Assembly: GCA_002336035.1 (NCBI GenBank)
Contig: DDED01000160.1
Coordinates: 18,116 to 82,115 of the forward strand
Length of the DNA: 64,000 bases
From: Cellvibrionales bacterium UBA1963
Lineage (GTDB): Bacteria; Pseudomonadota; Gammaproteobacteria; Pseudomonadales; UBA7434
Direction of reading: 5' to 3'
The position numbers and the translations under genes are program-made. Shown piece after piece: positions 1 to 64,000 of the stretch. The notes under the pieces were generated by a model. It did no database searches. It had not been told where the DNA came from and worked only from the letters and a program-made list of their open reading frames with translations. Positions within the stretch are counted from its first letter, which is position 1, and each line of letters opens with the position of its first letter.

Positions 1-941
1 ATAGGGACAAAAACGTTATCGCGAATATTGTCAGGAATACCAGGACCGTTGTCACGTATATCCACCCGACAAACAAGCCGATGGTTATGCCCGCCAATCG
101 TAAACTGACGAATAATACGGCTTGCTATCGTAATGAGCGGTTTATGGGTTGGCTGAGTCGGCTGATTCAAGGCATTCACCGCATTGCAGGTAATGTTCAG
201 TACGGCTTGAATTAAACGTTCTTTATCAATCTTAATATCAGGGATGCTTGGATCATAATCTCGTGAAATGATAATGCTATCACCACAATCAGCATTGGTG
301 AGATATCTCACGCGTTCTAACACTTCATGAATGTTTGTGAGGGCCGTGTTATGAGGTTTGACTGGCCCGAGCATGCGGTCGACTAGATTACGTAACCTAT
401 CGGCTTCATCAATGATAATTTGGGTATATTCTTTAAGGCTGGGTTCCTTGAGTTCTTGCTCCAGCAATTGCGCTGCACCACGAAGGCCGCCGAGTGGATT
501 TTTTATTTCATGGCCAAGGCCTTTTAATAACGCATGCGTTGATTCTTGTGAAGAATAAAGTGTTTCATCACGGCTAATCCTTAATAAGCGGTCAATGGGT
601 TGAATTTCTATAATCAGCGCGCTATTGGGAATATCGTCAATCGGGGTGACGGTGTAGTCGACGGTGAAGTGACTCATCTTACCCGCATTGGTCTTTGATA
701 GGGTTGCCTCTCGTTGTGTATGGGCTCGACCGCTGCTTAGAGTATCTTTCAGCGTCAATATCATTGAATCGGCGGCAATCAGTAAGCTATTGAGTGGCAC
801 GCCAATGTGGCGATGACCGCTCAGCCCTAGTAGGCTTTCAGCCGCAGCATTGATGTGGCTCAAACAGAGTTCGCTATCCAGTAACAGCACCGCAGTGGAT
901 AAGTTTTGAAGAAGCCGTGTGTGTAGTTGTTCTGCAATCAT
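1..941 (-). CDS. ntrB: Nitrogen-regulation sensor histidine kinase NtrB/GlnL (N-terminal and core part; 3' end runs off the window)
   Basis: Absent from the ORF track because there is no stop in the window. My minus-strand translation from the ATG at 941-939 gives MIAEQLHTRLLQNLSTAVLLLDSEL... The H-box LLKGLGHEIKNPLGGLRGAAQLLEQE is in frame (His codon at 512-510). A perfect NtrC-type palindrome lies about 165 nt upstream. Confidence 0.85.
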   Translation of the reverse strand, partial: MIAEQLHTRLLQNLSTAVLLLDSELCLSHINAAAESLLGLSGHRHIGVPLNSLLIAADSMILTLKDTLSSGRAHTQREATLSKTNAGKMSHFTVDYTVTPIDDIPNSALIIEIQPIDRLLRISRDETLYSSQESTHALLKGLGHEIKNPLGGLRGAAQLLEQELKEPSLKEYTQIIIDEADRLRNLVDRMLGPVKPHNTALTNIHEVLERVRYLTNADCGDSIIISRDYDPSIPDIKIDKERLIQAVLNITCNAVNALNQPTQPTHKPLITIASRIIRQFTIGGHNHRLVCRVDIRDNGPGIPDNIRDNVFVP

Positions 942-1104
942 AGTATTACCAATGCAAAAATTGTGCGCATATTAGGAAAAGGGAAGATTAATATTAATAA
1001 TCCATATAAATCATATGGTTAAAATTAAATAAGATCTATTTTCACCCCGTCGAGTGCGCTGAAAGCCGGGCAGGCTAAGGCAAACGCCACCAGTATAACA
1101 TCAT

Positions 1105-1123
1105 TTGCACCACTATGGTGCAA
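1105..1123. promoter_or_regulatory. NtrC-type enhancer-binding palindrome TTGCACCACTATGGTGCAA
   Basis: 19-bp perfect inverted repeat. Its core TGCACCA-N3-TGGTGCA matches the enteric NtrC consensus as I recall it. It lies in the divergent intergenic region between ntrB (start 941) and the protease gene (start 1242). Confidence 0.6.
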
Positions 1124-1241
1124 ATCTGTTGGTCTCAATGGCCTTCATGGGGTAACCCTTATGCTTGATCGACGTGACTAGAGTTTGAGGGACGATTAAG
1201 GATAGAATCAGGCATCTTTATGCGATGAATCAAATAAGCCT

Positions 1242-2444
1242 ATGCGCAACTCATTCCCACTCTTATTGCTGTTATGCCTATCACTTATGGGGAACTTGTT
1301 CTGGTTCTTTACTGGCGAAGAGAGGGCGTCAACGTCATATAAAGCACCTATCGACACGTCAGAAAGCCCAAGCAGTAGTGAGGTAAATCATTCCAGAGTG
1401 ATGCCAGCACGAGCGAAAGCCAGGGTAACCGATCCGCCGCAGACACCATTGATCGGGCAACCACTAGAGGTCAGGCGGCTAGAGCAGTTATTTGACCTCG
1501 ATCAGTTTGCGCAATTGGCAGCGCAATGGGAACGTTTTTCAGAACATTATCCCCAGCGAGCAATGAAACTAAAAACGTATTGGTTAGCAGAGATTAAACG
1601 TGGACTGCAGGGTGAAGAGATTAATCGTAGCTTATATTTTTTAGATGCTTGGCTAACACACTTTCCCAATGATTTTGATAGTCAATGGTTGCAATCCACG
1701 TATCACTTCGTTCAAACCAGTGAAATAAACGATTTAGAAACGATGTTTCACTTGGCTGGATCGCGGGCTGGGGTTAAAAATGATATTTATACCCACCAAA
1801 TGAACACCATCATTGAGGCTCAATTAGTTAACTTAAAAAATAAGCATGATTGGCCGTTAGTGATAAAACTCCTCGAGTATGTACTTTGGCATCAGCCAAG
1901 CAATAACTCATATATTTTTGGATTGGCTAACGCTTATTTTCATATCGAGCAATTTGAGCAGTCAAGATTACGATTAGCATCACTAACCAGTGACATTTAT
2001 TATGGTAAACAAGCTAGAGAACTACTGAGTCAGATTAATCAGATTACTTTAACTAAAGCAGCTTTCCCTCTCGTTAAGCAGTCTGCGCATTACTTAATTA
2101 ACGGCCAATTGAGTAATAATGGCTTGACGTTATTAATTGATACTGGGGCCTCAATATCAGTGCTCGCTAAATGGTTCTTTGATCAAGCTGAAGGTCAATT
2201 AAATGCTAATTTTGTAGGTAATGGCACTATTGATACGGCTGGCGGCCGAGTTGAAGCTCCTATTTATCGGTTTGATTATTTTGCTATTGGTGAATATCGT
2301 GTCAGCGATATTGAATTCGTTATTATGGAGTTGAGCCAGGGCGATCGAAATAGTCAGGGCTTACTAGGGATGAACTTTTTAAAACACTTCAAATTTAATT
2401 TGGACCAAGACAATGAATACTTGGTTTTAGAGCCGCGCTATTAA
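1242..2444 (+). CDS. Secreted or membrane-anchored TPR-like protein with a C-terminal retropepsin-like (clan AA) aspartic protease domain
   Basis: 400-aa ORF with a hydrophobic N-terminus (FPLLLLLCLSLMGNLFWFF). The C-terminal part has LLIDTGASISVL (D-T-G-A active-site motif) and GLLGMNFLKHF, typical of bacterial single-domain retropepsin-like proteases. Confidence 0.6.
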   Translation: MRNSFPLLLLLCLSLMGNLFWFFTGEERASTSYKAPIDTSESPSSSEVNHSRVMPARAKARVTDPPQTPLIGQPLEVRRLEQLFDLDQFAQLAAQWERFSEHYPQRAMKLKTYWLAEIKRGLQGEEINRSLYFLDAWLTHFPNDFDSQWLQSTYHFVQTSEINDLETMFHLAGSRAGVKNDIYTHQMNTIIEAQLVNLKNKHDWPLVIKLLEYVLWHQPSNNSYIFGLANAYFHIEQFEQSRLRLASLTSDIYYGKQARELLSQINQITLTKAAFPLVKQSAHYLINGQLSNNGLTLLIDTGASISVLAKWFFDQAEGQLNANFVGNGTIDTAGGRVEAPIYRFDYFAIGEYRVSDIEFVIMELSQGDRNSQGLLGMNFLKHFKFNLDQDNEYLVLEPRY

Positions 2445-2944
2445 TCTGGTTTATTACGCCGTAAGGCAAGCCATTTTTTCTCACTTATCGTGAGTTTTTT
2501 ATCAATGCCACTTACTCTGTCGCGATAGCTTTGTGACAATCTTACGCCGCCCTTAGCATTGGCAATGAAATCATCTGCACGTATTTTTTTTGCAACGGCT
2601 AACTGTTTTTTGAGCGCAGTGATTTGTCTTTTTTTATCCGTTAATTGTTGCTCCCAGGAAAGGTAGCGTTGCTGCTTTTGGTGAGCATCAAGCGCATTCT
2701 TTACTTTGCGCTGTTGAATCGCGTGCTCAATGGTCGCTGCCGATAAAGAGGGTGTGTTCGTTGCTTGATATTGGATGATCGTTGCTTCGGTGGCCGTTGC
2801 CAATCCTGCTGTTTTTTTTACTTGAACGTGTTGATCAGTGAATTTCGTGTGGCCTTGACTGTCAGAGGTGTTGAGGGTTTGAGCTAAGGTTAATTCGGTG
2901 TATTGCATTAACAGTAGCGAGAGTAAAATTCCTAGCGTCTTCAT
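2441..2944 (-). CDS. Secreted hypothetical protein with a basic coiled-coil C-terminus (possibly DUF4124-like)
   Basis: 167-aa ORF with signal peptide MKTLGILLSLLLMQYTELTLAQ. The C-terminal half is rich in K, R and Q heptads. Its stop overlaps the stop of the convergent protease gene. Confidence 0.45.
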   Translation of the reverse strand: MKTLGILLSLLLMQYTELTLAQTLNTSDSQGHTKFTDQHVQVKKTAGLATATEATIIQYQATNTPSLSAATIEHAIQQRKVKNALDAHQKQQRYLSWEQQLTDKKRQITALKKQLAVAKKIRADDFIANAKGGVRLSQSYRDRVSGIDKKLTISEKKWLALRRNKPD

Positions 2945-3150
2945 AATAAACTTACCCTAGCGGTTTCTAAGTTAGGTGGGTATTTTAATACGGTTTATAT
3001 TTTAAAAACTGTGAACTGGGTATAAAATTTTACAATCTCATGCCGTTAGTTGTAGCACAAAGAAGCCAATATGTTGCGTACAGAGAAGTTATTAGTTGAA
3101 ATGGCTGTGACTGCAGAAGGGTGGAGTGAGCTTGACGAGTGTGACTAAGA

Positions 3151-3182
3151 CCACCCTGAAGGCATGGTTGCCTTCAGGGTGG
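3151..3182 (-). terminator. Strong hairpin directly downstream of the glnII stop
   Basis: CCACCCTGAAGGCA-TGGT-TGCCTTCAGGGTGG forms a 14-bp perfect stem starting 7 nt after the stop at 3189. The trailing U-tract is weak (TCTT). Confidence 0.55.
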
Positions 3183-3188
3183 ACTGGC

Positions 3189-4199
3189 TTAGACTAATGC
3201 TTCTTTAGTTGTTTTGATAATTGCTGCGGCAACTTTATAAGGGTCGGCATTTGATGCTGTACGACGATCTTCCAAGCGTCCTTTCCAACCATCTTCAACC
3301 GTACCGATAGGCACACGAATTGATGCTCCACGATCTGACACGCCATAACTGAACTCGTCAATTGATTGCGTTTCATGTTTGCCAGTAAGACGTTGGTCGT
3401 TTTCAGCACCGTAAACACTAATATGCCGTTCGATATGCTTACCAAAGTTCTCACAGATTTTTGTGAAGACTGATTCATCACCTAAGTCACGCATTGCCGC
3501 ATTTGAGAAGTTTGCGTGCATGCCAGAGCCATTCCAGTCGAGATCACCAAAAGGTTTTGGGTGGTAATTGATTTCATAGCCGTATTTCTCACCGGTTCTT
3601 TCAAGCAAGTAACGTGCTAACCAAGTTTCGTCACCGGCACGTTTGGCGCCTTTAGCGAAAACCTGAAATTCCCATTGGCCAGCTGCAACCTCAGCGTTAA
3701 TGCCTTCAACATTAAGGCCAGCATCTAAGCAAAGGTCAAAGTGGTCTTCAACACAGCCGCGACCAAAAGCATTGGCTGCGCCGACTGAACAATAGTAAGG
3801 CCCCTGTGGTCCTGGGAAGCCTCCTGGAGGAAAGCCTGGGGGTAACTTTGTATCAACATCCCATAGAAAATATTCTTGTTCGAAACCAAACCAAAAGTCA
3901 GAATCGTCGTCATCAATAGTTGCGCGGCCATTAGAGACGTGCGGCGTACCGTCCGCATTTAATACTTCAGTCATGACTAAGAATGAATTTTTGCGATCAG
4001 GGTCTGGAACAATAAAAACGGGCTTTAATAAGCAATCTGATGCATTGCCTTCGGCTTGTTCAGTCGAGCTGCCATCAAATGACCACATAGGGCATTCTTC
4101 AAGTGTGCCGCCAAAGTTATCCCTGACTTGCGTTTTACTGCGCAGGCTTTGAGTGGGCGTATAGCCGTCTAACCAAATATATTCTAACTTCGCTTTCAT
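3189..4199 (-). CDS. glnII: Glutamine synthetase type II (eukaryote-like GSII)
   Basis: 336 aa. Motifs: KLEYIWLDGYTPT, GPYYCSVG, GINAEVAAGQWEFQVF, DWNGSGMHANFS, RLTGKHET, DRGASIRVP, LEDRRTASNADPY. Length and motifs match GSII (Rhizobium/Streptomyces GlnII, eukaryotic GS), not the ~470-aa GSI. Confidence 0.9.
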   Translation of the reverse strand: MKAKLEYIWLDGYTPTQSLRSKTQVRDNFGGTLEECPMWSFDGSSTEQAEGNASDCLLKPVFIVPDPDRKNSFLVMTEVLNADGTPHVSNGRATIDDDDSDFWFGFEQEYFLWDVDTKLPPGFPPGGFPGPQGPYYCSVGAANAFGRGCVEDHFDLCLDAGLNVEGINAEVAAGQWEFQVFAKGAKRAGDETWLARYLLERTGEKYGYEINYHPKPFGDLDWNGSGMHANFSNAAMRDLGDESVFTKICENFGKHIERHISVYGAENDQRLTGKHETQSIDEFSYGVSDRGASIRVPIGTVEDGWKGRLEDRRTASNADPYKVAAAIIKTTKEALV

Positions 4200-4417
4200 T
4201 GTATGTATTTCTCCGTTTAAATTATTTCAATTCGGGTGCATAAAAATGCACGGGGTAAAAATGCTTGTGGCACTGGGTCTTGCCGCGTCTCCCTTAACAT
4301 AGCAATAGCTATACCAACTTAATAGGGCTTTAAAAATTTATAAGCTATTGATAAATAATATATTTACCTAAAGCGCTTATGGGGCGCCGCCAAAATCGCA
4401 CCAAAATAGACCATCAA

Positions 4418-4434
4418 TGCACTAGTTTAGTGCA
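4418..4434. promoter_or_regulatory. NtrC-like palindrome TGCACTAGTTTAGTGCA upstream of glnII
   Basis: 17-bp perfect inverted repeat with TGCAC/GTGCA half-sites at NtrC spacing, about 220 nt upstream of the glnII ATG. A GCACCA half-site also occurs at 4398-4403. Confidence 0.45.
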
Positions 4435-4707
4435 TTTTTTAATGATGGCTATGGGAGCATGCGCCAAATGACACTTTTGCGCACTTAATTATCAATGGTG
4501 TATTCTGTCCGAGCAAACAGTAAAAATCAATTCTTAAACGATTATTGCTGCCTTTGTTGCAAATCTTTCAGTCATTAATCGTATAATGGCCTTGCCGCTG
4601 GTTGATTTTCGTTCAAATCGGCGTCGGCGACGCAAGTAAGCACTTCGTGCGATTATCGCTAAGTCGCTCAGGTCTTTTTAATCAACGGAAGCTTAAATAG
4701 GTTCATT

Positions 4708-6027
4708 TTGAAAGCACAATCAACCAAAGATTATCTATCTCAGTGTCAGCATGCCGTGGCCAATACACTGTATGGTCTGATTGTGACGGTGATATGGCCA
4801 TTGTTTTTTGTTCGATTACTGTTTCGATCGTTAAGCTCGCGAAGTTATCGGCATCGATGGTTGGAACGTTGCGGGTTAATTAAGTCCCAGCAATGCCCCG
4901 GGGGTATTTATCTGCATGCGGTTTCGGTTGGCGAAGTAATTGCAGCAGAACCGTTGGTCAGTCAATTGCGGGTTGATTATCCGCATCGACCATTAATTAT
5001 CACTACGACAACGCCTTCGGGTTCGGAGCGCGCGAAAAATTTATTTGGCGACGATGTTTTTCATTGCTATGCCCCGTTTGATTGGCTCCCCTTTGTGTGT
5101 CTTTTTTTGGTCAAGACCAAGCCTGCGCTATGCATCGTCATGGAAACAGAATTATGGCCAAGTATGCTTTTTTTGTGTCGAAAAAAAGCGATTCCGGTCG
5201 TGGTTGCGAACGCACGATTGTCTGATAAGTCAATGCGCGGGTATCAGCGCATCAGTTGGCTGGCTAATGCCATGCTTCGAGAGGTTCATGTCGCTGCGCA
5301 GTACCCTCCTGATGCCGACAATTTTTTAGCTTTAGGGGTGCCTAAACATCATTTGCGAATGACGGGCAGTATTAAGTTTGACATCACGATCAGTGACTCA
5401 CTTGCTGCACAAGCAAAGGGTATACGCCAGTCACACCTTAAAAATGGCAAACAATTCGTTTGGTTAGCTGGTAGCACGCATGACGGTGAAGATGAAAGTA
5501 TTTTAGCAGCGCACCATACGCTATTACAAAAAAACGCAGCTACCCTATTGATTCTTGCGCCACGACACCCTGAGCGCTGTGATAAGGTGGCCGCACTAAT
5601 TGAGCAAAACGGATTAACCCATCAACGAAGCTCTGAAGCGTCTTCGGTTAATTGCCTCACCCAGGTTCTGTTAATTGATAGTATCGGTCAGTTGATGTTG
5701 TTCTATGGCACCGCGGACCTGGCTTTTATCGGCGGCAGCATTGTCCCTCATGGAGGGCATAACCCGATAGAGCCTGCGGCCTGGGGAATGCCGATATTAG
5801 CCGGTCCCCACTTATTTAACTTTGCGCAGATCAGCCAATTACTTCAAGACGCCGGGGCCCTTCAGCTCATCAATAATACGGATGAGTTGGCTGAAGATAT
5901 TAGCTATTACATTGAATACCCGTCACAGCGTGAGATCGCCGCTCAAGGGGGAAGGAGCGAGGTGGCGAGCAATCAAGGTGCATTGCAACGATTGCTCGAA
6001 TTGATCCATTCATTACTGGAACGATAA
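4708..6027 (+). CDS. waaA: 3-deoxy-D-manno-octulosonic acid (Kdo) transferase
   Basis: 439 aa, with GGIYLHAVSVGEV near the N-terminus and a glycosyltransferase C-terminal half (GGSIVPHGGHNPIEPAAWGMPILAGP). This is the KdtA/WaaA pattern. The start is non-ATG (TTG), so it is uncertain. A TATAAT sits at 4582-4587 upstream. Confidence 0.88.
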   Translation: MKAQSTKDYLSQCQHAVANTLYGLIVTVIWPLFFVRLLFRSLSSRSYRHRWLERCGLIKSQQCPGGIYLHAVSVGEVIAAEPLVSQLRVDYPHRPLIITTTTPSGSERAKNLFGDDVFHCYAPFDWLPFVCLFLVKTKPALCIVMETELWPSMLFLCRKKAIPVVVANARLSDKSMRGYQRISWLANAMLREVHVAAQYPPDADNFLALGVPKHHLRMTGSIKFDITISDSLAAQAKGIRQSHLKNGKQFVWLAGSTHDGEDESILAAHHTLLQKNAATLLILAPRHPERCDKVAALIEQNGLTHQRSSEASSVNCLTQVLLIDSIGQLMLFYGTADLAFIGGSIVPHGGHNPIEPAAWGMPILAGPHLFNFAQISQLLQDAGALQLINNTDELAEDISYYIEYPSQREIAAQGGRSEVASNQGALQRLLELIHSLLER

Positions 6028-6028
6028 G

Positions 6029-7495
6029 TCAGTCTTGAACCGGTGATGATTGATTCAATTGCAGTGAGATTTCAGGCTCTACTAGCCAGTTATTAAGCTC
6101 ATATATATCATCAGGGGCTAATATACCTGCAGCACGCTTAAGGCCCAGTGAGTTAATAATGAAGTCATACCGCGTATTGGCGTAATCACGTTGCGCGCGA
6201 AATAAATCCCGCTGCGCATTGAGTAAATCGACAATATTCCTCGTTCCTGCATCATAGCCAGCTTCAGTTGCATCGAGTGCGCTTTCGGCGGAGGTGATAG
6301 CCAATCGGCGTGCATTGACGCGAGCAGTATCGGCCACCGTGGTTAGAAAACTGGATCGTGCGTCCCGAAAAGCTGATCGTTTGGCCGCAACTAAATTGGC
6401 TTGGTCGCGAACACGCTGAAAGCCGGCTTCTCTTCGCTCAGCCTGTTTAAAACCGCCAGCCCAAATGGGTACATCAAGGGTGATTTCAGCAGTCGTACCG
6501 TCTCTATTTGAATAGGACTGCTGCTTACTTAAAGTCAGTAAATTCTTATTGTCCGCGTCTTGCTGACTGTCTTTGTATCGCAAAGTGGCTTTGATACTGG
6601 GGGCGATGGCGGCCTTTTTAGCTTTTGCATTTTGATTCGAGGCTTCAGCAACTTGCGCGGCCAATTTTATGGCCAAGTTATTTTTCGCTGCAAAGGCAAC
6701 CCATTCTTCTGCCGTATCAGGGGTGGGTCTGTTGGTAATAAAATTGGCTGAAAGGTTGGCCAAATTGGTATGAGCTTGGCCAGTTAGTGCGGTAAGGTCC
6801 TCATAAGCAATGCCTAACCCAACTTCTTCTGTCAGGCGGTTAGCCACGGCTAAATCGAATGCAGCACGCGATTCATGTACGTCGGTAATAGCGATCAAAC
6901 CCACATCATAACGTTGTTGCGTTTGTTCGAGTTGTTGCTTAATAGCCTTTTCTTCAGCCAATGATGAGGTCAGGTTATCTTGCCCGCGCAGCACATCAAA
7001 GTAAGCGTTGGCTGTGCGAATGATTAGAGCCTGCTGATCAATGGCCAGCTGCAGCTCGCCTTGCTTTGAGAGAGCATGACTCTGTTTGAATGAGAAGTAA
7101 GCCGAGAGATTAAATAAATCCTGCGTCAAGGTGACGGTATAGCTGTTGGTGTCAGACTCCGTACGGGTTTGCGATTCACGATTTCCGCCAGGAAAGTTAG
7201 AAATATCAAAGTTGCCGAAATATGATTCACTGTGACTGTCTTCATTTGCCTCGGAGTAGCTGGCGCTGGCGCTGATTTGAGGCAACAGCTGAGAAATGGC
7301 CTTGGCCTTGATTTCTTGACTGACATTAAAATTCGCTTGAGCCGCCTGTAATGTGGGATCATTGACAAGCGCCAGCTCATAAATGTCAACCAAATTAGCA
7401 GCGTGAGTCCATGGATTAACGGCAAGGCAAGCAACGCTACAAGTCAGCATGGCTAAGTAACGTGTAGGCATTGAAATCGTGAGGGCAAACGGCAT
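6029..7495 (-). CDS. tolC: TolC-family outer membrane efflux channel
   Basis: 488 aa with a signal peptide. Mature start NLVDIYELALVNDPTLQAAQANF and repeated coiled segments are typical of TolC. An alternative start exists at 7471. Confidence 0.85.
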   Translation of the reverse strand: MPFALTISMPTRYLAMLTCSVACLAVNPWTHAANLVDIYELALVNDPTLQAAQANFNVSQEIKAKAISQLLPQISASASYSEANEDSHSESYFGNFDISNFPGGNRESQTRTESDTNSYTVTLTQDLFNLSAYFSFKQSHALSKQGELQLAIDQQALIIRTANAYFDVLRGQDNLTSSLAEEKAIKQQLEQTQQRYDVGLIAITDVHESRAAFDLAVANRLTEEVGLGIAYEDLTALTGQAHTNLANLSANFITNRPTPDTAEEWVAFAAKNNLAIKLAAQVAEASNQNAKAKKAAIAPSIKATLRYKDSQQDADNKNLLTLSKQQSYSNRDGTTAEITLDVPIWAGGFKQAERREAGFQRVRDQANLVAAKRSAFRDARSSFLTTVADTARVNARRLAITSAESALDATEAGYDAGTRNIVDLLNAQRDLFRAQRDYANTRYDFIINSLGLKRAAGILAPDDIYELNNWLVEPEISLQLNQSSPVQD

Positions 7496-7801
7496 GAAAA
7501 ATCCTTACTAAAAAGTCAATAGAACGATTATTTTAACAGACCGACAGGCAGGCTGTGGCCATCATCGTTTAAGGTTAAGTGGTAGTAATACTACCGTTTT
7601 ACCAGCGATGTGCTGTAATTATACCGACTGTGAGGGCCATGTAAGCAATATTGTTACAATTTACCTCTGCAATCACTTGCGTAGAATATACGACTGTCTT
7701 TACCCTTTGGTTTTTACTATGAGTGGAAAATCCCCCGGTTTGATAATCTCGTCTGTCTGGCGTGATCCGATGGATAGGCCCGTAATTGAAAATGAGATGC
7801 C

Positions 7802-8416
7802 GTGAAAAGAAAATACCGTTTTGATATTAAAGCCATGATGGCTAACTGCGAACTAAATTATTTGCGCCTCTGTCAGATCATGCCGTCTGTTAACCTAAGC
7901 GGGCTCGATCAGGGATTCACTCAAAATGACAGCGAGCGTTGCCGCGCGGAAGATCAAATGCGCTGCAACATAGATTTAGGCGAAGATCGACTGGCGCGCT
8001 TGCAATTAATGATCACCGAACGTTGCCGCTTTACGACCATGGTTAACTTGCATTTAAATATTGAGGCGATGTCGGTGGTCTGTCAGGCAGCGTGTGTGAA
8101 TTTATCGATCCGACTTTATCATGATGTCAATATGGCTGAAGTGGTTGCTTGCAATCAGCAGCCCAGCCGCCTAGCCAGTTACCAGTACCCCAATGAATTG
8201 ATGTTTCAACCCGATGAAAAAGAGCAGCAAAATAAGTTTCTGGCCGAGTGGCTAAGCCTTACCTTAAAGCATGGCTTGAGCGAATCCGTCATTTTAGGGG
8301 CTAACAGTGACCCAACATGGCTGCTAAATAGAGCCGCTTCTGCGGCACAACTCGCGCCGACCGCATCGACCAGTGACATTCCCTCGCTGGCTCAAAATAC
8401 GAATCAAAGCCAGTGA
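7802..8416 (+). CDS. DUF1249 (YqiB-like) protein
   Basis: 204 aa. The N-terminus CELNYLRLCQIMP matches the YqiB family, and the gene sits where yqiB lies in the conserved yqiB-cpdA-yqiA-parE block. GTG start. Confidence 0.7.
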   Translation: MKRKYRFDIKAMMANCELNYLRLCQIMPSVNLSGLDQGFTQNDSERCRAEDQMRCNIDLGEDRLARLQLMITERCRFTTMVNLHLNIEAMSVVCQAACVNLSIRLYHDVNMAEVVACNQQPSRLASYQYPNELMFQPDEKEQQNKFLAEWLSLTLKHGLSESVILGANSDPTWLLNRAASAAQLAPTASTSDIPSLAQNTNQSQ

Positions 8417-8429
8417 TGAGCGCGAACTG

Positions 8430-9281
8430 ATGGTCGATTTGTTACTGCCTGAACATCTTCAGCTGAGCGATGCGAGCGCTGATGAGATTTTACGTCTGGT
8501 GCAAATCACCGATTGTCACTTAGGGCAGTACAGTGGTGAATGCTTGGTGGGTATGGACACTGACAGCAGCTTAGACCATGTTTTGACCCTCATAAAAAAA
8601 GAGCAGCCAATGGCTAATTTATTACTGGCCACTGGTGATTTAGCCAACCATGGATCAGCCGAGGCTTACCTCAGACTAAAAAATAAGTTAGCGCCATTAG
8701 GCATGGCTAATGCGTGGTTGGCGGGCAACCATGATGGGCGTGTCTTAATGGCTGATACGGTTGGTAATGAGTTACTGCCTCGAACAGTGCGTATTGGTCG
8801 CTGGTTAATAGTCATGATGGATTCTGCCGTTCCAGGCCAAGTCGGTGGTGAATTAGGCGAACAAGAGTTAGCGTATTTAGAGCAAGCTTTGTCGGCGCAT
8901 GCCGACGCAGAGTATGTCATTGGCTGTCTGCACCACCAGCCCATTCCTATTGGCTGTGATTGGCTCGATGAACAGCGGCTTGCCGATAGTGACCAATTGT
9001 TATCCATTCTTAGTCGAGAGCCTCGCTTGCGTGCGGTGTTATGGGGCCATGTCCACCAAGCATTTAGTGGCCAAGATGCGCGCTTGCCGGGAGTGCAATT
9101 ATTGTCCGCTCCATCGACTTGCGTCCAGTTTGCACCGAACAGTGAAGGGTTTAAGCTCGACCAAACAGCACCGGGTTATCGTTGGTTAAATTTACACCCA
9201 GATGGTCGCTTAGAGACGGCTGTATCTCGGCTGGATGGAATAGATTTAACCGTTGATTATGCTTCACAAGGGTATAAATGA
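8430..9281 (+). CDS. cpdA: 3',5'-cyclic-nucleotide phosphodiesterase CpdA (metallophosphoesterase)
   Basis: Metallophosphoesterase motifs are ITDCHLG, GDLANHG, GNHD and GHVH. The ORF is open from 8373. I prefer the ATG at 8430 (MVDLLLPEH...), which avoids a 44-nt overlap with the upstream gene. Confidence 0.82.
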   Translation: MVDLLLPEHLQLSDASADEILRLVQITDCHLGQYSGECLVGMDTDSSLDHVLTLIKKEQPMANLLLATGDLANHGSAEAYLRLKNKLAPLGMANAWLAGNHDGRVLMADTVGNELLPRTVRIGRWLIVMMDSAVPGQVGGELGEQELAYLEQALSAHADAEYVIGCLHHQPIPIGCDWLDEQRLADSDQLLSILSREPRLRAVLWGHVHQAFSGQDARLPGVQLLSAPSTCVQFAPNSEGFKLDQTAPGYRWLNLHPDGRLETAVSRLDGIDLTVDYASQGYK

Positions 9282-9303
9282 TGACTCGTCATAATGCTCT
9301 AAT

Positions 9304-9897
9304 GTGGATGACCGATACTTGAAGACGGTCTTTTATTTACACGGTTATAACAGCTCGCCGCAGTCACATAAGGCGCAACTTTGTGCCAAGTACTTTCAGC
9401 TTCATAGCCAGCAACATGGCCACTGGCTTGACTATCAGGTCCCTCAGCTCGTGTATTCGCCAGCAAGAGCTATGCAGCAATTAAAGGCATTGATCGCCGC
9501 CGCCGATCAACCACTATTGATTGGTAGTTCACTTGGTGGGTATTACGCGAATTATTTGTCTCAGGTGTTCGACTGCAAGGCGGTGCTGATTAATCCTGCG
9601 GTATGCCCAGAGCGTTTATTGGTTGATTATCTCGGTCCACAAACTAACGATTATACGGGTGAAACTTTTACGCTCACTCAGCAACATATGGTAGAGTTAC
9701 AACAGATTTACGTGGATTCAATCCGGCAGCCCGCATTGAGGTGGGTATTATTGCAAACCGAAGATGAAACGCTCGACTACCTTCAAGCCAGCAACTATTA
9801 CCGCGGCTGCAAAATGGCCATAGAGTATGGTGGCGATCATAGCTTTCAAGCGTTCGCTCGTTGGCTACCAGCGATCACGGAGTTTTTAACAACTTAA
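9304..9897 (+). CDS. yqiA: YqiA-family alpha/beta esterase
   Basis: 197 aa, with FYLHGYNSSPQSHKA and GSSLGGYYA (nucleophile elbow GxSxG). Its position between cpdA and parE is conserved. Confidence 0.75.
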   Translation: MDDRYLKTVFYLHGYNSSPQSHKAQLCAKYFQLHSQQHGHWLDYQVPQLVYSPARAMQQLKALIAAADQPLLIGSSLGGYYANYLSQVFDCKAVLINPAVCPERLLVDYLGPQTNDYTGETFTLTQQHMVELQQIYVDSIRQPALRWVLLQTEDETLDYLQASNYYRGCKMAIEYGGDHSFQAFARWLPAITEFLTT

Positions 9898-9939
9898 ACA
9901 CTAATTTTTTAATTAACTTTTTAGAGTAGCGCAAATATT

Positions 9940-11826
9940 ATGTCAGATTATAATGCCGATTCAATTGAGGTTCTAACCGGTTTAGAGCCGGTAAGAAAAC
10001 GGCCGGGCATGTATACCGATACTCAGCGGCCTAATCATTTGGCGCAAGAAATTATCGATAACTCGGTCGATGAGGCTTTGGCGGGTTTTGCTGACACTAT
10101 CCACGTTGTTGCACATCAGGACGGTTCTTTATCGGCGGTCGATAACGGCCGTGGTATGCCTGTTGACATTCATCCTGAGCATAAAATGTCGGGGGTCGAA
10201 TTGATCTTAACTAAACTCCATTCTGGGGGTAAGTTTTCGAATAAAAATTATCAGTTTTCTGGTGGCTTGCACGGTGTGGGTGTTTCGGTTGTGAATGCTT
10301 TATCGACTCGTCTAGAAGTTGATATTAAACGCGATGCGAAACAATTTAATATTGTTTTTGGTGACGGAAAATTAAAGAGTAAATTAAAACAAACCGGCAC
10401 AGTTGGCCAGCGTAATACCGGCACAGCAGTAAGATTTTGGCCAGACCAACATTATTTTGATTCAATTAAATTTTCTATTCGCCGTTTACATCACGTGTTG
10501 CGCGCAAAAGCGGTACTTTGTCCGGGCTTACGCATCACCTTTCTTGATGAGGTTAGCGGCGAAAAAGAAGAGTGGTTTTATGAGGATGGTTTAAGAGATT
10601 ATATCTTATCGGCCACTCACGGCTGGCCAGTATTGCCAGAACTCCCTTTTATGGGCAGCTTTAGCGGCGAGACAGAAGCGGTTGATTGGGCTGTGCAATG
10701 GTTGCCTGAAGGCGGCGAAGTCGTCACTGAAAGTTATGTCAATTTAATTCCTACCGCGCAAGGAGGAACGCATGTAAATGGCTTGCGAACAGGAATGCTT
10801 GAAGCCATCCGCGAATACTGCGAATTTAGAAATTTACTGCCCAAAGGGTTAAAGTTAACGGCCGATGATATCTGGGATCGTTGCAGCTATGTGTTATCAG
10901 CCAAGCTAGCAGACCCGCAGTTCTCCGGCCAAACAAAAGAGCGACTTTCTTCACGCGAGTGCGCGCCATTCATTTCTGGCGTTGCAAAAGACGCACTGGG
11001 TTTATGGTTAAATCAGCACACAGAAGACGCTGACTTAATCGCTGAGTTAGCCATTAATAGTGCACAAGCACGATCACGAAAAGCCAAAAAAGTGGCTCGC
11101 AAGCGAATTGTTCAAGGCCCAGCATTGCCGGGTAAATTAGCTGACTGTTCCAGCGATGACCCAGCGTTAGGCGAATTATTTTTAGTTGAAGGTGACTCAG
11201 CTGGAGGTTCAGCTAAGCAAGCTCGAGACAGAACTTTTCAGGCTATTTTACCGCTGAGAGGAAAAATATTAAATTCTTGGGAAGTGGATTCACAAGAAAT
11301 ACTGGCCTCGGATGAAATTCACAATATTGCCGTTGCGATGGGCATCGATCCAGCGTCTAATGATTTATCGGGGTTGCGCTACCATAAAGTGTGCATTCTC
11401 GCTGATGCTGATTCTGATGGACTTCATATCGCCACGTTAATTTGCGCGTTATTTGTCCGTCACTTTCGGCCCTTGGTTGCGGCGGGCCATATTTATGTCG
11501 CTATGCCGCCACTGTACCGTATCGATATTGGCGACAACGTTTACTATGCGCTCGATGATGCCGAAAAAACAGGTATTCTTGATCGTATTAAAGCGGAGAA
11601 AAAGCGAGGGAAAGTCAATGTCCAACGCTTCAAAGGCTTGGGTGAAATGAATCCTTTGCAGCTGCGTGAGACAACCATGGACCAAGACACTCGTCGGCTG
11701 GTTCAGTTAACTGCTGGTGCTGGCGACGGCACAGAGTCGCTACTTGATATGCTGCTTGCCAAAAAGCGCGCCCCAGACAGAAAAAAATGGCTTGAGTCAA
11801 AAGGCGATCTTGCTGAAGTCGGCTAG
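9940..11826 (+). CDS. parE: DNA topoisomerase IV subunit B
   Basis: 628 aa, with GLEPVRKRPGMYTDT, the GHKL ATPase region and Toprim LVEGDSAGGSAKQARDR. The length and the cpdA/yqiA neighbourhood indicate ParE rather than GyrB. Confidence 0.95.
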   Translation: MSDYNADSIEVLTGLEPVRKRPGMYTDTQRPNHLAQEIIDNSVDEALAGFADTIHVVAHQDGSLSAVDNGRGMPVDIHPEHKMSGVELILTKLHSGGKFSNKNYQFSGGLHGVGVSVVNALSTRLEVDIKRDAKQFNIVFGDGKLKSKLKQTGTVGQRNTGTAVRFWPDQHYFDSIKFSIRRLHHVLRAKAVLCPGLRITFLDEVSGEKEEWFYEDGLRDYILSATHGWPVLPELPFMGSFSGETEAVDWAVQWLPEGGEVVTESYVNLIPTAQGGTHVNGLRTGMLEAIREYCEFRNLLPKGLKLTADDIWDRCSYVLSAKLADPQFSGQTKERLSSRECAPFISGVAKDALGLWLNQHTEDADLIAELAINSAQARSRKAKKVARKRIVQGPALPGKLADCSSDDPALGELFLVEGDSAGGSAKQARDRTFQAILPLRGKILNSWEVDSQEILASDEIHNIAVAMGIDPASNDLSGLRYHKVCILADADSDGLHIATLICALFVRHFRPLVAAGHIYVAMPPLYRIDIGDNVYYALDDAEKTGILDRIKAEKKRGKVNVQRFKGLGEMNPLQLRETTMDQDTRRLVQLTAGAGDGTESLLDMLLAKKRAPDRKKWLESKGDLAEVG

Positions 11827-11920
11827 TACCGGCGTCATTGTCTAATGGCCTAAACACTTATTAAGTATGGCTAAGTTTATTTTCGGTTAGAGTAAGCTGT
11901 GATTACTCTTATAGGCAATA

Positions 11921-13057
11921 ATGACCGTGACTATCCAGCAATCTAATCAAGTATTAACGGCTCTAGTTATTGGCGGTACCGGCCCTACCGGTCACTTTAT
12001 AGTAAACGGCTTACTGACTCGTGGTTATCGGGTTGCTATTTTGCACACCGGCAATCACGAAGTGATTGAAATTCCCGCTGAAGTTGAACACATCCATACC
12101 GACCCCTATGATCAAGCTTGCTTAACCGAGGCATTGGCGGATCGAAAATTCACATTGTGCATTGCAGCTTATGGCCGCTTACGTGTCATTGCTGATCTCA
12201 TGCGTGAACGCTGTAAAGAATTTATATCGATCGGCGGGCAGCCATGCTACTTAGGCTACATGCACCCTCGAGTGCATCAACCGGAGGGCCTAGTAGTACC
12301 AACGGACGAGCATGCAGAGTTAGTGTCAGCGCCTGAACAAGATGAAAAAGGTTATCGGATTGTTAAAACAGAGCGCGCTGTGTTTCAACTACAACCGCAT
12401 GCTACTCATTTTCGTTATCCTATCGTTTATGGCCCCTACCAAGCATTACCAAGAGAGTGGAGTATTGTTAAACGTATTATCGATGGTCGACCGCACATTA
12501 TTTTACCTGACGACGGCTTGTCATTGTTGACGATGGGTTACGCTGAAAACCTAGCTCATGCGGTCTTATTGGCCGTCGACCAACCAGCCGCCGCGCGCGG
12601 TGAAATATTTAATTGCGGGGATTCGCACACGCTAACACTGCGTCAAATGGTGGAAGTAATTGCTGCTGGTCTCGAGCATCAATGGCGTATCGTATCGATG
12701 CCCTATGAGTTTGCTCGGCCAGCAAAACCTTTATTGATGCAGCCAACCACCACGCATCGATTAATGGATATCAGTAAATTACAACAACGCCTTGCCTATC
12801 GCGATATTTTAACCCCGCAAGCAGGGCTTATTAAAACAGCAAATTGGCTATTAAAAAATCCCTTAGCGGCTGATGATTGGCAAGTAAAAGCGTTGCAAGA
12901 CCCTTTTGATTATCTTTCTGAAGATCGATTGATCAGCGCATGGGACAAGGCGATAGCATCGATTCCATCGATTGAGTTTGATCCGCAGCCAGGCTACACA
13001 ATGGGTTATAGCGGCCCAGGCGGTCGGCCTAGATCTAATAAAGAATTTATTGAATAA
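11921..13057 (+). CDS. NAD(P)-dependent epimerase/dehydratase-family (extended SDR) protein
   Basis: 378 aa, with the N-terminal Rossmann motif ALVIGGTGPTGHFIVNGLLTRGYRV. Confidence 0.65.
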   Translation: MTVTIQQSNQVLTALVIGGTGPTGHFIVNGLLTRGYRVAILHTGNHEVIEIPAEVEHIHTDPYDQACLTEALADRKFTLCIAAYGRLRVIADLMRERCKEFISIGGQPCYLGYMHPRVHQPEGLVVPTDEHAELVSAPEQDEKGYRIVKTERAVFQLQPHATHFRYPIVYGPYQALPREWSIVKRIIDGRPHIILPDDGLSLLTMGYAENLAHAVLLAVDQPAAARGEIFNCGDSHTLTLRQMVEVIAAGLEHQWRIVSMPYEFARPAKPLLMQPTTTHRLMDISKLQQRLAYRDILTPQAGLIKTANWLLKNPLAADDWQVKALQDPFDYLSEDRLISAWDKAIASIPSIEFDPQPGYTMGYSGPGGRPRSNKEFIE

Positions 13058-13076
13058 TATGACTGAGGAAATAAAC

Positions 13077-14273
13077 ATGGATACTAGTCAAGGGCCACTT
13101 CAGGGCGTGAAAGTACTCGACCTATCCACGGCAATAGCAGCGCCGTTCGGCAGCGGGATGATGGCGGATCAAGGCGCTGAAGTTATCAAAATAGAAGCGC
13201 CGGGTATTGGTGACGTAATGCGCTATATCGGCTCCAGTTGTCACGGTGTAACTGCTATGTTTCATATGGCGAATCGCGGTAAGCGTGGTTTGGCCATTGA
13301 TTTAAAAAAGCAAAAAGGACTGGCGGTATTTTTAAAGCTAGTTGCGGATGCCGATGTCGTTATTCATAACTTTCGTGTTGGCGTGGTTGAGCGCTTAGGC
13401 ATTAGTTATGACGACTTAGTCGCAGTCAATCCGGAATTAATTTATATCTCAGTCTATGGATTTGGCCATCAAGGCCCTGATGCTCATCGACGTGCTTATG
13501 ATAATGTTATTCAGGCTTTCTCGGGCGTGACTTATAACCAAGCAAATGCTGAGACAGGTGAGCCGATGCAATGCTATCAAGCGATTGCTGATAAAATGAC
13601 AGGCATGAATGTGTCGATGGCTGCTAGTTCAGCATTGTTTGCCAGGGCTATGGGCAGAGGTGGCCAGCATATTCGATTGAATATGGTCGATAGCATGGTG
13701 CATTTTTTGTGGATGGATGCTTCTGAAAAAGCCACCTTTCTAGAACCTGAAGCGGTCTTAGGCCAGCAAGTTGCGAAGGGGGTTAAGTTGATGAAGTTTG
13801 CCAATGGTTACGGTCAGTCGGCACCAGTATCGGATGCTGAATTTCATGGATTATGTGACGCATTTAATGTCGATTCGCATGCTGAGCCTCGAGTTGAAAC
13901 GATAATGGATCGCGCGGCTAATAAAGAAGTAGTAACAGAGGTCATTCAACGCGTGTATGCCAATGCAGCTAGCATCGATGTTGATGAGGCCATTGCCGCT
14001 ATGGTTGCTAATGATGTGCCTTGCGCTAAAGCGATGGACATAAAAGATTTACCCGACCATCCGCAGATGATCGCTAATGGTACTTTTGTAAGCAGTGAGC
14101 ATCCGATAGCGGGCAAGATTCGTGAACCACGCATGGCGCCTCAATTTGAAGGCACGCCAGCAGGCGTGGGTTTTTCTAGCCCATCAGTCGGCCAACACAA
14201 TGATGAAATCATGCACGAGCTGGGTTTAGCGGACGAGATTGAAGACCTGCGTGCGGCAGGTGTATTAAGCTAA
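13077..14273 (+). CDS. Family III CoA-transferase (CaiB/BaiF type)
   Basis: GPLQGVKVLDLSTAIAAPFGSGMMADQGAEVIKIE is the typical family III N-terminus. The ORF opens at 12972, but GAGGAA at 13064-13069 precedes the ATG at 13077, and the extension overlaps the upstream gene. Confidence 0.8.
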   Translation: MDTSQGPLQGVKVLDLSTAIAAPFGSGMMADQGAEVIKIEAPGIGDVMRYIGSSCHGVTAMFHMANRGKRGLAIDLKKQKGLAVFLKLVADADVVIHNFRVGVVERLGISYDDLVAVNPELIYISVYGFGHQGPDAHRRAYDNVIQAFSGVTYNQANAETGEPMQCYQAIADKMTGMNVSMAASSALFARAMGRGGQHIRLNMVDSMVHFLWMDASEKATFLEPEAVLGQQVAKGVKLMKFANGYGQSAPVSDAEFHGLCDAFNVDSHAEPRVETIMDRAANKEVVTEVIQRVYANAASIDVDEAIAAMVANDVPCAKAMDIKDLPDHPQMIANGTFVSSEHPIAGKIREPRMAPQFEGTPAGVGFSSPSVGQHNDEIMHELGLADEIEDLRAAGVLS

Positions 14274-14311
14274 TTGTTAATCGTTGAGTACAATAAAAAG
14301 GACAAAATTTT

Positions 14312-15196
14312 ATGAAACATATTCCAATGCTGTTAATACTGGGCTGTTTATTTGCCTGTGGTGATTCCAGCGAACAGGCCGACCAGCGTGTGATGCCCAT
14401 CGATATTGCTAGCGATCAACGAGAACCTTACCGCAAGCTTGCAATGGACGGTGCAGAGAACTTTCGCGATCTTGGCGGTTATCAAACGCGTGACGGGAAA
14501 ACGGTCAAGTGGGGGGTATTATACCGTTCAGACAGTTTGGCCGATCTAAGTGAGCGAGATTTAGCGTTTCTTCAGCGTTTGAAGGTTAAGCAAATCGTCG
14601 ATTTTCGCACTCCGTTTGAAAAAGCGGAAGACCCGGATCGCATACCCGCAGGCATTCAATACGTGGAACGTGAAATCGATGTGGAAGGCACGGCAGTCAA
14701 AGAGTTGTTTGAAAAAATTTCTTCAGGTGATATTGATGATTTAAACGCAGTAGAATTAATGGAAAATGCCAATCGCGCGTTTGTCTCCTCGCAGCAGCAT
14801 GTTTATGGCCCACATCTAAAAAGTTTACTTGATGATGATAATATCCCTAGCGTGGCGCATTGCACTGGCGGCAAAGACCGTGCAGGATTTGGTGCTGCCA
14901 TTACGTTGCTGGCATTGGGTGTGCCAGAAGAAGCAGTGATTAATGACTTTATGCTCACCAATGTTTATACCAAAGAAAAGATTAATAAATACATTTGGAT
15001 GATTCGATTAGGGTCTTTTTTTAGAACCGATCCTGAAAAGATAAGACCCTTATTAGGCGTTGAGCGGAGTTTTATCGTGGCGGCGCTCGACCAAATGAAG
15101 ACAGAATACGGTTCAATTGATAATTATTTTCGTCAAGGCTTGGGATTAACAGATGACGAACTGGTTCGTTTACGGTCGAGATTTTTAGAAGGCTAG
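14312..15196 (+). CDS. Lipoprotein protein-tyrosine/dual-specificity phosphatase (Y_phosphatase3-like)
   Basis: 294 aa. Lipobox LILGCLFACGD, CX5R active site HCTGGKDRAG, and an N-terminal NFRDLGG motif. Confidence 0.75.
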   Translation: MKHIPMLLILGCLFACGDSSEQADQRVMPIDIASDQREPYRKLAMDGAENFRDLGGYQTRDGKTVKWGVLYRSDSLADLSERDLAFLQRLKVKQIVDFRTPFEKAEDPDRIPAGIQYVEREIDVEGTAVKELFEKISSGDIDDLNAVELMENANRAFVSSQQHVYGPHLKSLLDDDNIPSVAHCTGGKDRAGFGAAITLLALGVPEEAVINDFMLTNVYTKEKINKYIWMIRLGSFFRTDPEKIRPLLGVERSFIVAALDQMKTEYGSIDNYFRQGLGLTDDELVRLRSRFLEG

Positions 15197-15307
15197 CGTC
15201 TAAGTCATACTTCCACCGTCACAAAACTGTGTGCGAGATGGGCAGAGGGTCCATAAAATAGGTATACTTGTTAAAGGTTACGCTATTTCACTCACATCGG
15301 ACACTTA

Positions 15308-15769
15308 TTGAGTATGGTTCAATCCACGATAAATAAGACATTGCAAAACGCTGAGGCAATGTGTCTTGATGCGGGTGTTAGGTTAACCGTAAAACGCAAA
15401 AGAACGTTAGCTTTATTATTAGAGGCGCAATCCCCCATTTCGGCTTATGAGTTAATCGATCAGTACAACGTTTGTTACAGCGGGTCGCTTACTGCGATGT
15501 CGGCTTATCGTATGTTGAACTTTCTAGTCGAAGCAACGCTCGCACATCGATTAAATTCGGTTAATAAATATACGGCGTGTGAGCATATTAATTGCGACCA
15601 CGCGCACCACCTGCCTCAATTTCTCATCTGTGGTAATTGTCAGTCAGTCTCCGAGGCAAGTATTCGACCAGAAACGTTAAATAAATTAAAAACCGATGTC
15701 CTCGACTCAGGCTTTACTCTTAATAATCAACAGCTTGAGCTTCATGGTTTGTGCAGTGACTGCCGCTAA
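15308..15769 (+). CDS. zur: Fur-family zinc uptake regulator (Zur-like)
   Basis: 153 aa. AEAMCLDAGVRLTVKRKRTLALLLEAQSPISAYELID aligns by eye with E. coli Zur (AEKICAQRNVRLTPQRLEVLRLM...ISAYDLLD). Cys pairs CGNC and CSDC are present. TTG start, with an alternative ATG at 15314. Confidence 0.8.
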   Translation: MSMVQSTINKTLQNAEAMCLDAGVRLTVKRKRTLALLLEAQSPISAYELIDQYNVCYSGSLTAMSAYRMLNFLVEATLAHRLNSVNKYTACEHINCDHAHHLPQFLICGNCQSVSEASIRPETLNKLKTDVLDSGFTLNNQQLELHGLCSDCR

Positions 15770-15891
15770 AAAAGTTCTTATAATGATCATTTAACAGCTT
15801 TTACCTCCCCCTATATTATGTTGTCAAAACGTAGCCTCTCCGTTACGCCCACGTTAATTGTGAAACAGTTTAATTATTACCCAGTCTGGTC

Positions 15892-15921
15892 TTGTAATGC
15901 ACAAATGATATGTTGTATCAT
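15892..15921 (+). promoter_or_regulatory. Sigma70-like promoter overlapped by a Fur/Zur-type palindrome
   Basis: TTGTAA (15892-15897), an 18-nt spacer, then TATCAT (15916-15921). The 17-bp inverted repeat ATGATATGTTGTATCAT (15905-15921) overlaps the -10 element. It is AT-rich with TGATA/TATCA arms, like Zur/Fur boxes. It lies 70 nt upstream of the ATG at 15991. Confidence 0.45.
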
Positions 15922-15990
15922 ATTGGACATCAGAACAACTGGTCTGAATAAATATTGGAACTTATAGAAATAATTAAACTGGACAGAACA

Positions 15991-16680
15991 ATGAAGGACT
16001 TAATTTTAGCGGGACTTTTTTCTGTGTTTGCTGCATCTGCATTTGCAAATGAACATGATCATGGGCATGGCGATCACGGCGATATCGTTGGTGAGGCAGA
16101 GGGCGGCGCAATAGAAGTAGAAACCGGCATGCCATTAGCAGGTGGCGGTCGATTATTTGAGGCTGATTTTGGTGATTTTGCACTCGGTACTTACGCAACG
16201 AATGCGCCAGGCTTTGAAGTGGAAGACGGCCCATTTGGCGCTTTGAATTACCTTGCCTACAACATGCAAAGCGATCTAAAAAGTTGGGATGGAATAAGTT
16301 GGGTTACTTCTTCTAACAGCCTATTCAGCATAGAAAACGACTATGAATCACCTACCCTTCAACCTTTTGCTAAAGGCATGATTGGTCAAGCAGATGATGA
16401 CGGCGGTGTACATACCCATATTGATTTCTTCATTGACCCTAATGCAGCAGTTGGTGCTTACCTGATTGAATTTATATTAGAGGGTTATACAGATAATGCC
16501 TTACAGTCTAGCAATGGCTATTCATCAGACTCCGTCTTTATTGCTTTCAATAATGGTTTAAGCTCAGAAGATTATGAGTTTGGTATAGACGCAATGTCAC
16601 CCGTACCCGTACCTGCTGCGGCCTGGTTATTTGTGTCAGGTTTAGCTGGCTTGGCTGGACTTCGCAAAGCGAGAAAATAA
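15991..16680 (+). CDS. Secreted protein, paralog A of an unnamed family (His-rich N-terminus, PEP-CTERM-like tail)
   Basis: Signal peptide MKDLILAGLFSVFAASAFA. Mature N-terminus NEHDHGHGDHGD. Conserved blocks ADFGDFALG, VHTHIDFF and VGAYLIEFIL. C-terminal tail PVPVPAAAWLFVSGLAGLAGLRKARK. The ORF opens at 15955 (TTG), but I prefer the ATG at 15991. Confidence 0.7.
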   Translation: MKDLILAGLFSVFAASAFANEHDHGHGDHGDIVGEAEGGAIEVETGMPLAGGGRLFEADFGDFALGTYATNAPGFEVEDGPFGALNYLAYNMQSDLKSWDGISWVTSSNSLFSIENDYESPTLQPFAKGMIGQADDDGGVHTHIDFFIDPNAAVGAYLIEFILEGYTDNALQSSNGYSSDSVFIAFNNGLSSEDYEFGIDAMSPVPVPAAAWLFVSGLAGLAGLRKARK

Positions 16681-16705
16681 AACTCAATATTTGAGTTACC
16701 CTAAT

Positions 16706-16740
16706 AAACCCAGAGGATTCTACTCTGGGTTTATTGTTTA
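16706..16740 (+). terminator. Rho-independent terminator after paralog A
   Basis: AAACCCAGAG-GATTCTA-CTCTGGGTTT forms a 10-bp perfect stem and is followed by the T-rich run ATTGTTTATTGTTTATT. Confidence 0.65.
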
Positions 16741-16764
16741 TTGTTTATTACGTTATAAAGGTAG

Positions 16765-17565
16765 GTGAAGATAGTGAAAAAGGGTGGATTCACGTTGATT
16801 AAAATTTTGAGTTTTGCAATAGCATTCTTGATAGGTCCTGTGTCTATTTCATATGCCCAACACAGTGATATATGGTTAACACTCACTGACAATCAAGTAA
16901 CGCCGACCGAAATTAACTCTGAAACCAACAGTCCTACCCTTGTTGATCTGACGACCGGAAAATTTTTATATCCCACTACCTTCGGCACTCCTAGTAATCC
17001 AGAAATACCAACAACAGGTGACCCTGGCTTCCAATCATCAGCGAATACGTTTGACCCAGGTTATATGTATTACCGTGCGGTAGGCTCTTTATGGTTCTGG
17101 AATGGCCAAGCATGGGTGAATAATGTCGTTGATCAAGAAAGAGTTAAACTCCGAGATGTTCAGTATGCTTACTCATTTGTTACACCAGATGGAGTTAGTA
17201 GCCCAGTAGGCGCAATTGACCAAATCGGTGGGGGTGGCTCTGTACATCAGCACATAAACTTTTATATTGAGAATTTAGGGTCAGCTAATCCAGCAACTGG
17301 CGCCTACATGATCGACATTGAGCTTTTCGTCACAAATACGATAGGCGGCAGTTTAGAAACGCACCTAAGCTCTGATCCCGTCAGAATCGCATTTAACTAT
17401 CAAATGAGTGAAACCGAATTTAGCGTTGCTATTAATGCACTCACATCGCCAACAGAGCCAGAACCTGTTTCGGTCCCCATGCCGAATGGCGCTCTGTTCT
17501 TGTTAGCTGCTTTGCTGTTAATATTTGGCTCTTTTAAGAACCGACGCAAAACTATAGTAAGATAA
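16765..17565 (+). CDS. Secreted protein, paralog B of the same family (PEP-CTERM-like tail)
   Basis: Signal peptide ending SISYAQ. Blocks GDPGF, AVGSLWFWNGQAWVNN, VHQHINFYI, TGAYMIDIELF and PVRIAFN. Tail VSVPMPNGALFLLAALLLIFGSFKNRRK. The start is ambiguous (GTG 16765, GTG 16774 or TTG 16795). Confidence 0.7.
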   Translation: MKIVKKGGFTLIKILSFAIAFLIGPVSISYAQHSDIWLTLTDNQVTPTEINSETNSPTLVDLTTGKFLYPTTFGTPSNPEIPTTGDPGFQSSANTFDPGYMYYRAVGSLWFWNGQAWVNNVVDQERVKLRDVQYAYSFVTPDGVSSPVGAIDQIGGGGSVHQHINFYIENLGSANPATGAYMIDIELFVTNTIGGSLETHLSSDPVRIAFNYQMSETEFSVAINALTSPTEPEPVSVPMPNGALFLLAALLLIFGSFKNRRKTIVR

Positions 17566-17584
17566 TTTTTTAATTTTCAGCCTT

Positions 17585-19132
17585 TTGAGTGTTAATAAAC
17601 CTGTGATAAATGCTTCTGGTTTTTTTTTGAAAATATGGTTTGAAAAAATCGCTTTTTTTAATTCTCCTCTTGTTAGGGCACTATTGCTTGCTTGTTTATT
17701 GACTGGCTGTGAGGGCGATGTCAGCGGCGGAGAGCAGACTGTAGTCAGTTCAGGAGGCCCAGCCTCGGGCGCCAGATTATTTGTTAATAATGTGGATGGA
17801 AACGATAATAACGACGGTATTAGTTTGCCCTTTAAATCACTTCAATACGCGCTGGATCAACTCCGGCCAGGCGATGTGCTGGTGATTCAGAGTACTGAGC
17901 AGGATTATCAAACAGATCAAGAGATCTCAGACCCTAATATTGATGGCAACATTCTGCGAGGCTTTCGATTAAGTACAAGCGGGACAAAATCTGCACCGAT
18001 TGTTATTGAGGGTGATATCACTTCACCCCCCACTATTCATCAAGGGCAATCTGACTTTGCTAATGACGGTAGTGCTCGGATTGGCCTGCTATTGGACTGC
18101 GTTAGTCACGTTGTTGTACGAAATCTAATAATAAGAGGAGTCAATGAGGCCGGTATTAGCAGTTCTATGGTGGGTGCTTGCGAAACAAGTAATGTCACTT
18201 TAGACGGCAACACTATTTACGATGTTTATGGTGAAAAGTATGTTGGCGGCATTCGGCTAATGGGCGTTAACGAGGTCATTATTCAGAACAATAAAATTCG
18301 TGATGTTTACACTCGGCAAGCTAATGAAGAACGTGGTTTGATTAAAGCTGGTAGCAGCCTATCCAATATTTTCATAGGCGATAATACATTTAATAATTTA
18401 GATGCCGGTGTTGTCCTTAATGCGCAGGGATTTGGTAGTACTGATTTTTATCCTGAAGAAGCGATAGTAAATATTCAGATACATAACAATACTTTTAAGC
18501 AAGTTGTGCGGCCAGTTAACTTCTATAATCAAATAAATGATTCCTCGGGAATTTATGAAATTAAAACAGGGTTATTCAAGTCTGTTGATGTTTCGGGTAA
18601 TTTATTTCTTACTGTGGAGGAATCTGCAATATTGGTTGAGCTAGGAGACAGTGAATATCAGTCAGAATCTTTTTGTCTATTCAATAATAATTTCATTGAC
18701 ACCGATTTGTCGGCAATTGATATTACAGGGGTTCAATACGCTGAGATATTTAATAATATTTTTGTTAGGCCGGAGAGTAATATTTTAGTGACACGGTCGC
18801 CTCAGAGTTCTATTGTAAATAGTATTGCCTACAGTAATTTTAATTTGTTTTTGGACGTTAAATATTTAACGTGGCAATTAGATGTAGGAGGTATGGCAGA
18901 GGAAGACTTTTCGGACCTGTCGAATTGGCAATATGCTCAATCTCATCCTGAGCTTAGCGTGGGGCCAGATCTCGACTCTTCAAATAATGATCCTCTATTT
19001 ATAGATCCGCTTGATGATTTTCGTTTGTCCGACGCATCTCCTGCTTTGCTAGCAGGGCGGTACGGTGCCTCTATTGGCTATGACTATACTTTGCCGTTAG
19101 ATTTTAAGTCTAACTGTCGAATGCTATTTTGA
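17585..19132 (+). CDS. Lipoprotein with right-handed parallel beta-helix repeats (DUF1565/pectin-lyase-fold-like)
   Basis: Lipobox LLACLLTGCEGD. N-terminal LFVNNVDGNDNNDGISLPFKSLQYALDQLRPGDVLVI is typical of beta-helix proteins, and periodic N/I/V-rich repeats follow (NTIYDV, IQNNKIRDV, IGDNTFNNL, IHNNTFKQV, FNNNFID, IFNNIFV). The start is uncertain (TTG 17585, GTG 17603 or TTG 17627 within a T9 tract). The gene overlaps the next by 4 nt. Confidence 0.65.
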   Translation: MSVNKPVINASGFFLKIWFEKIAFFNSPLVRALLLACLLTGCEGDVSGGEQTVVSSGGPASGARLFVNNVDGNDNNDGISLPFKSLQYALDQLRPGDVLVIQSTEQDYQTDQEISDPNIDGNILRGFRLSTSGTKSAPIVIEGDITSPPTIHQGQSDFANDGSARIGLLLDCVSHVVVRNLIIRGVNEAGISSSMVGACETSNVTLDGNTIYDVYGEKYVGGIRLMGVNEVIIQNNKIRDVYTRQANEERGLIKAGSSLSNIFIGDNTFNNLDAGVVLNAQGFGSTDFYPEEAIVNIQIHNNTFKQVVRPVNFYNQINDSSGIYEIKTGLFKSVDVSGNLFLTVEESAILVELGDSEYQSESFCLFNNNFIDTDLSAIDITGVQYAEIFNNIFVRPESNILVTRSPQSSIVNSIAYSNFNLFLDVKYLTWQLDVGGMAEEDFSDLSNWQYAQSHPELSVGPDLDSSNNDPLFIDPLDDFRLSDASPALLAGRYGASIGYDYTLPLDFKSNCRMLF

Positions 19133-21423
19133 GTTTAATGTTTATGCCATATGCTAAAGCACAGCAGTCTTTATCCCTTTTACTTAAATCGATTCGATTA
19201 AGGCGTGGTGTATTGTCAGCCATCAGTGCAGCCACTTTTTTTTCTTCTATGGCGGTTGCCGAAAACGCCATGGAGGAAGTGACGATTAATGCCCAGCAAC
19301 AGGTACAACAATCAATTTTAGGCTTTAGTACAATCGAATTATCAGGCGAAGAGTTACTCAGCAAACAAAGCGTTACTTTAGGTGATACGCTGGCCAATGA
19401 GATTGGCGTACACAATGCTTCATACGGTCCCGGTGTTGGCCTGCCTGTGTTGCGTGGCCTCTCTGGCGTGCGTGTGCGACTCAGCGCAGACGGTATCGGT
19501 GCATGGGACGGTTCCTCTCTTAGTCCTGACCATGCGACGGCTGTAGAACCTGCGCTAGCTAAAAGTATTCGGGTAATCAAAGGGCCTGCAACTGTTCTGC
19601 ATGGCAATAATGCAATTGGTGGCGCGGTAGAAGTAATTAATGGGAGAATTGCTGAGGAATTAGATTATCAAGCATTGAGCTCAGTCTTTGAACTAAGAAA
19701 AGAACTAAGCAACGATCATCAGCGTGACACCGCGATTGCTAAGCTTAAAACCGAAATGGGCAATTGGGTTTTACAAGTGGATGGCTTTATGAGGAGCGCT
19801 GAAGATATGAGTATTCCAGCGTTGGCCATTGAAGAAGAAGCCATCGAGCAAGTTTTTGGTATCAGTAATTCAGATAACACCTTTGGTACAGTATTAAATA
19901 CTGATTCAGAAACAGACAGTGGTTCAATTGGGCTAAGTTATGTCAATGATGATTTTTTTATTGGTGGTTCAAGCACAATAATTAACAGTGATTACGGTAT
20001 CCCGCCTGGCGCGCATACCGAGCCTGCGGATTCGCCAGGGCATAGTCATACACATCCAGTTGGTGACAACATCGCTGCTCAGTCGCGCGTTCGTATTGAT
20101 TTAGAGCAGGAGCGACATCTATTCAAGATTGGCGGTAAGCTGAGTCAGTTGGGTCTTGAGAACTTTCGCTTAACAATAGGAAATATTAAATATCAGCATC
20201 TTGAATTTGAACAAGATCCAATAACACAGGAATTCTTAAATGGCACTCGGTTTAAGAATGACGTGCTTGAAATTAAAGCCGAAGTTAACCACCACCTACT
20301 GGATCGGCTTAACACAAAGCACAGCGGCAAGATGGGTTTACAATGGGTAGATCTAGAGTTTTCTGCTGAGAACATGCGTATATTAGGCGGTGGCGAGGAT
20401 TTTATTCCTGCGGCTGATCAACGCTCGCTTGGTCTTTTCTTTTATGATCAGTTTCCATTAGCTATAGGTCTTCTGGAGATAGGTGGGCGCTATGAATGGC
20501 AAGAGATCTCACAACGTGAGTTAACAGCTGGATTGTTGCCCAACAATACCCAGTTTCTGCACGAGCCGATTACTTATCAAAACTATACTTTTTCAGGTGC
20601 ATTAAGTCTTGATTTATCCGATCGGCATCGATTGGTGCTTGGATTAAACTTGGCACAGCGCTCGCCTGAAATACAAGAATTACTTTCGCTGGGACCGCAT
20701 CTATCCACGCGTTCATACGATGTTGGCTTGCTGTTATTTAATAGTCAATCAGATGATTCTCCACCTGAGGCTGAAAAATTTAAGGGCGTTGATGTGCGCT
20801 GGGAGTGGCAGGGTGATATTGGCGATATGACTAGCTCTGTGTTTTATACCGAAGTGGATGATTTTATTTATCAGAAAAGAAGGACGAGAGGCGGACTTTT
20901 TGACATTTCGGATAACGTTTTTCGCAGTGCATGTGTCCGACTAGAGGAGTGTATTTCTGTTTTTGATTATACGCAGCACGACGCCACGCTGAGCGGCTAT
21001 GAATGGCAGTGGGCACTGCCCCCTATTGACCTTCTAGGTTCTGAGCTTCAAATAGAATTATTTGCCGATCATATTCGAGGAAGGCTAACAAACAATGAGG
21101 ATTTACCGAGAATGCCGCCTGCACGACGAGGCATTGGTCTGGAGTGGGCAAACGGGATTTTCTACTCAGAACTGCGTTATAATTTTGTCGCTGCGCAGGA
21201 AAAAATTGGAGAAAGTGAAGCTCCAACTTCTGCCTATGAGTTGTTGAATGCTTATATTTCTCTTACAGACGTCATTGACGGTCCGTATTATCAAGAAAGG
21301 ATTGTTTTTTTTCAGATGAAAAATTTATTAAATGAAGATATTCGAAAATCGACGTCCTTTTTAAGAAACTTCACTCCCGAGCCCGGTAGAGAGATAGTCT
21401 TAGGTATACGGTATCAACTTTAA
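19129..21423 (+). CDS. TonB-dependent outer membrane receptor with a His-rich extracellular-type segment (ZnuD-like by inference)
   Basis: 764 aa. Plug-domain motifs are LPVLRGLSGVRVRL and IKGPATVLHGNNAIGGAVEVI, with a TonB-box-like EEVTINA. The His-rich stretch is HTEPADSPGHSHTHPVGD. Alternative ATG starts lie at 19138 and 19144. Confidence 0.85.
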   Translation: MSLMFMPYAKAQQSLSLLLKSIRLRRGVLSAISAATFFSSMAVAENAMEEVTINAQQQVQQSILGFSTIELSGEELLSKQSVTLGDTLANEIGVHNASYGPGVGLPVLRGLSGVRVRLSADGIGAWDGSSLSPDHATAVEPALAKSIRVIKGPATVLHGNNAIGGAVEVINGRIAEELDYQALSSVFELRKELSNDHQRDTAIAKLKTEMGNWVLQVDGFMRSAEDMSIPALAIEEEAIEQVFGISNSDNTFGTVLNTDSETDSGSIGLSYVNDDFFIGGSSTIINSDYGIPPGAHTEPADSPGHSHTHPVGDNIAAQSRVRIDLEQERHLFKIGGKLSQLGLENFRLTIGNIKYQHLEFEQDPITQEFLNGTRFKNDVLEIKAEVNHHLLDRLNTKHSGKMGLQWVDLEFSAENMRILGGGEDFIPAADQRSLGLFFYDQFPLAIGLLEIGGRYEWQEISQRELTAGLLPNNTQFLHEPITYQNYTFSGALSLDLSDRHRLVLGLNLAQRSPEIQELLSLGPHLSTRSYDVGLLLFNSQSDDSPPEAEKFKGVDVRWEWQGDIGDMTSSVFYTEVDDFIYQKRRTRGGLFDISDNVFRSACVRLEECISVFDYTQHDATLSGYEWQWALPPIDLLGSELQIELFADHIRGRLTNNEDLPRMPPARRGIGLEWANGIFYSELRYNFVAAQEKIGESEAPTSAYELLNAYISLTDVIDGPYYQERIVFFQMKNLLNEDIRKSTSFLRNFTPEPGREIVLGIRYQL

Positions 21424-21424
21424 T

Positions 21425-22306
21425 ATGACGAATAAATACACTACCCACTTAATACTTTTGAGCTGCCTGACTTTATTGACGACAGCGCTACCGAGCTACG
21501 CGCAAGAAAATATAACGTGCAATAAATATGGCCATTTTGATCTATACATCGATGTTGATCCTCCGGGTGCGGACAGTGCTTTGTTATTGATTGATAATAG
21601 TGATGATTTTCCAGTTGAAGAGGGCACTGGTAGAACGATTGTGCCGGCCGATTTTGGAGATTTTGCTGGCGGCCCACATAAAACTGACGATCCTGGTTGG
21701 GTTATTAAGGGCGGTGATTTACTTGGCGGAGAGGTGTTATGGTTCCGCGCACTTGGATCGCTTCGCTTTTGGAGTAAAGATGAGCAACGCTGGCTAAATG
21801 ACGCACCCAACGGCGAGAGAGTCCGTTATTTTGGTGCGATACCGCCGGATGTCATGATTAATGGCAGCGATGAAGACAAGGATTTTTTCGAAGAGGGCAC
21901 CATTTGGTCAGGTGCGGGCATTCAAGGTCCACTAGAGGCTCCTATAGAAGAGGCTGTGGATGTGTCCCCCACGTATGACGCCGTCCATGCACATCTTGAT
22001 TTTTGCCTTGAGGGGAAAACCGCTTCAGGAGAAATGGGAGATTGTTCTATTGATGGCATCGGACACACGGGCGATCCCACAGTCGGAGCTTATTTAATTG
22101 AGATACAATTATTTTCTCACGCGGTACACAGTAATGGGCAACAACAAAAATACATTGACTCACCACCGGTGAAGGTCCTTTTAAATAATGGTTTAATTGC
22201 TAATGAATGTGTTGATGCCATTTCTGCTTTAACGACATATCCAAAGGTCTTTGATAATTCACCAGCCTTGCCGGCGGCAGGCATTTTAATTATGACAGGG
22301 CCTTAG
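21425..22306 (+). CDS. Secreted protein, paralog C of the same family (tail truncated)
   Basis: Signal peptide ending LPSYAQ. Blocks ADFGDFAGG, DDPGW, ALGSLRFWSKDEQRWLND, VHAHLDFCL, VGAYLIEIQLF and PVKVLLNNGL. The protein ends ...SPALPAAGILIMTGP with no basic tail. It starts 1 nt after the receptor stop. Confidence 0.7.
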   Translation: MTNKYTTHLILLSCLTLLTTALPSYAQENITCNKYGHFDLYIDVDPPGADSALLLIDNSDDFPVEEGTGRTIVPADFGDFAGGPHKTDDPGWVIKGGDLLGGEVLWFRALGSLRFWSKDEQRWLNDAPNGERVRYFGAIPPDVMINGSDEDKDFFEEGTIWSGAGIQGPLEAPIEEAVDVSPTYDAVHAHLDFCLEGKTASGEMGDCSIDGIGHTGDPTVGAYLIEIQLFSHAVHSNGQQQKYIDSPPVKVLLNNGLIANECVDAISALTTYPKVFDNSPALPAAGILIMTGP

Positions 22307-22330
22307 CATTAATTAGGTGATCTTGATTCT

Positions 22331-23302
22331 ATGCGCATTTTTCTTGCTCCAATGGAAGGTGTTATCGATCACCACTTCCGCACCCTCTACAGCGCCATCG
22401 GCGGGGTTGATATCTGTGTCAGTGAATTTATACGCGTCAATGATATTGCCGTCACTAAAAAAGTGTTCCTTCGTGACTGCCCTGAATTACAGTTCACTTC
22501 ATTTCATCAACAGCGCTTAAGTGCTACCCCTAGCGGAACACCATTGCGGGTTCAGTTATTAGGCAGTAACCCCGAGACAATTGCGGCCAGCGCGGCTATC
22601 GCCATAAGCTTAGGGGCTTCGGCGATTGATTTAAATTTTGGCTGCCCCGCCAAAACGGTGAATAAAAGTCGTGGCGGTGCGGTGCTGTTAAAAGAACCGC
22701 AACTGGTGGGTGAGATTGTTCGACAAGTGCGTGCGGCCGTCCCCAGTGAGCGACCGGTCACGGCAAAAATCCGCTTGGGTTTTGAAGACCGCAGCCTTTA
22801 TATGGATAACGCCTTGGCGATTGCTGACGGCGGTGCAACGGAACTTTGCGTGCATGCCCGTTCACGGGCCGACGGCTATCACCCGCCGGCCTATTGGTCT
22901 TATATTAAACGAATTGTTGAAGCGGTTTCGTTACCCGTGATTGCCAATGGTGAGGTGTGGTCGGTCGACGATTGGCGGCGTTGTCGAGAACAAACCGGTT
23001 GCGAGGATGTAATGCTAGGTCGCGGTTTAATTGCTTGCCCTGATTTAGCTTTACAAATAAAGGCGGCGGCGGCGGGGCAAGCGTATCAAGTGTTGGGTTG
23101 GTCGGCGGTAATGCGATTGCTTAACCAGTTTTATTATGACACTAAGACGGCTTATCCCCGTCGATGTTTAGGCAATCGGGTGAAGCAGTGGTTGTTTTAT
23201 TTACAGATGCATTACCCTGAAGCCAAAGATTTATTTGAACAGATTAAACGATACCGACAACCGCATGAATTTGAATTGGTGTTGGGCTTGCCTCAGGGCT
23301 AG
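22331..23302 (+). CDS. dusC: tRNA-dihydrouridine synthase C
   Basis: 323 aa, with MRIFLAPMEGV, IDLNFGCPAKTVN and a TIM-barrel Dus pattern. Length fits DusC. Confidence 0.82.
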   Translation: MRIFLAPMEGVIDHHFRTLYSAIGGVDICVSEFIRVNDIAVTKKVFLRDCPELQFTSFHQQRLSATPSGTPLRVQLLGSNPETIAASAAIAISLGASAIDLNFGCPAKTVNKSRGGAVLLKEPQLVGEIVRQVRAAVPSERPVTAKIRLGFEDRSLYMDNALAIADGGATELCVHARSRADGYHPPAYWSYIKRIVEAVSLPVIANGEVWSVDDWRRCREQTGCEDVMLGRGLIACPDLALQIKAAAAGQAYQVLGWSAVMRLLNQFYYDTKTAYPRRCLGNRVKQWLFYLQMHYPEAKDLFEQIKRYRQPHEFELVLGLPQG

Positions 23303-23326
23303 GCTGCCGTTGCATAATGCCATTGA

Positions 23327-23770
23327 CTAAATAATTTTCACCCAACTTTTTTCTTCGATCCTGCGTTGTATTTTCCAGATGCCATCTATGTTCACATAGT
23401 CATCTAAATACCATAAACCGCACATCATGAGCTTATTACTTTCACCTTCCATTGCGGTCTCCATTGGGTTAAAACACATAATGCGACCGCTTGCTTCAGT
23501 AATATTAGTATCAGTGGTTAGGTTAATTTGAAGGTTAGCGTTGAGATGTTGATGGGTAGGAAACGCATCCGTTAATGCTCTGGTTAAGAAGTCAATGGTT
23601 TCAGTTAGGTTGCCTTTTTCACCGCCAAGGGCCGTGTAGTCTATATAGGCGTCATCGGTAAACACTTCATTTAATTGATCAAAAGCTTTAGCGTCAATGA
23701 GCTCAGCGTAGCGATACAATAAATCTTGAATTTCAAGTTTGGCAGAGATTTGTTCGAGGGTATAAGCCAT
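23327..23770 (-). CDS. SnoaL/NTF2-like (SnoaL_4-type) protein
   Basis: 147 aa, with IQDLLYRYAELIDAKAFDQLNEVFTDDAYIDY and C-terminal GIWKIQRR, the typical SnoaL_4 pattern. Confidence 0.65.
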   Translation of the reverse strand: MAYTLEQISAKLEIQDLLYRYAELIDAKAFDQLNEVFTDDAYIDYTALGGEKGNLTETIDFLTRALTDAFPTHQHLNANLQINLTTDTNITEASGRIMCFNPMETAMEGESNKLMMCGLWYLDDYVNIDGIWKIQRRIEEKSWVKII

Positions 23771-23799
23771 GAGTGGATTGTCCTTTTTGTCAGCCCAGA

Positions 23800-23820
23800 G
23801 AAAAAGCTGGCAAGCCAGCT
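23800..23820 (-). terminator. Rho-independent terminator after fpr
   Basis: On the minus strand this reads AGCTGGC-TT-GCCAGCT followed by TTTTTCTCT. It lies between the fpr stop (23887) and the next gene. Confidence 0.55.
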
Positions 23821-23886
23821 ATAAAAACTCACAATAAGAATACAATATTACATCGGAATGTAAGTTAGCGATAAGTTAATGATCGA

Positions 23887-24660
23887 CTAACTCTCAACAA
23901 AGGCACGTTCAATCACATAATGGCCCTGGTTGCCGCTGCGAACCTCGTTAAAACCTCGCTCGTCCAATATGGCCGTCATGTCCTTGAGCATACTTGGGCT
24001 GCCACAAAGCATGAATCGATCGTCTTCTAAGTTAGGTTTTGGCAGGCCAAGGTCATGAAATAATTTCCCGCTGGTCATTAGATCCGTTAAGCGGCCATTG
24101 TTTTTATAGTCTTCGCGGGTAACGGTCGGGTAGTAAAGAAGTTTTTCGCGAACCATATCACCGAAATATTCATGTTGGGGCAGTTCATTCTCAATATAAT
24201 CGCTGTAGGCAAGCTCTGAGACTTCTCTAACGCCGTGCGCAAGGATAATCTTATCAAACTGTTCGTACACTTCGTAGTCTTTGATAATACTCATAAATGG
24301 AGCTAAGCCGGTACCGGTGCCAAGTAGGTATAAGTTTTTTCCAGGGAGCATTTCATCGGTGACCAACGTACCAAGCGGTTTTTTTCCGATCAAAACTTCG
24401 TCGCCAATTTTTAAGTGCTGCAATTTCGACGTCAATGGGCCATCTGGCACCTTGATACTAAAGAATTCTAACTCGTCTTCATAATTTGCACTGGCGATAC
24501 TGTAAGCACGTAAGAGTGGTTTACCTTCATGTTCAAGGCCAACCATCACAAAGTGACCGTTTTTAAAGCGAAAGCCGGCATCCCGTGTCGTTTTAAAACT
24601 GAATAGACTGTTGTTCCAGTGGTGGACGCTGGTCACGGTTTCTGTCATTAACTTAGCCAT
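23887..24660 (-). CDS. fpr: Ferredoxin--NADP+ reductase (bacterial subclass I, FprA-like)
   Basis: 257 aa, with RAYSIAS (FAD binding), LLGTGTGLAPF (NADP binding) and CGSPSM. The length matches the Azotobacter/Pseudomonas Fpr type. Confidence 0.9.
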   Translation of the reverse strand: MAKLMTETVTSVHHWNNSLFSFKTTRDAGFRFKNGHFVMVGLEHEGKPLLRAYSIASANYEDELEFFSIKVPDGPLTSKLQHLKIGDEVLIGKKPLGTLVTDEMLPGKNLYLLGTGTGLAPFMSIIKDYEVYEQFDKIILAHGVREVSELAYSDYIENELPQHEYFGDMVREKLLYYPTVTREDYKNNGRLTDLMTSGKLFHDLGLPKPNLEDDRFMLCGSPSMLKDMTAILDERGFNEVRSGNQGHYVIERAFVES

Positions 24661-24905
24661 TACTTTTCCTCAAACAAACAAAATCATCAACCCTAAATCA
24701 GAGAAGTGCACTATATAAGACCAGGATCGATAGGTATAGCGGGATATAAAGATATAATATATTTGTATTTCCGATATAATAACTGCCTGGCGAAACTGTT
24801 TTCAGCCAATTTAAATGATAACCAGTATCATTAAGCAGGTCAACACGGCAGGTAGTCACCCTACGGAGCTGTCATTTATGGGGTTTACAACAAAGGCATG
24901 AAATA

Positions 24906-25799
24906 ATGAAATTTACTTTGCGGCAATTACAGGTCTTTTTAGCGACAGCACGTTATCAAAATATTAGCCGGGCAGCTGAGAGCTTATCTATGTCACAGTC
25001 TGCGGCCAGCGGTGCGCTCAGAGACTTAGAGCAGCGCTACAATGCTCAGTTATTTGATCGTGTTGGCAAGCGGCTTCGTTTGAATATGTTGGGTCAATCT
25101 GTTCGGCCATTGGCAGAGGCGTTAATTTCGGGCGCAGAAGATGTTGATGTAATGTTGCAGCAGCAAATGCCAGCCGGCAGACTTCGGGTGGGTGCCACGC
25201 TCACGATAGGCAATTACATAGCGATTCCTATTATTGCAAATTTCAAGAACGACTACCCAGAAGTCAGTGTTCGCTTGCACGTGGCTAATACAGCCAACAT
25301 TGCCAAGCAAGTATTAGATTTCAATTTGGATGTGGGCCTTATTGAAGGTGAGTATTCACACACTGATTTATCAGTTGAGCCATGGTGCAAAGACGAGCTG
25401 ATTATTTTTTGCTCGCCTGAACATCCCTATGCGTCTAAAAAAAATCTAACCGATGAAGACTTAACTCAGGCGCAATGGATACTGCGCGAGCAGGGGTCAG
25501 GCACGCGTCAGACCTTTGATCGGGCGATGCACGGTTTGATTAATGAGGTCGATGTGCATTTAGAATTTGAACATACCGAAGCCATTAAACGGGCAGTAGA
25601 AGCAGGACTGGGTTTGGGCTGTTTGTCCATCATTCCTTTAGCGGATGCGTTTAAGCGAGGCAGCTTGGTCCCTTTAACGGTACGACATCGCGATATGACG
25701 AGGCAGTTTTATTTTGTCACTCATAATAAAAAGTTTCCATCCAGGGGGCTTCAATCGTGGCTTGATTGCTGTCGAGCCACGCACCCCGAGGTGGTTTAG
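24906..25799 (+). CDS. LysR-family transcriptional regulator divergent from fpr (FinR-like by position)
   Basis: 297 aa, with N-terminal HTH LRQLQVFLATARYQNISRAAESLSMSQSAASGALRDLE. The divergent arrangement with fpr mirrors finR-fprA in Pseudomonas (from memory). Confidence 0.8.
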   Translation: MKFTLRQLQVFLATARYQNISRAAESLSMSQSAASGALRDLEQRYNAQLFDRVGKRLRLNMLGQSVRPLAEALISGAEDVDVMLQQQMPAGRLRVGATLTIGNYIAIPIIANFKNDYPEVSVRLHVANTANIAKQVLDFNLDVGLIEGEYSHTDLSVEPWCKDELIIFCSPEHPYASKKNLTDEDLTQAQWILREQGSGTRQTFDRAMHGLINEVDVHLEFEHTEAIKRAVEAGLGLGCLSIIPLADAFKRGSLVPLTVRHRDMTRQFYFVTHNKKFPSRGLQSWLDCCRATHPEVV

Positions 25800-27130
25800 T
25801 AACCTAGGCTGGTCTTAACGCTGTGATAAAAAATCACTAGCACGCCGGCGGGGGCAATAAAGCGTAAACTAATAAACCAAAGATTAAACAGGCCGCTCGA
25901 CAGTGTATTGACTTCTTTACGAACCCTTGTATAGCCTAACTTCCAACCCACGAATAGCGCAATTAGCAGGCCGCCGAGAGGCAGCATAATATTGGCAGTT
26001 AAAAAGTCCAAGGTATCGAAAACCGTATTGGAATAAATGCTTGCAATGCCACCAAGCCAGCACAAGACGCTTAAGCCGACCGTGGCCATTAGACGTGAAC
26101 TTCCGAGCTTTTCTAGCCAAGCGATGCCTGGCTCGATAAGTGAAATAGAGGAGCTTAACGCAGCGATCGCTACCAGCACAAAAAAGCCAGTGCCAAAAAA
26201 AGCGCCACCCCACATACCGGAAAAAGCAATAGGTAATGTCTCGAATAGCAAACCTGGGCCAGATCCTGGTGCCAAGCCACTGGCAAATACCAGCGGAAAA
26301 ATAGCCATGCCAGCAATTAATGCAATGAGAGTATCAAGCCCAGCAACGACCACAACTGCACTTGAGATAGACTGATCGGCTGACATGTAAGAGCCATACA
26401 CCATGACCGTTCCCATGCCGAGGCTCAGGGTAAAAAATGCGTGGCCCATAGCGACTAATACAGATTGCCCCGTAAGCTTGCTAAAGTCGGCTGCGAACAT
26501 AAAATCTAAACCTTGTTGGAACTCGCCATTTTTGAAGGCGTACCATAGCAACAGTAATAGCAAGGCAAATAAGATAGGCATCAAAATATTGACGGCATTA
26601 CCAATGCCTCTGGTCACGCCAAGTCCTACGATGGTTGCTGTGGCAGTAATGAATACGGTGTGCCACAGTAGTTGGCGGCCACTATTTTGGGCCAAGTCAC
26701 CAAAACCCGCTGCGATTGTTTGTGCGTCTTGACCAATATAGGAAGAGCGGGCGCTTTGAAAAACGTATTCGAGTGACCAGCCTGCAACCACGCTGTAATA
26801 CATTAAGATCATGATGCCAGCGGCAACCCCCATCAGGCCAATAAACGCCCAGAGCTTACTTGCGCCTGCGACACGAGCCTGCGATAACATTGAGTGAACT
26901 GGATTGGCACGACCTTTTCGGCCAAGTAAGACCTCGGCCATCATAATAGGTACGCCAAGCATCATAATGCAAAACAAGTACATTAACACGAAGGCGCCGC
27001 CGCCATTTTCACCCGCAATATAGGGAAACTTCCAAATATTCCCCAGCCCAACGGCAGCACCAGTAGTGGCTAAAATATATGTCCAGCGGTGAGTCCAAAC
27101 AGGGTAATTTACAGGTTGTTGGGTAGACAT
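25796..27130 (-). CDS. Sodium-dependent transporter, neurotransmitter:sodium symporter (SNF) family
   Basis: 444 aa. GAAVGLGNIWKFPYIAGENGGGAFVLMYL is the NSS signature. The protein is polytopic and hydrophobic. Confidence 0.85.
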   Translation of the reverse strand: MSTQQPVNYPVWTHRWTYILATTGAAVGLGNIWKFPYIAGENGGGAFVLMYLFCIMMLGVPIMMAEVLLGRKGRANPVHSMLSQARVAGASKLWAFIGLMGVAAGIMILMYYSVVAGWSLEYVFQSARSSYIGQDAQTIAAGFGDLAQNSGRQLLWHTVFITATATIVGLGVTRGIGNAVNILMPILFALLLLLLWYAFKNGEFQQGLDFMFAADFSKLTGQSVLVAMGHAFFTLSLGMGTVMVYGSYMSADQSISSAVVVVAGLDTLIALIAGMAIFPLVFASGLAPGSGPGLLFETLPIAFSGMWGGAFFGTGFFVLVAIAALSSSISLIEPGIAWLEKLGSSRLMATVGLSVLCWLGGIASIYSNTVFDTLDFLTANIMLPLGGLLIALFVGWKLGYTRVRKEVNTLSSGLFNLWFISLRFIAPAGVLVIFYHSVKTSLGY

Positions 27131-27176
27131 AAATAACCTTTGTATCGTTTTGTCGTAATCATTCGATCCAAGATAT

Positions 27177-27213
27177 AAAAACGAGCTGACGTTTCACAAC
27201 GTCAACTCGTTTT
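27177..27213 (-). terminator. Hairpin terminator after the NMO-family gene
   Basis: AAAACGAGCTGACGTT-TCAC-AACGTCAACTCGTTTT has one mismatch. A/T runs flank both arms, so it could work in either direction. Confidence 0.55.
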
Positions 27214-27275
27214 ATTATGCACTAAAAAGCCCTTCTCAACGAACCCGTTAGCGCCCTTACTTAAAGGCTCGCCCT

Positions 27276-28400
27276 CTAATCGGTAGGGTTAATCGCTGTA
27301 ATATGGTCGAGTGCTTCGCTGTACTCAGTAATCAGTCGCATCATTATCTCGCGGCAGGATTCAACTTGATTGATTTGTCCTACAACTTGACCGACTGGGT
27401 TGAATGCGACCTTTTGCGTCTCACCACTGCCGGCATAGCGATGGGTTCGGCGGGTGGCATCAAACGTTAAATAGCCTTGTAAGGGCATGGGCAAGGGTTC
27501 GGGTGTGTCTGGCTTGTCCCATGCTTCCGTCCATTCGTTTTTAAGCATCCTAGCTGTTTTGCCTGTAAACGAGCGTGAGCGAATGGTGTCTTCAGAGCTG
27601 GCGTTCATATACGACTCGCGCTGTGCGGGTTCAGCCGCTGCTTCGGTAGCATTGAGCCACATTGAGCCCAGCCAAACACCTTCAACACCCATACTCATAG
27701 CCGCTAACATTTGGCGGCCGTTAGCGATGCCACCTGCAGCCAATACGGGTAAGGGGGCGATCGCGTCGACCATTTGTGGCCAAAGCACCATTGAGGTGAC
27801 CTCACCGGCATGGCCGCCACCCTCAGAGCCCTGACAAATAACGAAGTCGAGGCCAGCTTTTTTATGATTAATACCATGTTTTAGTCGGCCAGCGAGAGCA
27901 CCGATTAAACGGCCTGATTGGTGGACTTGATCAACAATATTAGCAGGCGGTGTGCCAAGCGCATTGACGATCATACGGCATTTATCTCGGGTTAAAGCTT
28001 CATCGACGAGTAATTGAGCTTGAGCTTCAGAGAAACTTAAAGTGACTTCGTCGTCGCCTTCCGGCCAAGCAGGAACATTATGGTCTTGCAATAGGCCTTC
28101 AGCAAATTCGCGATGCTGTTCTGGAATGGCAGCTTGGAGCATTTCAACCAACTTTTCTGGGTCTGTTTCACCCTGGCCCTCGTATTTTTGTGGGATTGCG
28201 GTGTCGACACCGTAAATGTGATCACCAATATGTTCATCAATCCAGTCGAGCTCTTCTTTTAATTGTTTGGGAGAAAATCCTACCGCTCCTAATACGCCGA
28301 TACCGCCGGCTTTAGATACGGCGACAACGACATCACGGCAGTGGGTGAAAGCGAAAATAGGTAATTCAACACCTAATTTTTTACATAAATCAGTTTGCAT
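27276..28400 (-). CDS. Nitronate monooxygenase (2-nitropropane dioxygenase, NMO) family FMN enzyme
   Basis: LGVELPIFAFTHCRDVVVAVSKAGGIGVLG, QGSEGGGHAG and AAGGIANGRQ. I prefer the start at 28400 (MQTDL...) with GGAGAA upstream. The ORF remains open to 28493. Confidence 0.78.
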   Translation of the reverse strand: MQTDLCKKLGVELPIFAFTHCRDVVVAVSKAGGIGVLGAVGFSPKQLKEELDWIDEHIGDHIYGVDTAIPQKYEGQGETDPEKLVEMLQAAIPEQHREFAEGLLQDHNVPAWPEGDDEVTLSFSEAQAQLLVDEALTRDKCRMIVNALGTPPANIVDQVHQSGRLIGALAGRLKHGINHKKAGLDFVICQGSEGGGHAGEVTSMVLWPQMVDAIAPLPVLAAGGIANGRQMLAAMSMGVEGVWLGSMWLNATEAAAEPAQRESYMNASSEDTIRSRSFTGKTARMLKNEWTEAWDKPDTPEPLPMPLQGYLTFDATRRTHRYAGSGETQKVAFNPVGQVVGQINQVESCREIMMRLITEYSEALDHITAINPTD

Positions 28401-28694
28401 GGGTTTCTCCAGAAAGCAGTCTTTAACAATGACGTCTAAGGTACTGATGATTGCACTGTTTGCCAATAGCCTTAAGCGCTTTGTGCTTAACAAAAGGCAT
28501 CAAATCGACACCTTTAATGGTCAAAAAGGCGATATAGGGTTTAAAAACCGCAAATTTAACGGGTTTAGTTAATGGATACGGGAATAATACCGAGCGATAG
28601 GCAAGATCGGCTTTAATGCGCCGGTGGCTTGTGTATAATCGCGCCGCTTACCGCGCACCATCATGGCTTATGCCACTTTAGGAGTATCACCACC

Positions 28695-30530
28695 GTGACT
28701 GAACAAATGAACACGAAGCAGCTACGAAATATCGCCATCATTGCCCATGTTGATCATGGCAAAACGACATTGGTTGATAAGCTGTTAGAGCAATCAGGGA
28801 CGCTAGATCGCCGTGATCAAGGGACCGAAAGGATCATGGACTCAAATGATCAAGAAAAAGAGCGTGGAATTACGATCTTAGCGAAAAATACCGCGATTAA
28901 CTGGCGAAATCATCACATTAATATTGTTGATACGCCAGGTCACGCCGACTTTGGTGGTGAAGTTGAGCGGGTATTGTCGATGGTGGATTCAGTTTTGCTG
29001 CTGGTCGATGCGGTTGATGGCCCGATGCCACAAACCCGATTCGTGACTCAAAAAGCGTTTGCGCGTGGCTTAAATCCAATTGTTGTTATTAATAAGATCG
29101 ACCGACCTGGCGCTAGGCCCGATTGGGTCATGGATCAAGTGTTCGATTTATTTGATCGTCTTGGTGCAACAGACGAACAGTTAGACTTTCCAGTAGTTTA
29201 TGCCTCGGCATTGAACGGCATAGCGGGATTAGATGAAAATGCAATGGGCGAAGACATGAACCCATTATTAGAATTAATACTTGAGCATGTCCAACCCCCG
29301 CAGGTCGATGCTGAAGGTGACTTTCAAATGCAAATCAGTGCATTGGATTATTCAAGCTATGTTGGCGTCATTGGCGTTGGTCGAGTTACTCGCGGCACGA
29401 TTAAGCGCAATACACAGGTTACTATTGTTGACGGTGAAAATAAAACCAGGGCAGGTAGGGTGCTCGATATTTTAGGTAATATGGGCGTTGAGCGCGTTCC
29501 CGTAGATGAAGCGACGGCAGGCGATATTATTTGTATCACTGGTATTGATGGCCTAAATATTTCAGACACGTTATGTTCGCCCGATGCCGTTGAAGCACTT
29601 CCGCAACTCACTGTTGATGAGCCAACCGTATCGATGACTTTTCAGGTGAATGATTCACCCTTTGCTGGGTTAGAAGGTAAGTTTGTTACCAGTCGAAACA
29701 TCAAAGAACGACTTGATCGAGAGTTGTTGCACAATGTGGCACTGAGGGTTGAGCAAGGCGACAGCGCCGATAAGTTTGTGGTTTCGGGTCGAGGTGAATT
29801 GCATTTGTCAGTATTAATCGAAACGATGCGCCGTGAAGGATTTGAGCTTAGCGTCGGTCGACCCGAAGTGGTTCAGCGAACAGTTGATGGTGTGATAGAA
29901 GAGCCGTTTGAATCGGTGGTCGTCGATTGTGAGGAGCAACATCAAGGCTCAGTGATGGAAGCGTTAGGTACTCGGAAAGGCGACCTAAAAAACATGGTGC
30001 CTGATGGAAAAGGACGAGTAAGGTTGGATTATATCATCCCGGCTCGCGGTTTAATTGGTTTTCGTTCTGAATTTTTAACCATGACATCCGGTTCGGGTAT
30101 TCTTACCTCTATTTTTGATCACTATGGTCAGGTAAAAGTGGGTGAGGTTCAATCGCGCAGCAACGGCGTGTTAATAAGTAATGTAAAAGGCAAGACGCTT
30201 GCTTATGCATTGTTTAACTTACAGGGCCGTGGCCGCCTAATGATTGACGCTAATTTAGATGTATATGAAGGTCAGGTTATGGGTATTCATAGTCGCGGTA
30301 ATGACTTAACAGTTAACCCCACTAAGGCGAAACAATTAACCAATGTTCGCGCATCAGGTACTGATGAGGCGACCGTGCTGTCGCCGCCGATTCGATATAC
30401 TCTTGAACAAGCGTTGGAATTTATTGAAGACGATGAGTTGGTGGAAGTAACGCCAGAAAGTATTCGGATTCGTAAAAAGTTATTACTTGAGCACGAGCGA
30501 AAACGTGCCGCACGACCTGCAAAAGCGTAA
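28695..30530 (+). CDS. typA: Translational GTPase TypA/BipA
   Basis: [27 protein letters not shown] and NKID. The start is GTG 28695 (AGGAG upstream) or ATG 28707. The ORF-track extension to 28629 is unlikely. Confidence 0.92.
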
Positions 30531-30537
30531 TGGTTAC

Positions 30538-30975
30538 ATGCGAGCACTGATACAACGAGTCAGTTCAGCATCGGTGAGTGTTGATGGCCGAGTTGTTGGT
30601 CAGATAGCCAAAGGGCTATTAGTATTCATCGCAGTAGAGACGCATGATAACAATCAGTTAATCGCTAAAATGGCTTCAAAAATTGTCGATTATCGTGTTT
30701 TTAGTGATGGTAGTGACAAAATGAATTTGAGCGTTAAAGACATTAGCGGTGAATTATTAGTTGTCTCACAGTTTACATTAGCTGCAAATACCCACAAAGG
30801 CTTGAGGCCGAGCTTTTCATCTGCTGCGGAGCCTCGCCTGGCGAGAGTTCTTTATCTTGATTGTGTCGAGCAACTCAAGGCTACGTCACTGAAGGTTGAA
30901 ACGGGACAGTTTGCCGCCGATATGCAGGTTGCCCTAGTTAACGATGGCCCAGTCACATTTATGTTAACCGTTTAA
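30538..30975 (+). CDS. dtd: D-aminoacyl-tRNA deacylase
   Basis: MRALIQRVSSASVSV..., SQFTLAANTHKGLRPSF and NDGPVTF, about 145 aa. The ORF-track start at 30487 overlaps typA and is unlikely. Confidence 0.9.
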   Translation: MRALIQRVSSASVSVDGRVVGQIAKGLLVFIAVETHDNNQLIAKMASKIVDYRVFSDGSDKMNLSVKDISGELLVVSQFTLAANTHKGLRPSFSSAAEPRLARVLYLDCVEQLKATSLKVETGQFAADMQVALVNDGPVTFMLTV

Positions 30976-31061
30976 TCGTTACATTTATCGTTTGCGATTC
31001 AATGTTTAAACGCGCACAGCTAAAATTTCACCGCAATAGAATAATCAAATGTTTACCAGCG

Positions 31062-32615
31062 CTATAGTTTTCCTGCATGCTTCATGACATGAAAGATAAA
31101 ATGTTGCTCTACAGTGCCGTTGAGTAAATGGGCCCAAGGGCCTTGTGCGTAAACAGCAACGTCATCGCCTGCATGCGTTTCGGTCGCCAAAGGAACTCCC
31201 GCTTCTTGATGGTAGTGTGCAGTTTCAGGGTCATCGCTGAGGGTGGTTTGCCGAGAGGCTTGGCCGAGGCTTTGAAACCGCGCATATGGATTTTTAGGGT
31301 CGGGGGGCTGGTTATAATAACCTGGCCCATTAGCGTAACTTAAGGTGGTATACGGTTTTTTGTCGGCTGCAAGACTGGGAGAGTCTTCTGCTTCGCCAGA
31401 TGCATTATTGCCAGTGACAAACCCTAAAATTGGATTTCCGCGCGTTGGGTAACCAGCTAAGGTTAATGTATGGCTATGGTCAGCAGTCACCACCATTAAC
31501 GTTTTCTTCAAATTGACTTTTTGGCCAGCAAGTTTAATGGCTTGTTCAAATGCGTAAAAATCCTCTAACGCTCGATAAGCGTTGCCGACATGGTGGGCAT
31601 GATCAATGCGGCCAGCTTCGACAATAAGTAAAAATCGCTTACTCTTTTGTAGCTGTGTTAGGGCGGCATTTACCATTTCACTAAGGCTGGGCTGGCCCCT
31701 TTCGCTGTCGTCTCTATCGGCTTCAAAATCTAGGTGAGAATCTGCAAATAAGCCTAATAGCTTATCGCTGCCGTTAGCGTCATAACGCATTAATTGCCCT
31801 CGATTTTGAAGGTAGCGGCCATGAGGGTGGCGCTCTTGCCAAATTGAGATCAAGTCATTGTCGTCGCTTCGCTTACCTTTTCCACGGGTAGACCCTTTAG
31901 GTAAAAAATGACTACGACCTCCACCCAGTAATACATCAATACCATCGCCGTGTTTAAATTCAACAAACTGCCGAGCAATATCACGACAGCCATTTGCTTT
32001 TGCGTTGCCGGGTAAGTCTGTATCGGTTTCCCAATTACGTTCAGGGCTATGAGCATAACTGGCGGCAGGTGTGGCATGGGTTACTGTTGTCGTAGTAACT
32101 ATACCTGTTGCCCAGTTATTATTTTCAGCAAGCTCTAATAAAGTTGTTATATGCTGTTTATTGCAAGCATTTGAGTCTGCGCGGGCGATATCAGCGCCCA
32201 TACTGAGCACGCCAGCCTTCGTTTTTTCGCCGGTAATCAATGCTGTCATGGTGCCAGCTGAGTCCGGTGTTTGCTGGTTAGTATTGTAAGTTTTAACGAG
32301 CCCGACAGATGGAAATTTCTCAAATGATAAGACGTGCTCCTCACCATTACCACCAATTTTCTGGCCAATATAAATGCGTCCAGCGGTGACGGTGGCAACG
32401 CTCATGCCGTCGCCAACAAATAAAATAATCCCTTCGGCAGTGCGGCGATTAGTTTTCTGATGAAGAGTTTTTTGTAAAGTTCTTTCTGCCGCTTCATAAC
32501 TACTAGCGGTAACGCTGTCTGGTTGAGCAAAGCTATGACTACCAATAACCAAGGTAAGAATGACAGAAAAAAAGGCATAGTGATGGGGGCGCGAATGCAT
32601 CATTGGATTTTCCAT
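31062..32615 (-). CDS. Alkaline phosphatase (PhoA-family fold)
   Basis: 517 aa with a signal peptide. Active-site region TPDSAGTMTAL. Metal ligands are DHAHH and TADHSH. Confidence 0.85.
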   Translation of the reverse strand: MENPMMHSRPHHYAFFSVILTLVIGSHSFAQPDSVTASSYEAAERTLQKTLHQKTNRRTAEGIILFVGDGMSVATVTAGRIYIGQKIGGNGEEHVLSFEKFPSVGLVKTYNTNQQTPDSAGTMTALITGEKTKAGVLSMGADIARADSNACNKQHITTLLELAENNNWATGIVTTTTVTHATPAASYAHSPERNWETDTDLPGNAKANGCRDIARQFVEFKHGDGIDVLLGGGRSHFLPKGSTRGKGKRSDDNDLISIWQERHPHGRYLQNRGQLMRYDANGSDKLLGLFADSHLDFEADRDDSERGQPSLSEMVNAALTQLQKSKRFLLIVEAGRIDHAHHVGNAYRALEDFYAFEQAIKLAGQKVNLKKTLMVVTADHSHTLTLAGYPTRGNPILGFVTGNNASGEAEDSPSLAADKKPYTTLSYANGPGYYNQPPDPKNPYARFQSLGQASRQTTLSDDPETAHYHQEAGVPLATETHAGDDVAVYAQGPWAHLLNGTVEQHFIFHVMKHAGKL

Positions 32616-32640
32616 GTTGAGGGATAACGGACGTTAAATT

Positions 32641-33012
32641 TCAATCGACTAATACGACTTTGATGTAGGCCCGTTTTGATTTTTTTCTGGTTAGCCAAGA
32701 TCCAAGGTCGGTAAGCCGCATTTGCCAGCCATACTTTTCAATAAGAGCGGTATGGGCTTGTTGTATGTCTTCATTGGTGGTTAAGATGAAGGCTTGGCTT
32801 TGCTGCCAATCGCCTAAGACCTTACCGATAACATTACAAGGTGCAATGCGTGATTTTGGAGAATTTCTTAGCCGTTTGACTTTTCCTGCTTGACCAGCAG
32901 AAAAAACATAGTAAGCGGTTTTATCACCAGCAAACCAGACAGGAGTTTCTACGCTTACGCCAGTTTTGCGAAAAGTGGCAAGGCTAAAATAAGCAGCTTG
33001 ATCGAGTGTCAT
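32641..33012 (-). CDS. Pyridoxamine 5'-phosphate oxidase-like (PPOX-class) small protein
   Basis: 123 aa. FSLATFRKTGVSVETPVWFAGD...KVKRLRNSPKSRIAPC resembles the split-barrel PPOX class. The gene lies 25 nt upstream of the phosphatase gene on the same strand. Confidence 0.5.
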   Translation of the reverse strand: MTLDQAAYFSLATFRKTGVSVETPVWFAGDKTAYYVFSAGQAGKVKRLRNSPKSRIAPCNVIGKVLGDWQQSQAFILTTNEDIQQAHTALIEKYGWQMRLTDLGSWLTRKKSKRAYIKVVLVD

Positions 33013-33224
33013 AGTGGGGCTCCAGCGTAGAATAAGATTAAGATAATTACAAAAAGCGGTTTATTTGTTTTGAGTACTCCATATTACCACCATAAAAGCG
33101 CTTGTGTTGATGCGTGAGGCGTCATTTTTTGAGACAATTTAATCCAGCTTAATGCCATACTGTTGTTTCAGCAGTGACCAAAATAACCATACTGGGCCCT
33201 GCATTGATTTATATGGCGTTGATA

Positions 33225-33248
33225 GCCAAGGTCAGCCAAGGTCAGCCA
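33225..33248. repeat. Tandem 10-bp direct repeat (GCCAAGGTCA x2.4) in the parC upstream region
   Basis: GCCAAGGTCA GCCAAGGTCA GCCA was read directly from the sequence, ending about 30 nt before the parC ATG at 33278. Confidence 0.8.
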
Positions 33249-33277
33249 TGATTAGACAATATGAGATCATCGTATAA

Positions 33278-35539
33278 ATGAGCGATACCCCGATAGAACC
33301 CAGTGAGTTTTCAGCAGAGCAATTGTCAATTAAAGAGTATGCTGAGAAAGCGTATCTCGACTATTCGATGTACGTTATTCTTGATCGTGCTTTGCCGCAT
33401 ATTGGCGATGGCCTCAAACCGGTTCAGCGTCGAATTGTTTATGCAATGTCTGAATTAGGACTCAAAGCTTCAGCAAAATATAAAAAATCAGCACGCACAG
33501 TTGGCGATGTGATTGGCAAATTTCATCCGCACGGCGATAGCTCAGTTTATGAAGCCATGGTGTTAATGGCTCAGCCTTTCAGTTACCGCTATCCTTTGGT
33601 TGACGGGCAAGGTAACTGGGGCTCAACAGATGACCCTAAATCATTTGCGGCCATGCGCTATACGGAGTCAAGATTGGCCCCTTATACCGAAGCGTTGATG
33701 GCAGAAGTGTCGCAGGGAACGGTTGATTGGCAGGCTAACTTTGATGGCACGCTTTATGAACCCATTATTTTACCGGCTAAGGTGCCAAATATTTTACTAA
33801 ATGGCACCACTGGCATTGCTGTCGGCATGGCGACTGATATCCCATCACACAATTTGATTGAAGTCGTAAATGCTTGCATTCACTTACTTGAAAAACCGAA
33901 AGCAAGTGTTGAAGATTTATTTGGTTTTATTAAAGGCCCTGACTTTCCAACTGAAGCGGAAATTATCACGTCCCCAGAAACCATCCTCGAAATGTATAGA
34001 ACCGGCAAGGGCAGCCTGAAGATGCGAGCGGTTTATGATACAGAGCAAGGTGATGTCGTGGTGACCGCCTTACCGCATCAAGTTTCAGGGTCAAAAGTAT
34101 TAGAGCAAATAGCGGCGCAGATGCAGGCCAAAAAATTACCGATGGTGGTTGATTTGCGGGATGAGTCTGATCATGAAAATCCGACTCGATTAATTATTGT
34201 GCCAAAGTCAAACCGTGTTGACGTTGATGCATTAATGTCACATTTATTTTCTAGCACTGATCTTGAGCGGAATTACCGCGTTAATATGAACATGATAGGT
34301 GTTGATGGTCGGCCTCAGGTGAAGAATCTTAGCCTAATTATCAAGGAATGGTTATCGTATCGCAGAGGAACTATTCGCAAGCGCTTAGAGTATCGCTTAG
34401 ATAAAATTCTTAATCGACTGCACTTACTAGACGGCTTGCTCATTGCGTTTTTGAATCTTGATGAAGTTATTCATATCATTCGTAATGAAGAGCAGCCCAA
34501 AAAAGTACTGATGAAAAAGTTTGCTCTTAGTGACGCGCAAACTGACTATATTCTCGACACTCGCTTACGACAATTGGCGCGTCTAGAAGAAATGAAGATC
34601 ACTGATGAGCAATCGAAACTTAGCGATGAACGTGATGAGATTGAAAAATTACTTAGCTCTGATAAACGTATGAAAACGCTTATGAAGAAAGAGCTAGAAG
34701 CTGTAATAGAAGAATACGGAGATCAACGTCGTTCACCAATTGTGGCTCGCGATGAAGCGATTGCATATACCGAAGACGATATTAGCAGCGTCGATCCAAT
34801 CACTGTTGTCCTTTCTGCGAAAGGTTGGATTCGCGCAGGCAAAGGGCACGATATAGATCCTAATACGTTAAGCTATAAGTCGGGCGACAGCTTTAAATTG
34901 GCAGTTAAAGGCAGGTCAAATCAGGCGGTGGTGTTGCTGGATTCTACTGGCCGAAGTTACTCGGTGCCTGCCAGGGGCTTACCCTCTGCGAGAGGTCAAG
35001 GCGAGCCATTAACAGGCACAATTAATCCGCCCTCAGGGGCAAGTTTTGAAGGCGCAATGATGGGCGCCGATGAACAATTATACTTACTGGCCACTGACGC
35101 AGGTTATGGATTTGTGGCTAAACTCGGCGATATGCACGCAAATAAAAAAGCGGGTAAGACATTAATTAAAATTCCTAAAGGCGGCGAAGTGATTGCACCA
35201 CAGATCATTGATGATCTTGATAATAGCTTACTCGTTTCCGTTAGCAATGAAGGCAGAATGTTAATCTTCCCCATCACCGACTTGCCTATAATGGCTCGCG
35301 GTAAAGGCAATAAGATTATGAATATACCCAGTTCTAAATTAGTCAGCCGTGACGAATTTATGTTAGCGACAGCGGTAATGAAAAAAGAAGATAGCCTAGT
35401 GATACATGCAGGTAAGCGCTATTTAAAAATGAAATACACTGATCTTGAACACTATATTGGAGAACGTGCTCGGCGCGGCAATAAGCTTCCTCGAGGTTTT
35501 CAAAAGGTCGATTCAATGGTTGTTGACGTTAAAGAGTAG
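33278..35539 (+). CDS. parC: DNA topoisomerase IV subunit A
   Basis: 753 aa, with [32 protein letters not shown] and the active-site [10 protein letters not shown]. ParC length. Confidence 0.95.
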
Positions 35540-35547
35540 CTATAACA

Positions 35548-36780
35548 ATGAGCGATGTTAGCTTAATAAAGATCTCAGGCCCTGATCAAACTGGCATTAC
35601 TCAGGCAGTGACAGCCATTTTAGCTGACTATTCAGTAAATGTTCTCGATATTGGTCAAGCGGTCATACACAATAATTTAGCGTTGGGGATTCTGGCTGAA
35701 ATTCCTGATCAGGCCGATATAAAAAGTTGCTTCAATCAGCTCAAAGAGACCGTAGAGCAACTTGGTATGTCAATAGAGTTTGATGCTGTGAGCGCTGTTG
35801 ACTATCAGCATTGGATAGGCGAGCAAGGTAAGCCGCGGCATATTTTAACGCTGTTGGTTAGAAAAGTGAGTGCTGAGCATATTAACGCGGTCACTAGTTT
35901 AGCCTCTCAGTATGGCCTGAATATTGATAAAATCACTCGTCTTTCAGGTCGTGTTCCTCTCGATTCAATCGAAAAGTCCCAAGCTTGTGTTGAGTTTTCA
36001 ATGCGAGGCGAATTAACGGATAAAATAAAAGTACGGCGATCGTTGCTTGAGCTGACAAACACGTTGGATATGGATATCGCCTATCAAGAGGATGATATGT
36101 TTCGTCGTAATCGTCGTCTTGTCGTGTTTGATATGGACTCTACTTTAATTGAAGCGGAAGTGATTGATGAATTAGCTAAAGCTGCCGGCGTTGGTGCAGC
36201 AGTTTCAATGATCACCGAATCAGCAATGCAAGGCGAAATTGATTTTGATGAAAGTTTTCGTCGTCGAGTTGCATTACTGGCTGGATTAAAAGATTCTGCT
36301 CTGCAGCAAGTAGCCGACGGGCTACAATTAACAGAAGGCGCAGAGACACTAATAAGTACATTAAAAACCCTCGGTTATAAAACGGCTATTTTATCAGGTG
36401 GCTTCAGTTATTTTGCAAATAAATTGCGTGACAAGTTAGGTTTTGATTATGTTTATGCTAACCAGCTTGATATTAAAGACGGTGTTGTTACTGGCGAGGT
36501 GGTCGGTGATATTGTGAATGGCGAACGAAAAGCTGAGTTATTAAAGGATATCGCTAGTCGTGAAAATATAGCACTTGAACAAGTCATTGCTGTAGGTGAT
36601 GGAGCAAATGATCTGCCGATGTTGAGCGTCGCCGGTCTAGGTATTGCTTTTCGTGCTAAGCCGATTGTTAAAGCCTCGGCTCGACAGTCAATTTCAACCT
36701 TAGGACTTGATAGTATTATTTATTTGCTGGGGATAAGCGACAGAGAACGAATAGCCGCTAAAAATAATAAAAAGCGTTAG
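35548..36780 (+). CDS. serB: Phosphoserine phosphatase SerB with N-terminal ACT-like domains
   Basis: 410 aa, with HAD motifs VVFDMDSTLI and VGDGANDLPML. The long N-terminal regulatory region matches the Pseudomonas-type SerB. Confidence 0.85.
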   Translation: MSDVSLIKISGPDQTGITQAVTAILADYSVNVLDIGQAVIHNNLALGILAEIPDQADIKSCFNQLKETVEQLGMSIEFDAVSAVDYQHWIGEQGKPRHILTLLVRKVSAEHINAVTSLASQYGLNIDKITRLSGRVPLDSIEKSQACVEFSMRGELTDKIKVRRSLLELTNTLDMDIAYQEDDMFRRNRRLVVFDMDSTLIEAEVIDELAKAAGVGAAVSMITESAMQGEIDFDESFRRRVALLAGLKDSALQQVADGLQLTEGAETLISTLKTLGYKTAILSGGFSYFANKLRDKLGFDYVYANQLDIKDGVVTGEVVGDIVNGERKAELLKDIASRENIALEQVIAVGDGANDLPMLSVAGLGIAFRAKPIVKASARQSISTLGLDSIIYLLGISDRERIAAKNNKKR

Positions 36781-37856
36781 CTTTCGGTTGGTAGAATCAG
36801 AGTTTTGGAATTTTTATTAGCCAACTCTCTTACGAGCTTTGGCACCAAATAACCAGGTAGAAGACGGGTTACTTCACCCATAATGCGCTTTGCCCGAGCA
36901 TCAGTAATAGCAAAGTGCGCAGCGCCTGTCACTGGGTCAAGTAAGTGCAAATAATAAGGTAAAACACCGCTATCAAACAAGCGTTGGCTCAGTTCAGCAA
37001 GCGTCTCAGCACGATCATTAACCCCTTTCAACATAACGGACTGGTTTAATACGATTGCGCCAGTTGATTTTATTTTATCAACAGCGTGTTTCACGTTGTT
37101 ATCTATTTCATTGGCATGGTTACTATGAATGACGACAACCTTATGGCCAGGCCAACCTCTTAAGCAATTAATAAGATCTCGATCGATGCGTTGCGGTAAT
37201 ACCACTGGCAAACGACTATGAATTCGAAGTGTTTTGATACTAGTTATAGTGGCTAATTGATCAATGAGCCACTGCAGTTGTTTATTACTAGTCGCTAAGG
37301 GATCGCCACCACTTAAAATAATTTCATTAATGTTAGGCTTAGCTTGTAAATAATGTAAGGCTTTCTCCCAAGCTTGACGTGCAAGCCGATTGTCTTCATA
37401 AGGGAAGTGACGCCGAAAGCAGTAGCGGCAATGTATGGCACAGGCTTGAGTCACAATCAACAATGCTCGATTGCGGTATTTGTGTATAAGCCCAGGCGCA
37501 ACGTTGTAGTCTTTTTCATGCAAGGGGTCGTCTATGTAGCCAGGCATGACTTGATTTTCTTTTTGCAGAGGTAGCACTTGGCGCAATAAGGGGTCATTGA
37601 TATCACCTTTCGTCATTCTCGCGATAAATGGCGCAGGTGCCTTAATGATAAAATCGAGCGGATTAACATCGAGTGGCCCATCCAGGCTGTCAATAAAATC
37701 CTCCTGTTTAAGATTAAGTCGCGTAAGTAATTCTGTTAAGCTGAGATTGGATGTGGAGAGTAACTGTCGCCAATCAGCGGGTTCAAGCACTCGAATCGGT
37801 TGAATTTCGGTCTGACATTTGGTCCCCGTTCGCGTTATCATGGTTTCTTTTATCAC
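36777..37856 (-). CDS. epmB: EF-P beta-lysylation protein EpmB (lysine 2,3-aminomutase-like radical SAM)
   Basis: Radical SAM motif CAIHCRYCFRR and the KamA-family pattern. The gene is divergent from efp, as in E. coli yjeK-efp. Confidence 0.85.
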   Translation of the reverse strand: MIKETMITRTGTKCQTEIQPIRVLEPADWRQLLSTSNLSLTELLTRLNLKQEDFIDSLDGPLDVNPLDFIIKAPAPFIARMTKGDINDPLLRQVLPLQKENQVMPGYIDDPLHEKDYNVAPGLIHKYRNRALLIVTQACAIHCRYCFRRHFPYEDNRLARQAWEKALHYLQAKPNINEIILSGGDPLATSNKQLQWLIDQLATITSIKTLRIHSRLPVVLPQRIDRDLINCLRGWPGHKVVVIHSNHANEIDNNVKHAVDKIKSTGAIVLNQSVMLKGVNDRAETLAELSQRLFDSGVLPYYLHLLDPVTGAAHFAITDARAKRIMGEVTRLLPGYLVPKLVRELANKNSKTLILPTES

Positions 37857-37989
37857 AGTACTGTCCCTGCATTGATATCGGTTTCACCTTAGGCCAAGCT
37901 AACGTGACTTTCAGCTAAGGCATTGTAGATTGAACTCCATAGCAGCAACAGCGATAATCACCTAATTTACGACTTTATTGAGGCACAAC

Positions 37990-38553
37990 ATGGCGACTTA
38001 TTCTACCAACGAATTTAAGAACGGCTTGAAACTAATTATCGATGGTGATCCCTGTAATATTGTTGAGAATGAGGTGGTTAAACCCGGAAAAGGACAGGCG
38101 TTTAATCGAGTTCGATTAAAAAACTTAAAGACGGGAAGAGCTTGGGAAAAGACATTTAAGTCTGGTGAGAGCGTTGAAGGGGCTGACGTGATGGACACCG
38201 ATATGGAATACCTCTATTGCGACGATGAATTTTGGTATTTTATGGATCCGATTAGTTTTGAGCAAATACCTGCTTCACTTGAAGCGGTTGCGGATGCTAA
38301 ATTGTACTTAAAAGAGCAAGACAGTTGCGTGGTAACACTTTGGAACGGTGCTCCGCTCACGGTATCACCGCCAAATTTTGTCGAATTAGCGGTAGTTGAG
38401 ACAGACCCGGGTTTAAAAGGCGACACAGCCCAAGGAGGCACTAAGCCGGCGACCTTATCGACCGGTGCTGTAGTGCGAGTGCCATTATTTATCGATCAAG
38501 GTGAAATACTAAAAATTGATACCCGCACGGGCGAATATGTCTCGCGCGCATGA
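37990..38553 (+). CDS. efp: Elongation factor P
   Basis: [35 protein letters not shown] (carries the modifiable Lys), 187 aa. Confidence 0.95.
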
Positions 38554-39506
38554 TCGAAACAACGGGCGCTAACCCTTCTGCATTAAGTTCTAGCAATGTG
38601 CAACAGAGGTTAACCCGACGTGCGAACTTATTGGCAAGCATTCGGCATTATTTTGATCAACAAAAACTGCTGGAAGTTGAAACGCCGCAGCTGTCTAATT
38701 TTCCTGTCACTGATCCTCAGCTGGAAAATTTGCAGGTTGAAAACCCTCGACTTAATCATCAAGCTACTCGTCAACCTTGGTTGTATTTAACGACCTCACC
38801 TGAGTACCAGATGAAACAATTGCTATCACTTGGCAGTGGCTCCATTTACCAAATCTGTAAATCATTTCGTCATGAGACTCCTAGCCCGAAGCACAGCATT
38901 GAATTCACTATGCTTGAATGGTATCGAGTTGACTTCGATATGATAGATTTAATAAACGATGTTACCGGCCTACTTAAAAAAACTGTGTCAGAACCAATAA
39001 TGGCTGAAGGAATAGAAATATTATCCTACCGTGAGGCGTTTTTACGGCATCTATTAATTGATCCTTTTACGCTGAGTCGTGAGCAATTAGAGGACTTTGC
39101 CCGAAAGAAAGTTGACTGTCATTTTACGAATCAAGACAAAGATATTTGGTTAGATTTGCTGATGAGCCATTGCATAGAGCCATTGTTAGGACAGCAGAGG
39201 CCCTGTTTTTTAATCGATTATCCGGCCTCGCAAGCTGCCTTAGCACGCATAGAAATTGATGCCCAAGGCAATGCAATTGCCAAGCGATTTGAGTTGTATA
39301 TCAAGGGTATAGAGTTAGCAAACGGTTATCATGAGTTGGCTGATTACGACCAACATATCAGGCGTTTTGAGCAAGATAATCAACGTCGACGGGCACTGGG
39401 TTTATCTACCCGGGCAGTTGACCAGCCATTTCTTGAGGCAATAAAATTAGGCCTACCTAATTGTGCTGGCGTTGCCTTGGGTGTTGATCGGTTATTACTC
39501 CTGTAA
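38550..39506 (+). CDS. epmA: EF-P--(R)-beta-lysine ligase EpmA (PoxA/GenX)
   Basis: 318 aa with a class II LysRS-like catalytic core ([27 protein letters not shown]). The start overlaps the efp stop by 4 nt. Confidence 0.85.
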
Positions 39507-39518
39507 ACAACTGATGGA

Positions 39519-40073
39519 CTAGTCAGCAGAAATTGCTACGATATCGTTTGGGCCAAGCTTTCGATCAGCAATACCAATGAAGCCATCGTTGCCAATATAG
39601 CTGTCTTCACCACAAATTAGGCCGTCGTCATTAATGGGCCAAAATATTGCGCTTCGCGTTTCATAAAGGTAATAGGCCTCCGTTTCATCGACACTGTGTC
39701 CCATAGCTTCTAGTATTGAGCCAGGGTACGCTATTCGCATCCTGCCTTCGGTAATCACGCAATGACGGTCAACGACCAAACGATCAATATTATGTTCGAT
39801 TCGATAAATATCCATGGCAATAATAGATTGATAAAAAGCTTCTACATTCTCCTTGCCTTTCGGACCGGCAAGGGCTTCATCGTCTTCATTGCCAAAAAAA
39901 TGATAACGAGCATCTTCAGCCACGGTAGACATGAGCTGCTCAAAGTCAAGAGTGGCTTCGGCTTTCATATGGGTGTAGACCAAATCTAAGTTTCGTTTTA
40001 AAATTGGGTCAGTTTCAGCCGCGAGTCTTTTCTCGACTAAGGCCCAATTTTTACGCGCGTCAATTAATGCCAT
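39519..40073 (-). CDS. NTF2/SnoaL-like hypothetical protein
   Basis: 184-aa intact ORF with no signal peptide. Its pattern is loosely SnoaL-like, so the assignment is weak. Confidence 0.45.
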   Translation of the reverse strand: MALIDARKNWALVEKRLAAETDPILKRNLDLVYTHMKAEATLDFEQLMSTVAEDARYHFFGNEDDEALAGPKGKENVEAFYQSIIAMDIYRIEHNIDRLVVDRHCVITEGRMRIAYPGSILEAMGHSVDETEAYYLYETRSAIFWPINDDGLICGEDSYIGNDGFIGIADRKLGPNDIVAISAD

Positions 40074-40148
40074 GGTATTTACTCTCTATTGTCATTGTTA
40101 TTCGAGTTATCTTACTACGTGTTGAAAGTATTGTCGAAAGCTCCAAAT

Positions 40149-41009
40149 TTAGCCGTTAAACACTCCTAGTGCTTGGCCCATTTTCACGGCTGATCCATTA
40201 ACTAAGTCTTTATTCCATATCGCTGTTTCAGCAGGAAATAATACAATAGCCGTAGAGCCTAATTTAAAGCGGCCTATTTCATCACCCTTTAACAGCGATA
40301 CTTTTCGCGTAAAATCAACTGTATTTACTCTCTTTGATCTCGGTGTTACCTGTCCTGACCAGGTCGTTTCTATGCCTGCAACGATCATTGCGCCGACTAA
40401 GATAACCACCATGGGGCCGTGTTCAGTAATGAAGTAACAAATAAGCCGTTCATTGTTAGCAAATAGCCCCGGCACATTATTAGCCGTCACCTGATTAACT
40501 GAAAATAATTTCCCTGGCACATAATGAGTCTTTTGCAATTGGCCCGCAAATGGCATGTGCACCCGATGGTAATCTTTAGGGGATAAGTAAACAGTTGCAA
40601 ATGCGCCGCCATTAAATAGTTCAGATAAATATTGGTCACCGCCAAGTAGGGCTAAAAGTGAATAATCGTGATTTTTTGCTTGTATGATCCGATCATTTTT
40701 GAGGTAACCGATTTCACTAACGGCACCATCTGCAGGTGAGATAATACTGTTAATAGTTGGATCAATAGGCCTAGCGCCAGGGGTTAGCGGCCTAGTAAAA
40801 AATGCGTTAAAGCTATTATATTTATCATAGTCAGCAGGTACGGCTTCTGCAATATTGATAGTAAAGTGTTTACTGAATAAAGTAATTAAAGTTTTTTTCA
40901 GCCAAGGTATTTCACTGTCGGCGAGTAAACCCGCTAATCGAGACAGTATATGCTGCGGTAAACAGTATTGAATAAAAACAAACAGCTTATCTAACATTTT
41001 ATGAGCCAA
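40149..41009 (-). CDS. psd: Phosphatidylserine decarboxylase proenzyme
   Basis: 286 aa, with the self-cleavage site FKLGSTAIV (G-S-T) and YHRVHMP. Confidence 0.9.
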   Translation of the reverse strand: MAHKMLDKLFVFIQYCLPQHILSRLAGLLADSEIPWLKKTLITLFSKHFTINIAEAVPADYDKYNSFNAFFTRPLTPGARPIDPTINSIISPADGAVSEIGYLKNDRIIQAKNHDYSLLALLGGDQYLSELFNGGAFATVYLSPKDYHRVHMPFAGQLQKTHYVPGKLFSVNQVTANNVPGLFANNERLICYFITEHGPMVVILVGAMIVAGIETTWSGQVTPRSKRVNTVDFTRKVSLLKGDEIGRFKLGSTAIVLFPAETAIWNKDLVNGSAVKMGQALGVFNG

Positions 41010-41029
41010 CCGTTGTAGTGAGTTGTGGA

Positions 41030-41869
41030 TTAAATTTTTTCAATCGGGGTGTCGTTTCGATTCCCCCATTCTGACCAAGAGCCATCATATGCGGCAATTG
41101 GTATGCCCAGTAGCTTGCCAACCAAGTAGCTAAGACCTGAGCGGTGATGGGTTTGGCAATGAGTAATTATTTTTTTACTGCCATCTAGTCCGACACTGTC
41201 CATTTGCTGTTTAATTAAGGGCAGAGGCTGAAGTTGTAATGCACGAGTGTTATCGATTAAATCTAACCAATCAATATTAGCGGCACCGGGGATGTGACCA
41301 CCCCTTTCAGCGAGAACTTTTTTACCAGAAAATTCTTCAGCGGATCTTGCGTCCCAGATGTGATATTTACCGTCAGTTAAGTGTGCAATGATATCTTCTG
41401 CAGTAATCAACAGATCAGTATTAATGGTCACATTATAGTTCGATTCAACGGGCAATGTGCTCACAGCCGCGCTATTTACAGCCCGCTTCTCTGCTTGCCA
41501 GCGAGTTAAGCCGCCGTCTAGGTATTGATAATGCTGGTGGCCAATGATGTCCAATGTCCAGATTAATCGGCCAGCCCAACCGCCGCCTTCGTCATCGTAA
41601 GCGATGACATGACTATTTTTATGAAGGCCTATGCGACGAAACACAGAGTTTAATTTTTCTGCACTCGGTAGCTTGCCTATTGCTGGTGCAATACCACTGG
41701 TTAGATCTGATGGTAATATATGAACTGAGTTCGGAATATGACCCGCAACATAGGCTGCGGCACTGCCGATGAAAATGATGATGCTAGCGGCATCATTGAT
41801 TTTTTCTTCGAGCTGTTCACTGCTAATTAACAATTCGTTCCACGCAGTGATATCGGTCATATTATCCAT
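41030..41869 (-). CDS. Tandem-rhodanese sulfurtransferase
   Basis: 279 aa with two rhodanese modules and the active-site loop CQTHHRSG. Position upstream of psd matches rhdA-psd in Pseudomonas (from memory). Confidence 0.78.
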   Translation of the reverse strand: MDNMTDITAWNELLISSEQLEEKINDAASIIIFIGSAAAYVAGHIPNSVHILPSDLTSGIAPAIGKLPSAEKLNSVFRRIGLHKNSHVIAYDDEGGGWAGRLIWTLDIIGHQHYQYLDGGLTRWQAEKRAVNSAAVSTLPVESNYNVTINTDLLITAEDIIAHLTDGKYHIWDARSAEEFSGKKVLAERGGHIPGAANIDWLDLIDNTRALQLQPLPLIKQQMDSVGLDGSKKIITHCQTHHRSGLSYLVGKLLGIPIAAYDGSWSEWGNRNDTPIEKI

Positions 41870-41907
41870 AGTGAATTACACTCGAGTTGCGTTAAGAAGG
41901 CGGCACA

Positions 41908-42930
41908 TCAGTTGTCTAGTGAGCTGAGAATGTGATGATAACTGCTCATTCTTGAAGGGTGTATTTTCCCTTGCTCAAAGGCTAATTGTAATGCGCAACC
42001 GTGGCTTTTGCCATGCTCGCAATCTCTAAATTTACATAAATCGGCATGCACCCTAAATTCAGGTAACCCTTCAATAATTGCTTCTGGGCTTAAATGCCAA
42101 AGACCAAATTCGCGAATACCTGGTGAGTCAATAATGGCGCCACTGCCAGCAATACTGTTTTCTTTCAGTGGGTAAAGCTGTGACGTAGTGGTGGTATGAC
42201 GACCTTTATCATTAGCGCTTGAGATTGCGGCTGTCTTCGCAGTATTAGATCCTGCTAGGACATTAATGATCGATGATTTCCCCACCCCCGATTGACCGAC
42301 CAATATGCTGTTTTTGTCCGCGATAAAATCGATAAATTCTTGTTGTTGCAATGAGGTGGGCGATGCTTGTGCCGAAAACCGAAAAATTCGATAACCTAAG
42401 CTACTGTACAATGCTAACAAGTGTTCCAGCTCAGCAGCAACAGTGGGATTATCGGCCAGTAAATCTTCCTTATTTAGTAATAAGCAGACCTCAAGTTTGG
42501 CATTCTCTGCAGCGATAAGAAAGCGATCTATTAAACTGCTAATTGGCTCTGGCTTCGCAGCGAGAGTAATAATAATAGTATCAATATTAGCCGCGACGGG
42601 TTTTGGATCTTGATAAGGGCGTGGCCGCTGAAGTAACGAGTCACGGGTTAATAAACCCTCAATAATGCCAGTATTAGTCTGCGCTAATGGTCGCCATAAT
42701 ACTCGGTCACCGCAAACAATAGTGGGTAAATTAGCCCGAAAGTGACACCTTTTACTGGCTTGGCTGCCCGGAGTATCAGCACTATCAACTAATAGAACTT
42801 CAACTTCTTTGCCATGATGACTAATAACAAGACCGCGGAGCAGTTCAGTATCAAAGGGATTATCGATGACCGCCGCCTGCTTGCTGGCGATCCTATTTTG
42901 TTGTTGCTGGTTGAGTTTTCTTTTGCTCAT
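41908..42930 (-). CDS. rsgA: Ribosome small-subunit-dependent GTPase A
   Basis: 340 aa, with circularly permuted GTPase motifs (LLNKEDL before VGQSGVGKSS) and the zinc knuckle CKFRDCEHGKSHGC. Confidence 0.9.
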   Translation of the reverse strand: MSKRKLNQQQQNRIASKQAAVIDNPFDTELLRGLVISHHGKEVEVLLVDSADTPGSQASKRCHFRANLPTIVCGDRVLWRPLAQTNTGIIEGLLTRDSLLQRPRPYQDPKPVAANIDTIIITLAAKPEPISSLIDRFLIAAENAKLEVCLLLNKEDLLADNPTVAAELEHLLALYSSLGYRIFRFSAQASPTSLQQQEFIDFIADKNSILVGQSGVGKSSIINVLAGSNTAKTAAISSANDKGRHTTTTSQLYPLKENSIAGSGAIIDSPGIREFGLWHLSPEAIIEGLPEFRVHADLCKFRDCEHGKSHGCALQLAFEQGKIHPSRMSSYHHILSSLDN

Positions 42931-43104
42931 GTATTGGCTGCATAATAGTTAAGCGACAAGCTTACTGCCTCATGCCAACAACTTCAAACGCTTCGTGCTT
43001 ATTGCCTAATAGACAGCCGAATTAATCTAGGTAAAATGCTTAACCGGTGGTATAAGATAACTCTGCGCCCCGTTATACTCAACGTAAGAGAGGAGCTTGA
43101 GAGT

Positions 43105-43647
43105 ATGCAAGAATTAAATCGCTTAATTTGGATTGACTTAGAAATGACCGGCTTAAAACCTAATTCTGATGTCATTATAGAAATAGCGACTATTGTCACC
43201 GATGCTGATTTACGTACGGTAGCAGAAGGCCCTGTATTAGCCATTCATCAAAAAGATGAGGTTTTGACTGCGATGGACGAATGGAATACCCGTCAACATG
43301 GCCAGTCTGGATTGGTTAAACGAGTCCGTGCGAGCCAGTTAACTATGGCTGATGCGGAGGCACAGACATTGACGTTTTTGAAGCAACACCTGCAAGCAGG
43401 TGATTCACCCATGTGTGGCAATAGTATTTGTCAAGATCGACGTTTTATGGCGAATTATATGCCGGAGCTAGAGCGCTTTTTCCATTACCGAAATTTAGAC
43501 GTTAGCACGCTAAAAGAATTAGCTCGAAGGTGGAAGCCAAAGGTACTTCAGGGAATGAAAAAAAAGGCTAGCCATCTAGCTATGGATGATATTAAGGATT
43601 CAATAGAAGAGTTGCGTTATTATCGAAGCGTTTTAATGAACGTTTAA
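43105..43647 (+). CDS. orn: Oligoribonuclease
   Basis: [17 protein letters not shown] (DEDD exo I), about 180 aa, with a GAGAGGAG RBS upstream. The ORF-track start at 43036 is unlikely. Confidence 0.9.
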
Positions 43648-43680
43648 CCATAAAATTAAACCGACACAATAAATAAAAAA

Positions 43681-44802
43681 ATGTCAAAAAATATATCCCA
43701 ACAATTAATGTCTCGATTAATCAATCATATCTTGGCCAACACCAGCGATGAGGTTGATGATTGTCTTACAGAGCCCGCCAATTTTTTCACTGATATTAAT
43801 CGATTCAAAAAAGAGCGGCAACAATTTTTTTTAGATACACCGCAATTGCTTGGATTTTCTGGGGACGTATCAGAGCCAAATACTTTTATGACCTTTGAGT
43901 GCATGGGGGTGCCTATTGTTGTAACTAGGAATAGTCTGGGCCAGTTAAAAGCATTTATTAATGCTTGTTCGCACCGCGGCGCGCGAGTGGCTGATGGCGG
44001 TGGCAATAAAAAAAGGATGAGCTGCAAATTTCATGGTTGGAGTTATGATTTAGATGGCGATCTAGTCGGCGTACCCAGCAGTCAATGTTTTGATATTGAT
44101 AAAGCAAGTTGCAGTTTGACGTCACTACCAATCGTTGATCATCAGGGTTTATTACTGGTTGGTCTTAGTCAAAAGGTCTCAAAGGAAAAATTAAATGAAT
44201 TTTTAGTACCTTTAGATTCACAAATCAAAGAATTCAATTTTGCTAAATTAAAAAATATAGCGGTGAGGAAATTTGAGGTGGCTGCCAATTGGAAGTTGGT
44301 TGTAAGTCTCAGTCATGAGTCATACCATTTTGCGAATTTACACCGAGAATCATTAGCGCCGATCATGACTTCACACAGTGTTTTTGATCAATTTGGGATG
44401 CACACACGCTGGGCTTTTCCTCTCAAAGGGATTGAGCGTTGGGCCCAAAAACCCCGTATTGATTGGCCAAAAAAATTACCTGGTGCTATTAGTCACACTT
44501 TATTTCCCGGGACAGTCATCGTCGTTAATGCTCAAGACGCACAAATCATTCGAGTTGAACCGGGATCTTCAGTTGATTGTTCGGTGGTTTATTATTCCGG
44601 TGGTTGTGCTAATAGTGACTTAATGGAGGAAAGCTTGCAGGCATATAACTTTGGTGGTGATATATTTGCTAATGAAGATCTACCCGTTGCAGAGCAATGC
44701 CAACAAGGCATTATGGCTAGACAAGCGGATATAATTATAGGTAAAAATGAACCTGTGGTTCAACTTTGGCACCGGCTCTGGCGAGGCGAACTGGATAGTT
44801 AA
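43681..44802 (+). CDS. Rieske [2Fe-2S] non-heme iron oxygenase, alpha-subunit type
   Basis: The Rieske motif is CSHRGARV...CKFHGWSY (CxH-x17-CxxH), and the catalytic domain contains ESYHFANLH. Confidence 0.8.
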   Translation: MSKNISQQLMSRLINHILANTSDEVDDCLTEPANFFTDINRFKKERQQFFLDTPQLLGFSGDVSEPNTFMTFECMGVPIVVTRNSLGQLKAFINACSHRGARVADGGGNKKRMSCKFHGWSYDLDGDLVGVPSSQCFDIDKASCSLTSLPIVDHQGLLLVGLSQKVSKEKLNEFLVPLDSQIKEFNFAKLKNIAVRKFEVAANWKLVVSLSHESYHFANLHRESLAPIMTSHSVFDQFGMHTRWAFPLKGIERWAQKPRIDWPKKLPGAISHTLFPGTVIVVNAQDAQIIRVEPGSSVDCSVVYYSGGCANSDLMEESLQAYNFGGDIFANEDLPVAEQCQQGIMARQADIIIGKNEPVVQLWHRLWRGELDS

Positions 44803-44809
44803 TTGGATT

Positions 44810-45289
44810 TCATAGGTTATGCATTTTGCGTAAATGTGTCAGTAAGCCCTTAGCTGCTTTTTCTAATACACTAACGGTTCCATCAAATTGGTTCGCTTCG
44901 TGGTAGTAGGGGTCTGGCACTTGGGCATACTCACTTGCTCCACCGTAACGCATAAATAAACTAAGCTCACCTTGATAATCTTCAGGCGCCCATGCTTTGA
45001 CGCTCATCATGTTAATATTGTCCATTGAAATAACATAGTTTGCTTGCTCGTAATCGGCCGGGGTGATTTGCCTCGCAATTTGCTTTTCAATATCATAACC
45101 TTTCCGTTGACATGCTGCTATTGCTCGAGGGTCTGGGTTTTTACCGACATTGAAGGCGGCAGTCCCACATGAATCAACGGTAATTTTATCTTGCAGCCCA
45201 GCATCGTTAACTAGCCGCTCAAGAATACCTTGTGCGCTGGGCGAGCGGCAAATGTTACCAAGACAGACGAATACGATATGAATGGTCAT
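44810..45289 (-). CDS. Low-molecular-weight protein-tyrosine phosphatase
   Basis: MTIHIVFVCLGNICRSPSAQG (CX5R(S/T) P-loop) and the DP motif VPDPYY. I prefer the start at 45289 over 45325. Confidence 0.85.
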   Translation of the reverse strand: MTIHIVFVCLGNICRSPSAQGILERLVNDAGLQDKITVDSCGTAAFNVGKNPDPRAIAACQRKGYDIEKQIARQITPADYEQANYVISMDNINMMSVKAWAPEDYQGELSLFMRYGGASEYAQVPDPYYHEANQFDGTVSVLEKAAKGLLTHLRKMHNL

Positions 45290-45402
45290 TGTTTCCTGAT
45301 CGTTTAGTGTTATTTTGTAGATCAAGTAAGGCTAAAGCAGCTTACGGTAAGCCCTATTATTACATAATAAAACCACGGATGTGTAACCGTTAGGAGAATA
45401 AT

Positions 45403-45945
45403 ATGAGTATTGATCCCGTACAAATGTTGTTAGAGAAAGACGCAATAAAAAATATTAAGTATGAATATTTTCGCCGTCTTGACAGTAAACAGTTTAATGA
45501 ATTAATTAAACTGTTTACTGAAGATGCAACGACTGCCTATGATAATGGTCGTTATTCATGTCACGGTCGTGAGAGTATTTTCAATTTCCTAGATGAGTCG
45601 ATGTCGACGCATCAATGCCTTTCGCAACACCAAGCACATCATCCAGAAATTAAATTTATTGATGATACACATGCTACTGGTATGTGGCACTTTGAAGATA
45701 CGGTTTATCGTTTAGACGATAATGTAAAGATTACTGGCGTTGGCATTTATTGGGATGAGTACGTAAAGACTGATGATGGTTGGTTAATCTCGCACACTGG
45801 TTATGAGCGTTTATGGGTTTGTACTGAGAAATTGAACCTCGATAATTATATTGAAGTGCGATCTTTCTGGGATGCAAAAGAGTTAGACCGTAGTAATAAG
45901 CGTAATAAAACGACTGGCGAGCTCCAATTATACCCACAACGTTAA
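45403..45945 (+). CDS. SnoaL/NTF2-like (SnoaL_4-type) protein
   Basis: 180 aa, with IKNIKYEYFRRLDSKQFNELIKLFTEDATTAY and C-terminal DDGWLISHTGYERLW. Confidence 0.62.
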   Translation: MSIDPVQMLLEKDAIKNIKYEYFRRLDSKQFNELIKLFTEDATTAYDNGRYSCHGRESIFNFLDESMSTHQCLSQHQAHHPEIKFIDDTHATGMWHFEDTVYRLDDNVKITGVGIYWDEYVKTDDGWLISHTGYERLWVCTEKLNLDNYIEVRSFWDAKELDRSNKRNKTTGELQLYPQR

Positions 45946-45961
45946 CCACCGTATAACCATG

Positions 45962-47884
45962 TTAACTGTCATGGTTTTTATAGTAGCCAAGCTTCTGGTC
46001 CATAAACAGTTTTTTCATTTCTGCTAATGCCTTGGGATCATCAATAGTTGATGGTGGAGTAAAATTTTCACCATCGGCTATCTGCCTTAATACTTTACGA
46101 AGAATTTTTCCCGAGCGAGTTTTTGGTAAGCTTTTCACTATTAAGATATTTTTTAGGTGGGCTACTGCACCGATCTTCTCTCTCACAAGGGTTATTAATT
46201 GAGATGGAATATGATGGATTTCCTTGTCATCCACACCATCTTTAACAATAACCATAGCGACTGGTATTTGCCCCCGGAGTTGATCATGAATGCCAATAAC
46301 AGCGCACTCAGCTATAGCGTGATGTGAGGCAACGATTTCTTCCATTTCTCCGGTAGAAAAACGATGGCCTGCAATATTAATCACATCATCGGTTCGCCCC
46401 ATAACAAATAAATAGCCTTGTTCATCGATATAGCCACCATCACCGGTTAAATAGAATCCTGGAAAGTCATTAAGGTAGCTAGTTTGGTAGCGTTTAAAAT
46501 CATTCCATAGAGTGGGAAAGCTAGACGGCGGCAAGGGCAGCTTAATCAGGATATGCCCTTGATGGTTGGCAGCTAGTAACTGACCTTGATCGTCAACAAT
46601 GCTTAATTCAAAACCAGGAACGGGCAGTGAAGCTGAGCCTGCTTTACACTCAAGGGTTTCAATTCCCGTCATGCTGGCGGCAATTGACCAGCCCGTTTCA
46701 GTTTGCCACCAATGATCAATAACGGGTTTATTGATGAGTGCTTTTAGCCAATCAAACGTAGAAGGGTCTGTTCGCTCGCCTGCAAGAAAGGCCGCTTTCA
46801 GTGATGATAGATCGTAATGACGCAAGAACTTACCTTCTGCGTCTTCTTTCTTAATAGCTCTAAAAGCTGTTGGTGCAGAAAATATTGCATTGACTTTATG
46901 TTGTTCGCAGACGCGCCAAAAAGCACCTGCATCGGGGGTACGGATAGGCTTGCCTTCATATAATATCGAAGTGCAACCCACTAACAAGGGACCGTAGACA
47001 ATATAAGAATGACCGACGACCCAACCGACATCCGATGCAGCCCAGAAAACATCACCGGCTTCCATGTTATAAATAGCTTTCATGCTGTAGTGTAAGGCTA
47101 CGGCATGACCGCCATTGTCTCTTACTACCCCTTTTGGCTTACCGGTTGTGCCAGAGGTGTATAAAATATACAGCGGGTCTGTGGCCTTTACACTTACGCA
47201 GTCAACGGGTGTGGCCTGGCTCACTAAGCTCTGCCAGTCAAGGTGCAGCGCTTTATTGGCGCTCGTCTGTAACTGCGAATCATATTGCTTACGTTGGTAA
47301 ACTACACAATTTTTTATAGAATGCTCAGCTAACGCTATTGCTTCATCAATAATAGGCAAATAGGGGATAATCGTATCAAATTCGATGCCGCATGATGCTG
47401 TTAGAATAACACTAGGTTTAGCATCATCGATACGACTGGCAATTTCTTGAGCAGCGAAACCGCCAAAGACAACAGAGTGAATCGCTCCAATTCTTGCACA
47501 GGCGAGCATGGCGATAACAGCCTGTGGAATCATGGGCAGATAAATTAGTACTCGATCGCCTTTGCTTACCTGCAGTGCGTCGAGCACGCCAGCAAATAAA
47601 GCAACTTGATCACGTAATGTTGAAAAGCTTATCGATTCAATGGTACCGGTAACCGGCGAGTCATAAATAATGGCTGCCTGATTGCCTCGACCCTCTTCTA
47701 TTTGGTGGTCTAATGCCAAATAAGCTGTATTAAGTTCGCCGTCGGCAAACCAGCGGTCAATGCCGTTATCATCTTTGCTTAGGATGGTCTGAGGTGGCTT
47801 GAACCAAGCTAAGGATTCTGCTTTGGCGGCCCAAAAACCAGTCTTATCGTCTAAAGAATGTTGGTACTCTTTTTTATAGCTCAT
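45962..47884 (-). CDS. Acyl-CoA synthetase of the propionate/acetate--CoA ligase (PrpE/Acs) family
   Basis: 640 aa. The N-terminus FWAAKAESLAWFKPP resembles PrpE. AMP-binding motifs are YTSGTTGKPKGV, YLTGDGGYIDEQGY and KTRSGKILR. Confidence 0.8.
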   Translation of the reverse strand: MSYKKEYQHSLDDKTGFWAAKAESLAWFKPPQTILSKDDNGIDRWFADGELNTAYLALDHQIEEGRGNQAAIIYDSPVTGTIESISFSTLRDQVALFAGVLDALQVSKGDRVLIYLPMIPQAVIAMLACARIGAIHSVVFGGFAAQEIASRIDDAKPSVILTASCGIEFDTIIPYLPIIDEAIALAEHSIKNCVVYQRKQYDSQLQTSANKALHLDWQSLVSQATPVDCVSVKATDPLYILYTSGTTGKPKGVVRDNGGHAVALHYSMKAIYNMEAGDVFWAASDVGWVVGHSYIVYGPLLVGCTSILYEGKPIRTPDAGAFWRVCEQHKVNAIFSAPTAFRAIKKEDAEGKFLRHYDLSSLKAAFLAGERTDPSTFDWLKALINKPVIDHWWQTETGWSIAASMTGIETLECKAGSASLPVPGFELSIVDDQGQLLAANHQGHILIKLPLPPSSFPTLWNDFKRYQTSYLNDFPGFYLTGDGGYIDEQGYLFVMGRTDDVINIAGHRFSTGEMEEIVASHHAIAECAVIGIHDQLRGQIPVAMVIVKDGVDDKEIHHIPSQLITLVREKIGAVAHLKNILIVKSLPKTRSGKILRKVLRQIADGENFTPPSTIDDPKALAEMKKLFMDQKLGYYKNHDS

Positions 47885-47924
47885 CCTTTTTCCTGATACT
47901 TATCGCTAAGGAGTGCTGAAGGCG

Positions 47925-49412
47925 TTACTGAGGCGTGCTTTTATCAATACCCAGCGAGGACCAGATTTGATCAATTTTTTCGGTTACTGCAGTGTCCATA
48001 GCGATAGGTTCGCCCCATTCACGGTTGGTTTCACCCGGCCATTTATTTGTGGCATCTAAACCCATTTTAGAACCGAGACCAGAAACTGGGGAGGCAAAAT
48101 CGAGATAATCAATCGGTGTATTTTCAACTAATACGGTATCGCGCGCAGGGTCCATACGTGTTGTCATGGCCCAGATAACATCTTGCCAATTACGTGCATC
48201 GATATCATCATCGGTAACAATGACAAATTTTGTGTACATGAATTGCCGTAGAAAAGACCATACCCCCATCATCACGCGTTTGGCATGGCCAGGGTATTGT
48301 TTCTTTATAGTGACGATGGCAAGACGATAGGAGCAGCCTTCTGGTGGCAAATAAAAATCGCTAATTTCCGGAAAGGTTTTTTGCAATAACGGCACAAATA
48401 CCTCGTTTAAAGCAAGACCAAGAATCGCGGGCTCATCGGGTGGTCTGCCAGTGTAAGTGCTGTGATAAATGGGATTTTCCCGATGAGTAATGGCCGTTAC
48501 TGTCAGCACTGGAAAGCGATCAACCTCGTTATAGTAGCCGGTATGATCGCCAAAGGGACCTTCATCTGCCATTTCACCCGGTGCTATAACGCCTTCTAAA
48601 ATAATTTCGGCATGTGCAGGGATTTGTAAATCAGAGTGAAGACAATCCGCTACTTCTGTCTTAGCTCCTCTTAACAATCCAGCAAAAGCATATTCAGATA
48701 AGCTATCCGGTACAGGTGTCACTGCGCCTAACGTTGTTGCAGGGTCTGCGCCTAGGGCAATTGCGACAGGAAAGCCTTGTCCTGGATTTTCTTGCTGCCA
48801 TTCCTTAAAGTCTAATGCGCCACCACGATGAGAGAGCCAGCGCATAATTAATTTATTCTTGCCAATAACTTGCATTCGATAGATGCCAAGATTCTGTCGG
48901 TCTTTATTAGGCCCTTTAGTGATTACTAAAGGCCAAGTAATTAGGGGTCCAGCGTCGCCAGGCCAACACGTCTGTACCGGTAAACGAGATAGATCGACAT
49001 CTTCACCTATGAATTTTTGAGTTTGGCAGGGTGGCTTTTTAATGGTTTTGGGATTCATATTTAGCACCTGCTTGAAAATGGGTGCTTTTTCCCACATGTC
49101 TTTCAACCCTTTAGGCGGCTCGGGCTCTTTTAAGAAAGCCAGTAATTTACCAATTTCACGAAGGGCTGAGACATGAGTCTCACCCATTGCGAGAGCGACA
49201 CGTTGCTCGGTACCAAAGAGGTTGCCAAGCACCGGCATATCATGACCAATAGGGTTTTCAAACAGAATAGCTGGACCACGCTGTTTTAACGCGCGGTCAC
49301 AAATTTCAGTCATTTCGAGATTGGGGTCAATAGGCGCTGTGACTCTCACTAATTGACCATTGGCTTCTAGGTAATCAATAAAGTCACGCAAGTCATTAAA
49401 TTGCAAACTCAT
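47925..49412 (-). CDS. ubiD: 4-hydroxy-3-polyprenylbenzoate decarboxylase (UbiD)
   Basis: 495 aa, with [30 protein letters not shown] and FGDHTGYY. Typical UbiD. Confidence 0.9.
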
Positions 49413-49423
49413 ACTCTAGACCA

Positions 49424-50704
49424 CTAGGCTATTTTACCGGTTTTTTGACGTTTCATTGAGGTGAAAAATTCGTCATTAGTTTTGGTGTCTTTTAGTTTGT
49501 CGATAAGAAATTCAACTGCTTGCGAATCTTCCATTGAATGCAGTAGTTTGCGTAAAATCCACATGTGTTGTAGCTCTTCTTCTTTGGTCAAGAGCTCTTC
49601 ACGACGGGTGCCGGAGCGTCGAATATTAATTGCCGGATAAACGCGTTTCTCAGCCACCTTACGATCAAGGTGAAGCTCCATGTTGCCGGTGCCTTTGAAT
49701 TCTTCGTAAATGACCTCATCCATTTTTGAACCGGTATCAATTAATGCCGTTGCGATGATCGTGAGGCTACCGCCTTCTTCAATATTTCTGGCAGCACCAA
49801 AGAATCGTTTTGGACGCTCAAGTGCATGAGCATCAACACCGCCTGTTAGCACCTTGCCTGAACTCGGTATAATAGTGTTGTAGGCGCGAGCTAATCGCGT
49901 AATGGAGTCTAATAAAATAATAACATTTCGTTTATGTTCAGTCAGTCGCTTGGCTTTTTCAATGACCATTTCAGCAACTTGAACATGTCGTGCAGGTGGT
50001 TCGTCAAAAGTGCTGGCGATGACCTCTGCGGCGCGAACAGAACGGACCATCTCAGTCACTTCTTCTGGTCTTTCGTCAATGAGTAAAACGATGACATAGC
50101 ATTCAGGATTGTTACGGATAATAGCCTGGGCCATATTCTGAAGAATTAATGTTTTACCTGCTTTTGGCGGTGAAACGATGAGACCTCGCTGACCTTTACC
50201 GATGGGCGCGCTTAAGTCAATAATGCGGCCAGATAAATCCTCAGTACTGCCATTGCCTGACTCAAGGATTAATCGCTCATCAGGGAATAGCGGTGTTAAA
50301 TTTTCAAATAATATTTTTTGTCTTGAATTGTCTGGCTTGTCAAAATTAATTTCACTGACTTTTAATAGAGCAAAGTAGCGTTCGCCATCTTTGGGTGGTC
50401 GTATTTTTCCTGCAATCGTGTCACCCGTTCGCAGATTAAACCGTCTTATTTGGCTTGGAGAAACATATATATCATCGGGTCCGGCAAGGTAGGAGCAATC
50501 AGCTGAGCGAAGGAATCCAAAGCCGTCTTGCAAAATCTCTAATACGCCGTCGCCATAAATATCCTCACCGCCTTTAGCATGCCGTTTGAGGATAGAAAAA
50601 ATAATATCTTGCTTGCGGGAGCGAGCAACATTATCGAGACCCATGGTCTCTGCAATTTTAACGAGTTCGGAAATTGGTTTAGATTTTAGGTCAGTTAGAT
50701 TCAT
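49424..50704 (-). CDS. rho: Transcription termination factor Rho
   Basis: 426 aa, with [15 protein letters not shown], the RNA-binding domain, and P-loop [17 protein letters not shown]. Confidence 0.96.
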
Positions 50705-51203
50705 AGTTAGGATAGACTGTTATAAGGTAAGGAATGATTTAGCTACAGGAGCTAAAAGATGTGGGTTAGGTGATGATAAAAATGTTCTGATTTATTTTTC
50801 AGCTTAGGTACATGAAGGCTATACAAAATTCAGGTAATTAAATATGAGGCAATTTAAACTTGTCTCTAGCGATCACGCACTGTCATAAAGAAACATGGAT
50901 TGATCTATAAAAATCGGTGAGTTTGAATGACAGCAGAAGTTTAGATTTAGTTATAAAGTCACCATAGCATCATAAATTACTATCGTCTAGCCAAAATTTC
51001 AGCTTTTTGGATTTAGTTGGGTTTGCATGGGTCAATTAAGGGTGTTGGGCAATGTTTGCGTACCATTGTTATTGAATAAGCCCATAGTGTTTAAGCGGTG
51101 GAGCGCCGAGATGTTCACGGATACGGCGCGCAATTGCATGACAGCGGAGCGCCAGGCGTTAGGCTTAAAAATAAGCTAAAAAAACAGCGACTTAATTTTA
51201 AAT

Positions 51204-51530
51204 TTATAGGCTAGATTCAACAAATTCTTCAAGCTGTGTCTTTGATAGCGCACCGACTTTAGTGGCCTGAGCGCTCCCATTTTTAAAAAGCATTAATGTG
51301 GGTATCCCACGAATACCGTGTTTTTGAGCAATCTCTTTATTGGTGTCGACATCAACTTTTACAATTTTTATCTTCCCTGCATACGACTCGGCGACTTCCT
51401 CAAGGACTGGGGCAATCATCTTGCAGGGGCCACACCATTCGGCCCAGTAATCAACAAGCACAGGAATGTCTGAATTTATGACTTCCGCTTCAAACGAGGC
51501 ATCGGTGGCGTGAACGATACTATTTCCCAT
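51204..51530 (-). CDS. trxA: Thioredoxin 1
   Basis: 108 aa with the WCGPCK active site. Confidence 0.96.
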   Translation of the reverse strand: MGNSIVHATDASFEAEVINSDIPVLVDYWAEWCGPCKMIAPVLEEVAESYAGKIKIVKVDVDTNKEIAQKHGIRGIPTLMLFKNGSAQATKVGALSKTQLEEFVESSL

Positions 51531-51705
51531 GATTTTCTCCTGATCGGTAAAATGGCATATAAACCTTATGGATCCGATTGACGATAAGCGAACAATAAAT
51601 GGATCTGCATAAGCATAAAAAGTGTAACAGCCTTTTTTAAAAGGCGATACAAGTAACTATTGGGGCGCGTTGATTATATTTCAAGTCGCTAAGAGCGCGC
51701 CTTGA

Positions 51706-52113
51706 TCAAGATGAACGTTTAAAAGCAATCAATGCGATAATAGCCGTACTCAGCTCGTATATAATAGCACCAAAGGTGTACGCGCTTGCGATGCCTAAGC
51801 TCTCGTTGCTGGCAGTGACATAAGAACCAACCAATATCAGGCCGATTAATCGGCTGACACCCAGTCCACCAATAGCAAAACTAATTGAAAGTAGCGCGGA
51901 GCGAGTGTAACGGTCATTGAATGCCGAATACAGACACCATAAACCAAAACCTATTTGCAGCCCTCCATACATTGCGGCAGTTTCGACGAAGGCGTCGGCA
52001 CCGTTCATGGTGTAGCCGATATAGTTCACGGGCACATTAGGGTCATATAAGCAAACGCCGCCATAGGCTACAAACACGATGCCTGTGAGCCATAAAATGA
52101 ATTTACCCAACAT
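51706..52113 (-). CDS. Small four-helix integral membrane protein (DUF4345-like)
   Basis: 135-aa hydrophobic ORF with four predicted TM segments. The family assignment is from memory of the N-terminal pattern only. Confidence 0.5.
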   Translation of the reverse strand: MLGKFILWLTGIVFVAYGGVCLYDPNVPVNYIGYTMNGADAFVETAAMYGGLQIGFGLWCLYSAFNDRYTRSALLSISFAIGGLGVSRLIGLILVGSYVTASNESLGIASAYTFGAIIYELSTAIIALIAFKRSS

Positions 52114-52298
52114 ACATATTCCCCTTAAGTGAGTCGCTAAAGTATCTTAAGTGAATTATAAGACATGCTTAAGGTAAACTCTATCTGAGCATGGCGATTA
52201 AATATGGCCATTCAGTCATGTATCAGTAGGTCTGGGATCGCCTAACCATCAAGACTGTATGCGCGTAAGCGGCTTTAATTTGGAATCATCATTTGATG

Positions 52299-52499
52299 TT
52301 AATAGTGAGGTGGTGGCTGGTCATCGATGCCTTGCTGATCATCTTTGTCGAGTGATTGCAGGTGCGTTCGCATACGATGTTGGTCATTTTTCAGTAAATC
52401 AATTTGCTGCTGTTGCGAATAGAGCACATCAGACAATTCATTCATACTTTGCTCTAAAAAAGCAATTTTAACCTCTAGCTCTACGGTTTTGTCTGACAT
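52299..52499 (-). CDS. slyX: SlyX-family coiled-coil protein
   Basis: MSDKTVELEVKIAFLEQSMNELSDVLYSQQQQIDLL, about 66 aa, starting at the ATG at 52499. It neighbours an FKBP gene, as slyX does in enterics. The ORF-track N-terminal extension is unlikely. Confidence 0.72.
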   Translation of the reverse strand: MSDKTVELEVKIAFLEQSMNELSDVLYSQQQQIDLLKNDQHRMRTHLQSLDKDDQQGIDDQPPPHY

Positions 52500-52722
52500 A
52501 ACTGCTCCCTCTGCAAAGCAATATTGATGTGTTGACTCAACACGAAAACATACGTGCTGTGTGAGATCATTATACCGATTAAATGAGCAAGCCACCAATT
52601 GAATTCAATGTATGTTGGCCATCATAGAGTTGCTTATCTGTCATGGTTTTCAACAGTATTGAATCATTATTGACGGTGAAAAGAGAGGTATAATTTAAAA
52701 AAATATGAACGGTGAGTGTCAA

Positions 52723-53274
52723 ATGAATGGTTTATGGTCTTTTTCAGTGATGTTGTATGGAGCTGATGAAGTGAAGCAGCTCTGCCTAACGCTTCAAGAT
52801 GAAGAGGGTATTGATGTGTGCCTATTATTATCTTTAGTGTGGTTGGGTACTCATGGCATCTCGCTCGATAGATCATCAATGACCTCGCTATACTATTCTG
52901 TCTTGCGTTGGCAATTGCTGGTCACAACGCGGTTAAGACGTTACCGCTTATCCTGCCAACTGAGTAAAAGTAGATTTTCAAAATCAATCTTTAACCCACT
53001 TATGCATCCGCTTTACTCGTTATTGAAAATACTGGAGCTAACAGCTGAAAAAGCATCTTTCTGGCGGATAAATTGTTTTTTAAAAGAAAGATTCCCTTTA
53101 ATTATTGAGGATGCTGCACACCCAAAAATGGCGGATCAAATAACAACCGAACAAATGGCTGTTGCGATGCAATATAATTTAGCCAGTTATTTTGAAATTG
53201 ACGCAAACGACAGGCGATCAACCCTTCAGCCAGAGCAAATAACCGCGATATTGTTAAATTATTTGCCCAGATAG
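52723..53274 (+). CDS. DUF2390/TIGR02444-like hypothetical protein
   Basis: MNGLWSFSVMLYGADEVKQLCLTLQDEEGIDVCLLLSLVWL matches my recollection of the DUF2390 N-terminal signature. Confidence 0.55.
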   Translation: MNGLWSFSVMLYGADEVKQLCLTLQDEEGIDVCLLLSLVWLGTHGISLDRSSMTSLYYSVLRWQLLVTTRLRRYRLSCQLSKSRFSKSIFNPLMHPLYSLLKILELTAEKASFWRINCFLKERFPLIIEDAAHPKMADQITTEQMAVAMQYNLASYFEIDANDRRSTLQPEQITAILLNYLPR

Positions 53275-53471
53275 CTATTTTTATCGTTCGATAGTCAGTA
53301 TCGCTATATACTGATGAAACCATGATATGATTAACGATTAAAAACTGATCATAAAACAAACCAATTCAGCCAATAAAAGGCTCATTGTCCACCTCTAAAC
53401 TTGCTGTGGGCTGATTGTAAACAGGCACAATATTTTTTTAACAATAAACTGTATAGATAGGGAAGAAATCA

Positions 53472-54209
53472 ATGAATATAATCAAAGCAGTAATCGCAAC
53501 AGCGATCGTAACGGGCACAATTACTGGCTGTGATCAATCTACGTCAGGATTGCCTCGTGCCTCCGATAAGCCTGAATCTGAGCTTACAATGCAAAGTTAT
53601 GCACTGGGTCACAATATGGGTGGCAGTCTGAAAGCAGCAGGCATTGAAATTGATTCTGCCTATTTTAATGCGGGTTTTTATGATGCAGCTGATGGCACTC
53701 AGCTCATGAGTCAAGAAGAGATCCAAACAGCATTAATGAATTTACAACAGGCCACGCAAGAAGCGCAGCAAGCGAAAATGACAGAAGTTATAGAAGGCAA
53801 TTTGAAAGCCTCAGAAGACAGTTTAGCAGCAAATGCCGAGCTTGAGGGTATGGTTGTGACCGAGAGTGGTTTGCAATACAAGGTGATAACTGCTGGTGAT
53901 GGTGCGCAACCGAAAGCGACAGACAGCGTGACTGTTCACTATGAAGGTCGGCTATTTGACGGCACAGTATTCGACAGCTCAATTGCCCGAGGTGAGCCGG
54001 TGACTTTTGCGGTAGGTGGCGTGATACCAGGCTGGACTGAGGCCTTACAATTAATGCCGGTCGGTTCGAAATGGCAGTTGTTTATTCCATCAAGTTTGGC
54101 TTATGGGGAAAGCGGTGCTGGCGGGCAGATTGAGCCCAACATGGCTTTAGTGTTCGATGTTGAATTAATCGAAATCGTTAGTGAGGAGCCACCAGTACCC
54201 GCTGAATAA
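53472..54209 (+). CDS. FKBP-type peptidyl-prolyl cis-trans isomerase lipoprotein (FkpA/FklB-like)
   Basis: Lipobox TGTITGCDQS, an N-terminal dimerisation helix, and the FKBP core VTVHYEGRLFDGTVFDSS...GVIPGWTEALQLMPVGSKW...LVFDVELI. Confidence 0.85.
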   Translation: MNIIKAVIATAIVTGTITGCDQSTSGLPRASDKPESELTMQSYALGHNMGGSLKAAGIEIDSAYFNAGFYDAADGTQLMSQEEIQTALMNLQQATQEAQQAKMTEVIEGNLKASEDSLAANAELEGMVVTESGLQYKVITAGDGAQPKATDSVTVHYEGRLFDGTVFDSSIARGEPVTFAVGGVIPGWTEALQLMPVGSKWQLFIPSSLAYGESGAGGQIEPNMALVFDVELIEIVSEEPPVPAE

Positions 54210-54237
54210 TCGTTGTTTCGCCATTAGATAACATACG

Positions 54238-55254
54238 CTATGGTGGCATTATCGATGCTGCCATAGCGTATTTAAACTGGTGAAATAAACCGTTGGTCGT
54301 TATCGCGCTGTAATGGCCCTTACTGGTAAATGCCACGGCTAACACTGTCGATTGGTTAGGCTTTATAAAATACCGTTTAGGCATCGTCCATTGTTGCTGA
54401 AGCTTAAATGCGACTAAATCCCATAGTTGCACAACCCCTCCTGTTGTTCCTGTCAGTAACCACCGATTATCGTTTGAAAACTTTGCCGCTGTGAATACGA
54501 CCCCACGTTTTAAATGACTTTTAGACAAGGGTATCTCGCCGAACAAACTTGCGTTATTGGTATTCCAGACGATAACTTTGTCGTATCTTGCTACGGTGAG
54601 TGCTAGGCTCCCATCGGGTGACAATTTGACTAGGTTAACTGGGCCATTATGAGCAAGCCGTTTACTGTGCAGGGGCTTTGATAAATTCCATATTTTAGCG
54701 CTATGATCGTCCGAACCAGTGATAGCAATGTTTGTATTGGCATTAAGGTCAACACTGTTTACGCGTCCTTTATGATTGAAGACTGCTAGGGTTGATCCTG
54801 AGGGAATATCGATCATCAGTGACGTATGATTCTCTAGGGCAATAATCATTGCATTATTCTGATTCAAGAGGGCAAGTTGATTAATCTTACTGGGAGCCAG
54901 AAAAGATCTAATATGAAAACCGTGAGAAGCGTTCCAAATAGAGATTGACGTGTTATTGCTGACGGTTGCGGCTAATTCCCCGTTATCCGTGATTGAGACA
55001 AGGTGAATAGCTTCATCTTGCTCAGGGTTATGATGCCACTTAAAAAGACGATTTTTACTTTGATTATCCCAGAGACTGGCGCCATTATTCATCGAGCCGA
55101 TAATCGCAATTTTTCCGCTTTCATTGATCGCTGCAGAGTAAATACCATCATTTGCCAACACCGCATAATCCTGTGAGCGATCATTGATGCAACCGACTAA
55201 TGCTATTGTAAGAGAGATTAGCAATAGCGCAGGCGTTTGTTTGGCTGCTATCAT
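54238..55254 (-). CDS. WD40/beta-propeller repeat lipoprotein
   Basis: Lipobox LVGCINDRS. Repeated units end in (I/V)W(N/D), for example ASLWDN, ISIWNA, AKIWNL, VIVWNT and VQLWDL. Confidence 0.65.
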   Translation of the reverse strand: MIAAKQTPALLLISLTIALVGCINDRSQDYAVLANDGIYSAAINESGKIAIIGSMNNGASLWDNQSKNRLFKWHHNPEQDEAIHLVSITDNGELAATVSNNTSISIWNASHGFHIRSFLAPSKINQLALLNQNNAMIIALENHTSLMIDIPSGSTLAVFNHKGRVNSVDLNANTNIAITGSDDHSAKIWNLSKPLHSKRLAHNGPVNLVKLSPDGSLALTVARYDKVIVWNTNNASLFGEIPLSKSHLKRGVVFTAAKFSNDNRWLLTGTTGGVVQLWDLVAFKLQQQWTMPKRYFIKPNQSTVLAVAFTSKGHYSAITTNGLFHQFKYAMAASIMPP

Positions 55255-55475
55255 TTATTCGGTTCTCACTTATTTAATGCCAGCGATGACTATAACAGAA
55301 GTTACAGTGACTGTGGACTCAAGCGAAATAATTGAATGTCTGAGGAAAGTGACTTGCTATCTTATGGTGCTAGTGCCGCTGCCCTGAGGGTTAGCAGGCG
55401 GCACTAGGCCATAAATAATTGAGATTGTGATGCGACACCCGCTGAGCTAAAGGGTCGCTAGGAATTAAGCTACGG

Positions 55476-55964
55476 CTATGCGTTGACTATTAAATTACTG
55501 TGAGCGTAATGCAGGCTTTCAATCAGTTGGTCTTCTAATTCAAATCGTAATACCAATGTTTCGCCTAGTTTTGACAGATCACGTGCTAAAGTTGGACTGC
55601 TATTGTCATCTTTGAGTGCGGAATCAAAACTGTCATTAAAAGCCAATGCCACTTCAGTTGTTTTACTCACCTGGGGGTAAAGTTTTCTAGCAACTTCCAG
55701 TCCTTTGCCATCATTAAATTCTTCAGCCTCTTGAATCAAGTGGTCGTAAACCTCGAAGTGACCTGCAGAAATATAGTCGACCATGAGTTCACAGAAATGC
55801 CTAAGCGCCTCTGTGGTGTTCGTCTGATTCATCGCAGATGAATCGTGAACACCAGTAATGGTGCAGAACTCAACAATTAATTCTTGTCGCTGTTCAAGCC
55901 ATTTATCGAGAATCTTACTGACTCCGCCCCAACGCTCTTTAGTGGTTTTGCAGTTTTCTAACAT
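55476..55964 (-). CDS. rsd: Rsd/AlgQ-family regulator of sigma D
   Basis: 162 aa. ERWGGVSKILDKWLEQRQELIV and VDYISAGHFEVYD fit the Rsd/AlgQ pattern. Confidence 0.75.
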   Translation of the reverse strand: MLENCKTTKERWGGVSKILDKWLEQRQELIVEFCTITGVHDSSAMNQTNTTEALRHFCELMVDYISAGHFEVYDHLIQEAEEFNDGKGLEVARKLYPQVSKTTEVALAFNDSFDSALKDDNSSPTLARDLSKLGETLVLRFELEDQLIESLHYAHSNLIVNA

Positions 55965-56366
55965 AAGGTAGTCCTTTTTTAGCGGTTACTAGCTCACAAA
56001 GCCAGTGATTGACCTAAGCTGACGGCGTGATGAGTCAAAGCATGGGCTGCCAGCGCTTAATGCATAGCCCCCATTTTGGTTTATCTTCAGAGGGTTCCTC
56101 TGGATTCGCTCTGCATGAAATGCTGGTTAAGGCATTAATGCGTTACTCTCGCTGTTCAACGTCGTTAGATAAAGCTTAGAAAAGGACTGAGATTTTCTCA
56201 AGAAATGACTAGGCCAATAATTAACATAATTTAGAGGTAATGACCATAAACCATTGTTTTTTATAATTTTATTGGTTAATTAAGCTGTTGATATTTGATA
56301 ATTATGACTGTTATTTAAACTAAAAGAATGAGGAATTTTCCACATTATGCGGCATGACTGGTTACA

Positions 56367-56873
56367 TTATGACCGACTGTACTCTTGTCGCAACTGCATT
56401 AACCAAATAATAGCTAACCCCGTAAAACTGATAGCGGCCCAACCAGGAATGCTAATTGTCAAAAAGCGCCAAGTAACTTCGGCACAATTGCCATCACCGC
56501 GGAGCAATATACTGAGTGCTTCATTAATAGGAAACGTATCTAAGATAAACTCAATACTAGGGCCGCACGCGGGCGCTTGATCAGCGGGCAGGCTCTGCAA
56601 ATAAAGTTGCCTGCCTGCAAAACCAGCGCCTGCAAAGGAAAATCCCGCTCCTAAAAAGGCGTAGACACCCGTCATTCGGCGCGAAGGGTTATGAATGAGG
56701 GCTATGAGGGCCGTAATCCCACACAGAAAAAAGAAAAATCGTTGAGTAATACACAGTGGGCAAGGCGCTAAGTCGTCAACATATTGTAAAAAATAGCCAA
56801 ACCCCAATAAGCTAATAATGCCGATTAAGATCAGCCAGCGTAACCGCTGAACGGTGATTAGGGTTTGATTCAT
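56367..56873 (-). CDS. dsbB: Disulfide bond formation protein B
   Basis: Four TM segments, a first periplasmic loop with CPLC, and a second Cys pair (C...C) in loop 2. The start is at 56873 or 56894. Confidence 0.85.
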   Translation of the reverse strand: MNQTLITVQRLRWLILIGIISLLGFGYFLQYVDDLAPCPLCITQRFFFFLCGITALIALIHNPSRRMTGVYAFLGAGFSFAGAGFAGRQLYLQSLPADQAPACGPSIEFILDTFPINEALSILLRGDGNCAEVTWRFLTISIPGWAAISFTGLAIIWLMQLRQEYSRS

Positions 56874-57044
56874 TGTAACAATTTCTCCTGGCAAGCATTG
56901 CTAGTCTCGTGCCAATGCTCCGCTCTTCTATACTATTTAAGTAAGTTTGACGCCAATTTATCGATCAAGAATACAGTAAATCATAGTTGAAAATCATGAT
57001 AAATCATCACAATGTGGAAAAGATGTAAAAGGGTAATACAGTCA

Positions 57045-57485
57045 ATGGTAAGATCAAAGAAAAATAGATTGGCAGCGGTCGGTCTGCTGTTGACTCTGCT
57101 CGTCGTGTCTCAACTTAGCCGCGCAGAAGAAAAAACTGATGTTGGTGATCGAGGCATGAGTGATGCATTTTATATCGCAATAGAACCAACGTTAGTGAGT
57201 CATTTTGGTGACGCTAACGACATCGCTTACATCAAAAGCGAAGTCAGCGTGCGAGTAAATAACATTGAGGCAAAAGATTTCGTCAATTTACATCAGCCAT
57301 TGATTAGAGATTTATTGTTGACCAATTTTTCTGTGATGACGCATGAAGCATTGAATAATAGAGACAAAAAAGAGCAATTTCAAAAAAGACTTCTCACCAT
57401 TCTAAAAAAAGAGCTGATAAAAGAGGGGGCGCAGGCGGCATCAATTGAGAATGTGTTGTTTACCCGTTTTTCAGTGTACCAATAA
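57045..57485 (+). CDS. FliL-like basal-body-associated protein (orphan copy)
   Basis: An N-terminal TM/signal segment is followed by YIAIEPTLVSHF...YIKSEVSVRV...HQPLIRDLLLTNFS...KEQFQKRLL, the FliL-family pattern. An alternative start lies at 57012. Confidence 0.55.
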   Translation: MVRSKKNRLAAVGLLLTLLVVSQLSRAEEKTDVGDRGMSDAFYIAIEPTLVSHFGDANDIAYIKSEVSVRVNNIEAKDFVNLHQPLIRDLLLTNFSVMTHEALNNRDKKEQFQKRLLTILKKELIKEGAQAASIENVLFTRFSVYQ

Positions 57486-57823
57486 CGCAAAAAAAACAGC
57501 CGTAGTGCAGGTGTAAAGCGTTTTTTTAAGGCGAATTAAGCCCCCAGAATTAATGCCTTACTGTCCCAGTTTGAAGCAGCCTAAAGATCAAAAAATGCAT
57601 GAATTTCAAAAATGAAATTTTAATTCCGCGACTATAATTCAGAAACAGTGGGTTGGCTTGCTGAACACACAAAGGAACATTGAGATAGGTGAGTAACACT
57701 TGGTCAAGCTATAAAAAAGTGCCTCTAACTACACGCCTCTAACTATATGGGGTTCGACGACCCAATGTCAACGAGACTCAATCCCCCGCATGCTCATGAT
57801 CCTTTATTGTAGACTCTTTAGGT

Positions 57824-58385
57824 ATGAGTAAGTACGGTTTTAGTCCGTATAGGGTGTGGTTTTTATCTTTTAGCAAACTTAAGGGTAGGGCCTCGAGATG
57901 GCTGGATGGCCGGTATTCAAGGCACTACAAATATTCCAATAGGCAGTGCGAATAGCTATCGACGTTATGGTTCTCATAATCAGTTGAAAGTTAGAGGGGG
58001 TGTTTCGGCATAAAAGCCATTATCTCCCCAATATTCATAGGACCAACAAGGGCATTGTTTTCACAACTAACTAACAATTTTTTGGGGCTTAGACAGCATA
58101 AAAGCATCAATCTGCAGTCCTAGCAGCACCTGACAGACTGTAGAATGCAGTTAATGACAGTGTGTAACCCAACTCAGACCTGGTCGCGCACAAAACCTTT
58201 TTAATGCGCCATATTTTTTGCGGTTACTTCGGCAATAAAATCCCAATGACTATATGCACTCTAATTACCAATGGCATTTGACAAATTTTTTCAGCCAAAA
58301 ATTGGCTATCAATTTCATCGCTGGCCTCGTCCAATAAGCGAGTATCAAACCATGAAGTGGCTGTCCTCATTGTTGTTATAAACCG
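57824..58385 (+). pseudogene. Decayed IS3-family transposase remnant (OrfA C-terminus plus truncated, frameshifted OrfB)
   Basis: There is no ORF of 60 aa or more across about 900 nt. My conceptual translation across shifting + frames gives FLSFSKLKG (compare the YFAKRLK end of IS3 OrfA), ALQIFQ*..SANSYRRYGSHNQLKVRGGVSA*K (compare S..RYG..RI...L...G..V..K), DQQGH (compare RRQGL), NPTQTW (compare PNQ.W), IFFAVTSAIKSQ (compare LYLAVVIDL.SR) and QFH...EYQT (compare HSDRG.QY.S). Several stops and frameshifts interrupt it. This is recognition from memory and is unverified. Confidence 0.35.
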
Positions 58386-58403
58386 ATAAAAAATCAAGGT
58401 AGC

Positions 58404-60011
58404 TTATTGATTAAAATAGTCGGCTAAAAAAGTTGAAAAATCAACGTCATCTTCTTGTTCCAGCCCCTCCTGTTGCTCAACTGAATGACGCGCGATTGAC
58501 ATAAGGCTTTCTTGTTGATGCGTGTCAATATTTAACGCGCTAAAATAATCAGCATGACTAGTAGCTTGAGCTAAATTGAATTGAATATGTGACGCTTTGG
58601 ATTCGTCCATCTTTGCAAGTACGCGGGCTGATGGTGTTAATGCGCTGTCGGAAACTTTTTCACGTTGAGCAATGACGGTTTCAGTATAATGGGTGCCGCC
58701 GTGGGCATTATCTAATTCAGTAGCGATATCGTGGATTTGATCGAGCATATTATTTGCGCATTTTTGCATGGGTAGCTCTTGGCCACCACATAAAACGTTT
58801 AATCCGGGCTTCCTGCCATAATTAACAATACGTTCTTGATTTAATGCAATTAACTCATATTCTTTGGGGTTACTAGGTGGGCTTTCAGACGTCAAACAAT
58901 ACAGTAAAAAGGCATCAAGAAAACGAATTGTTGTATCATCGATGCCACGTGGACTAAAGGGGCTAATATCAAGACACCTTATTTCTATATACTCTACACC
59001 GCGTTGAGTTAGTGCCTTAATCGGTGTTTCGCCACTGCGAGCAACTTGCTTTGGACGAATAGCAGAATAAAATTCATTTTCTATTTGTAGCATTGAGGAC
59101 GAAAGCTGTTGATGCTCTCCATTTACTGGATCGGCAAATTTCTGATAATCAGGGTAAGGTGTGCGCAGCGCTTTATTGATGGTGTCAGCGTAGCTTTGCA
59201 GTGTGTTGTAACACACATACAGTGCATTTTGTGCAGAGCTTTGATAGCCAAGGTCACCCATTCGTAACGATGTAGCAAAGGGTTTGTAAATATCATTTTC
59301 AGAAAGCGACTGTAAATCATGATGCCTTTCTTGGACAAAAGATTTATCGGCACAGGGTGCTGCGCCAAACAAATAAATTAACAGCCAGTAGTAACGCCTA
59401 AAATTTCTTATCAGGTCAAAGTAACGTTGATCAATATAATGTTGTAGATATTTATGCTCAGTCTGACCATTACACTTATCGTGTTCGAATGCATGACGCC
59501 AAAAGGTTTCAGGTAATGAAAAGTTATAATGGATACCAGCGACAGTTTGCATTGCTCGGCCATAACGGTGGCCAAGCCCTCTGCGATATACGGTTTTCAT
59601 TGTTGCTACGTTAGACCGCCCATATTGAGCAATAGGTATGTGCTTATCCGTTGGAAGAATACAGGGCATACTAGCTCCCCAGATGATTTCGTCGTTCATT
59701 TGCTGATAAGCTAAAGCATGTGTGGTGTCTAAATACACTAAAGTCTCGTCAATTGAATCAAAAACAGGAGTAATAAATTCTAGCAATGATTCGCTGAAAT
59801 CGGTGGTTAACCAACTGTTGGTTAATGCAGAGCCAAGCCCTATGGGATGAGCACTTTGGGCTAGCTCGCCGGTTAACGTGGTCCGTAACCCTTCTTTTTC
59901 AATGCCGCGCTGAATTCTTCTCAGTAGAGGGTTAACTTTTTGGTCTGCCAAAAAGTTTAAGTTATGCGAAAACGTGTCCTTAGACGATCTTGGCCGGCCA
60001 GATTCAGGCAT
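58404..60011 (-). CDS. gshA: Glutamate--cysteine ligase
   Basis: 535 aa, with RGIEKEGLR, the proteobacterial GshA pattern throughout, and a slightly extended C-terminus. Confidence 0.9.
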   Translation of the reverse strand: MPESGRPRSSKDTFSHNLNFLADQKVNPLLRRIQRGIEKEGLRTTLTGELAQSAHPIGLGSALTNSWLTTDFSESLLEFITPVFDSIDETLVYLDTTHALAYQQMNDEIIWGASMPCILPTDKHIPIAQYGRSNVATMKTVYRRGLGHRYGRAMQTVAGIHYNFSLPETFWRHAFEHDKCNGQTEHKYLQHYIDQRYFDLIRNFRRYYWLLIYLFGAAPCADKSFVQERHHDLQSLSENDIYKPFATSLRMGDLGYQSSAQNALYVCYNTLQSYADTINKALRTPYPDYQKFADPVNGEHQQLSSSMLQIENEFYSAIRPKQVARSGETPIKALTQRGVEYIEIRCLDISPFSPRGIDDTTIRFLDAFLLYCLTSESPPSNPKEYELIALNQERIVNYGRKPGLNVLCGGQELPMQKCANNMLDQIHDIATELDNAHGGTHYTETVIAQREKVSDSALTPSARVLAKMDESKASHIQFNLAQATSHADYFSALNIDTHQQESLMSIARHSVEQQEGLEQEDDVDFSTFLADYFNQ

Positions 60012-60096
60012 GTTTTATCCTTTGGTAATTGTTAAAAAGCAGTGTAACAGCTGAACTGACGTTTTTAATAACGCTTTAATTATTATTAACCACCCT

Positions 60097-61107
60097 TTAG
60101 AGTGTTAACATTCGCTGCCAAAACCAGATTGAGCCTATAATTCCAATAATATAAAAGCCGACTCTCTTTACCGTTGATGAAATTTTTAATTGCATGAAAC
60201 TGCATAGATAAAGTGCTAAAAATAGTAAGCCAACAACCAATAGCTGTCCGATTTCAATACCAATATTAAAGGCGGCTAAAGCGGGAAAAATGGCCTGTTG
60301 TGGGAGTCCAATCTCAGCCAGAGCGCCAGCGAAACCCATGCCGTGCAATAAGCCAAAGCTGCCTGACATGAGCCAAGGGCGCGACCGAATAATCCCTTGC
60401 TGGTTTGGCTTCAACGCGTCAGTGGCAGCCCAGCAAATAGAAAGGGCTATCATGGCTTCGACAAAGTATGACGGTAGGCTGATATTGCTTAATGCTGTCG
60501 TTGATAAAGTGATACTGTGGCCAATAGTGAAAAAAGTAATAGTCCAGAATAACTGTCTGTTCCAGCCAACCAGTAATGCAAGCGTGATCACAAAAAGAAT
60601 GTGATCAACGCCTGTCATCAGGTGATCAACACCTAATTTAATATAGCGTGCAACCACTTCAAAAAGATTTTGCTTAGAAGGAACGACCAAAAAGTTATTT
60701 TGTTGATCCAGCATTTGATGAATCAGACGACCGTCATTAAATTTAATTCGTAATAACACCCCGCTGCCGCGCTTATTCATCCCTTTTACGCCGATAGTTT
60801 GACCAACTAAATGCTCGCTACAGTTCAGCTTAAAACGTTGAGAACGGCCCGTGCCCTCAGCCAATGCCTGTTTAACCTCTTGCAGCTGACATTGGCTAGG
60901 AAATACAGGCTGTAATTGACCTTGGGCAGCAATCTTTTTGGGTAACTTCCACACCCCTTGAAATTGTTTATCGGCAATTTCATCAATTGCTAATAAACCG
61001 GGTGCAAGAGGATGTGCGTGAACGAGAAAGGGCTGCAATAAAATACATATAAATAAATAGGACGGTATACCGAGATGCCTTAAAGCATCGGCTAGTCGTT
61101 TAATCAT
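60097..61107 (-). CDS. HupE/UreJ-family membrane protein with an extra N-terminal periplasmic domain
   Basis: A signal peptide ending VHAHP is followed by a ~140-aa soluble domain. The HupE-like TM core follows (HILFVITLALLVGW, FTIGHSITL, GLLHGMGFAGAL, FNIGIEIGQL). The start is at 61107 or 61125. Confidence 0.65.
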   Translation of the reverse strand: MIKRLADALRHLGIPSYLFICILLQPFLVHAHPLAPGLLAIDEIADKQFQGVWKLPKKIAAQGQLQPVFPSQCQLQEVKQALAEGTGRSQRFKLNCSEHLVGQTIGVKGMNKRGSGVLLRIKFNDGRLIHQMLDQQNNFLVVPSKQNLFEVVARYIKLGVDHLMTGVDHILFVITLALLVGWNRQLFWTITFFTIGHSITLSTTALSNISLPSYFVEAMIALSICWAATDALKPNQQGIIRSRPWLMSGSFGLLHGMGFAGALAEIGLPQQAIFPALAAFNIGIEIGQLLVVGLLFLALYLCSFMQLKISSTVKRVGFYIIGIIGSIWFWQRMLTL

Positions 61108-62134
61108 TGTTATTTTTAAGCGCATTTAACATTAACACTGTTTGGATGCCTGTTTCATCTTCGATCAGCACGCGGTAGCCGGTTTTAAGATCGCTAATTG
61201 TCTCATTATAACGCTCAAGTGTGTATTGCCTGTTTAACGTGTTGATGATTTGCCGCTTAACTTCGTCCAAGGGTTTAAGTGTGGAATTTTTTTTTTCGTT
61301 AAGCCATATGAAGTGCTGTCCAAAAGCTGACTCAATAGGTTCAGACCAAGACTGCAGTGTTAACTTTGCTAGTTGGTCTGAAAACGACTGGCCAAATCGT
61401 TTTGCAATGCTGTGCTCGCTTTGTAGATTGAAGTGATGACCGCCATAAAACACATCGCCAAGTGCAATAGCTGCAGAAATATGATCGTTACTGGGGTTAT
61501 TCCGTGGGATTGCGGAACGATCTGAATAATTAATAGTTGAAAAATCCGATTGAAGTGTCTTAAACAAATCTCTGTCGTTAGAAGTGGTTAAGTGGTGGTT
61601 GTCGACAGATAAATAGACATGTGAGAAAGCGTATTTTGGCGCATCAATATATAATGATTGATTTTTTTTATACCAGTCGTTAATGGCTTGATTGCTAGGC
61701 GTCTGAGAGGAAGCACTGTTTCTTAGTGCTGCTTGATAAATGCTGATCATTTGTCGTCTGACAATAATGTCGGTTTCATCAAGCTTCATCGCTAAGGCTG
61801 CTTGATATTTTTCTTCGAGGCTTTGCTCAGGGTTAGCTAATTGCAGGAACTCAGCAATATTGGCTAACCTGAGAACGACGCTATCGACTTTATCAAAACC
61901 CGACTTTTTGGCTTCTAAGAAAAGAATTTCTTGCTCAGCTAGTAATTGAGCCGTGCTATTAAAATCGACTGTCTGCGCATTGACTGACTGGGCCAATTCT
62001 CTTTGCAATGCGTTTATTTCGCCATGGTGTAAAACAATTGTTGTTTGCTGTGGTTTTAATTGACTTGCCATTGTCAATAGAAAGCCGATAATTAAGCAAT
62101 GCAAAAAAGGATTTTTTATTAGCTGATGTATCAC
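61100..62134 (-). CDS. Membrane-anchored or periplasmic protein with a parvulin/PpiC-like C-terminal region (tentative)
   Basis: 344 aa with an N-terminal hydrophobic segment. The C-terminal pattern SEPIESAFGQHFIWL resembles PpiC-type PPIase-like domains (S.FG.H.I). It overlaps the HupE-like gene by 8-26 nt, so the two are probably co-transcribed. Confidence 0.4.
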   Translation of the reverse strand: MIHQLIKNPFLHCLIIGFLLTMASQLKPQQTTIVLHHGEINALQRELAQSVNAQTVDFNSTAQLLAEQEILFLEAKKSGFDKVDSVVLRLANIAEFLQLANPEQSLEEKYQAALAMKLDETDIIVRRQMISIYQAALRNSASSQTPSNQAINDWYKKNQSLYIDAPKYAFSHVYLSVDNHHLTTSNDRDLFKTLQSDFSTINYSDRSAIPRNNPSNDHISAAIALGDVFYGGHHFNLQSEHSIAKRFGQSFSDQLAKLTLQSWSEPIESAFGQHFIWLNEKKNSTLKPLDEVKRQIINTLNRQYTLERYNETISDLKTGYRVLIEDETGIQTVLMLNALKNNND

Positions 62135-62218
62135 AACGGCCCAACTAGAATGAGTAAAAAAATAAATTTTATCTGGCTATAGAGACAAATAGTCTATTTA
62201 TTTGGTAATTAATATAAG

Positions 62219-63508
62219 CTACTGCTGTTGTTCACGCTTTATTGCGCGAAAACCGATATCTTTTCTCGATTGAACGCCTGGCCATTGAATTTTTTCGACC
62301 GTGGCATGGGCCTTTGCTTGAGCTTCGGTGACGCTTTTAGCCAGTGCCGTAACACATAAAACGCGACCACCCGCAGTAATAATATTACCGTCTTGTTGCT
62401 GGGTCCCAGCGTGAAAAACTTTACAGTCTTTAGCGTCGACAGCTTCAAGACCTTCTATCGTATCGCCTTTATTATACTCATTCGGGTATCCGCCTGCAGC
62501 AAGGACAACACCTAGCGCGACTTGATCTGTCCAATTAATTGTTTGCTCAGCCAGCGTGCCATCCACGGTGGCAAGACACAATTGATGAAAGTCAGATTCC
62601 ATGCGCATCATGATTGGTTGTGTTTCAGGATCGCCAAAACGGCAGTTGTATTCAATAACTTTTGGATCGCCTTGGGAGTTAATCATCAAACCGGCATAAA
62701 GGAACCCACTGTAATGATTGCCTTCAGCAGCCATGCCGCGGACCGTAGGATAGATAACTTGCGACATAATTTTATCGTGAACCTCGCTAGTGACGACAGG
62801 AGCCGGCGAATAAGCTCCCATGCCACCCGTGTTAGGCCCCGTATCACCTTCGCCAATTCGCTTATGGTCTTGACTGGTTGCCATGGGTAGGACGGTTTTA
62901 CCATCGGTTACAACAATAAAGCTGGCTTCTTCGCCCTCAAGAAATTCTTCAACGACTACCTTGTGACCGGCTTCGCCAAAAGCATTGCCGGCAAGCATGT
63001 CTTGAATAGCGGTTTCTGCTTGCTGCAGGGACGTAGCAACAATAACGCCCTTACCCGCGGCAAGACCATCAGCTTTAATGACAATAGGTGCGCCTTGTTT
63101 CTGAACATAAGCGAGTGCTTGTTCGGTATCAGTAAAAGTCTGATAATCGGCAGTGGGTATACCCTGTCGAGCTAGAAAATCTTTGGTGAATGACTTAGAG
63201 CCTTCGAGCTGGGCTGCTGCTGCAGTTGGGCCAAAACAGCGCAAGCCTAATTCAGAAAATCGATCGACAATACCAGCAACTAATGGCGCTTCAGGGCCAA
63301 CAATGGTTAATCCAATATTGTGTTGCTGAGCAAAAGCGGCTAGGGCATCGTGGTCATTGGGATTAATATCAACGTTTTCCAGATTGGCCTCGTTTGCTGT
63401 GCCGGCATTACCGGGTGCAACAAACACGTGTTCAACGCTTGAACTTAAAGATAACTTCCATGCCAACGCATGCTCTCTTCCGCCGCTACCAATGACTAAA
63501 ACCTGCAT
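62219..63508 (-). CDS. purD: Phosphoribosylamine--glycine ligase
   Basis: MQVLVIGSGGREHALAWKL with an ATP-grasp pattern, about 429 aa. I prefer the start at 63508. Confidence 0.95.
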   Translation of the reverse strand: MQVLVIGSGGREHALAWKLSLSSSVEHVFVAPGNAGTANEANLENVDINPNDHDALAAFAQQHNIGLTIVGPEAPLVAGIVDRFSELGLRCFGPTAAAAQLEGSKSFTKDFLARQGIPTADYQTFTDTEQALAYVQKQGAPIVIKADGLAAGKGVIVATSLQQAETAIQDMLAGNAFGEAGHKVVVEEFLEGEEASFIVVTDGKTVLPMATSQDHKRIGEGDTGPNTGGMGAYSPAPVVTSEVHDKIMSQVIYPTVRGMAAEGNHYSGFLYAGLMINSQGDPKVIEYNCRFGDPETQPIMMRMESDFHQLCLATVDGTLAEQTINWTDQVALGVVLAAGGYPNEYNKGDTIEGLEAVDAKDCKVFHAGTQQQDGNIITAGGRVLCVTALAKSVTEAQAKAHATVEKIQWPGVQSRKDIGFRAIKREQQQ

Positions 63509-63546
63509 AGTAAAATTCACTCAATAAATTAGACGATTGTTTTCAA

Positions 63547-64000
63547 TTAATGTCGAAAGTGTCGCATGCCAGTAAAGACCATTGCCATGTTATGTTCATC
63601 AGCAGCGGCAATGATCTCCTCATCTCGAATGGACCCGCCTGGTTGAATCACGCAGCTAATACCAACTTTTGCTGCATTATCGATGCCGTCGCGAAAAGGA
63701 AAGAAAGCGTCAGATGCCATGCAGGCGCCAGTGACGTCGAGCCCTGCGTGCTCAGCCTTAATGGCAGCGATTCGGGCCGAATTAATTCGGCTCATTTGCC
63801 CTGCGCCGACACCAATAGTTTGCAAGGCTTTGCCATAAATAATAGCGTTTGATTTGACCATTTTAGCAACTTTCCAGCTAAACATTAAATCAGCGATTTC
63901 ACTTGTACTCGGTTGCCTTTTGCTAACCACAGTTAATTCGTTAATGCCGACTAGGGCAATGTCGCGATCCTGAATTAGCAGCCCGCCATTGACTCGCTTT
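63547..64000 (-). CDS. purH: Bifunctional AICAR transformylase/IMP cyclohydrolase PurH (C-terminal part; 5' end beyond the window)
   Basis: [45 protein letters not shown], and a C-terminus ending MRHFRH. The frame stays open from 63930 to the window end (my translation: [26 protein letters not shown]). Confidence 0.92.

What the first reader, a model, noticed from the sequence alone, without database searches (positions are those of the whole stretch)
15308..22306. Zur-linked cluster: three paralogous secreted proteins, a beta-helix lipoprotein and a His-rich TonB-dependent receptor form a candidate uncharacterised zinc-capture system
A Zur-like repressor gene (15308-15769) is followed by a promoter overlapped by a Fur-family-type palindrome. 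Five same-strand genes come next, and all are predicted to be exported.
- Paralog A (15991-16680) is followed by its own terminator.
- Paralog B (16765-17565), a beta-helix lipoprotein (17585-19132), a TonB-dependent receptor (19129-21423) and paralog C (21425-22306) follow. The last three are packed with a 4-nt overlap and a 1-nt gap, so they look like one operon.
- His/Asp-rich stretches of the kind used for zinc capture occur at the mature N-terminus of A (NEHDHGHGDHGD) and inside the receptor (HTEPADSPGHSHTHPVGD).

The paralog family has no characterised counterpart that I recognise. The pairing of a receptor with a co-encoded surface lipoprotein recalls bipartite TbpAB-type receptors. By eye the block is more AT-rich than the flanking housekeeping genes (tyrosine phosphatase and zur upstream, dusC downstream), which suggests accessory origin. 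No znuABC or COG0523 gene is present, so this would be a self-contained outer-membrane module.
Basis: partly seen in the sequence, partly recalled or inferred. Interest (0 to 1): 0.8.

Follow-up and report, generated by a model that had tools for sequence, protein, structure and literature searches.

The report
Zur-linked outer-membrane zinc capture gene module
A marine gammaproteobacterium carries a conserved six-gene block, probably zinc-repressed, that pairs a ZnuD-like outer-membrane zinc importer with three exported proteins of an undescribed histidine-site family and a beta-helix lipoprotein; it is most likely a new way of scavenging scarce zinc.

Summary
In detail: all six ORFs, the A/B/C paralogy, the His-rich stretches, the terminator after A and the tight gene packing are real.

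- **Regulator:** best matches Zur and keeps the Zur-type Cys/His positions.
- **Operator:** a 21-bp palindromic box overlaps the -10 of the A promoter. It is almost invariant in 13 otherwise diverged type-I loci.
- **Receptor:** its closest solved relative is ZnuD, and its His-rich loop aligns with ZnuD's.
- **Paralogs:** they define a family with no Pfam entry and no PDB relative, about 1,100 clusters at 50% identity. Its hallmark is H-x-D...H-x-H, 94-100% conserved.
- **Display:** Distant members are autotransporter passengers.
- **Linkage:** family member + ZnuD-like receptor in every locus that includes the flank (24/24); beta-helix in all 15 C-type GTDB species whose locus reaches it; fur gene adjacent in 10 of 15.
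- **Closest known system:** Anabaena ZepA (2024), a Zur-repressed PEP-CTERM zinc-binding exoprotein. There is no detectable sequence homology to it, so it is an analogue.
- **Composition:** not distinct from the rest of the window, so the AT-rich/accessory claim fails.

Verdict: a new variant of a known kind, supported only in silico.

The parts
15308..15769 (+). zur-like Fur-family repressor gene (153 aa)
   Evidence: Pfam FUR E 1.6e-8. NCBIfam Zur scores 88 bits against Fur 44 bits, both below their cut-offs. Best PDB hits are 7dh7 (E 7e-22) and E. coli Zur 4mtd (E 7e-17). The aligned His, Cys, His, CxxC, Glu and CxxC positions are kept.
15892..15921 (+). sigma-70-like promoter of gene A (TTGTAA-18-TATCAT)
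   Evidence: Consensus scan, 9 of 12 positions. This is not significant on its own. Its position relative to the conserved box is what gives it weight.
15903..15923 (+). Zur-type operator AAATGATATGTTGTATCATAT, a pseudo-palindrome ATGATA-N5-TATCAT that overlaps the -10
   Evidence: It occurs once in the window, 0.03 expected. It is invariant within diverged intergenic regions. It is present upstream of A in all 13 type-I loci checked. Related boxes occur in type-II loci, and one lies upstream of a COG0523 gene in Marinibactrum.
15991..16680 (+). Paralog A: signal peptide, His/Asp-rich mature N-terminus, H-x-D...H-x-H core, VPLPA/PEP-CTERM tail
   Evidence: TIGR03370 matches residues 205-226 at 25.8 bits, cut-off 25.35. 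His-rich tails of variable length occur in all A orthologues. The family profile matches.
16702..16746 (+). Intrinsic terminator or attenuator after A
   Evidence: 14-bp stem plus T-run. The equivalent hairpin plus T-run is present in 11 of 12 lineages.
16765..17565 (+). Paralog B: signal peptide, mature N-terminus QHSDIW, core domain, PEP-CTERM-like tail (VPMP, hydrophobic stretch, RRK)
   Evidence: BLASTP to A 2e-13 and to C 1e-13. 33 orthologues share the same termini. No HMM hit for the tail; it was read by eye.
17585..19132 (+). Right-handed beta-helix lipoprotein
   Evidence: Pfam Beta_helix E 2.3e-9. The lipobox Cys42 is conserved. AF2 pLDDT 79, pTM 0.78. Foldseek finds GH136, alginate lyase, RbmB, rhamnogalacturonan lyase and Pel9A at E 5e-7 to 1e-3.
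19129..21423 (+). ZnuD-like TonB-dependent receptor with a conserved His-rich loop (GAHTEP...HSHxHP)
   Evidence: NCBIfam ZnuD E 1.4e-66 over the full length, but 226 bits against a cut-off of 950. The best PDB hit is ZnuD 4rdr, E 2e-31, and the His-rich loops align. The loop is conserved in 18 of 22 cluster receptors.
21425..22306 (+). Paralog C: signal peptide, conserved Cys pairs, H-F-D...H-A-H core, invariant C-terminal LPAAGILIMTGP, no membrane anchor
   Evidence: Alignments A3 and A6. AF2 pLDDT 89, pTM 0.83. No PDB structural match at E <= 1e-3. It always lies immediately downstream of the receptor.

Best explanation
This is a Zur-repressed, cell-envelope zinc-scavenging module.

1. When zinc is plentiful, Zn-Zur sits on the 21-bp box that overlaps the -10 of the single promoter in front of A. 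When zinc is scarce, the promoter opens.
2. Most transcripts stop at the hairpin after A, so A is made in excess. Read-through yields B, the lipoprotein, the receptor and C from tightly coupled genes.
3. A and B are exported by Sec and handled through their PEP-CTERM-type tails. They end up on or around the cell surface.
4. A's flexible His/Asp tail collects Zn2+. The conserved H-x-D...H-x-H site of the core domain holds it.
5. The ZnuD-like TonB-dependent receptor has its own conserved His-rich loop. It takes the metal and imports it using TonB energy.
6. The outer-membrane beta-helix lipoprotein acts either as a co-receptor or as a glycan-cutting helper.
7. C is anchor-less and always translated right after the receptor. 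It is the soluble partner, probably a periplasmic acceptor that passes zinc on to an inner-membrane importer encoded elsewhere.

**Shown:** the gene content, the conservation, the sequence and structural affinities, and the operator footprint.

**Inferred:** zinc specificity, zinc binding by the tetrad, the localisation of each protein, the hand-over steps, and the roles of the lipoprotein and of C.
For: **Regulator**
- It is Zur-like and keeps the Zur-type ligand positions.

**Operator**
- The box is invariant in 13 diverged type-I loci and overlaps the -10.
- In type-II loci, which have no adjacent fur gene, canonical Zur-type boxes (GTTATGTTATAACATAAC) sit in the same place. The same core precedes a COG0523 gene 4 kb away in Marinibactrum.

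**Receptor**
- ZnuD is its best NCBIfam match and its best PDB match.
- The His-rich loop aligns with ZnuD's and is conserved.

**Paralog family**
- H37, D39, H188 and H190 are 94-100% conserved in 321 members.
- His-rich tails or inserts of variable length occur in A-type members.
- Every member is built for export or display, through a signal peptide, a PEP-CTERM tail, an autotransporter or a dockerin.

**Linkage**
- All 15 GTDB species with a C-type gene carry an A-like or other family gene. The receptor and the beta-helix gene are present in all 14 whose fetched locus includes the upstream flank.
- 10 of the 15 also have a fur-family gene within the locus.
- More distant members again sit beside ZnuD-like receptors. 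One of them also has a FUR gene and a DUF1826 gene nearby.
- The module lies in at least 4 different genomic neighbourhoods.

**Precedent**
- ZepA is a Zur-repressed Sec + PEP-CTERM exoprotein with a His-rich N-terminus and a 3-His site. It binds zinc and aids growth at low zinc (PMC10957091).
Against: - There are no expression, localisation or metal-binding data for any component.
- The regulator and the receptor both score below the curated equivalog cut-offs (88 against 167 bits; 226 against 950 bits).
- His-rich tails also bind Ni, Cu and Co.
- I had no model coordinates, so I could not show that the four conserved residues form one site. Covariation only places the HxH strand next to the DDPGW strand, and the HxD strand near residues 64 and 82.
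- I could not check for an exosortase, because the window has none and whole genomes could not be read.
- The lipoprotein's fold points to glycan chemistry, not metal handling.
- The E. coli Zur motif is not discriminating here: 12 hits against 14 expected at up to 3 mismatches.
Confidence: 0.55

Rival explanations
1. The architecture is the same but the metal is different. The Fur-family regulator senses Ni, Co, Cu, Mn or Fe, and the module imports that metal.
For: - The regulator is below the Zur equivalog cut-off.
- His-rich tails are not zinc-specific.
- The beta-helix protein has a weak NosD (copper-related) Pfam hit, E 0.003.
- The receptor plug gives a weak TonB-copper hit.
- In L007 and L008 the module lies beside ferritin and Fer2_BFD genes.
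Against: - Zur outscores Fur and PerR two-fold, and the Cys-containing Zur regulatory-site pattern is kept.
- ZnuD is by far the best receptor match, at 1e-66 against 1e-20 or weaker for the haem, transferrin and copper receptor models. The His loops align.
- The box in Marinibactrum is shared with a COG0523 promoter.
- DUF1826 lies next to a distant family member.
- The NosD hit is below its cut-off.
Confidence: 0.12
2. The module responds to zinc starvation but buffers or spares zinc in the envelope. A, B and C store or chaperone zinc for extracytoplasmic enzymes, as Zcp (DUF4198) or ZinT do, and do not feed the receptor.
For: - Zcp is a Zur-induced periplasmic 3-His protein that is dispensable for uptake (PMC12663993).
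- C has no anchor and may stay in the periplasm.
- No inner-membrane importer is encoded in the block.
Against: - The family-receptor adjacency is universal, and TBDR and C are translationally coupled.
- Surface-display formats, namely PEP-CTERM tails and autotransporter passengers, point outward and not to the periplasm.
- There is no DUF4198 Pfam hit and no structural match to any PDB entry.
Confidence: 0.15
3. The module is a glycan-directed or matrix-remodelling system under Zur control. Lectin-like beta-sandwich proteins, a beta-helix lyase or hydrolase and a receptor for the released sugar would serve zinc-starvation-induced aggregation or adhesion.
For: - The beta-helix model matches GH136, alginate lyase, RbmB matrix lyase and Pel9A.
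- The best, non-significant, Foldseek hits of C are fimbrial lectins.
- PEP-CTERM proteins are classically linked to exopolysaccharide.
- Zur-regulated congregation genes exist in Vibrio cholerae (PMC8248653).
Against: - The receptor is in the ZnuD clade with a conserved His loop and does not resemble a carbohydrate-type receptor.
- The invariant His/Asp tetrad and the His-rich tails are hard to explain for a lectin.
- The Foldseek hits for C have TM 0.2-0.26 and E > 1e-3.
- The beta-helix alignment shows no conserved catalytic signature that I could recognise.
Confidence: 0.1

Closest known systems
ZepA (All3515) of Anabaena sp. PCC 7120 and its orthologues (Sarasa-Buisan et al. 2024, PMC10957091)
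   Same: - Zur-repressed.
- Sec signal peptide plus a C-terminal PEP-CTERM tail.
- His/Asp-rich mature N-terminus, and a conserved histidine cluster in a beta-sandwich protein.
- A Zur-type box overlaps the promoter.
- In Proteobacteria the neighbours include a fur-family gene, TonB-dependent transporters, COG0523 genes and other PEP-CTERM proteins.
- It is rare and patchily distributed.
   Different: - No detectable sequence homology: hhalign probability 1.1%, BLASTP finds nothing, and the family HMM against ZepA scores -1 bit.
- The ZepA motif H-X2-9-H-F/Y-H, near the N-terminus, is absent from all 327 collected family proteins.
- This family instead has H-x-D at the start of the domain plus H-x-H about 150 residues later.
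- Here there are three paralogs per locus, one of them without an anchor. They are fixed in an operon with a ZnuD-like receptor and a beta-helix lipoprotein.
- Structural relatedness could not be tested, because no ZepA model was available.
ZnuD / TdfJ of Neisseria (PDB 4rdr)
   Same: - It is the best NCBIfam and PDB match of the receptor.
- It has plug and barrel domains.
- Its His-rich extracellular loop is at the aligned position.
- It belongs to a Zur regulon.
   Different: - The receptor scores only 226 bits against an equivalog cut-off of 950.
- ZnuD works alone, or on host S100 proteins. It has no co-encoded family of exported binding proteins and no lipoprotein.
HasA-HasR hemophore systems and T6SS zinc-scavenging effectors (YezP, TseZ)
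   Same: The logic is the same: an exported metal- or cofactor-binding protein delivers its cargo to a dedicated TonB-dependent receptor, and the binding protein is expressed in excess.
   Different: - The cargo or the secretion route differs (T1SS or T6SS there, Sec plus PEP-CTERM here).
- The folds are unrelated.
- These resemblances are recalled from the literature and were not tested here.
Zcp (DUF4198) and ZinT periplasmic zinc-binding proteins
   Same: They are Zur-induced small beta-rich proteins with a 3-His zinc site, and so a possible model for paralog C.
   Different: - No Pfam DUF4198 or ZinT hit.
- No PDB structural match.
- A and B carry surface-sorting tails.
TbpA-TbpB bipartite receptors
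   Same: A TonB-dependent receptor is co-encoded with an outer-membrane lipoprotein.
   Different: The lipoprotein is a right-handed beta-helix that resembles polysaccharide lyases and GH136 enzymes. It is not a bilobed TbpB-type protein, and no TbpB-family Pfam hit was found.

Membership tests
Zur (Fur family zinc uptake regulator) | Fur-family domain | tested here: met
   PF01475 at 35.2 bits, cut-off 23.1.
Zur (Fur family zinc uptake regulator) | Scores above the curated Zur equivalog threshold | tested here: not met
   NF008646 scores 88 bits against a cut-off of 167. It is still the best of all the Fur-family models, with Fur at 44 bits and PerR at 27 bits.
Zur (Fur family zinc uptake regulator) | Structural Cys4 site plus the His/Cys/His/Glu sensing site of E. 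coli Zur (residue numbers recalled from the 4mtd literature) | tested here: met
   In the alignment to 4mtd, the query has H, C, H, CxxC, E and CxxC opposite the corresponding E. coli Zur residues.
Zur (Fur family zinc uptake regulator) | Zinc-dependent binding to a Zur box, with repression | not testable with these tools
   Only a phylogenetic footprint is available. The box is invariant in 13 type-I loci and overlaps the -10.
ZnuD-type zinc TonB-dependent receptor | Plug plus 22-strand barrel domains | tested here: met
   PF07715 and PF00593 both match.
ZnuD-type zinc TonB-dependent receptor | Above the NCBIfam ZnuD cut-off | tested here: not met
   226 bits against 950. The alignment is full-length, E 1.4e-66.
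ZnuD-type zinc TonB-dependent receptor | His/Asp-rich extracellular loop at the ZnuD position | tested here: met
   HSHTHPVGD aligns with the ZnuD segment DDDNAHAHTHSGRP. The loop is conserved in 18 of 22 cluster receptors.
ZepA family (as defined in PMC10957091) | At least 35% identity over at least 75% coverage to ZepA | tested here: not met
   No significant BLASTP alignment, and hhalign probability 1.1%.
ZepA family (as defined in PMC10957091) | Zinc-site motif H-X2-9-H-F/Y-H | tested here: not met
   0 of 327 collected family proteins have it.
ZepA family (as defined in PMC10957091) | N-terminal signal peptide and C-terminal PEP-CTERM tail | tested here: met
   Met for A (TIGR03370). Met for B by inspection. 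Not met for C, whose tail is truncated and has no basic cluster.
PEP-CTERM / exosortase substrates | Proline-containing motif, then a transmembrane helix, then a basic cluster at the C-terminus | tested here: met
   A scores 25.8 bits on TIGR03370, cut-off 25.35. Several relatives carry PF07589.
PEP-CTERM / exosortase substrates | A cognate exosortase is encoded in the genome | not testable with these tools
   No exosortase is present in the 64-kb window. Whole genomes could not be read.
TbpB-type receptor lipoprotein | Bilobed TbpB fold or TbpB Pfam domains | tested here: not met
   Only Beta_helix and a weak NosD hit were found. Foldseek finds beta-helix carbohydrate-active enzymes.
DUF4198 / Zcp | Pfam DUF4198 domain | tested here: not met
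   A, B and C have no Pfam hit at E <= 0.1.

The most novel reading that the evidence does not exclude
The H-x-D...H-x-H domain is a previously unrecognised, widespread family of surface-displayed zinc-capturing proteins. It comprises about 1,100 clusters at 50% identity. It has no detectable sequence relationship to ZepA and no counterpart among solved structures.

Together with a ZnuD-like receptor and a beta-helix lipoprotein, it would form a self-contained protein-based zincophore system. That system could be a principal high-affinity zinc route in uncultured marine Pseudomonadales and Cellvibrionales. Its three paralogs would divide the work among capture (A), surface relay (B) and periplasmic acceptance (C).
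Probability: 0.4. Interest if true: 0.78.

Novelty: new variant of a known kind. Interest (0 to 1): 0.62.

Why it matters
- **Open question.** How Gram-negative bacteria move zinc across the outer membrane is known for few systems, and hardly at all for marine oligotrophs living at picomolar zinc.
- **What this module adds.** It offers a defined, conserved parts list: regulator, operator, three exported binding proteins, lipoprotein and receptor. It also offers a sharp, mutable site, the H-x-D/H-x-H tetrad.
- **Testability.** It occurs in culturable genera (Microbulbifer, Marinibactrum), so the hypothesis can be tested directly.
- **Evolutionary implication.** If confirmed, protein-based zinc scavenging with PEP-CTERM display would have arisen at least twice, or would have diverged beyond recognition.
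- **Annotation and field use.** It would give a function to a family of more than 1,000 unannotated protein clusters, including autotransporter passengers. It would also provide a marker gene set for zinc stress in ocean metagenomes and metatranscriptomes.

Tried and rejected
**Searches for a known family, all negative**
- Pfam and NCBIfam on A, B and C gave no family hit. The only match was the sorting tail of A.
- A profile of 108 members against all PDB sequences gave nothing at E <= 10.
- Foldseek of the confident C model against the PDB gave nothing at E <= 1e-3. The best TM-scores were 0.2-0.26 (fimbrial lectins, a GH123 N-terminal domain), which I treat as noise.

**ZepA homology, rejected at the sequence level**
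- Tested with hhalign, BLASTP, HMM searches in both directions and the ZepA motif.
- Only a faint similarity of one C-terminal hairpin remains (ZepA 217-259).

**Other tests**
- Compositional island: rejected.
- Plasmid carriage: tblastn of C against 72,556 plasmids found no match.
- The E. coli Zur degenerate motif is not discriminating in this AT-rich window.
I repeated it with C-type sequences only.
- Mean-field DCA on 321 sequences gave plausible strand pairings but cannot prove that the four conserved residues form one site.
- Rfam and tRNA scans of the window found nothing.
- The second ATGATA-N5-TATCAT site at 24815-24831 lies between fpr and a LysR gene. It is not conserved in that form in L001, so it is probably a LysR-type site and unrelated.
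- Literature searches for PEP-CTERM with Zur and a TonB-dependent receptor, and for ZepA follow-ups, found no description of this family.

Full report
**1. The observation**

| Gene | Coordinates | Evidence |
|---|---|---|
| zur-like | 15308-15769 | Pfam FUR, E 1.6e-8 |
| A | 15991-16680 | no Pfam hit |
| B | 16765-17565 | no Pfam hit |
| beta-helix protein | 17585-19132 | Beta_helix, E 2.3e-9; NosD only weakly |
| TonB-dependent receptor (TBDR) | 19129-21423 | Plug + barrel |
| C | 21425-22306 | no Pfam hit |

- A, B and C are true paralogs by BLASTP: 2e-13, 2e-7 and 1e-13.
- The 4-nt overlap, the 1-nt gap, the two His-rich stretches and the terminator after A (16702-16736) are all present.
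- The palindrome is AAATGATATGTTGTATCATAT at 15903-15923. It overlaps the TATCAT -10 of a TTGTAA-18-TATCAT promoter-like site. It occurs once in the window, against 0.03 expected.

**2.

- A ends in a VPLPA-CTERM/PEP-CTERM sorting domain (TIGR03370, 25.8 bits, cut-off 25.35).
- B ends in the same kind of tail: VPMP, a hydrophobic stretch, then RRK.
- C ends in a shorter, strongly conserved LPAAGILIMTGP that has no basic cluster.
- The block is not compositionally distinct. Its GC is 0.425 against 0.441 for the rest of the window. Twenty percent of 7-kb windows are as low or lower, and GC3 values overlap those of rho and gshA.
- The rest of the window is ordinary chromosome (tolC, parE, parC, waaA, typA, efp, psd, rho, purD and others). 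It holds no znuABC, COG0523 or exosortase gene.

**3. Regulator and operator**

- The regulator scores best against Zur: NCBIfam Zur 88 bits, Fur 44 bits and PerR 27 bits, all below their cut-offs.
- Its best solved relatives are 7dh7 (E 7e-22) and E. coli Zur 4mtd (E 7e-17).
- In the 4mtd alignment it keeps His, Cys, His, CxxC, Glu and CxxC at the positions of the E. coli Zur metal sites. The residue roles are recalled from the literature.
- Aligning the zur-A spacers of six loci shows sequence that is otherwise diverged, with the 21-bp box invariant.
- All 13 type-I loci examined carry AAATGATATGTTGTATCAT(A/T)T, or a variant with one to three changes, 70-230 nt upstream of A.
- In loci without an adjacent fur gene, the same position holds classic Zur-type palindromes:
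  - GTTATGTTATAACATAAC in Marinibactrum and in L029;
  - GAATGTTATAACATATCA in L024;
  - AATGTAATGTTGTAACGTTAC in L022 and L023;
  - ATGATATGATATA(C/G)TATA in the two Microbulbifer genomes.
- In Marinibactrum the core GTTATAACATAAC also precedes a cobW/COG0523 gene 4 kb away. COG0523 is a hallmark member of Zur regulons (PMC6103462).
- The boxes resemble the Zur sites reported upstream of zepA genes, TGATAA-N-TTATCA (PMC10957091 S1 File).
- The degenerate E. coli motif is not informative here.

**4. Receptor**

- NCBIfam's ZnuD model aligns over the full length (E 1.4e-66). The score is 226 bits against a cut-off of 950. The next-best receptor models are at 1e-20 or weaker.
- The best solved structure is ZnuD 4rdr (E 2e-31). 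The window's HSHTHPVGD aligns with the ZnuD segment DDDNAHAHTHSGRP.
- The loop motif GAHTEPxDSPGHSHxHP is conserved in the cluster receptors of all type-I loci and most type-II loci.

**5. The paralog family**

- A search with B alone found 33 homologues, all unannotated, from marine metagenomes and Pseudomonadales MAGs.
- A three-sequence profile found at least 150. They include Microbulbifer and Marinibactrum proteins, all called 'hypothetical'.
- An exhaustive profile search of 1.84 billion cluster representatives found 1,111 hits at E <= 1e-3, 619 at E <= 1e-10 and 144 at E <= 1e-30.
- Some long members carry the domain at the N-terminus of autotransporters (PF03797 + PATR), or together with dockerin or InlB-type repeats. 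The domain is therefore consistently displayed outside the cytoplasm.
- In 321 aligned members, H37 is 94% conserved, D39 97%, H188 99% and H190 100% (C numbering). P90 and G91 are 100%, and W116, W123 and GAY221-223 are also highly conserved.
- A-type proteins add His/Asp-rich N-terminal tails of variable length, or EGHDHD-type inserts.
- AF2 gives a confident beta-rich model of C (pLDDT 89, pTM 0.83).
- Foldseek finds no PDB structure at E <= 1e-3, and the family profile finds no PDB sequence.
- Covariation analysis (Meff 238) pairs the HxH strand with the DDPGW strand, and puts the HxD strand near residues 64 and 82. This is compatible with one conserved surface patch but does not prove it.

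**6. Linkage**

- A pattern scan of 185,579 species-representative genomes found C-type genes in only 15 species. All are marine Gammaproteobacteria: Pseudomonadales and Cellvibrionales MAGs, two Microbulbifer and Marinibactrum.
- In the 14 of these whose locus includes the upstream flank, a ZnuD-like receptor lies immediately upstream of C, with an A-like gene and the beta-helix gene beside it. The fifteenth, L025, is cut just upstream of C. Ten of the 15 also have a fur-family gene in the locus.
- Two architectures exist:
  - Type I is fur > A > B > beta-helix > TBDR > C.
  - Type II has the beta-helix gene divergent from A-like > TBDR > C. Some type-II loci also have an extra paralog divergent from a second fur-like gene.
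- The module sits in at least four different neighbourhoods.
- More distant family members (L006, L027, L028, L029) also lie beside receptors of the same clade (phmmer 1e-109 to 1e-147). In L027 the neighbours also include FUR and DUF1826.
- No homologue is on any of 72,556 plasmids.
- The hairpin plus T-run after A recurs in 11 of 12 lineages, with a different sequence each time. In the window only about 30 nt separate it from B, and no second box exists there. I therefore read it as an internal attenuator that sets A in excess over B through C.

**7. The lipoprotein**

- It has 39 homologues, all from the same taxa.
- The lipobox Cys and a Cys172/Cys199 pair are conserved, and there are Asn ladders. 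No His is invariant.
- The AF2 model (pLDDT 79, pTM 0.78) matches right-handed beta-helix glycan enzymes: GH136 lacto-N-biosidase, alginate lyase, the Vibrio matrix lyase RbmB, rhamnogalacturonan lyase and Pel9A. These matches have E 5e-7 to 1e-3 and TM 0.3-0.4.
- It is not TbpB-like. Its role is the least constrained part of the model.

**8. Comparison with the known**

- The closest known system is ZepA of Anabaena (PMC10957091). ZepA is:
  - Zur-repressed;
  - built from a Sec signal and a PEP-CTERM tail;
  - His-rich at its N-terminus, with a 3-His site;
  - loaded with about 1.5 Zn per monomer;
  - helpful for growth at low zinc;
  - flanked in Proteobacteria by fur-family, TBDT, COG0523 and other PEP-CTERM genes.
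- I took the ZepA sequence from that paper's S2 Fig. I found no significant similarity to this family: hhalign probability 1.1%, no BLASTP alignment, the family HMM at -1 bit, and the ZepA motif absent from all 327 collected proteins.
- A faint match of one C-terminal hairpin leaves very remote homology open. Only a structure superposition could settle that.
- The module therefore works like ZepA plus ZnuD, but it is not a member of the ZepA family as that family was defined.
- Zcp/DUF4198 (PMC12663993) is a conceptual model for the anchor-less C, but it is unrelated by Pfam and by fold search.

**9. Verdict**

- The finding is real and conserved.
- It is best explained as a Zur-controlled zinc-capture module. 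The module is built around a new His-tetrad domain family, displayed through PEP-CTERM tails, and a ZnuD-like receptor.
- It is a new variant of a known kind.
- Everything functional is still inference. My confidence in the zinc-capture mechanism is about 0.55.

Noticed in passing
window 22267-22303 (C-terminus of paralog C); alignment A6: C-type proteins end in a nearly invariant LPAAG(I/V)LIM(T/S)GP. It aligns with the first half of the PEP-CTERM tails of A and B but lacks the rest of the helix and the basic cluster. This looks like a truncated sorting signal kept under strong selection. Its function is unexplained.
   Followed up: partly
window 24815-24831: A second perfect ATGATA-N5-TATCAT palindrome (ATGATAACCAGTATCAT) lies between the divergent ferredoxin-NADP reductase-like gene (23887-24660, - strand) and a LysR regulator (24906-25799, + strand). 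It is probably a LysR-type T-N11-A site. It is not conserved in this form in L001.
   Followed up: partly
window 56992-57011: A Fur/Zur-like pseudo-palindrome AATCATGATAAATCATCACA lies directly upstream of a FliL-like gene (57012-57485) and downstream of dsbB. It differs from the E. coli Zur motif at 2 positions.
   Followed up: no
window 60097-62134 (- strand): A 342-aa HupE/UreJ_2 family protein, a family of putative Ni/Co-type metal transporters, overlaps a PPIC-type rotamase-like gene. This is another metal-related membrane protein in the window, with no link to the cluster shown.
   Followed up: no
window 54238-55254 (- strand): A bacterial WD40 beta-propeller protein (338 aa) gives many hits to eukaryote-type WD40 families.
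   Followed up: no
window 31062-32615 (- strand): A PhoA-family alkaline phosphatase, a zinc-dependent exported enzyme, lies 9 kb from the cluster. It is a plausible consumer of envelope zinc, but no regulatory link was examined.
   Followed up: no
proteins P0241, P0287, P0284, P0293, P0228, P0283: The H-x-D...H-x-H domain also occurs as the N-terminal passenger domain of 930-1,200-aa autotransporters, and fused to dockerin or InlB B-repeats. Their genomic contexts were not examined.
   Followed up: partly
L027 3763-9600: A distant family member lies between a divergent ZnuD-like receptor and DUF1826 plus a 131-aa FUR-family gene. A second family paralog and another PEP-CTERM protein are nearby. 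This is a third architecture of the same theme.
   Followed up: partly
L028 7799-8003: The receptor/family-gene spacer holds several TGCAA-N5-6-TTGCA palindromes (ATGCAACACTATTGCAT, TAGCAACTGAATTGCAT) in place of a Zur-type box. The operator may differ in that lineage.
   Followed up: no
L022 11508-13078, L023 8547-10114, L025 3309-4850: In three type-II genomes an additional family paralog lies divergent from a second, more distant fur-like gene (E 1e-19 to 3e-21 against the window Zur), a few kb from the main cluster.
   Followed up: no
window 22306-22331: Only 24 nt separate the stop codon of C from the start of dusC, and there is no terminator between them. The only terminator-like hairpin (22267-22281) lies inside C and encodes the conserved LPAAG. 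dusC may therefore be partly co-transcribed with the cluster.
   Followed up: no

What the first reader, a model, noticed from the sequence alone, without database searches (positions are those of the whole stretch)
15991..17565. Unnamed ~200-aa secreted domain family present in three copies with conserved ADFGDFA, HxH(I/L)(D/N)F and GAY(L/M)I(E/D) blocks
I aligned the three translations by eye.
- Block 1: A has LFEADFGDFALG...APGF, C has IVPADFGDFAGG...DDPGW, and B has the weaker TTFGTPSN...GDPGF.
- Block 2: B has RAVGSLWFWNGQAWVNN, C has RALGSLRFWSKDEQRWLND, and A has DLKSWDGISWVTSS.
- Block 3: A has GGVHTHIDFFIDPNAAVGAYLIEFIL, B has GSVHQHINFYIENLGSANPATGAYMIDIELF, and C has DAVHAHLDFCLEG...GDPTVGAYLIEIQLF.
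- Block 4: A has SDSVFIAFNNGL, B has SDPVRIAFNY, and C has SPPVKVLLNNGL.

The invariant HxH next to an acidic or amide residue looks like a metal ligand set. Paralog C (21425-22306) carries a Cys-containing insertion inside block 3 (GEMGDCSIDGIGHTGD). I cannot place this family in any Pfam or TIGRFAM entry from memory.
Basis: seen in the sequence. Interest (0 to 1): 0.7.

Follow-up and report, generated by a model that had tools for sequence, protein, structure and literature searches.

The report
Unnamed zinc-starvation surface protein family
Three related secreted proteins in this window belong to a widespread, unnamed family that almost always sits next to a zinc-regulated outer-membrane import channel, so they most likely catch zinc at the cell surface and pass it to that channel.

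Summary
A (15991-16680), B (16765-17565) and C (21425-22306) are true paralogs (BLASTP E 1e-13, 2e-7, 1e-13). No Pfam, NCBIfam or PDB entry covers their core, and confident AlphaFold models have no close solved fold.

The family is large: 878 representatives at 50% identity. The HxH pair is invariant in 237-238 of 238 members.

The three genes lie in a six-gene module: a Zur-like regulator, A, B, a beta-helix lipoprotein, a ZnuD-like TonB-dependent receptor, and C. A conserved Zur-box-like operator overlaps the -10 of the promoter of A.

In 39 of 41 genome loci found with the family itself, a member lies within 400 bp of such a receptor. Zur, COG0523, DUF1826 and the zinc exoprotein ZepA recur nearby. 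33 of 41 loci carry one short (PEP/VPLPA-CTERM) and one long (Cys-containing) paralog. Some long members are autotransporter passengers.

Best reading: Zur-repressed surface zinc-capture proteins that feed the receptor. They are analogous to ZepA but not homologous to it. Zinc binding itself is inferred, not shown.

The parts
15308..15769 (+). Fur-family regulator, most likely Zur
   Evidence: PF01475 E 1.6e-8. The best NCBIfam hit is Zur NF008646, E 4.9e-25, 88 bits, below the 167-bit cutoff. An orthologous regulator sits at the same position in L001 and L047.
15892..15921 (+). Sigma-70-like promoter of gene A (-35 TTGTAA, 18-nt spacer, -10 TATCAT)
   Evidence: Consensus scan. The -35 and -10 are conserved in the three-species alignment of the upstream regions.
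15903..15921 (.). Zur-box-like operator AAATGATATGTTGTATCAT (6-5-6 inverted repeat ATGATA/TATCAT) overlapping the -10
   Evidence: It is the only long conserved island in the upstream regions of the A orthologs. It is identical in L047, and L001 has GAAATGTTATGTTGTATCATTTC. There are 2 matches in the window at up to 3 mismatches against 0.08 expected. Related TGTTATAATATAACA-type sites lie in promoters of the module in other genomes: 17 sites in 750 kb against about 1.8 in shuffles.
15991..16680 (+). Paralog A, short subfamily (229 aa from the ATG). Signal peptide residues 1-19; His-rich tract NEHDHGHGDHGD; H29/D31; HTHIDF at 16411-16428; VPLPA-CTERM sorting tail.
   Evidence: P0002 is 229 aa and 99% identical. 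TIGR03370 VPLPA-CTERM scores 25.7 bits against a cutoff of 25.35. AF2 pLDDT 86, pTM 0.75.
16702..16736 (+). Terminator-like hairpin (14-bp stem plus T-run) in the 84-bp A-B spacer
   Evidence: The suggested role (partial termination, so that A is made in excess) is inference.
16765..17565 (+). Paralog B (small B-type clade). Mature N-terminus QHSD (H33/D35); HQHINF at 17245-17262; VPMP + TM + KNRRK tail.
   Evidence: No sorting-signal HMM hit; the tail was read by eye.
17585..19132 (+). Right-handed beta-helix protein with lipobox LLTGC (17696-17710), part of the module
   Evidence: PF13229 E 2.3e-9. Conserved inside the module in L001 and L006. Lipobox found.
19129..21423 (+). ZnuD-like TonB-dependent receptor with His-rich loop PGHSHTHP (20035-20058)
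   Evidence: Plug and barrel Pfam domains. The best NCBIfam hit is ZnuD NF038289, E 1.4e-66, 226 bits, below the 950-bit cutoff. His-rich loop found.
21425..22306 (+). Paralog C, long Cys-containing subfamily. It starts 2 nt after the receptor stop. H37/D39; HAHLDF at 21986-22003; Cys pairs 32/262 and 194/207; truncated tail LPAAGILIMTGP (22265-22303).
   Evidence: AF2 pLDDT 89.8, pTM 0.82.

Best explanation
A, B and C belong to an uncharacterised family of secreted beta-sandwich proteins. These proteins are accessory components of a Zur-repressed, ZnuD-type TonB-dependent zinc import module.

Proposed mechanism:
1. When zinc is scarce, Zur leaves the operator that overlaps the -10 of the promoter of A, and the A-B-lipoprotein-receptor-C operon is transcribed.
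2. The proteins are exported by Sec. A and B are then processed through their exosortase-type C-terminal signals, so they end up on or outside the outer membrane.
3. Each protein binds Zn2+ at a site built from three invariant histidines plus one or two aspartates: the H-x-D after the signal peptide and the HxHxD strand. The His-rich N-terminus of A would help as a low-affinity antenna.
4. The short paralog acts as the abundant scavenger.
5. The long paralog is translationally coupled to the receptor, and in other genomes it is displayed as an autotransporter passenger. It acts as the receptor-proximal acceptor and hands zinc to the TonB-dependent channel.

Shown: the paralogy, the conservation, the gene linkage, the operator conservation, and the surface-type sorting signals and fusions. 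Inferred: zinc binding, the identity of the ligands, the direction of the relay, and contact with the receptor.
For: - Paralogy is shown.
- The family has 878 representatives at E<=1e-3.
- H141/H143 (A numbering from 15991) are present in 237-238 of 238 members. H29 is present in 200/205 and D31 in 204/205. D145 is D, E or N in 211/238.
- Mean-field DCA (Meff 189) places the pairs 87-158, 88-151, 42-88 and 83-157 (241-aa numbering) among the top 21 pairs. This links the N-terminal HxD, the TDDPGF loop and the HxHxD strand.
- Gene context: the same six-gene module occurs in L001. In 41 genome loci retrieved with the family alone, a receptor lies within 400 bp in 39. Zur is present in 21, ZepA in 17, COG0523 in 15 and DUF1826 in 14.
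- 33 of 41 loci hold exactly one long and one short paralog.
- Members with other architectures keep the same context. These are an autotransporter passenger directly after the receptor in L048, a PKD/dockerin fusion beside FolE2 and cobW in L049, and a 997-aa form beside Fur, a receptor and ZepA in L050.
- The operator is conserved across three species and overlaps the -10. Zur-box-like sites are enriched in module promoters.
- A carries a VPLPA-CTERM signal, and many homologs carry PEP-CTERM.
- Precedent: ZepA is a Zur-repressed PEP-CTERM exoprotein that binds zinc through three histidines. Its neighbourhood includes TBDTs, COG0523 and 'other PEP-CTERM proteins' (PMC10957091).
Against: - There is no direct evidence of metal binding.
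- Foldseek finds only weak resemblance to pilin and lectin sandwiches, which would also fit an adhesin or ligand-binding role.
- C lacks a complete sorting signal, so its final location in this organism is uncertain.
- The Zur and ZnuD assignments of the neighbours fall below the NCBIfam curated cutoffs.
- The window site matches the canonical E. coli-type Zur consensus only moderately (14/19). The degenerate published E. coli motif is not discriminating here.
- No COG0523, DUF1826 or ZepA gene lies in this window.
Confidence: 0.6

Rival explanations
1. The proteins bind or handle another metal, copper above all, rather than zinc. They would serve copper-hungry enzymes in nitrifiers and methanotrophs.
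For: Many family-bearing genomes are Nitrosomonas, Nitrosospira, Methylomonas and Methylococcaceae. His3/Asp sites and the X-His mature N-terminus of the B type (QHSD) can bind Cu(II). The beta-helix neighbour has a weak NosD-like hit.
Against: In those same genomes the neighbours are Zur-like regulators, COG0523, DUF1826, FolE2 and ZepA, which is the classical zinc-starvation set. Zur-box-like operators are present. The receptor's closest model is ZnuD. No copper genes (CopC/D, PCuAC, Mbn) were seen next to the family.
Confidence: 0.1
2. They are not metal carriers. They would be surface adaptors or lectin-like binders that dock a zinc-containing macromolecule or polymer, or the exopolysaccharide matrix, onto the receptor. 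The conserved His/Asp cluster would then serve ligand recognition or have a structural role.
For: The best, though weak, structural neighbours are fimbrial lectins, pilins and carbohydrate-binding sandwiches. Family members are fused to PKD, dockerin and autotransporter stalks. A pectate-lyase-like beta-helix lipoprotein lies in the module. PEP-CTERM proteins are associated with exopolysaccharide (PMC10957091, section 17-18).
Against: TM-scores are at most 0.36 and no E-value is below 5e-4, so the resemblance is generic. An invariant triple-His plus Asp is typical of zinc transport proteins and not of lectins (established knowledge of ZnuA and ZinT; ZepA). A and its relatives have His/Glu-rich tracts.
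Confidence: 0.17
3. They are extracellular or periplasmic enzymes that use the HxH...H/D site catalytically, for example hydrolases that release zinc from complexes, or zinc-independent replacements of a zinc enzyme.
For: HxH plus Asp motifs occur in metallohydrolases. Zur regulons often contain replacement paralogs (PMC6103462).
Against: The domain is a small Ig-like sandwich with no similarity to any enzyme family in Pfam, NCBIfam or PDB. Two or three paralogs per receptor, with obligatory adjacency to the receptor, fit a transport accessory better than an enzyme.
Confidence: 0.05
4. They act in the periplasm as zinc chaperones between the receptor and an inner-membrane importer, like ZinT or PA4063, rather than on the cell surface.
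For: C has only a truncated sorting tail and two probable disulfides, which is compatible with a periplasmic protein. Sec signal peptides alone lead to the periplasm.
Against: Most members carry PEP-CTERM or VPLPA-CTERM signals. Long-type members occur as N-terminal autotransporter passengers or carry dockerin/PKD modules, which implies exposure outside the outer membrane.
Confidence: 0.08

Closest known systems
ZepA / All3515 family (NCBIfam NF040463, 'all3515 family Zur-repressed PEP-CTERM protein'; PMC10957091)
   Same: Both are Sec signal plus PEP-CTERM-type exoproteins with an Ig-like beta sandwich and a conserved triple-His candidate zinc site that includes an H-x-H. Both have a His-rich mature N-terminus, a Zur-box promoter, and neighbours that include TBDTs, COG0523 and Fur-family genes. 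ZepA is encoded in 17 of the 41 family loci.
   Different: They are not homologous over the core. NF040463 does not hit any member tested, while the true ZepA neighbour scores 274 bits. The profile-profile match is limited to the last strand plus the sorting tail. ZepA's motif is H-X2-9-H-[FY]-H in the N-terminal third. Here one His follows the signal peptide and the HxH lies about 110-150 residues later. This family comes as a long/short pair glued to a receptor gene. This window has no ZepA.
ZinT/YodA and ZnuA periplasmic zinc-binding proteins
   Same: Both are Zur-regulated, have three-His (plus carboxylate) zinc sites with an H-x-H on a strand, and have flexible His-rich N-terminal tracts (my own knowledge of these structures; also cited in PMC10957091).
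   Different: There is no sequence or fold similarity. ZinT and ZnuA are periplasmic partners of an ABC importer, not exosortase- or autotransporter-sorted partners of an outer-membrane receptor.
Bipartite and secreted-protein receptor systems: HasA/HasR hemophore, TbpB/TbpA, and the fungal Pra1/Zrt1 protein zincophore
   Same: The logic is the same: a secreted or surface-anchored protein captures the nutrient and delivers it to a dedicated, co-encoded and co-regulated transporter.
   Different: The folds and ligands are unrelated (own knowledge). Here the cargo would be a bare metal ion, and two or three paralogs of one domain are used.
ZnuD of Neisseria and Acinetobacter (NF038289)
   Same: The adjacent receptor's best model is ZnuD, and it has a His-rich loop.
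   Different: The score is far below the equivalog cutoff. As far as I know, classical ZnuD loci have no such accessory proteins.

Membership tests
ZepA / all3515 family (NF040463) | Match to the NF040463 model above its 75-bit cutoff | tested here: not met
   There is no hit for A, B, C, P0102, P0012, P0080 or the L002 long paralog at E<=0.1-1. The genuine ZepA neighbour in L002 scores 274 bits.
ZepA / all3515 family (NF040463) | H-X2-9-H-[FY]-H zinc motif in the N-terminal part of the mature protein (PMC10957091) | tested here: not met
   The family motif is H-x-D near the mature N-terminus plus H-[ATSEQ]-H-[LVI]-[DEN]-[FW] in the C-terminal half. The middle residue is not F or Y.
ZepA / all3515 family (NF040463) | Homology across the two-domain core | tested here: not met
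   hhalign of A2 against A5 aligns only 68 columns, covering the last strand and the PEP-CTERM tail.
ZepA / all3515 family (NF040463) | Zinc binding and a contribution to zinc uptake | not testable with these tools
   This needs biochemistry and genetics.
PEP-CTERM / VPLPA-CTERM exosortase substrates (TIGR02595, TIGR03370, NF035944) | C-terminal P-x-P motif, TM helix and basic cluster recognised by the models | tested here: met
   A scores 25.7 bits on TIGR03370 against a cutoff of 25.35, so it only just passes. Homologs P0102 (43.5 bits on NF035944) and others hit PF07589. B has VPMP + TM + KNRRK by eye but no HMM hit. C has only LPAAGILIMTGP, so for B the test is inconclusive and for C it is not met.
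PEP-CTERM / VPLPA-CTERM exosortase substrates | A cognate exosortase encoded in the genome | not tested
   Only 64 kb of the genome is available, and I did not scan the window for an exosortase gene.
Zur regulon member | A Zur operator overlapping the promoter | tested here: met
   A conserved palindrome overlaps the -10, and similar sites are enriched in module promoters elsewhere. Binding by Zur itself is not testable here.
Zur (NF008646) for the adjacent regulator | Score above the curated cutoff of 167 bits | tested here: not met
   88 bits, but it is the best-scoring Fur-family model by 44 bits. Treat the gene as Zur-like.
ZnuD (NF038289) for the adjacent receptor | Score above the curated cutoff of 950 bits | tested here: not met
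   226 bits, E 1.4e-66; it is the best model by a wide margin. Treat the gene as ZnuD-like.
Any Pfam-A family | A domain hit covering the conserved core | tested here: not met
   There are 0 families for A, B and C at E<=1. Across 103 members only PEP-CTERM (10 members), TSP_3 (1) and DUF6701 (1, E 0.0095) are hit.
Any solved fold (PDB) | Foldseek TM-score of at least 0.5 or a significant profile hit | tested here: not met
   The best TMq is 0.36 for A and 0.27 for C. hmmsearch of the family profile against PDB gives a best E of 0.34.

The most novel reading that the evidence does not exclude
The long/short paralog pair plus the receptor would form a previously undescribed protein-based zinc relay on the cell surface. 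An exosortase-sorted scavenger would load zinc onto a receptor-docked paralog of the same fold, which then feeds a ZnuD-type channel. This would be a zinc counterpart of hemophore/HasR or TbpB/TbpA systems, built from a new fold. It would be widespread in free-living marine, nitrifying and methylotrophic bacteria, and often working beside ZepA.
Probability: 0.4. Interest if true: 0.8.

Novelty: new variant of a known kind. Interest (0 to 1): 0.66.

Why it matters
How zinc reaches and crosses the outer membrane through ZnuD-type TonB-dependent receptors is poorly understood outside a few pathogens. The only protein 'zincophore' described in bacteria, ZepA, was reported in 2024.

This family has no name, no Pfam or NCBIfam model and no solved relative. 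Yet it has hundreds of diverged representatives and is almost always glued to such a receptor under Zur control, usually as a long/short pair.

If it binds zinc, it defines a second and more tightly receptor-coupled class of extracellular zinc-capture proteins. That would explain the 'other PEP-CTERM proteins' seen around zepA. It would also give annotators a new marker for zinc-starvation regulons in marine and soil bacteria, where zinc is limiting, and it would offer a tractable three-component system for studying metal hand-off to a TonB-dependent transporter.

Tried and rejected
1. hmmscan against Pfam and NCBIfam, phmmer and hmmsearch against PDB sequences, and Foldseek of two confident AF2 models against PDB found nothing beyond the sorting tails and generic Ig-like sandwiches.
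2. I tested whether the family is simply ZepA. It is not. The recurrent 284-aa neighbour in other genomes is ZepA, and a second 284-aa neighbour is a long-type member of this family.
3. I guessed that C32 pairs with C194 and staples the two motif segments together. Cys co-occurrence points instead to C194-C207 and C32-C262.
4. The published degenerate E. coli Zur motif is not discriminating in this window: 12 matches against 14 expected at 3 mismatches. I relied on cross-species conservation instead.
The genome survey is therefore seeded from beta-proteobacterial short-type members.
It was rebuilt as A7.
7. I considered a copper role because of the nitrifier and methanotroph hosts. I rejected it as the main reading because all the neighbours are zinc-regulon genes.
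8. I could not obtain model coordinates, so the His-His distances were not measured.
Full report
**Observation**

These are A (15955/15991-16680), B (16765-17565) and C (21425-22306). BLASTP gives A-B E 1e-13, B-C E 1e-13 and A-C E 2e-7 over nearly the whole mature proteins. The three-way alignment reproduces the ADFGDF/TDDPGF, GSLxFW...W, VHxH(I/L)(D/N)F...GAY(L/M)I(E/D) and S(D/P)xVxxxxN blocks. A family HMM built later finds exactly these three ORFs in the 64-kb window.

All three proteins start with Sec-type signal peptides, with AFA|N, SYA|Q and SYA|Q cleavage contexts read by eye. The ATG at 15991 is the likely start of A, because the 99%-identical database protein P0002 has 229 residues.

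**No known family or fold**

- Pfam-A gives no hit at E<=1 for A, B or C.
- NCBIfam hits only the C-terminal sorting signal of A: VPLPA-CTERM, TIGR03370, 25.7 bits against a cutoff of 25.35.
- Scanning all 103 members of the family alignment one by one against Pfam finds only PEP-CTERM tails in ten, a TSP_3 repeat in one and a marginal DUF6701 hit (E 0.0095) in one.
- Sequence and profile searches of the PDB are empty, with a best E of 0.2-0.3.
- AlphaFold2 models are confident. A has pLDDT 86 and pTM 0.75; C has pLDDT 89.8 and pTM 0.82. Both show an all-beta sandwich followed by a helix.
- Foldseek against the PDB returns only generic pilin, lectin and Ig-like sandwiches, with TM-scores of at most 0.36 for A and 0.27 for C.

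**Size of the family and conserved residues**

The word-indexed search returned 108 clusters, all called 'hypothetical' and mostly from marine Gammaproteobacteria. The exhaustive HMM search of 1.84 billion representatives found 878 proteins at E<=1e-3, 385 at E<=1e-10 and 124 at E<=1e-30.

I aligned 238 diverse members to the family HMM. Residues below use the numbering of A from 15991.

| Position | Conservation |
|---|---|
| First His of HxH (H141) | 237/238 |
| Second His of HxH (H143) | 238/238 |
| Residue after next (D145) | D 181, E 18, N 12 |
| PG of TDDPGF | 238/238 |
| N-terminal H29 | 200/205 aligned sequences |
| N-terminal D31 | 204/205 aligned sequences |

The H-x-D motif at H29/D31 lies 2-13 residues after the signal peptide. 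It corresponds to B H33/D35 and C H37/D39.

The family therefore has three invariant histidines plus one or two aspartates. This is the composition of the zinc sites of ZnuA and ZinT (my own knowledge) and of the site predicted for ZepA.

I could not read model coordinates, so I ran a mean-field DCA on 226 sequences (Meff 189). In 241-aa numbering, the pairs 87-158, 88-151, 42-88 and 83-157 rank among the top 21. This places the N-terminal HxD segment, the TDDPGF loop and the HxHxD strand next to each other. It is supportive, but it does not replace a measured distance.

**Gene context in the window**

The three genes are part of a compact + strand module.

| Element | Coordinates | Notes |
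|---|---|---|
| Fur-family regulator | 15308-15769 | Best model is Zur |
| A | 15991-16680 | Short subfamily |
| Hairpin with T-run | 16702-16736 | Fills the A-B spacer |
| B | 16765-17565 | B-type clade |
| Beta-helix protein | 17585-19132 | Has a lipobox |
| TonB-dependent receptor | 19129-21423 | Best model is the zinc receptor ZnuD, E 1.4e-66; carries the loop PGHSHTHP |
| C | 21425-22306 | Starts two bases after the receptor stop |

The flanking genes are unrelated housekeeping functions: topoisomerase subunit, CoA-transferase, tyrosine phosphatase, Dus, SnoaL, FNR-type reductase and LysR.

**Operator**

Upstream of A, a sigma-70-like promoter (TTGTAA, 18 nt, TATCAT) is overlapped by the palindrome AAATGATATGTTGTATCAT at 15903-15921.

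- The same 19-mer is present upstream of the A ortholog in a Cellvibrionales MAG (L047).
- GAAATGTTATGTTGTATCATTTC is present in L001.
- In a three-species alignment, this box and the -35 form the only conserved island.
- The pattern is essentially unique in the window: 2 matches at up to 3 mismatches against 0.08 expected, and the second lies inside an ORF.
- Sites of the type TGTTATAATATAACA lie in the promoters of the receptor, the family genes, cobW, zur or zepA in ten other gammaproteobacterial loci. That is 17 sites in 750 kb against about 1.8 in shuffles.
- The degenerate E. coli motif quoted in PMC6103462 is not discriminating here, so it is not used as evidence.

**Context elsewhere**

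The full six-gene arrangement recurs in a 3.4-Mb genome (L001). A distant short-type member (P0102, 37% identical to A) lies between a receptor and a Fur gene. COG0523, DUF1826 and two 284-aa unknowns are adjacent to it.

One genome-wide scan seeded only with short-type members returned 41 loci. They come from Nitrosospira, Nitrosomonas, Methyloversatilis, Methylobacillus, Methylomonas, Roseateles, other Burkholderiales, Planctomycetota and Cellvibrionales. I classified the neighbouring ORFs with phmmer and hmmsearch.

| Feature | Loci (of 41) |
|---|---|
| Receptor within 400 bp of a family gene | 39 |
| Fur/Zur-like gene | 21 |
| ZepA | 17 |
| COG0523 | 15 |
| DUF1826 | 14 |

The two exceptions to receptor adjacency are a contig that ends right after the family gene and a planctomycete locus with an adjacent Fur gene.

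Clustering splits the family into three groups:
- A long, Cys-containing subfamily, which includes C.
- A short, Cys-free subfamily with PEP-CTERM or VPLPA-type tails, which includes A.
- A small B-type clade.

33 of the 41 loci have exactly one long and one short member.

Members with other architectures keep the same context:
- In L048 the receptor is followed 4 nt later by an autotransporter whose N-terminal passenger is the long-type domain. After that come Fur, a short-type member, a very His-rich small ORF, a B-like member and cobW.
- In L049 a PKD/dockerin-fused long member follows FolE2, cobW, a short member and a receptor.
- In L050 a 997-aa long member sits with Fur, a receptor, a short member and ZepA.

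Autotransporter, dockerin, PKD and exosortase signals all argue that the domain works outside the outer membrane.

**Relation to ZepA**

The literature search found one relevant paper, PMC10957091. It describes ZepA (All3515) of Anabaena, a Zur-repressed PEP-CTERM exoprotein.

- ZepA binds about 1.5 Zn per monomer.
- It is predicted to use an H-X2-9-H-[FY]-H triad.

The recurrent 284-aa neighbour in my loci is ZepA. It scores 274 bits on NF040463 and contains EHGNHFHG. The other 284-aa neighbour is a long-type member of the present family.

The present family is not ZepA. There is no NF040463 hit. The profile-profile similarity is confined to the last strand and the sorting tail, and the position and spacing of the histidines differ. 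The window has no ZepA gene. Further searches of the held literature found no description of this family.

**Mechanism proposed**

Under zinc sufficiency, Zur occupies the box over the -10 of the promoter of A. Under limitation, the operon is expressed, and the hairpin after A probably makes A more abundant than the downstream products.

A and B are exported by Sec and sorted by exosortase-type tails. A additionally carries the tract NEHDHGHGDHGD, and relatives carry His/Glu-rich inserts. These resemble the flexible antennae of ZnuA, ZinT and ZepA.

Each paralog would bind Zn2+ at the 3His/Asp site. The long paralog is translationally coupled to the receptor and is elsewhere displayed by an autotransporter. 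It would be the receptor-proximal acceptor.

What is shown: homology, conservation, linkage, operator conservation, and sorting signals and fusions. What is inferred: zinc as the ligand, the ligand residues, surface location in this organism (for C especially), and the order of transfer.

I put about 0.85 on 'Zur-controlled accessory of the ZnuD-like receptor' and about 0.6 on the full zinc-capture and hand-off model.

**Rivals**

The alternatives are another metal (copper, because of the hosts), a lectin or adaptor role, an enzymatic role, and a periplasmic chaperone role. Each is weighed in the rivals section. None is excluded experimentally, but the zinc-regulon context and the surface-type fusions argue against them.

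**Details and open points**

- In the long subfamily, Cys194 and Cys207 co-occur perfectly (69 both, 8 neither), and Cys32 co-occurs with Cys262 (58/3/0/16). This suggests one disulfide closing the insertion next to the HxH and one tying the N-terminal segment to the C-terminal helix.
- C ends with LPAAGILIMTGP, the first half of a VPLPA-CTERM signal without the rest of the helix or the basic cluster. 56 long-type members end this way, whereas beta-proteobacterial long members keep a full PEP-CTERM. I have no explanation for this truncated tail.
- The role of the beta-helix lipoprotein is unknown. It is present only in the Cellvibrionales-like version of the module.

**Verdict**

The proteins belong to a sizeable, unnamed family with a new or at least unrecognised fold. 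The family is an almost obligatory companion of Zur-regulated ZnuD-like receptors.

Functionally it is best seen as a new variant of the recently described protein-based extracellular zinc acquisition exemplified by ZepA, to which it is not homologous. Interest 0.66.

Noticed in passing
window 16702-16736: A strong hairpin (14-bp stem) followed by a T-run fills most of the 84-bp spacer between A and B. It may attenuate read-through, so that A is made in excess over B, the lipoprotein, the receptor and C.
   Followed up: partly
window 17585-19132 (lipobox 17696-17710): A right-handed beta-helix (Pel9A/NosD-like) protein with a lipobox sits inside the module. It is conserved at the same place in L001 and, divergently, in L006, but it is absent from the beta-proteobacterial versions. 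Its role is unknown.
   Followed up: partly
window 22265-22303: C ends in LPAAGILIMTGP, which looks like the first half of a VPLPA-CTERM sorting signal cut off before the end of the TM helix and the basic cluster. 56 long-type relatives end the same way, while others keep a full PEP-CTERM.
   Followed up: partly
window 20035-20058: The receptor has a His-rich stretch PGHSHTHP (context GAHTEPADSPGHSHTHPVGD), reminiscent of metal-binding loops in zinc receptors.
   Followed up: no
L048 13646-13993 (- strand): An extremely His-rich 115-aa ORF (HSNHSHVHGPDCGH...HLHHPHGDH) lies between the short-type and B-like family genes, next to Fur and cobW. It may be another zinc-handling product.
   Followed up: no
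L002 3958-4812 (-), and 16 other loci: The zinc exoprotein ZepA (NF040463, 274 bits) is encoded beside the family/receptor pair in 17 of 41 genome loci. The 'other PEP-CTERM proteins' noted near zepA in PMC10957091 are probably this family.
   Followed up: yes
window 19129-19132 and 21423-21425: The beta-helix gene's stop overlaps the annotated receptor start by 4 nt, and C starts 2 nt after the receptor stop. This suggests translational coupling along the operon.
   Followed up: no
window 56992-57011: The sequence AATCATGATAAATCATCACA matches the degenerate E. coli Zur motif with 2 mismatches. It lies just upstream of ORF 57012-57485 and next to a DsbB-like ORF. It is probably chance or another Fur-family site.
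   Followed up: partly
window 16001-20000: G+C is slightly lower (0.41-0.43) across the module than in the upstream flank (0.46-0.47). The flanking genes differ between this window and L001, consistent with the module moving as a unit.
   Followed up: no
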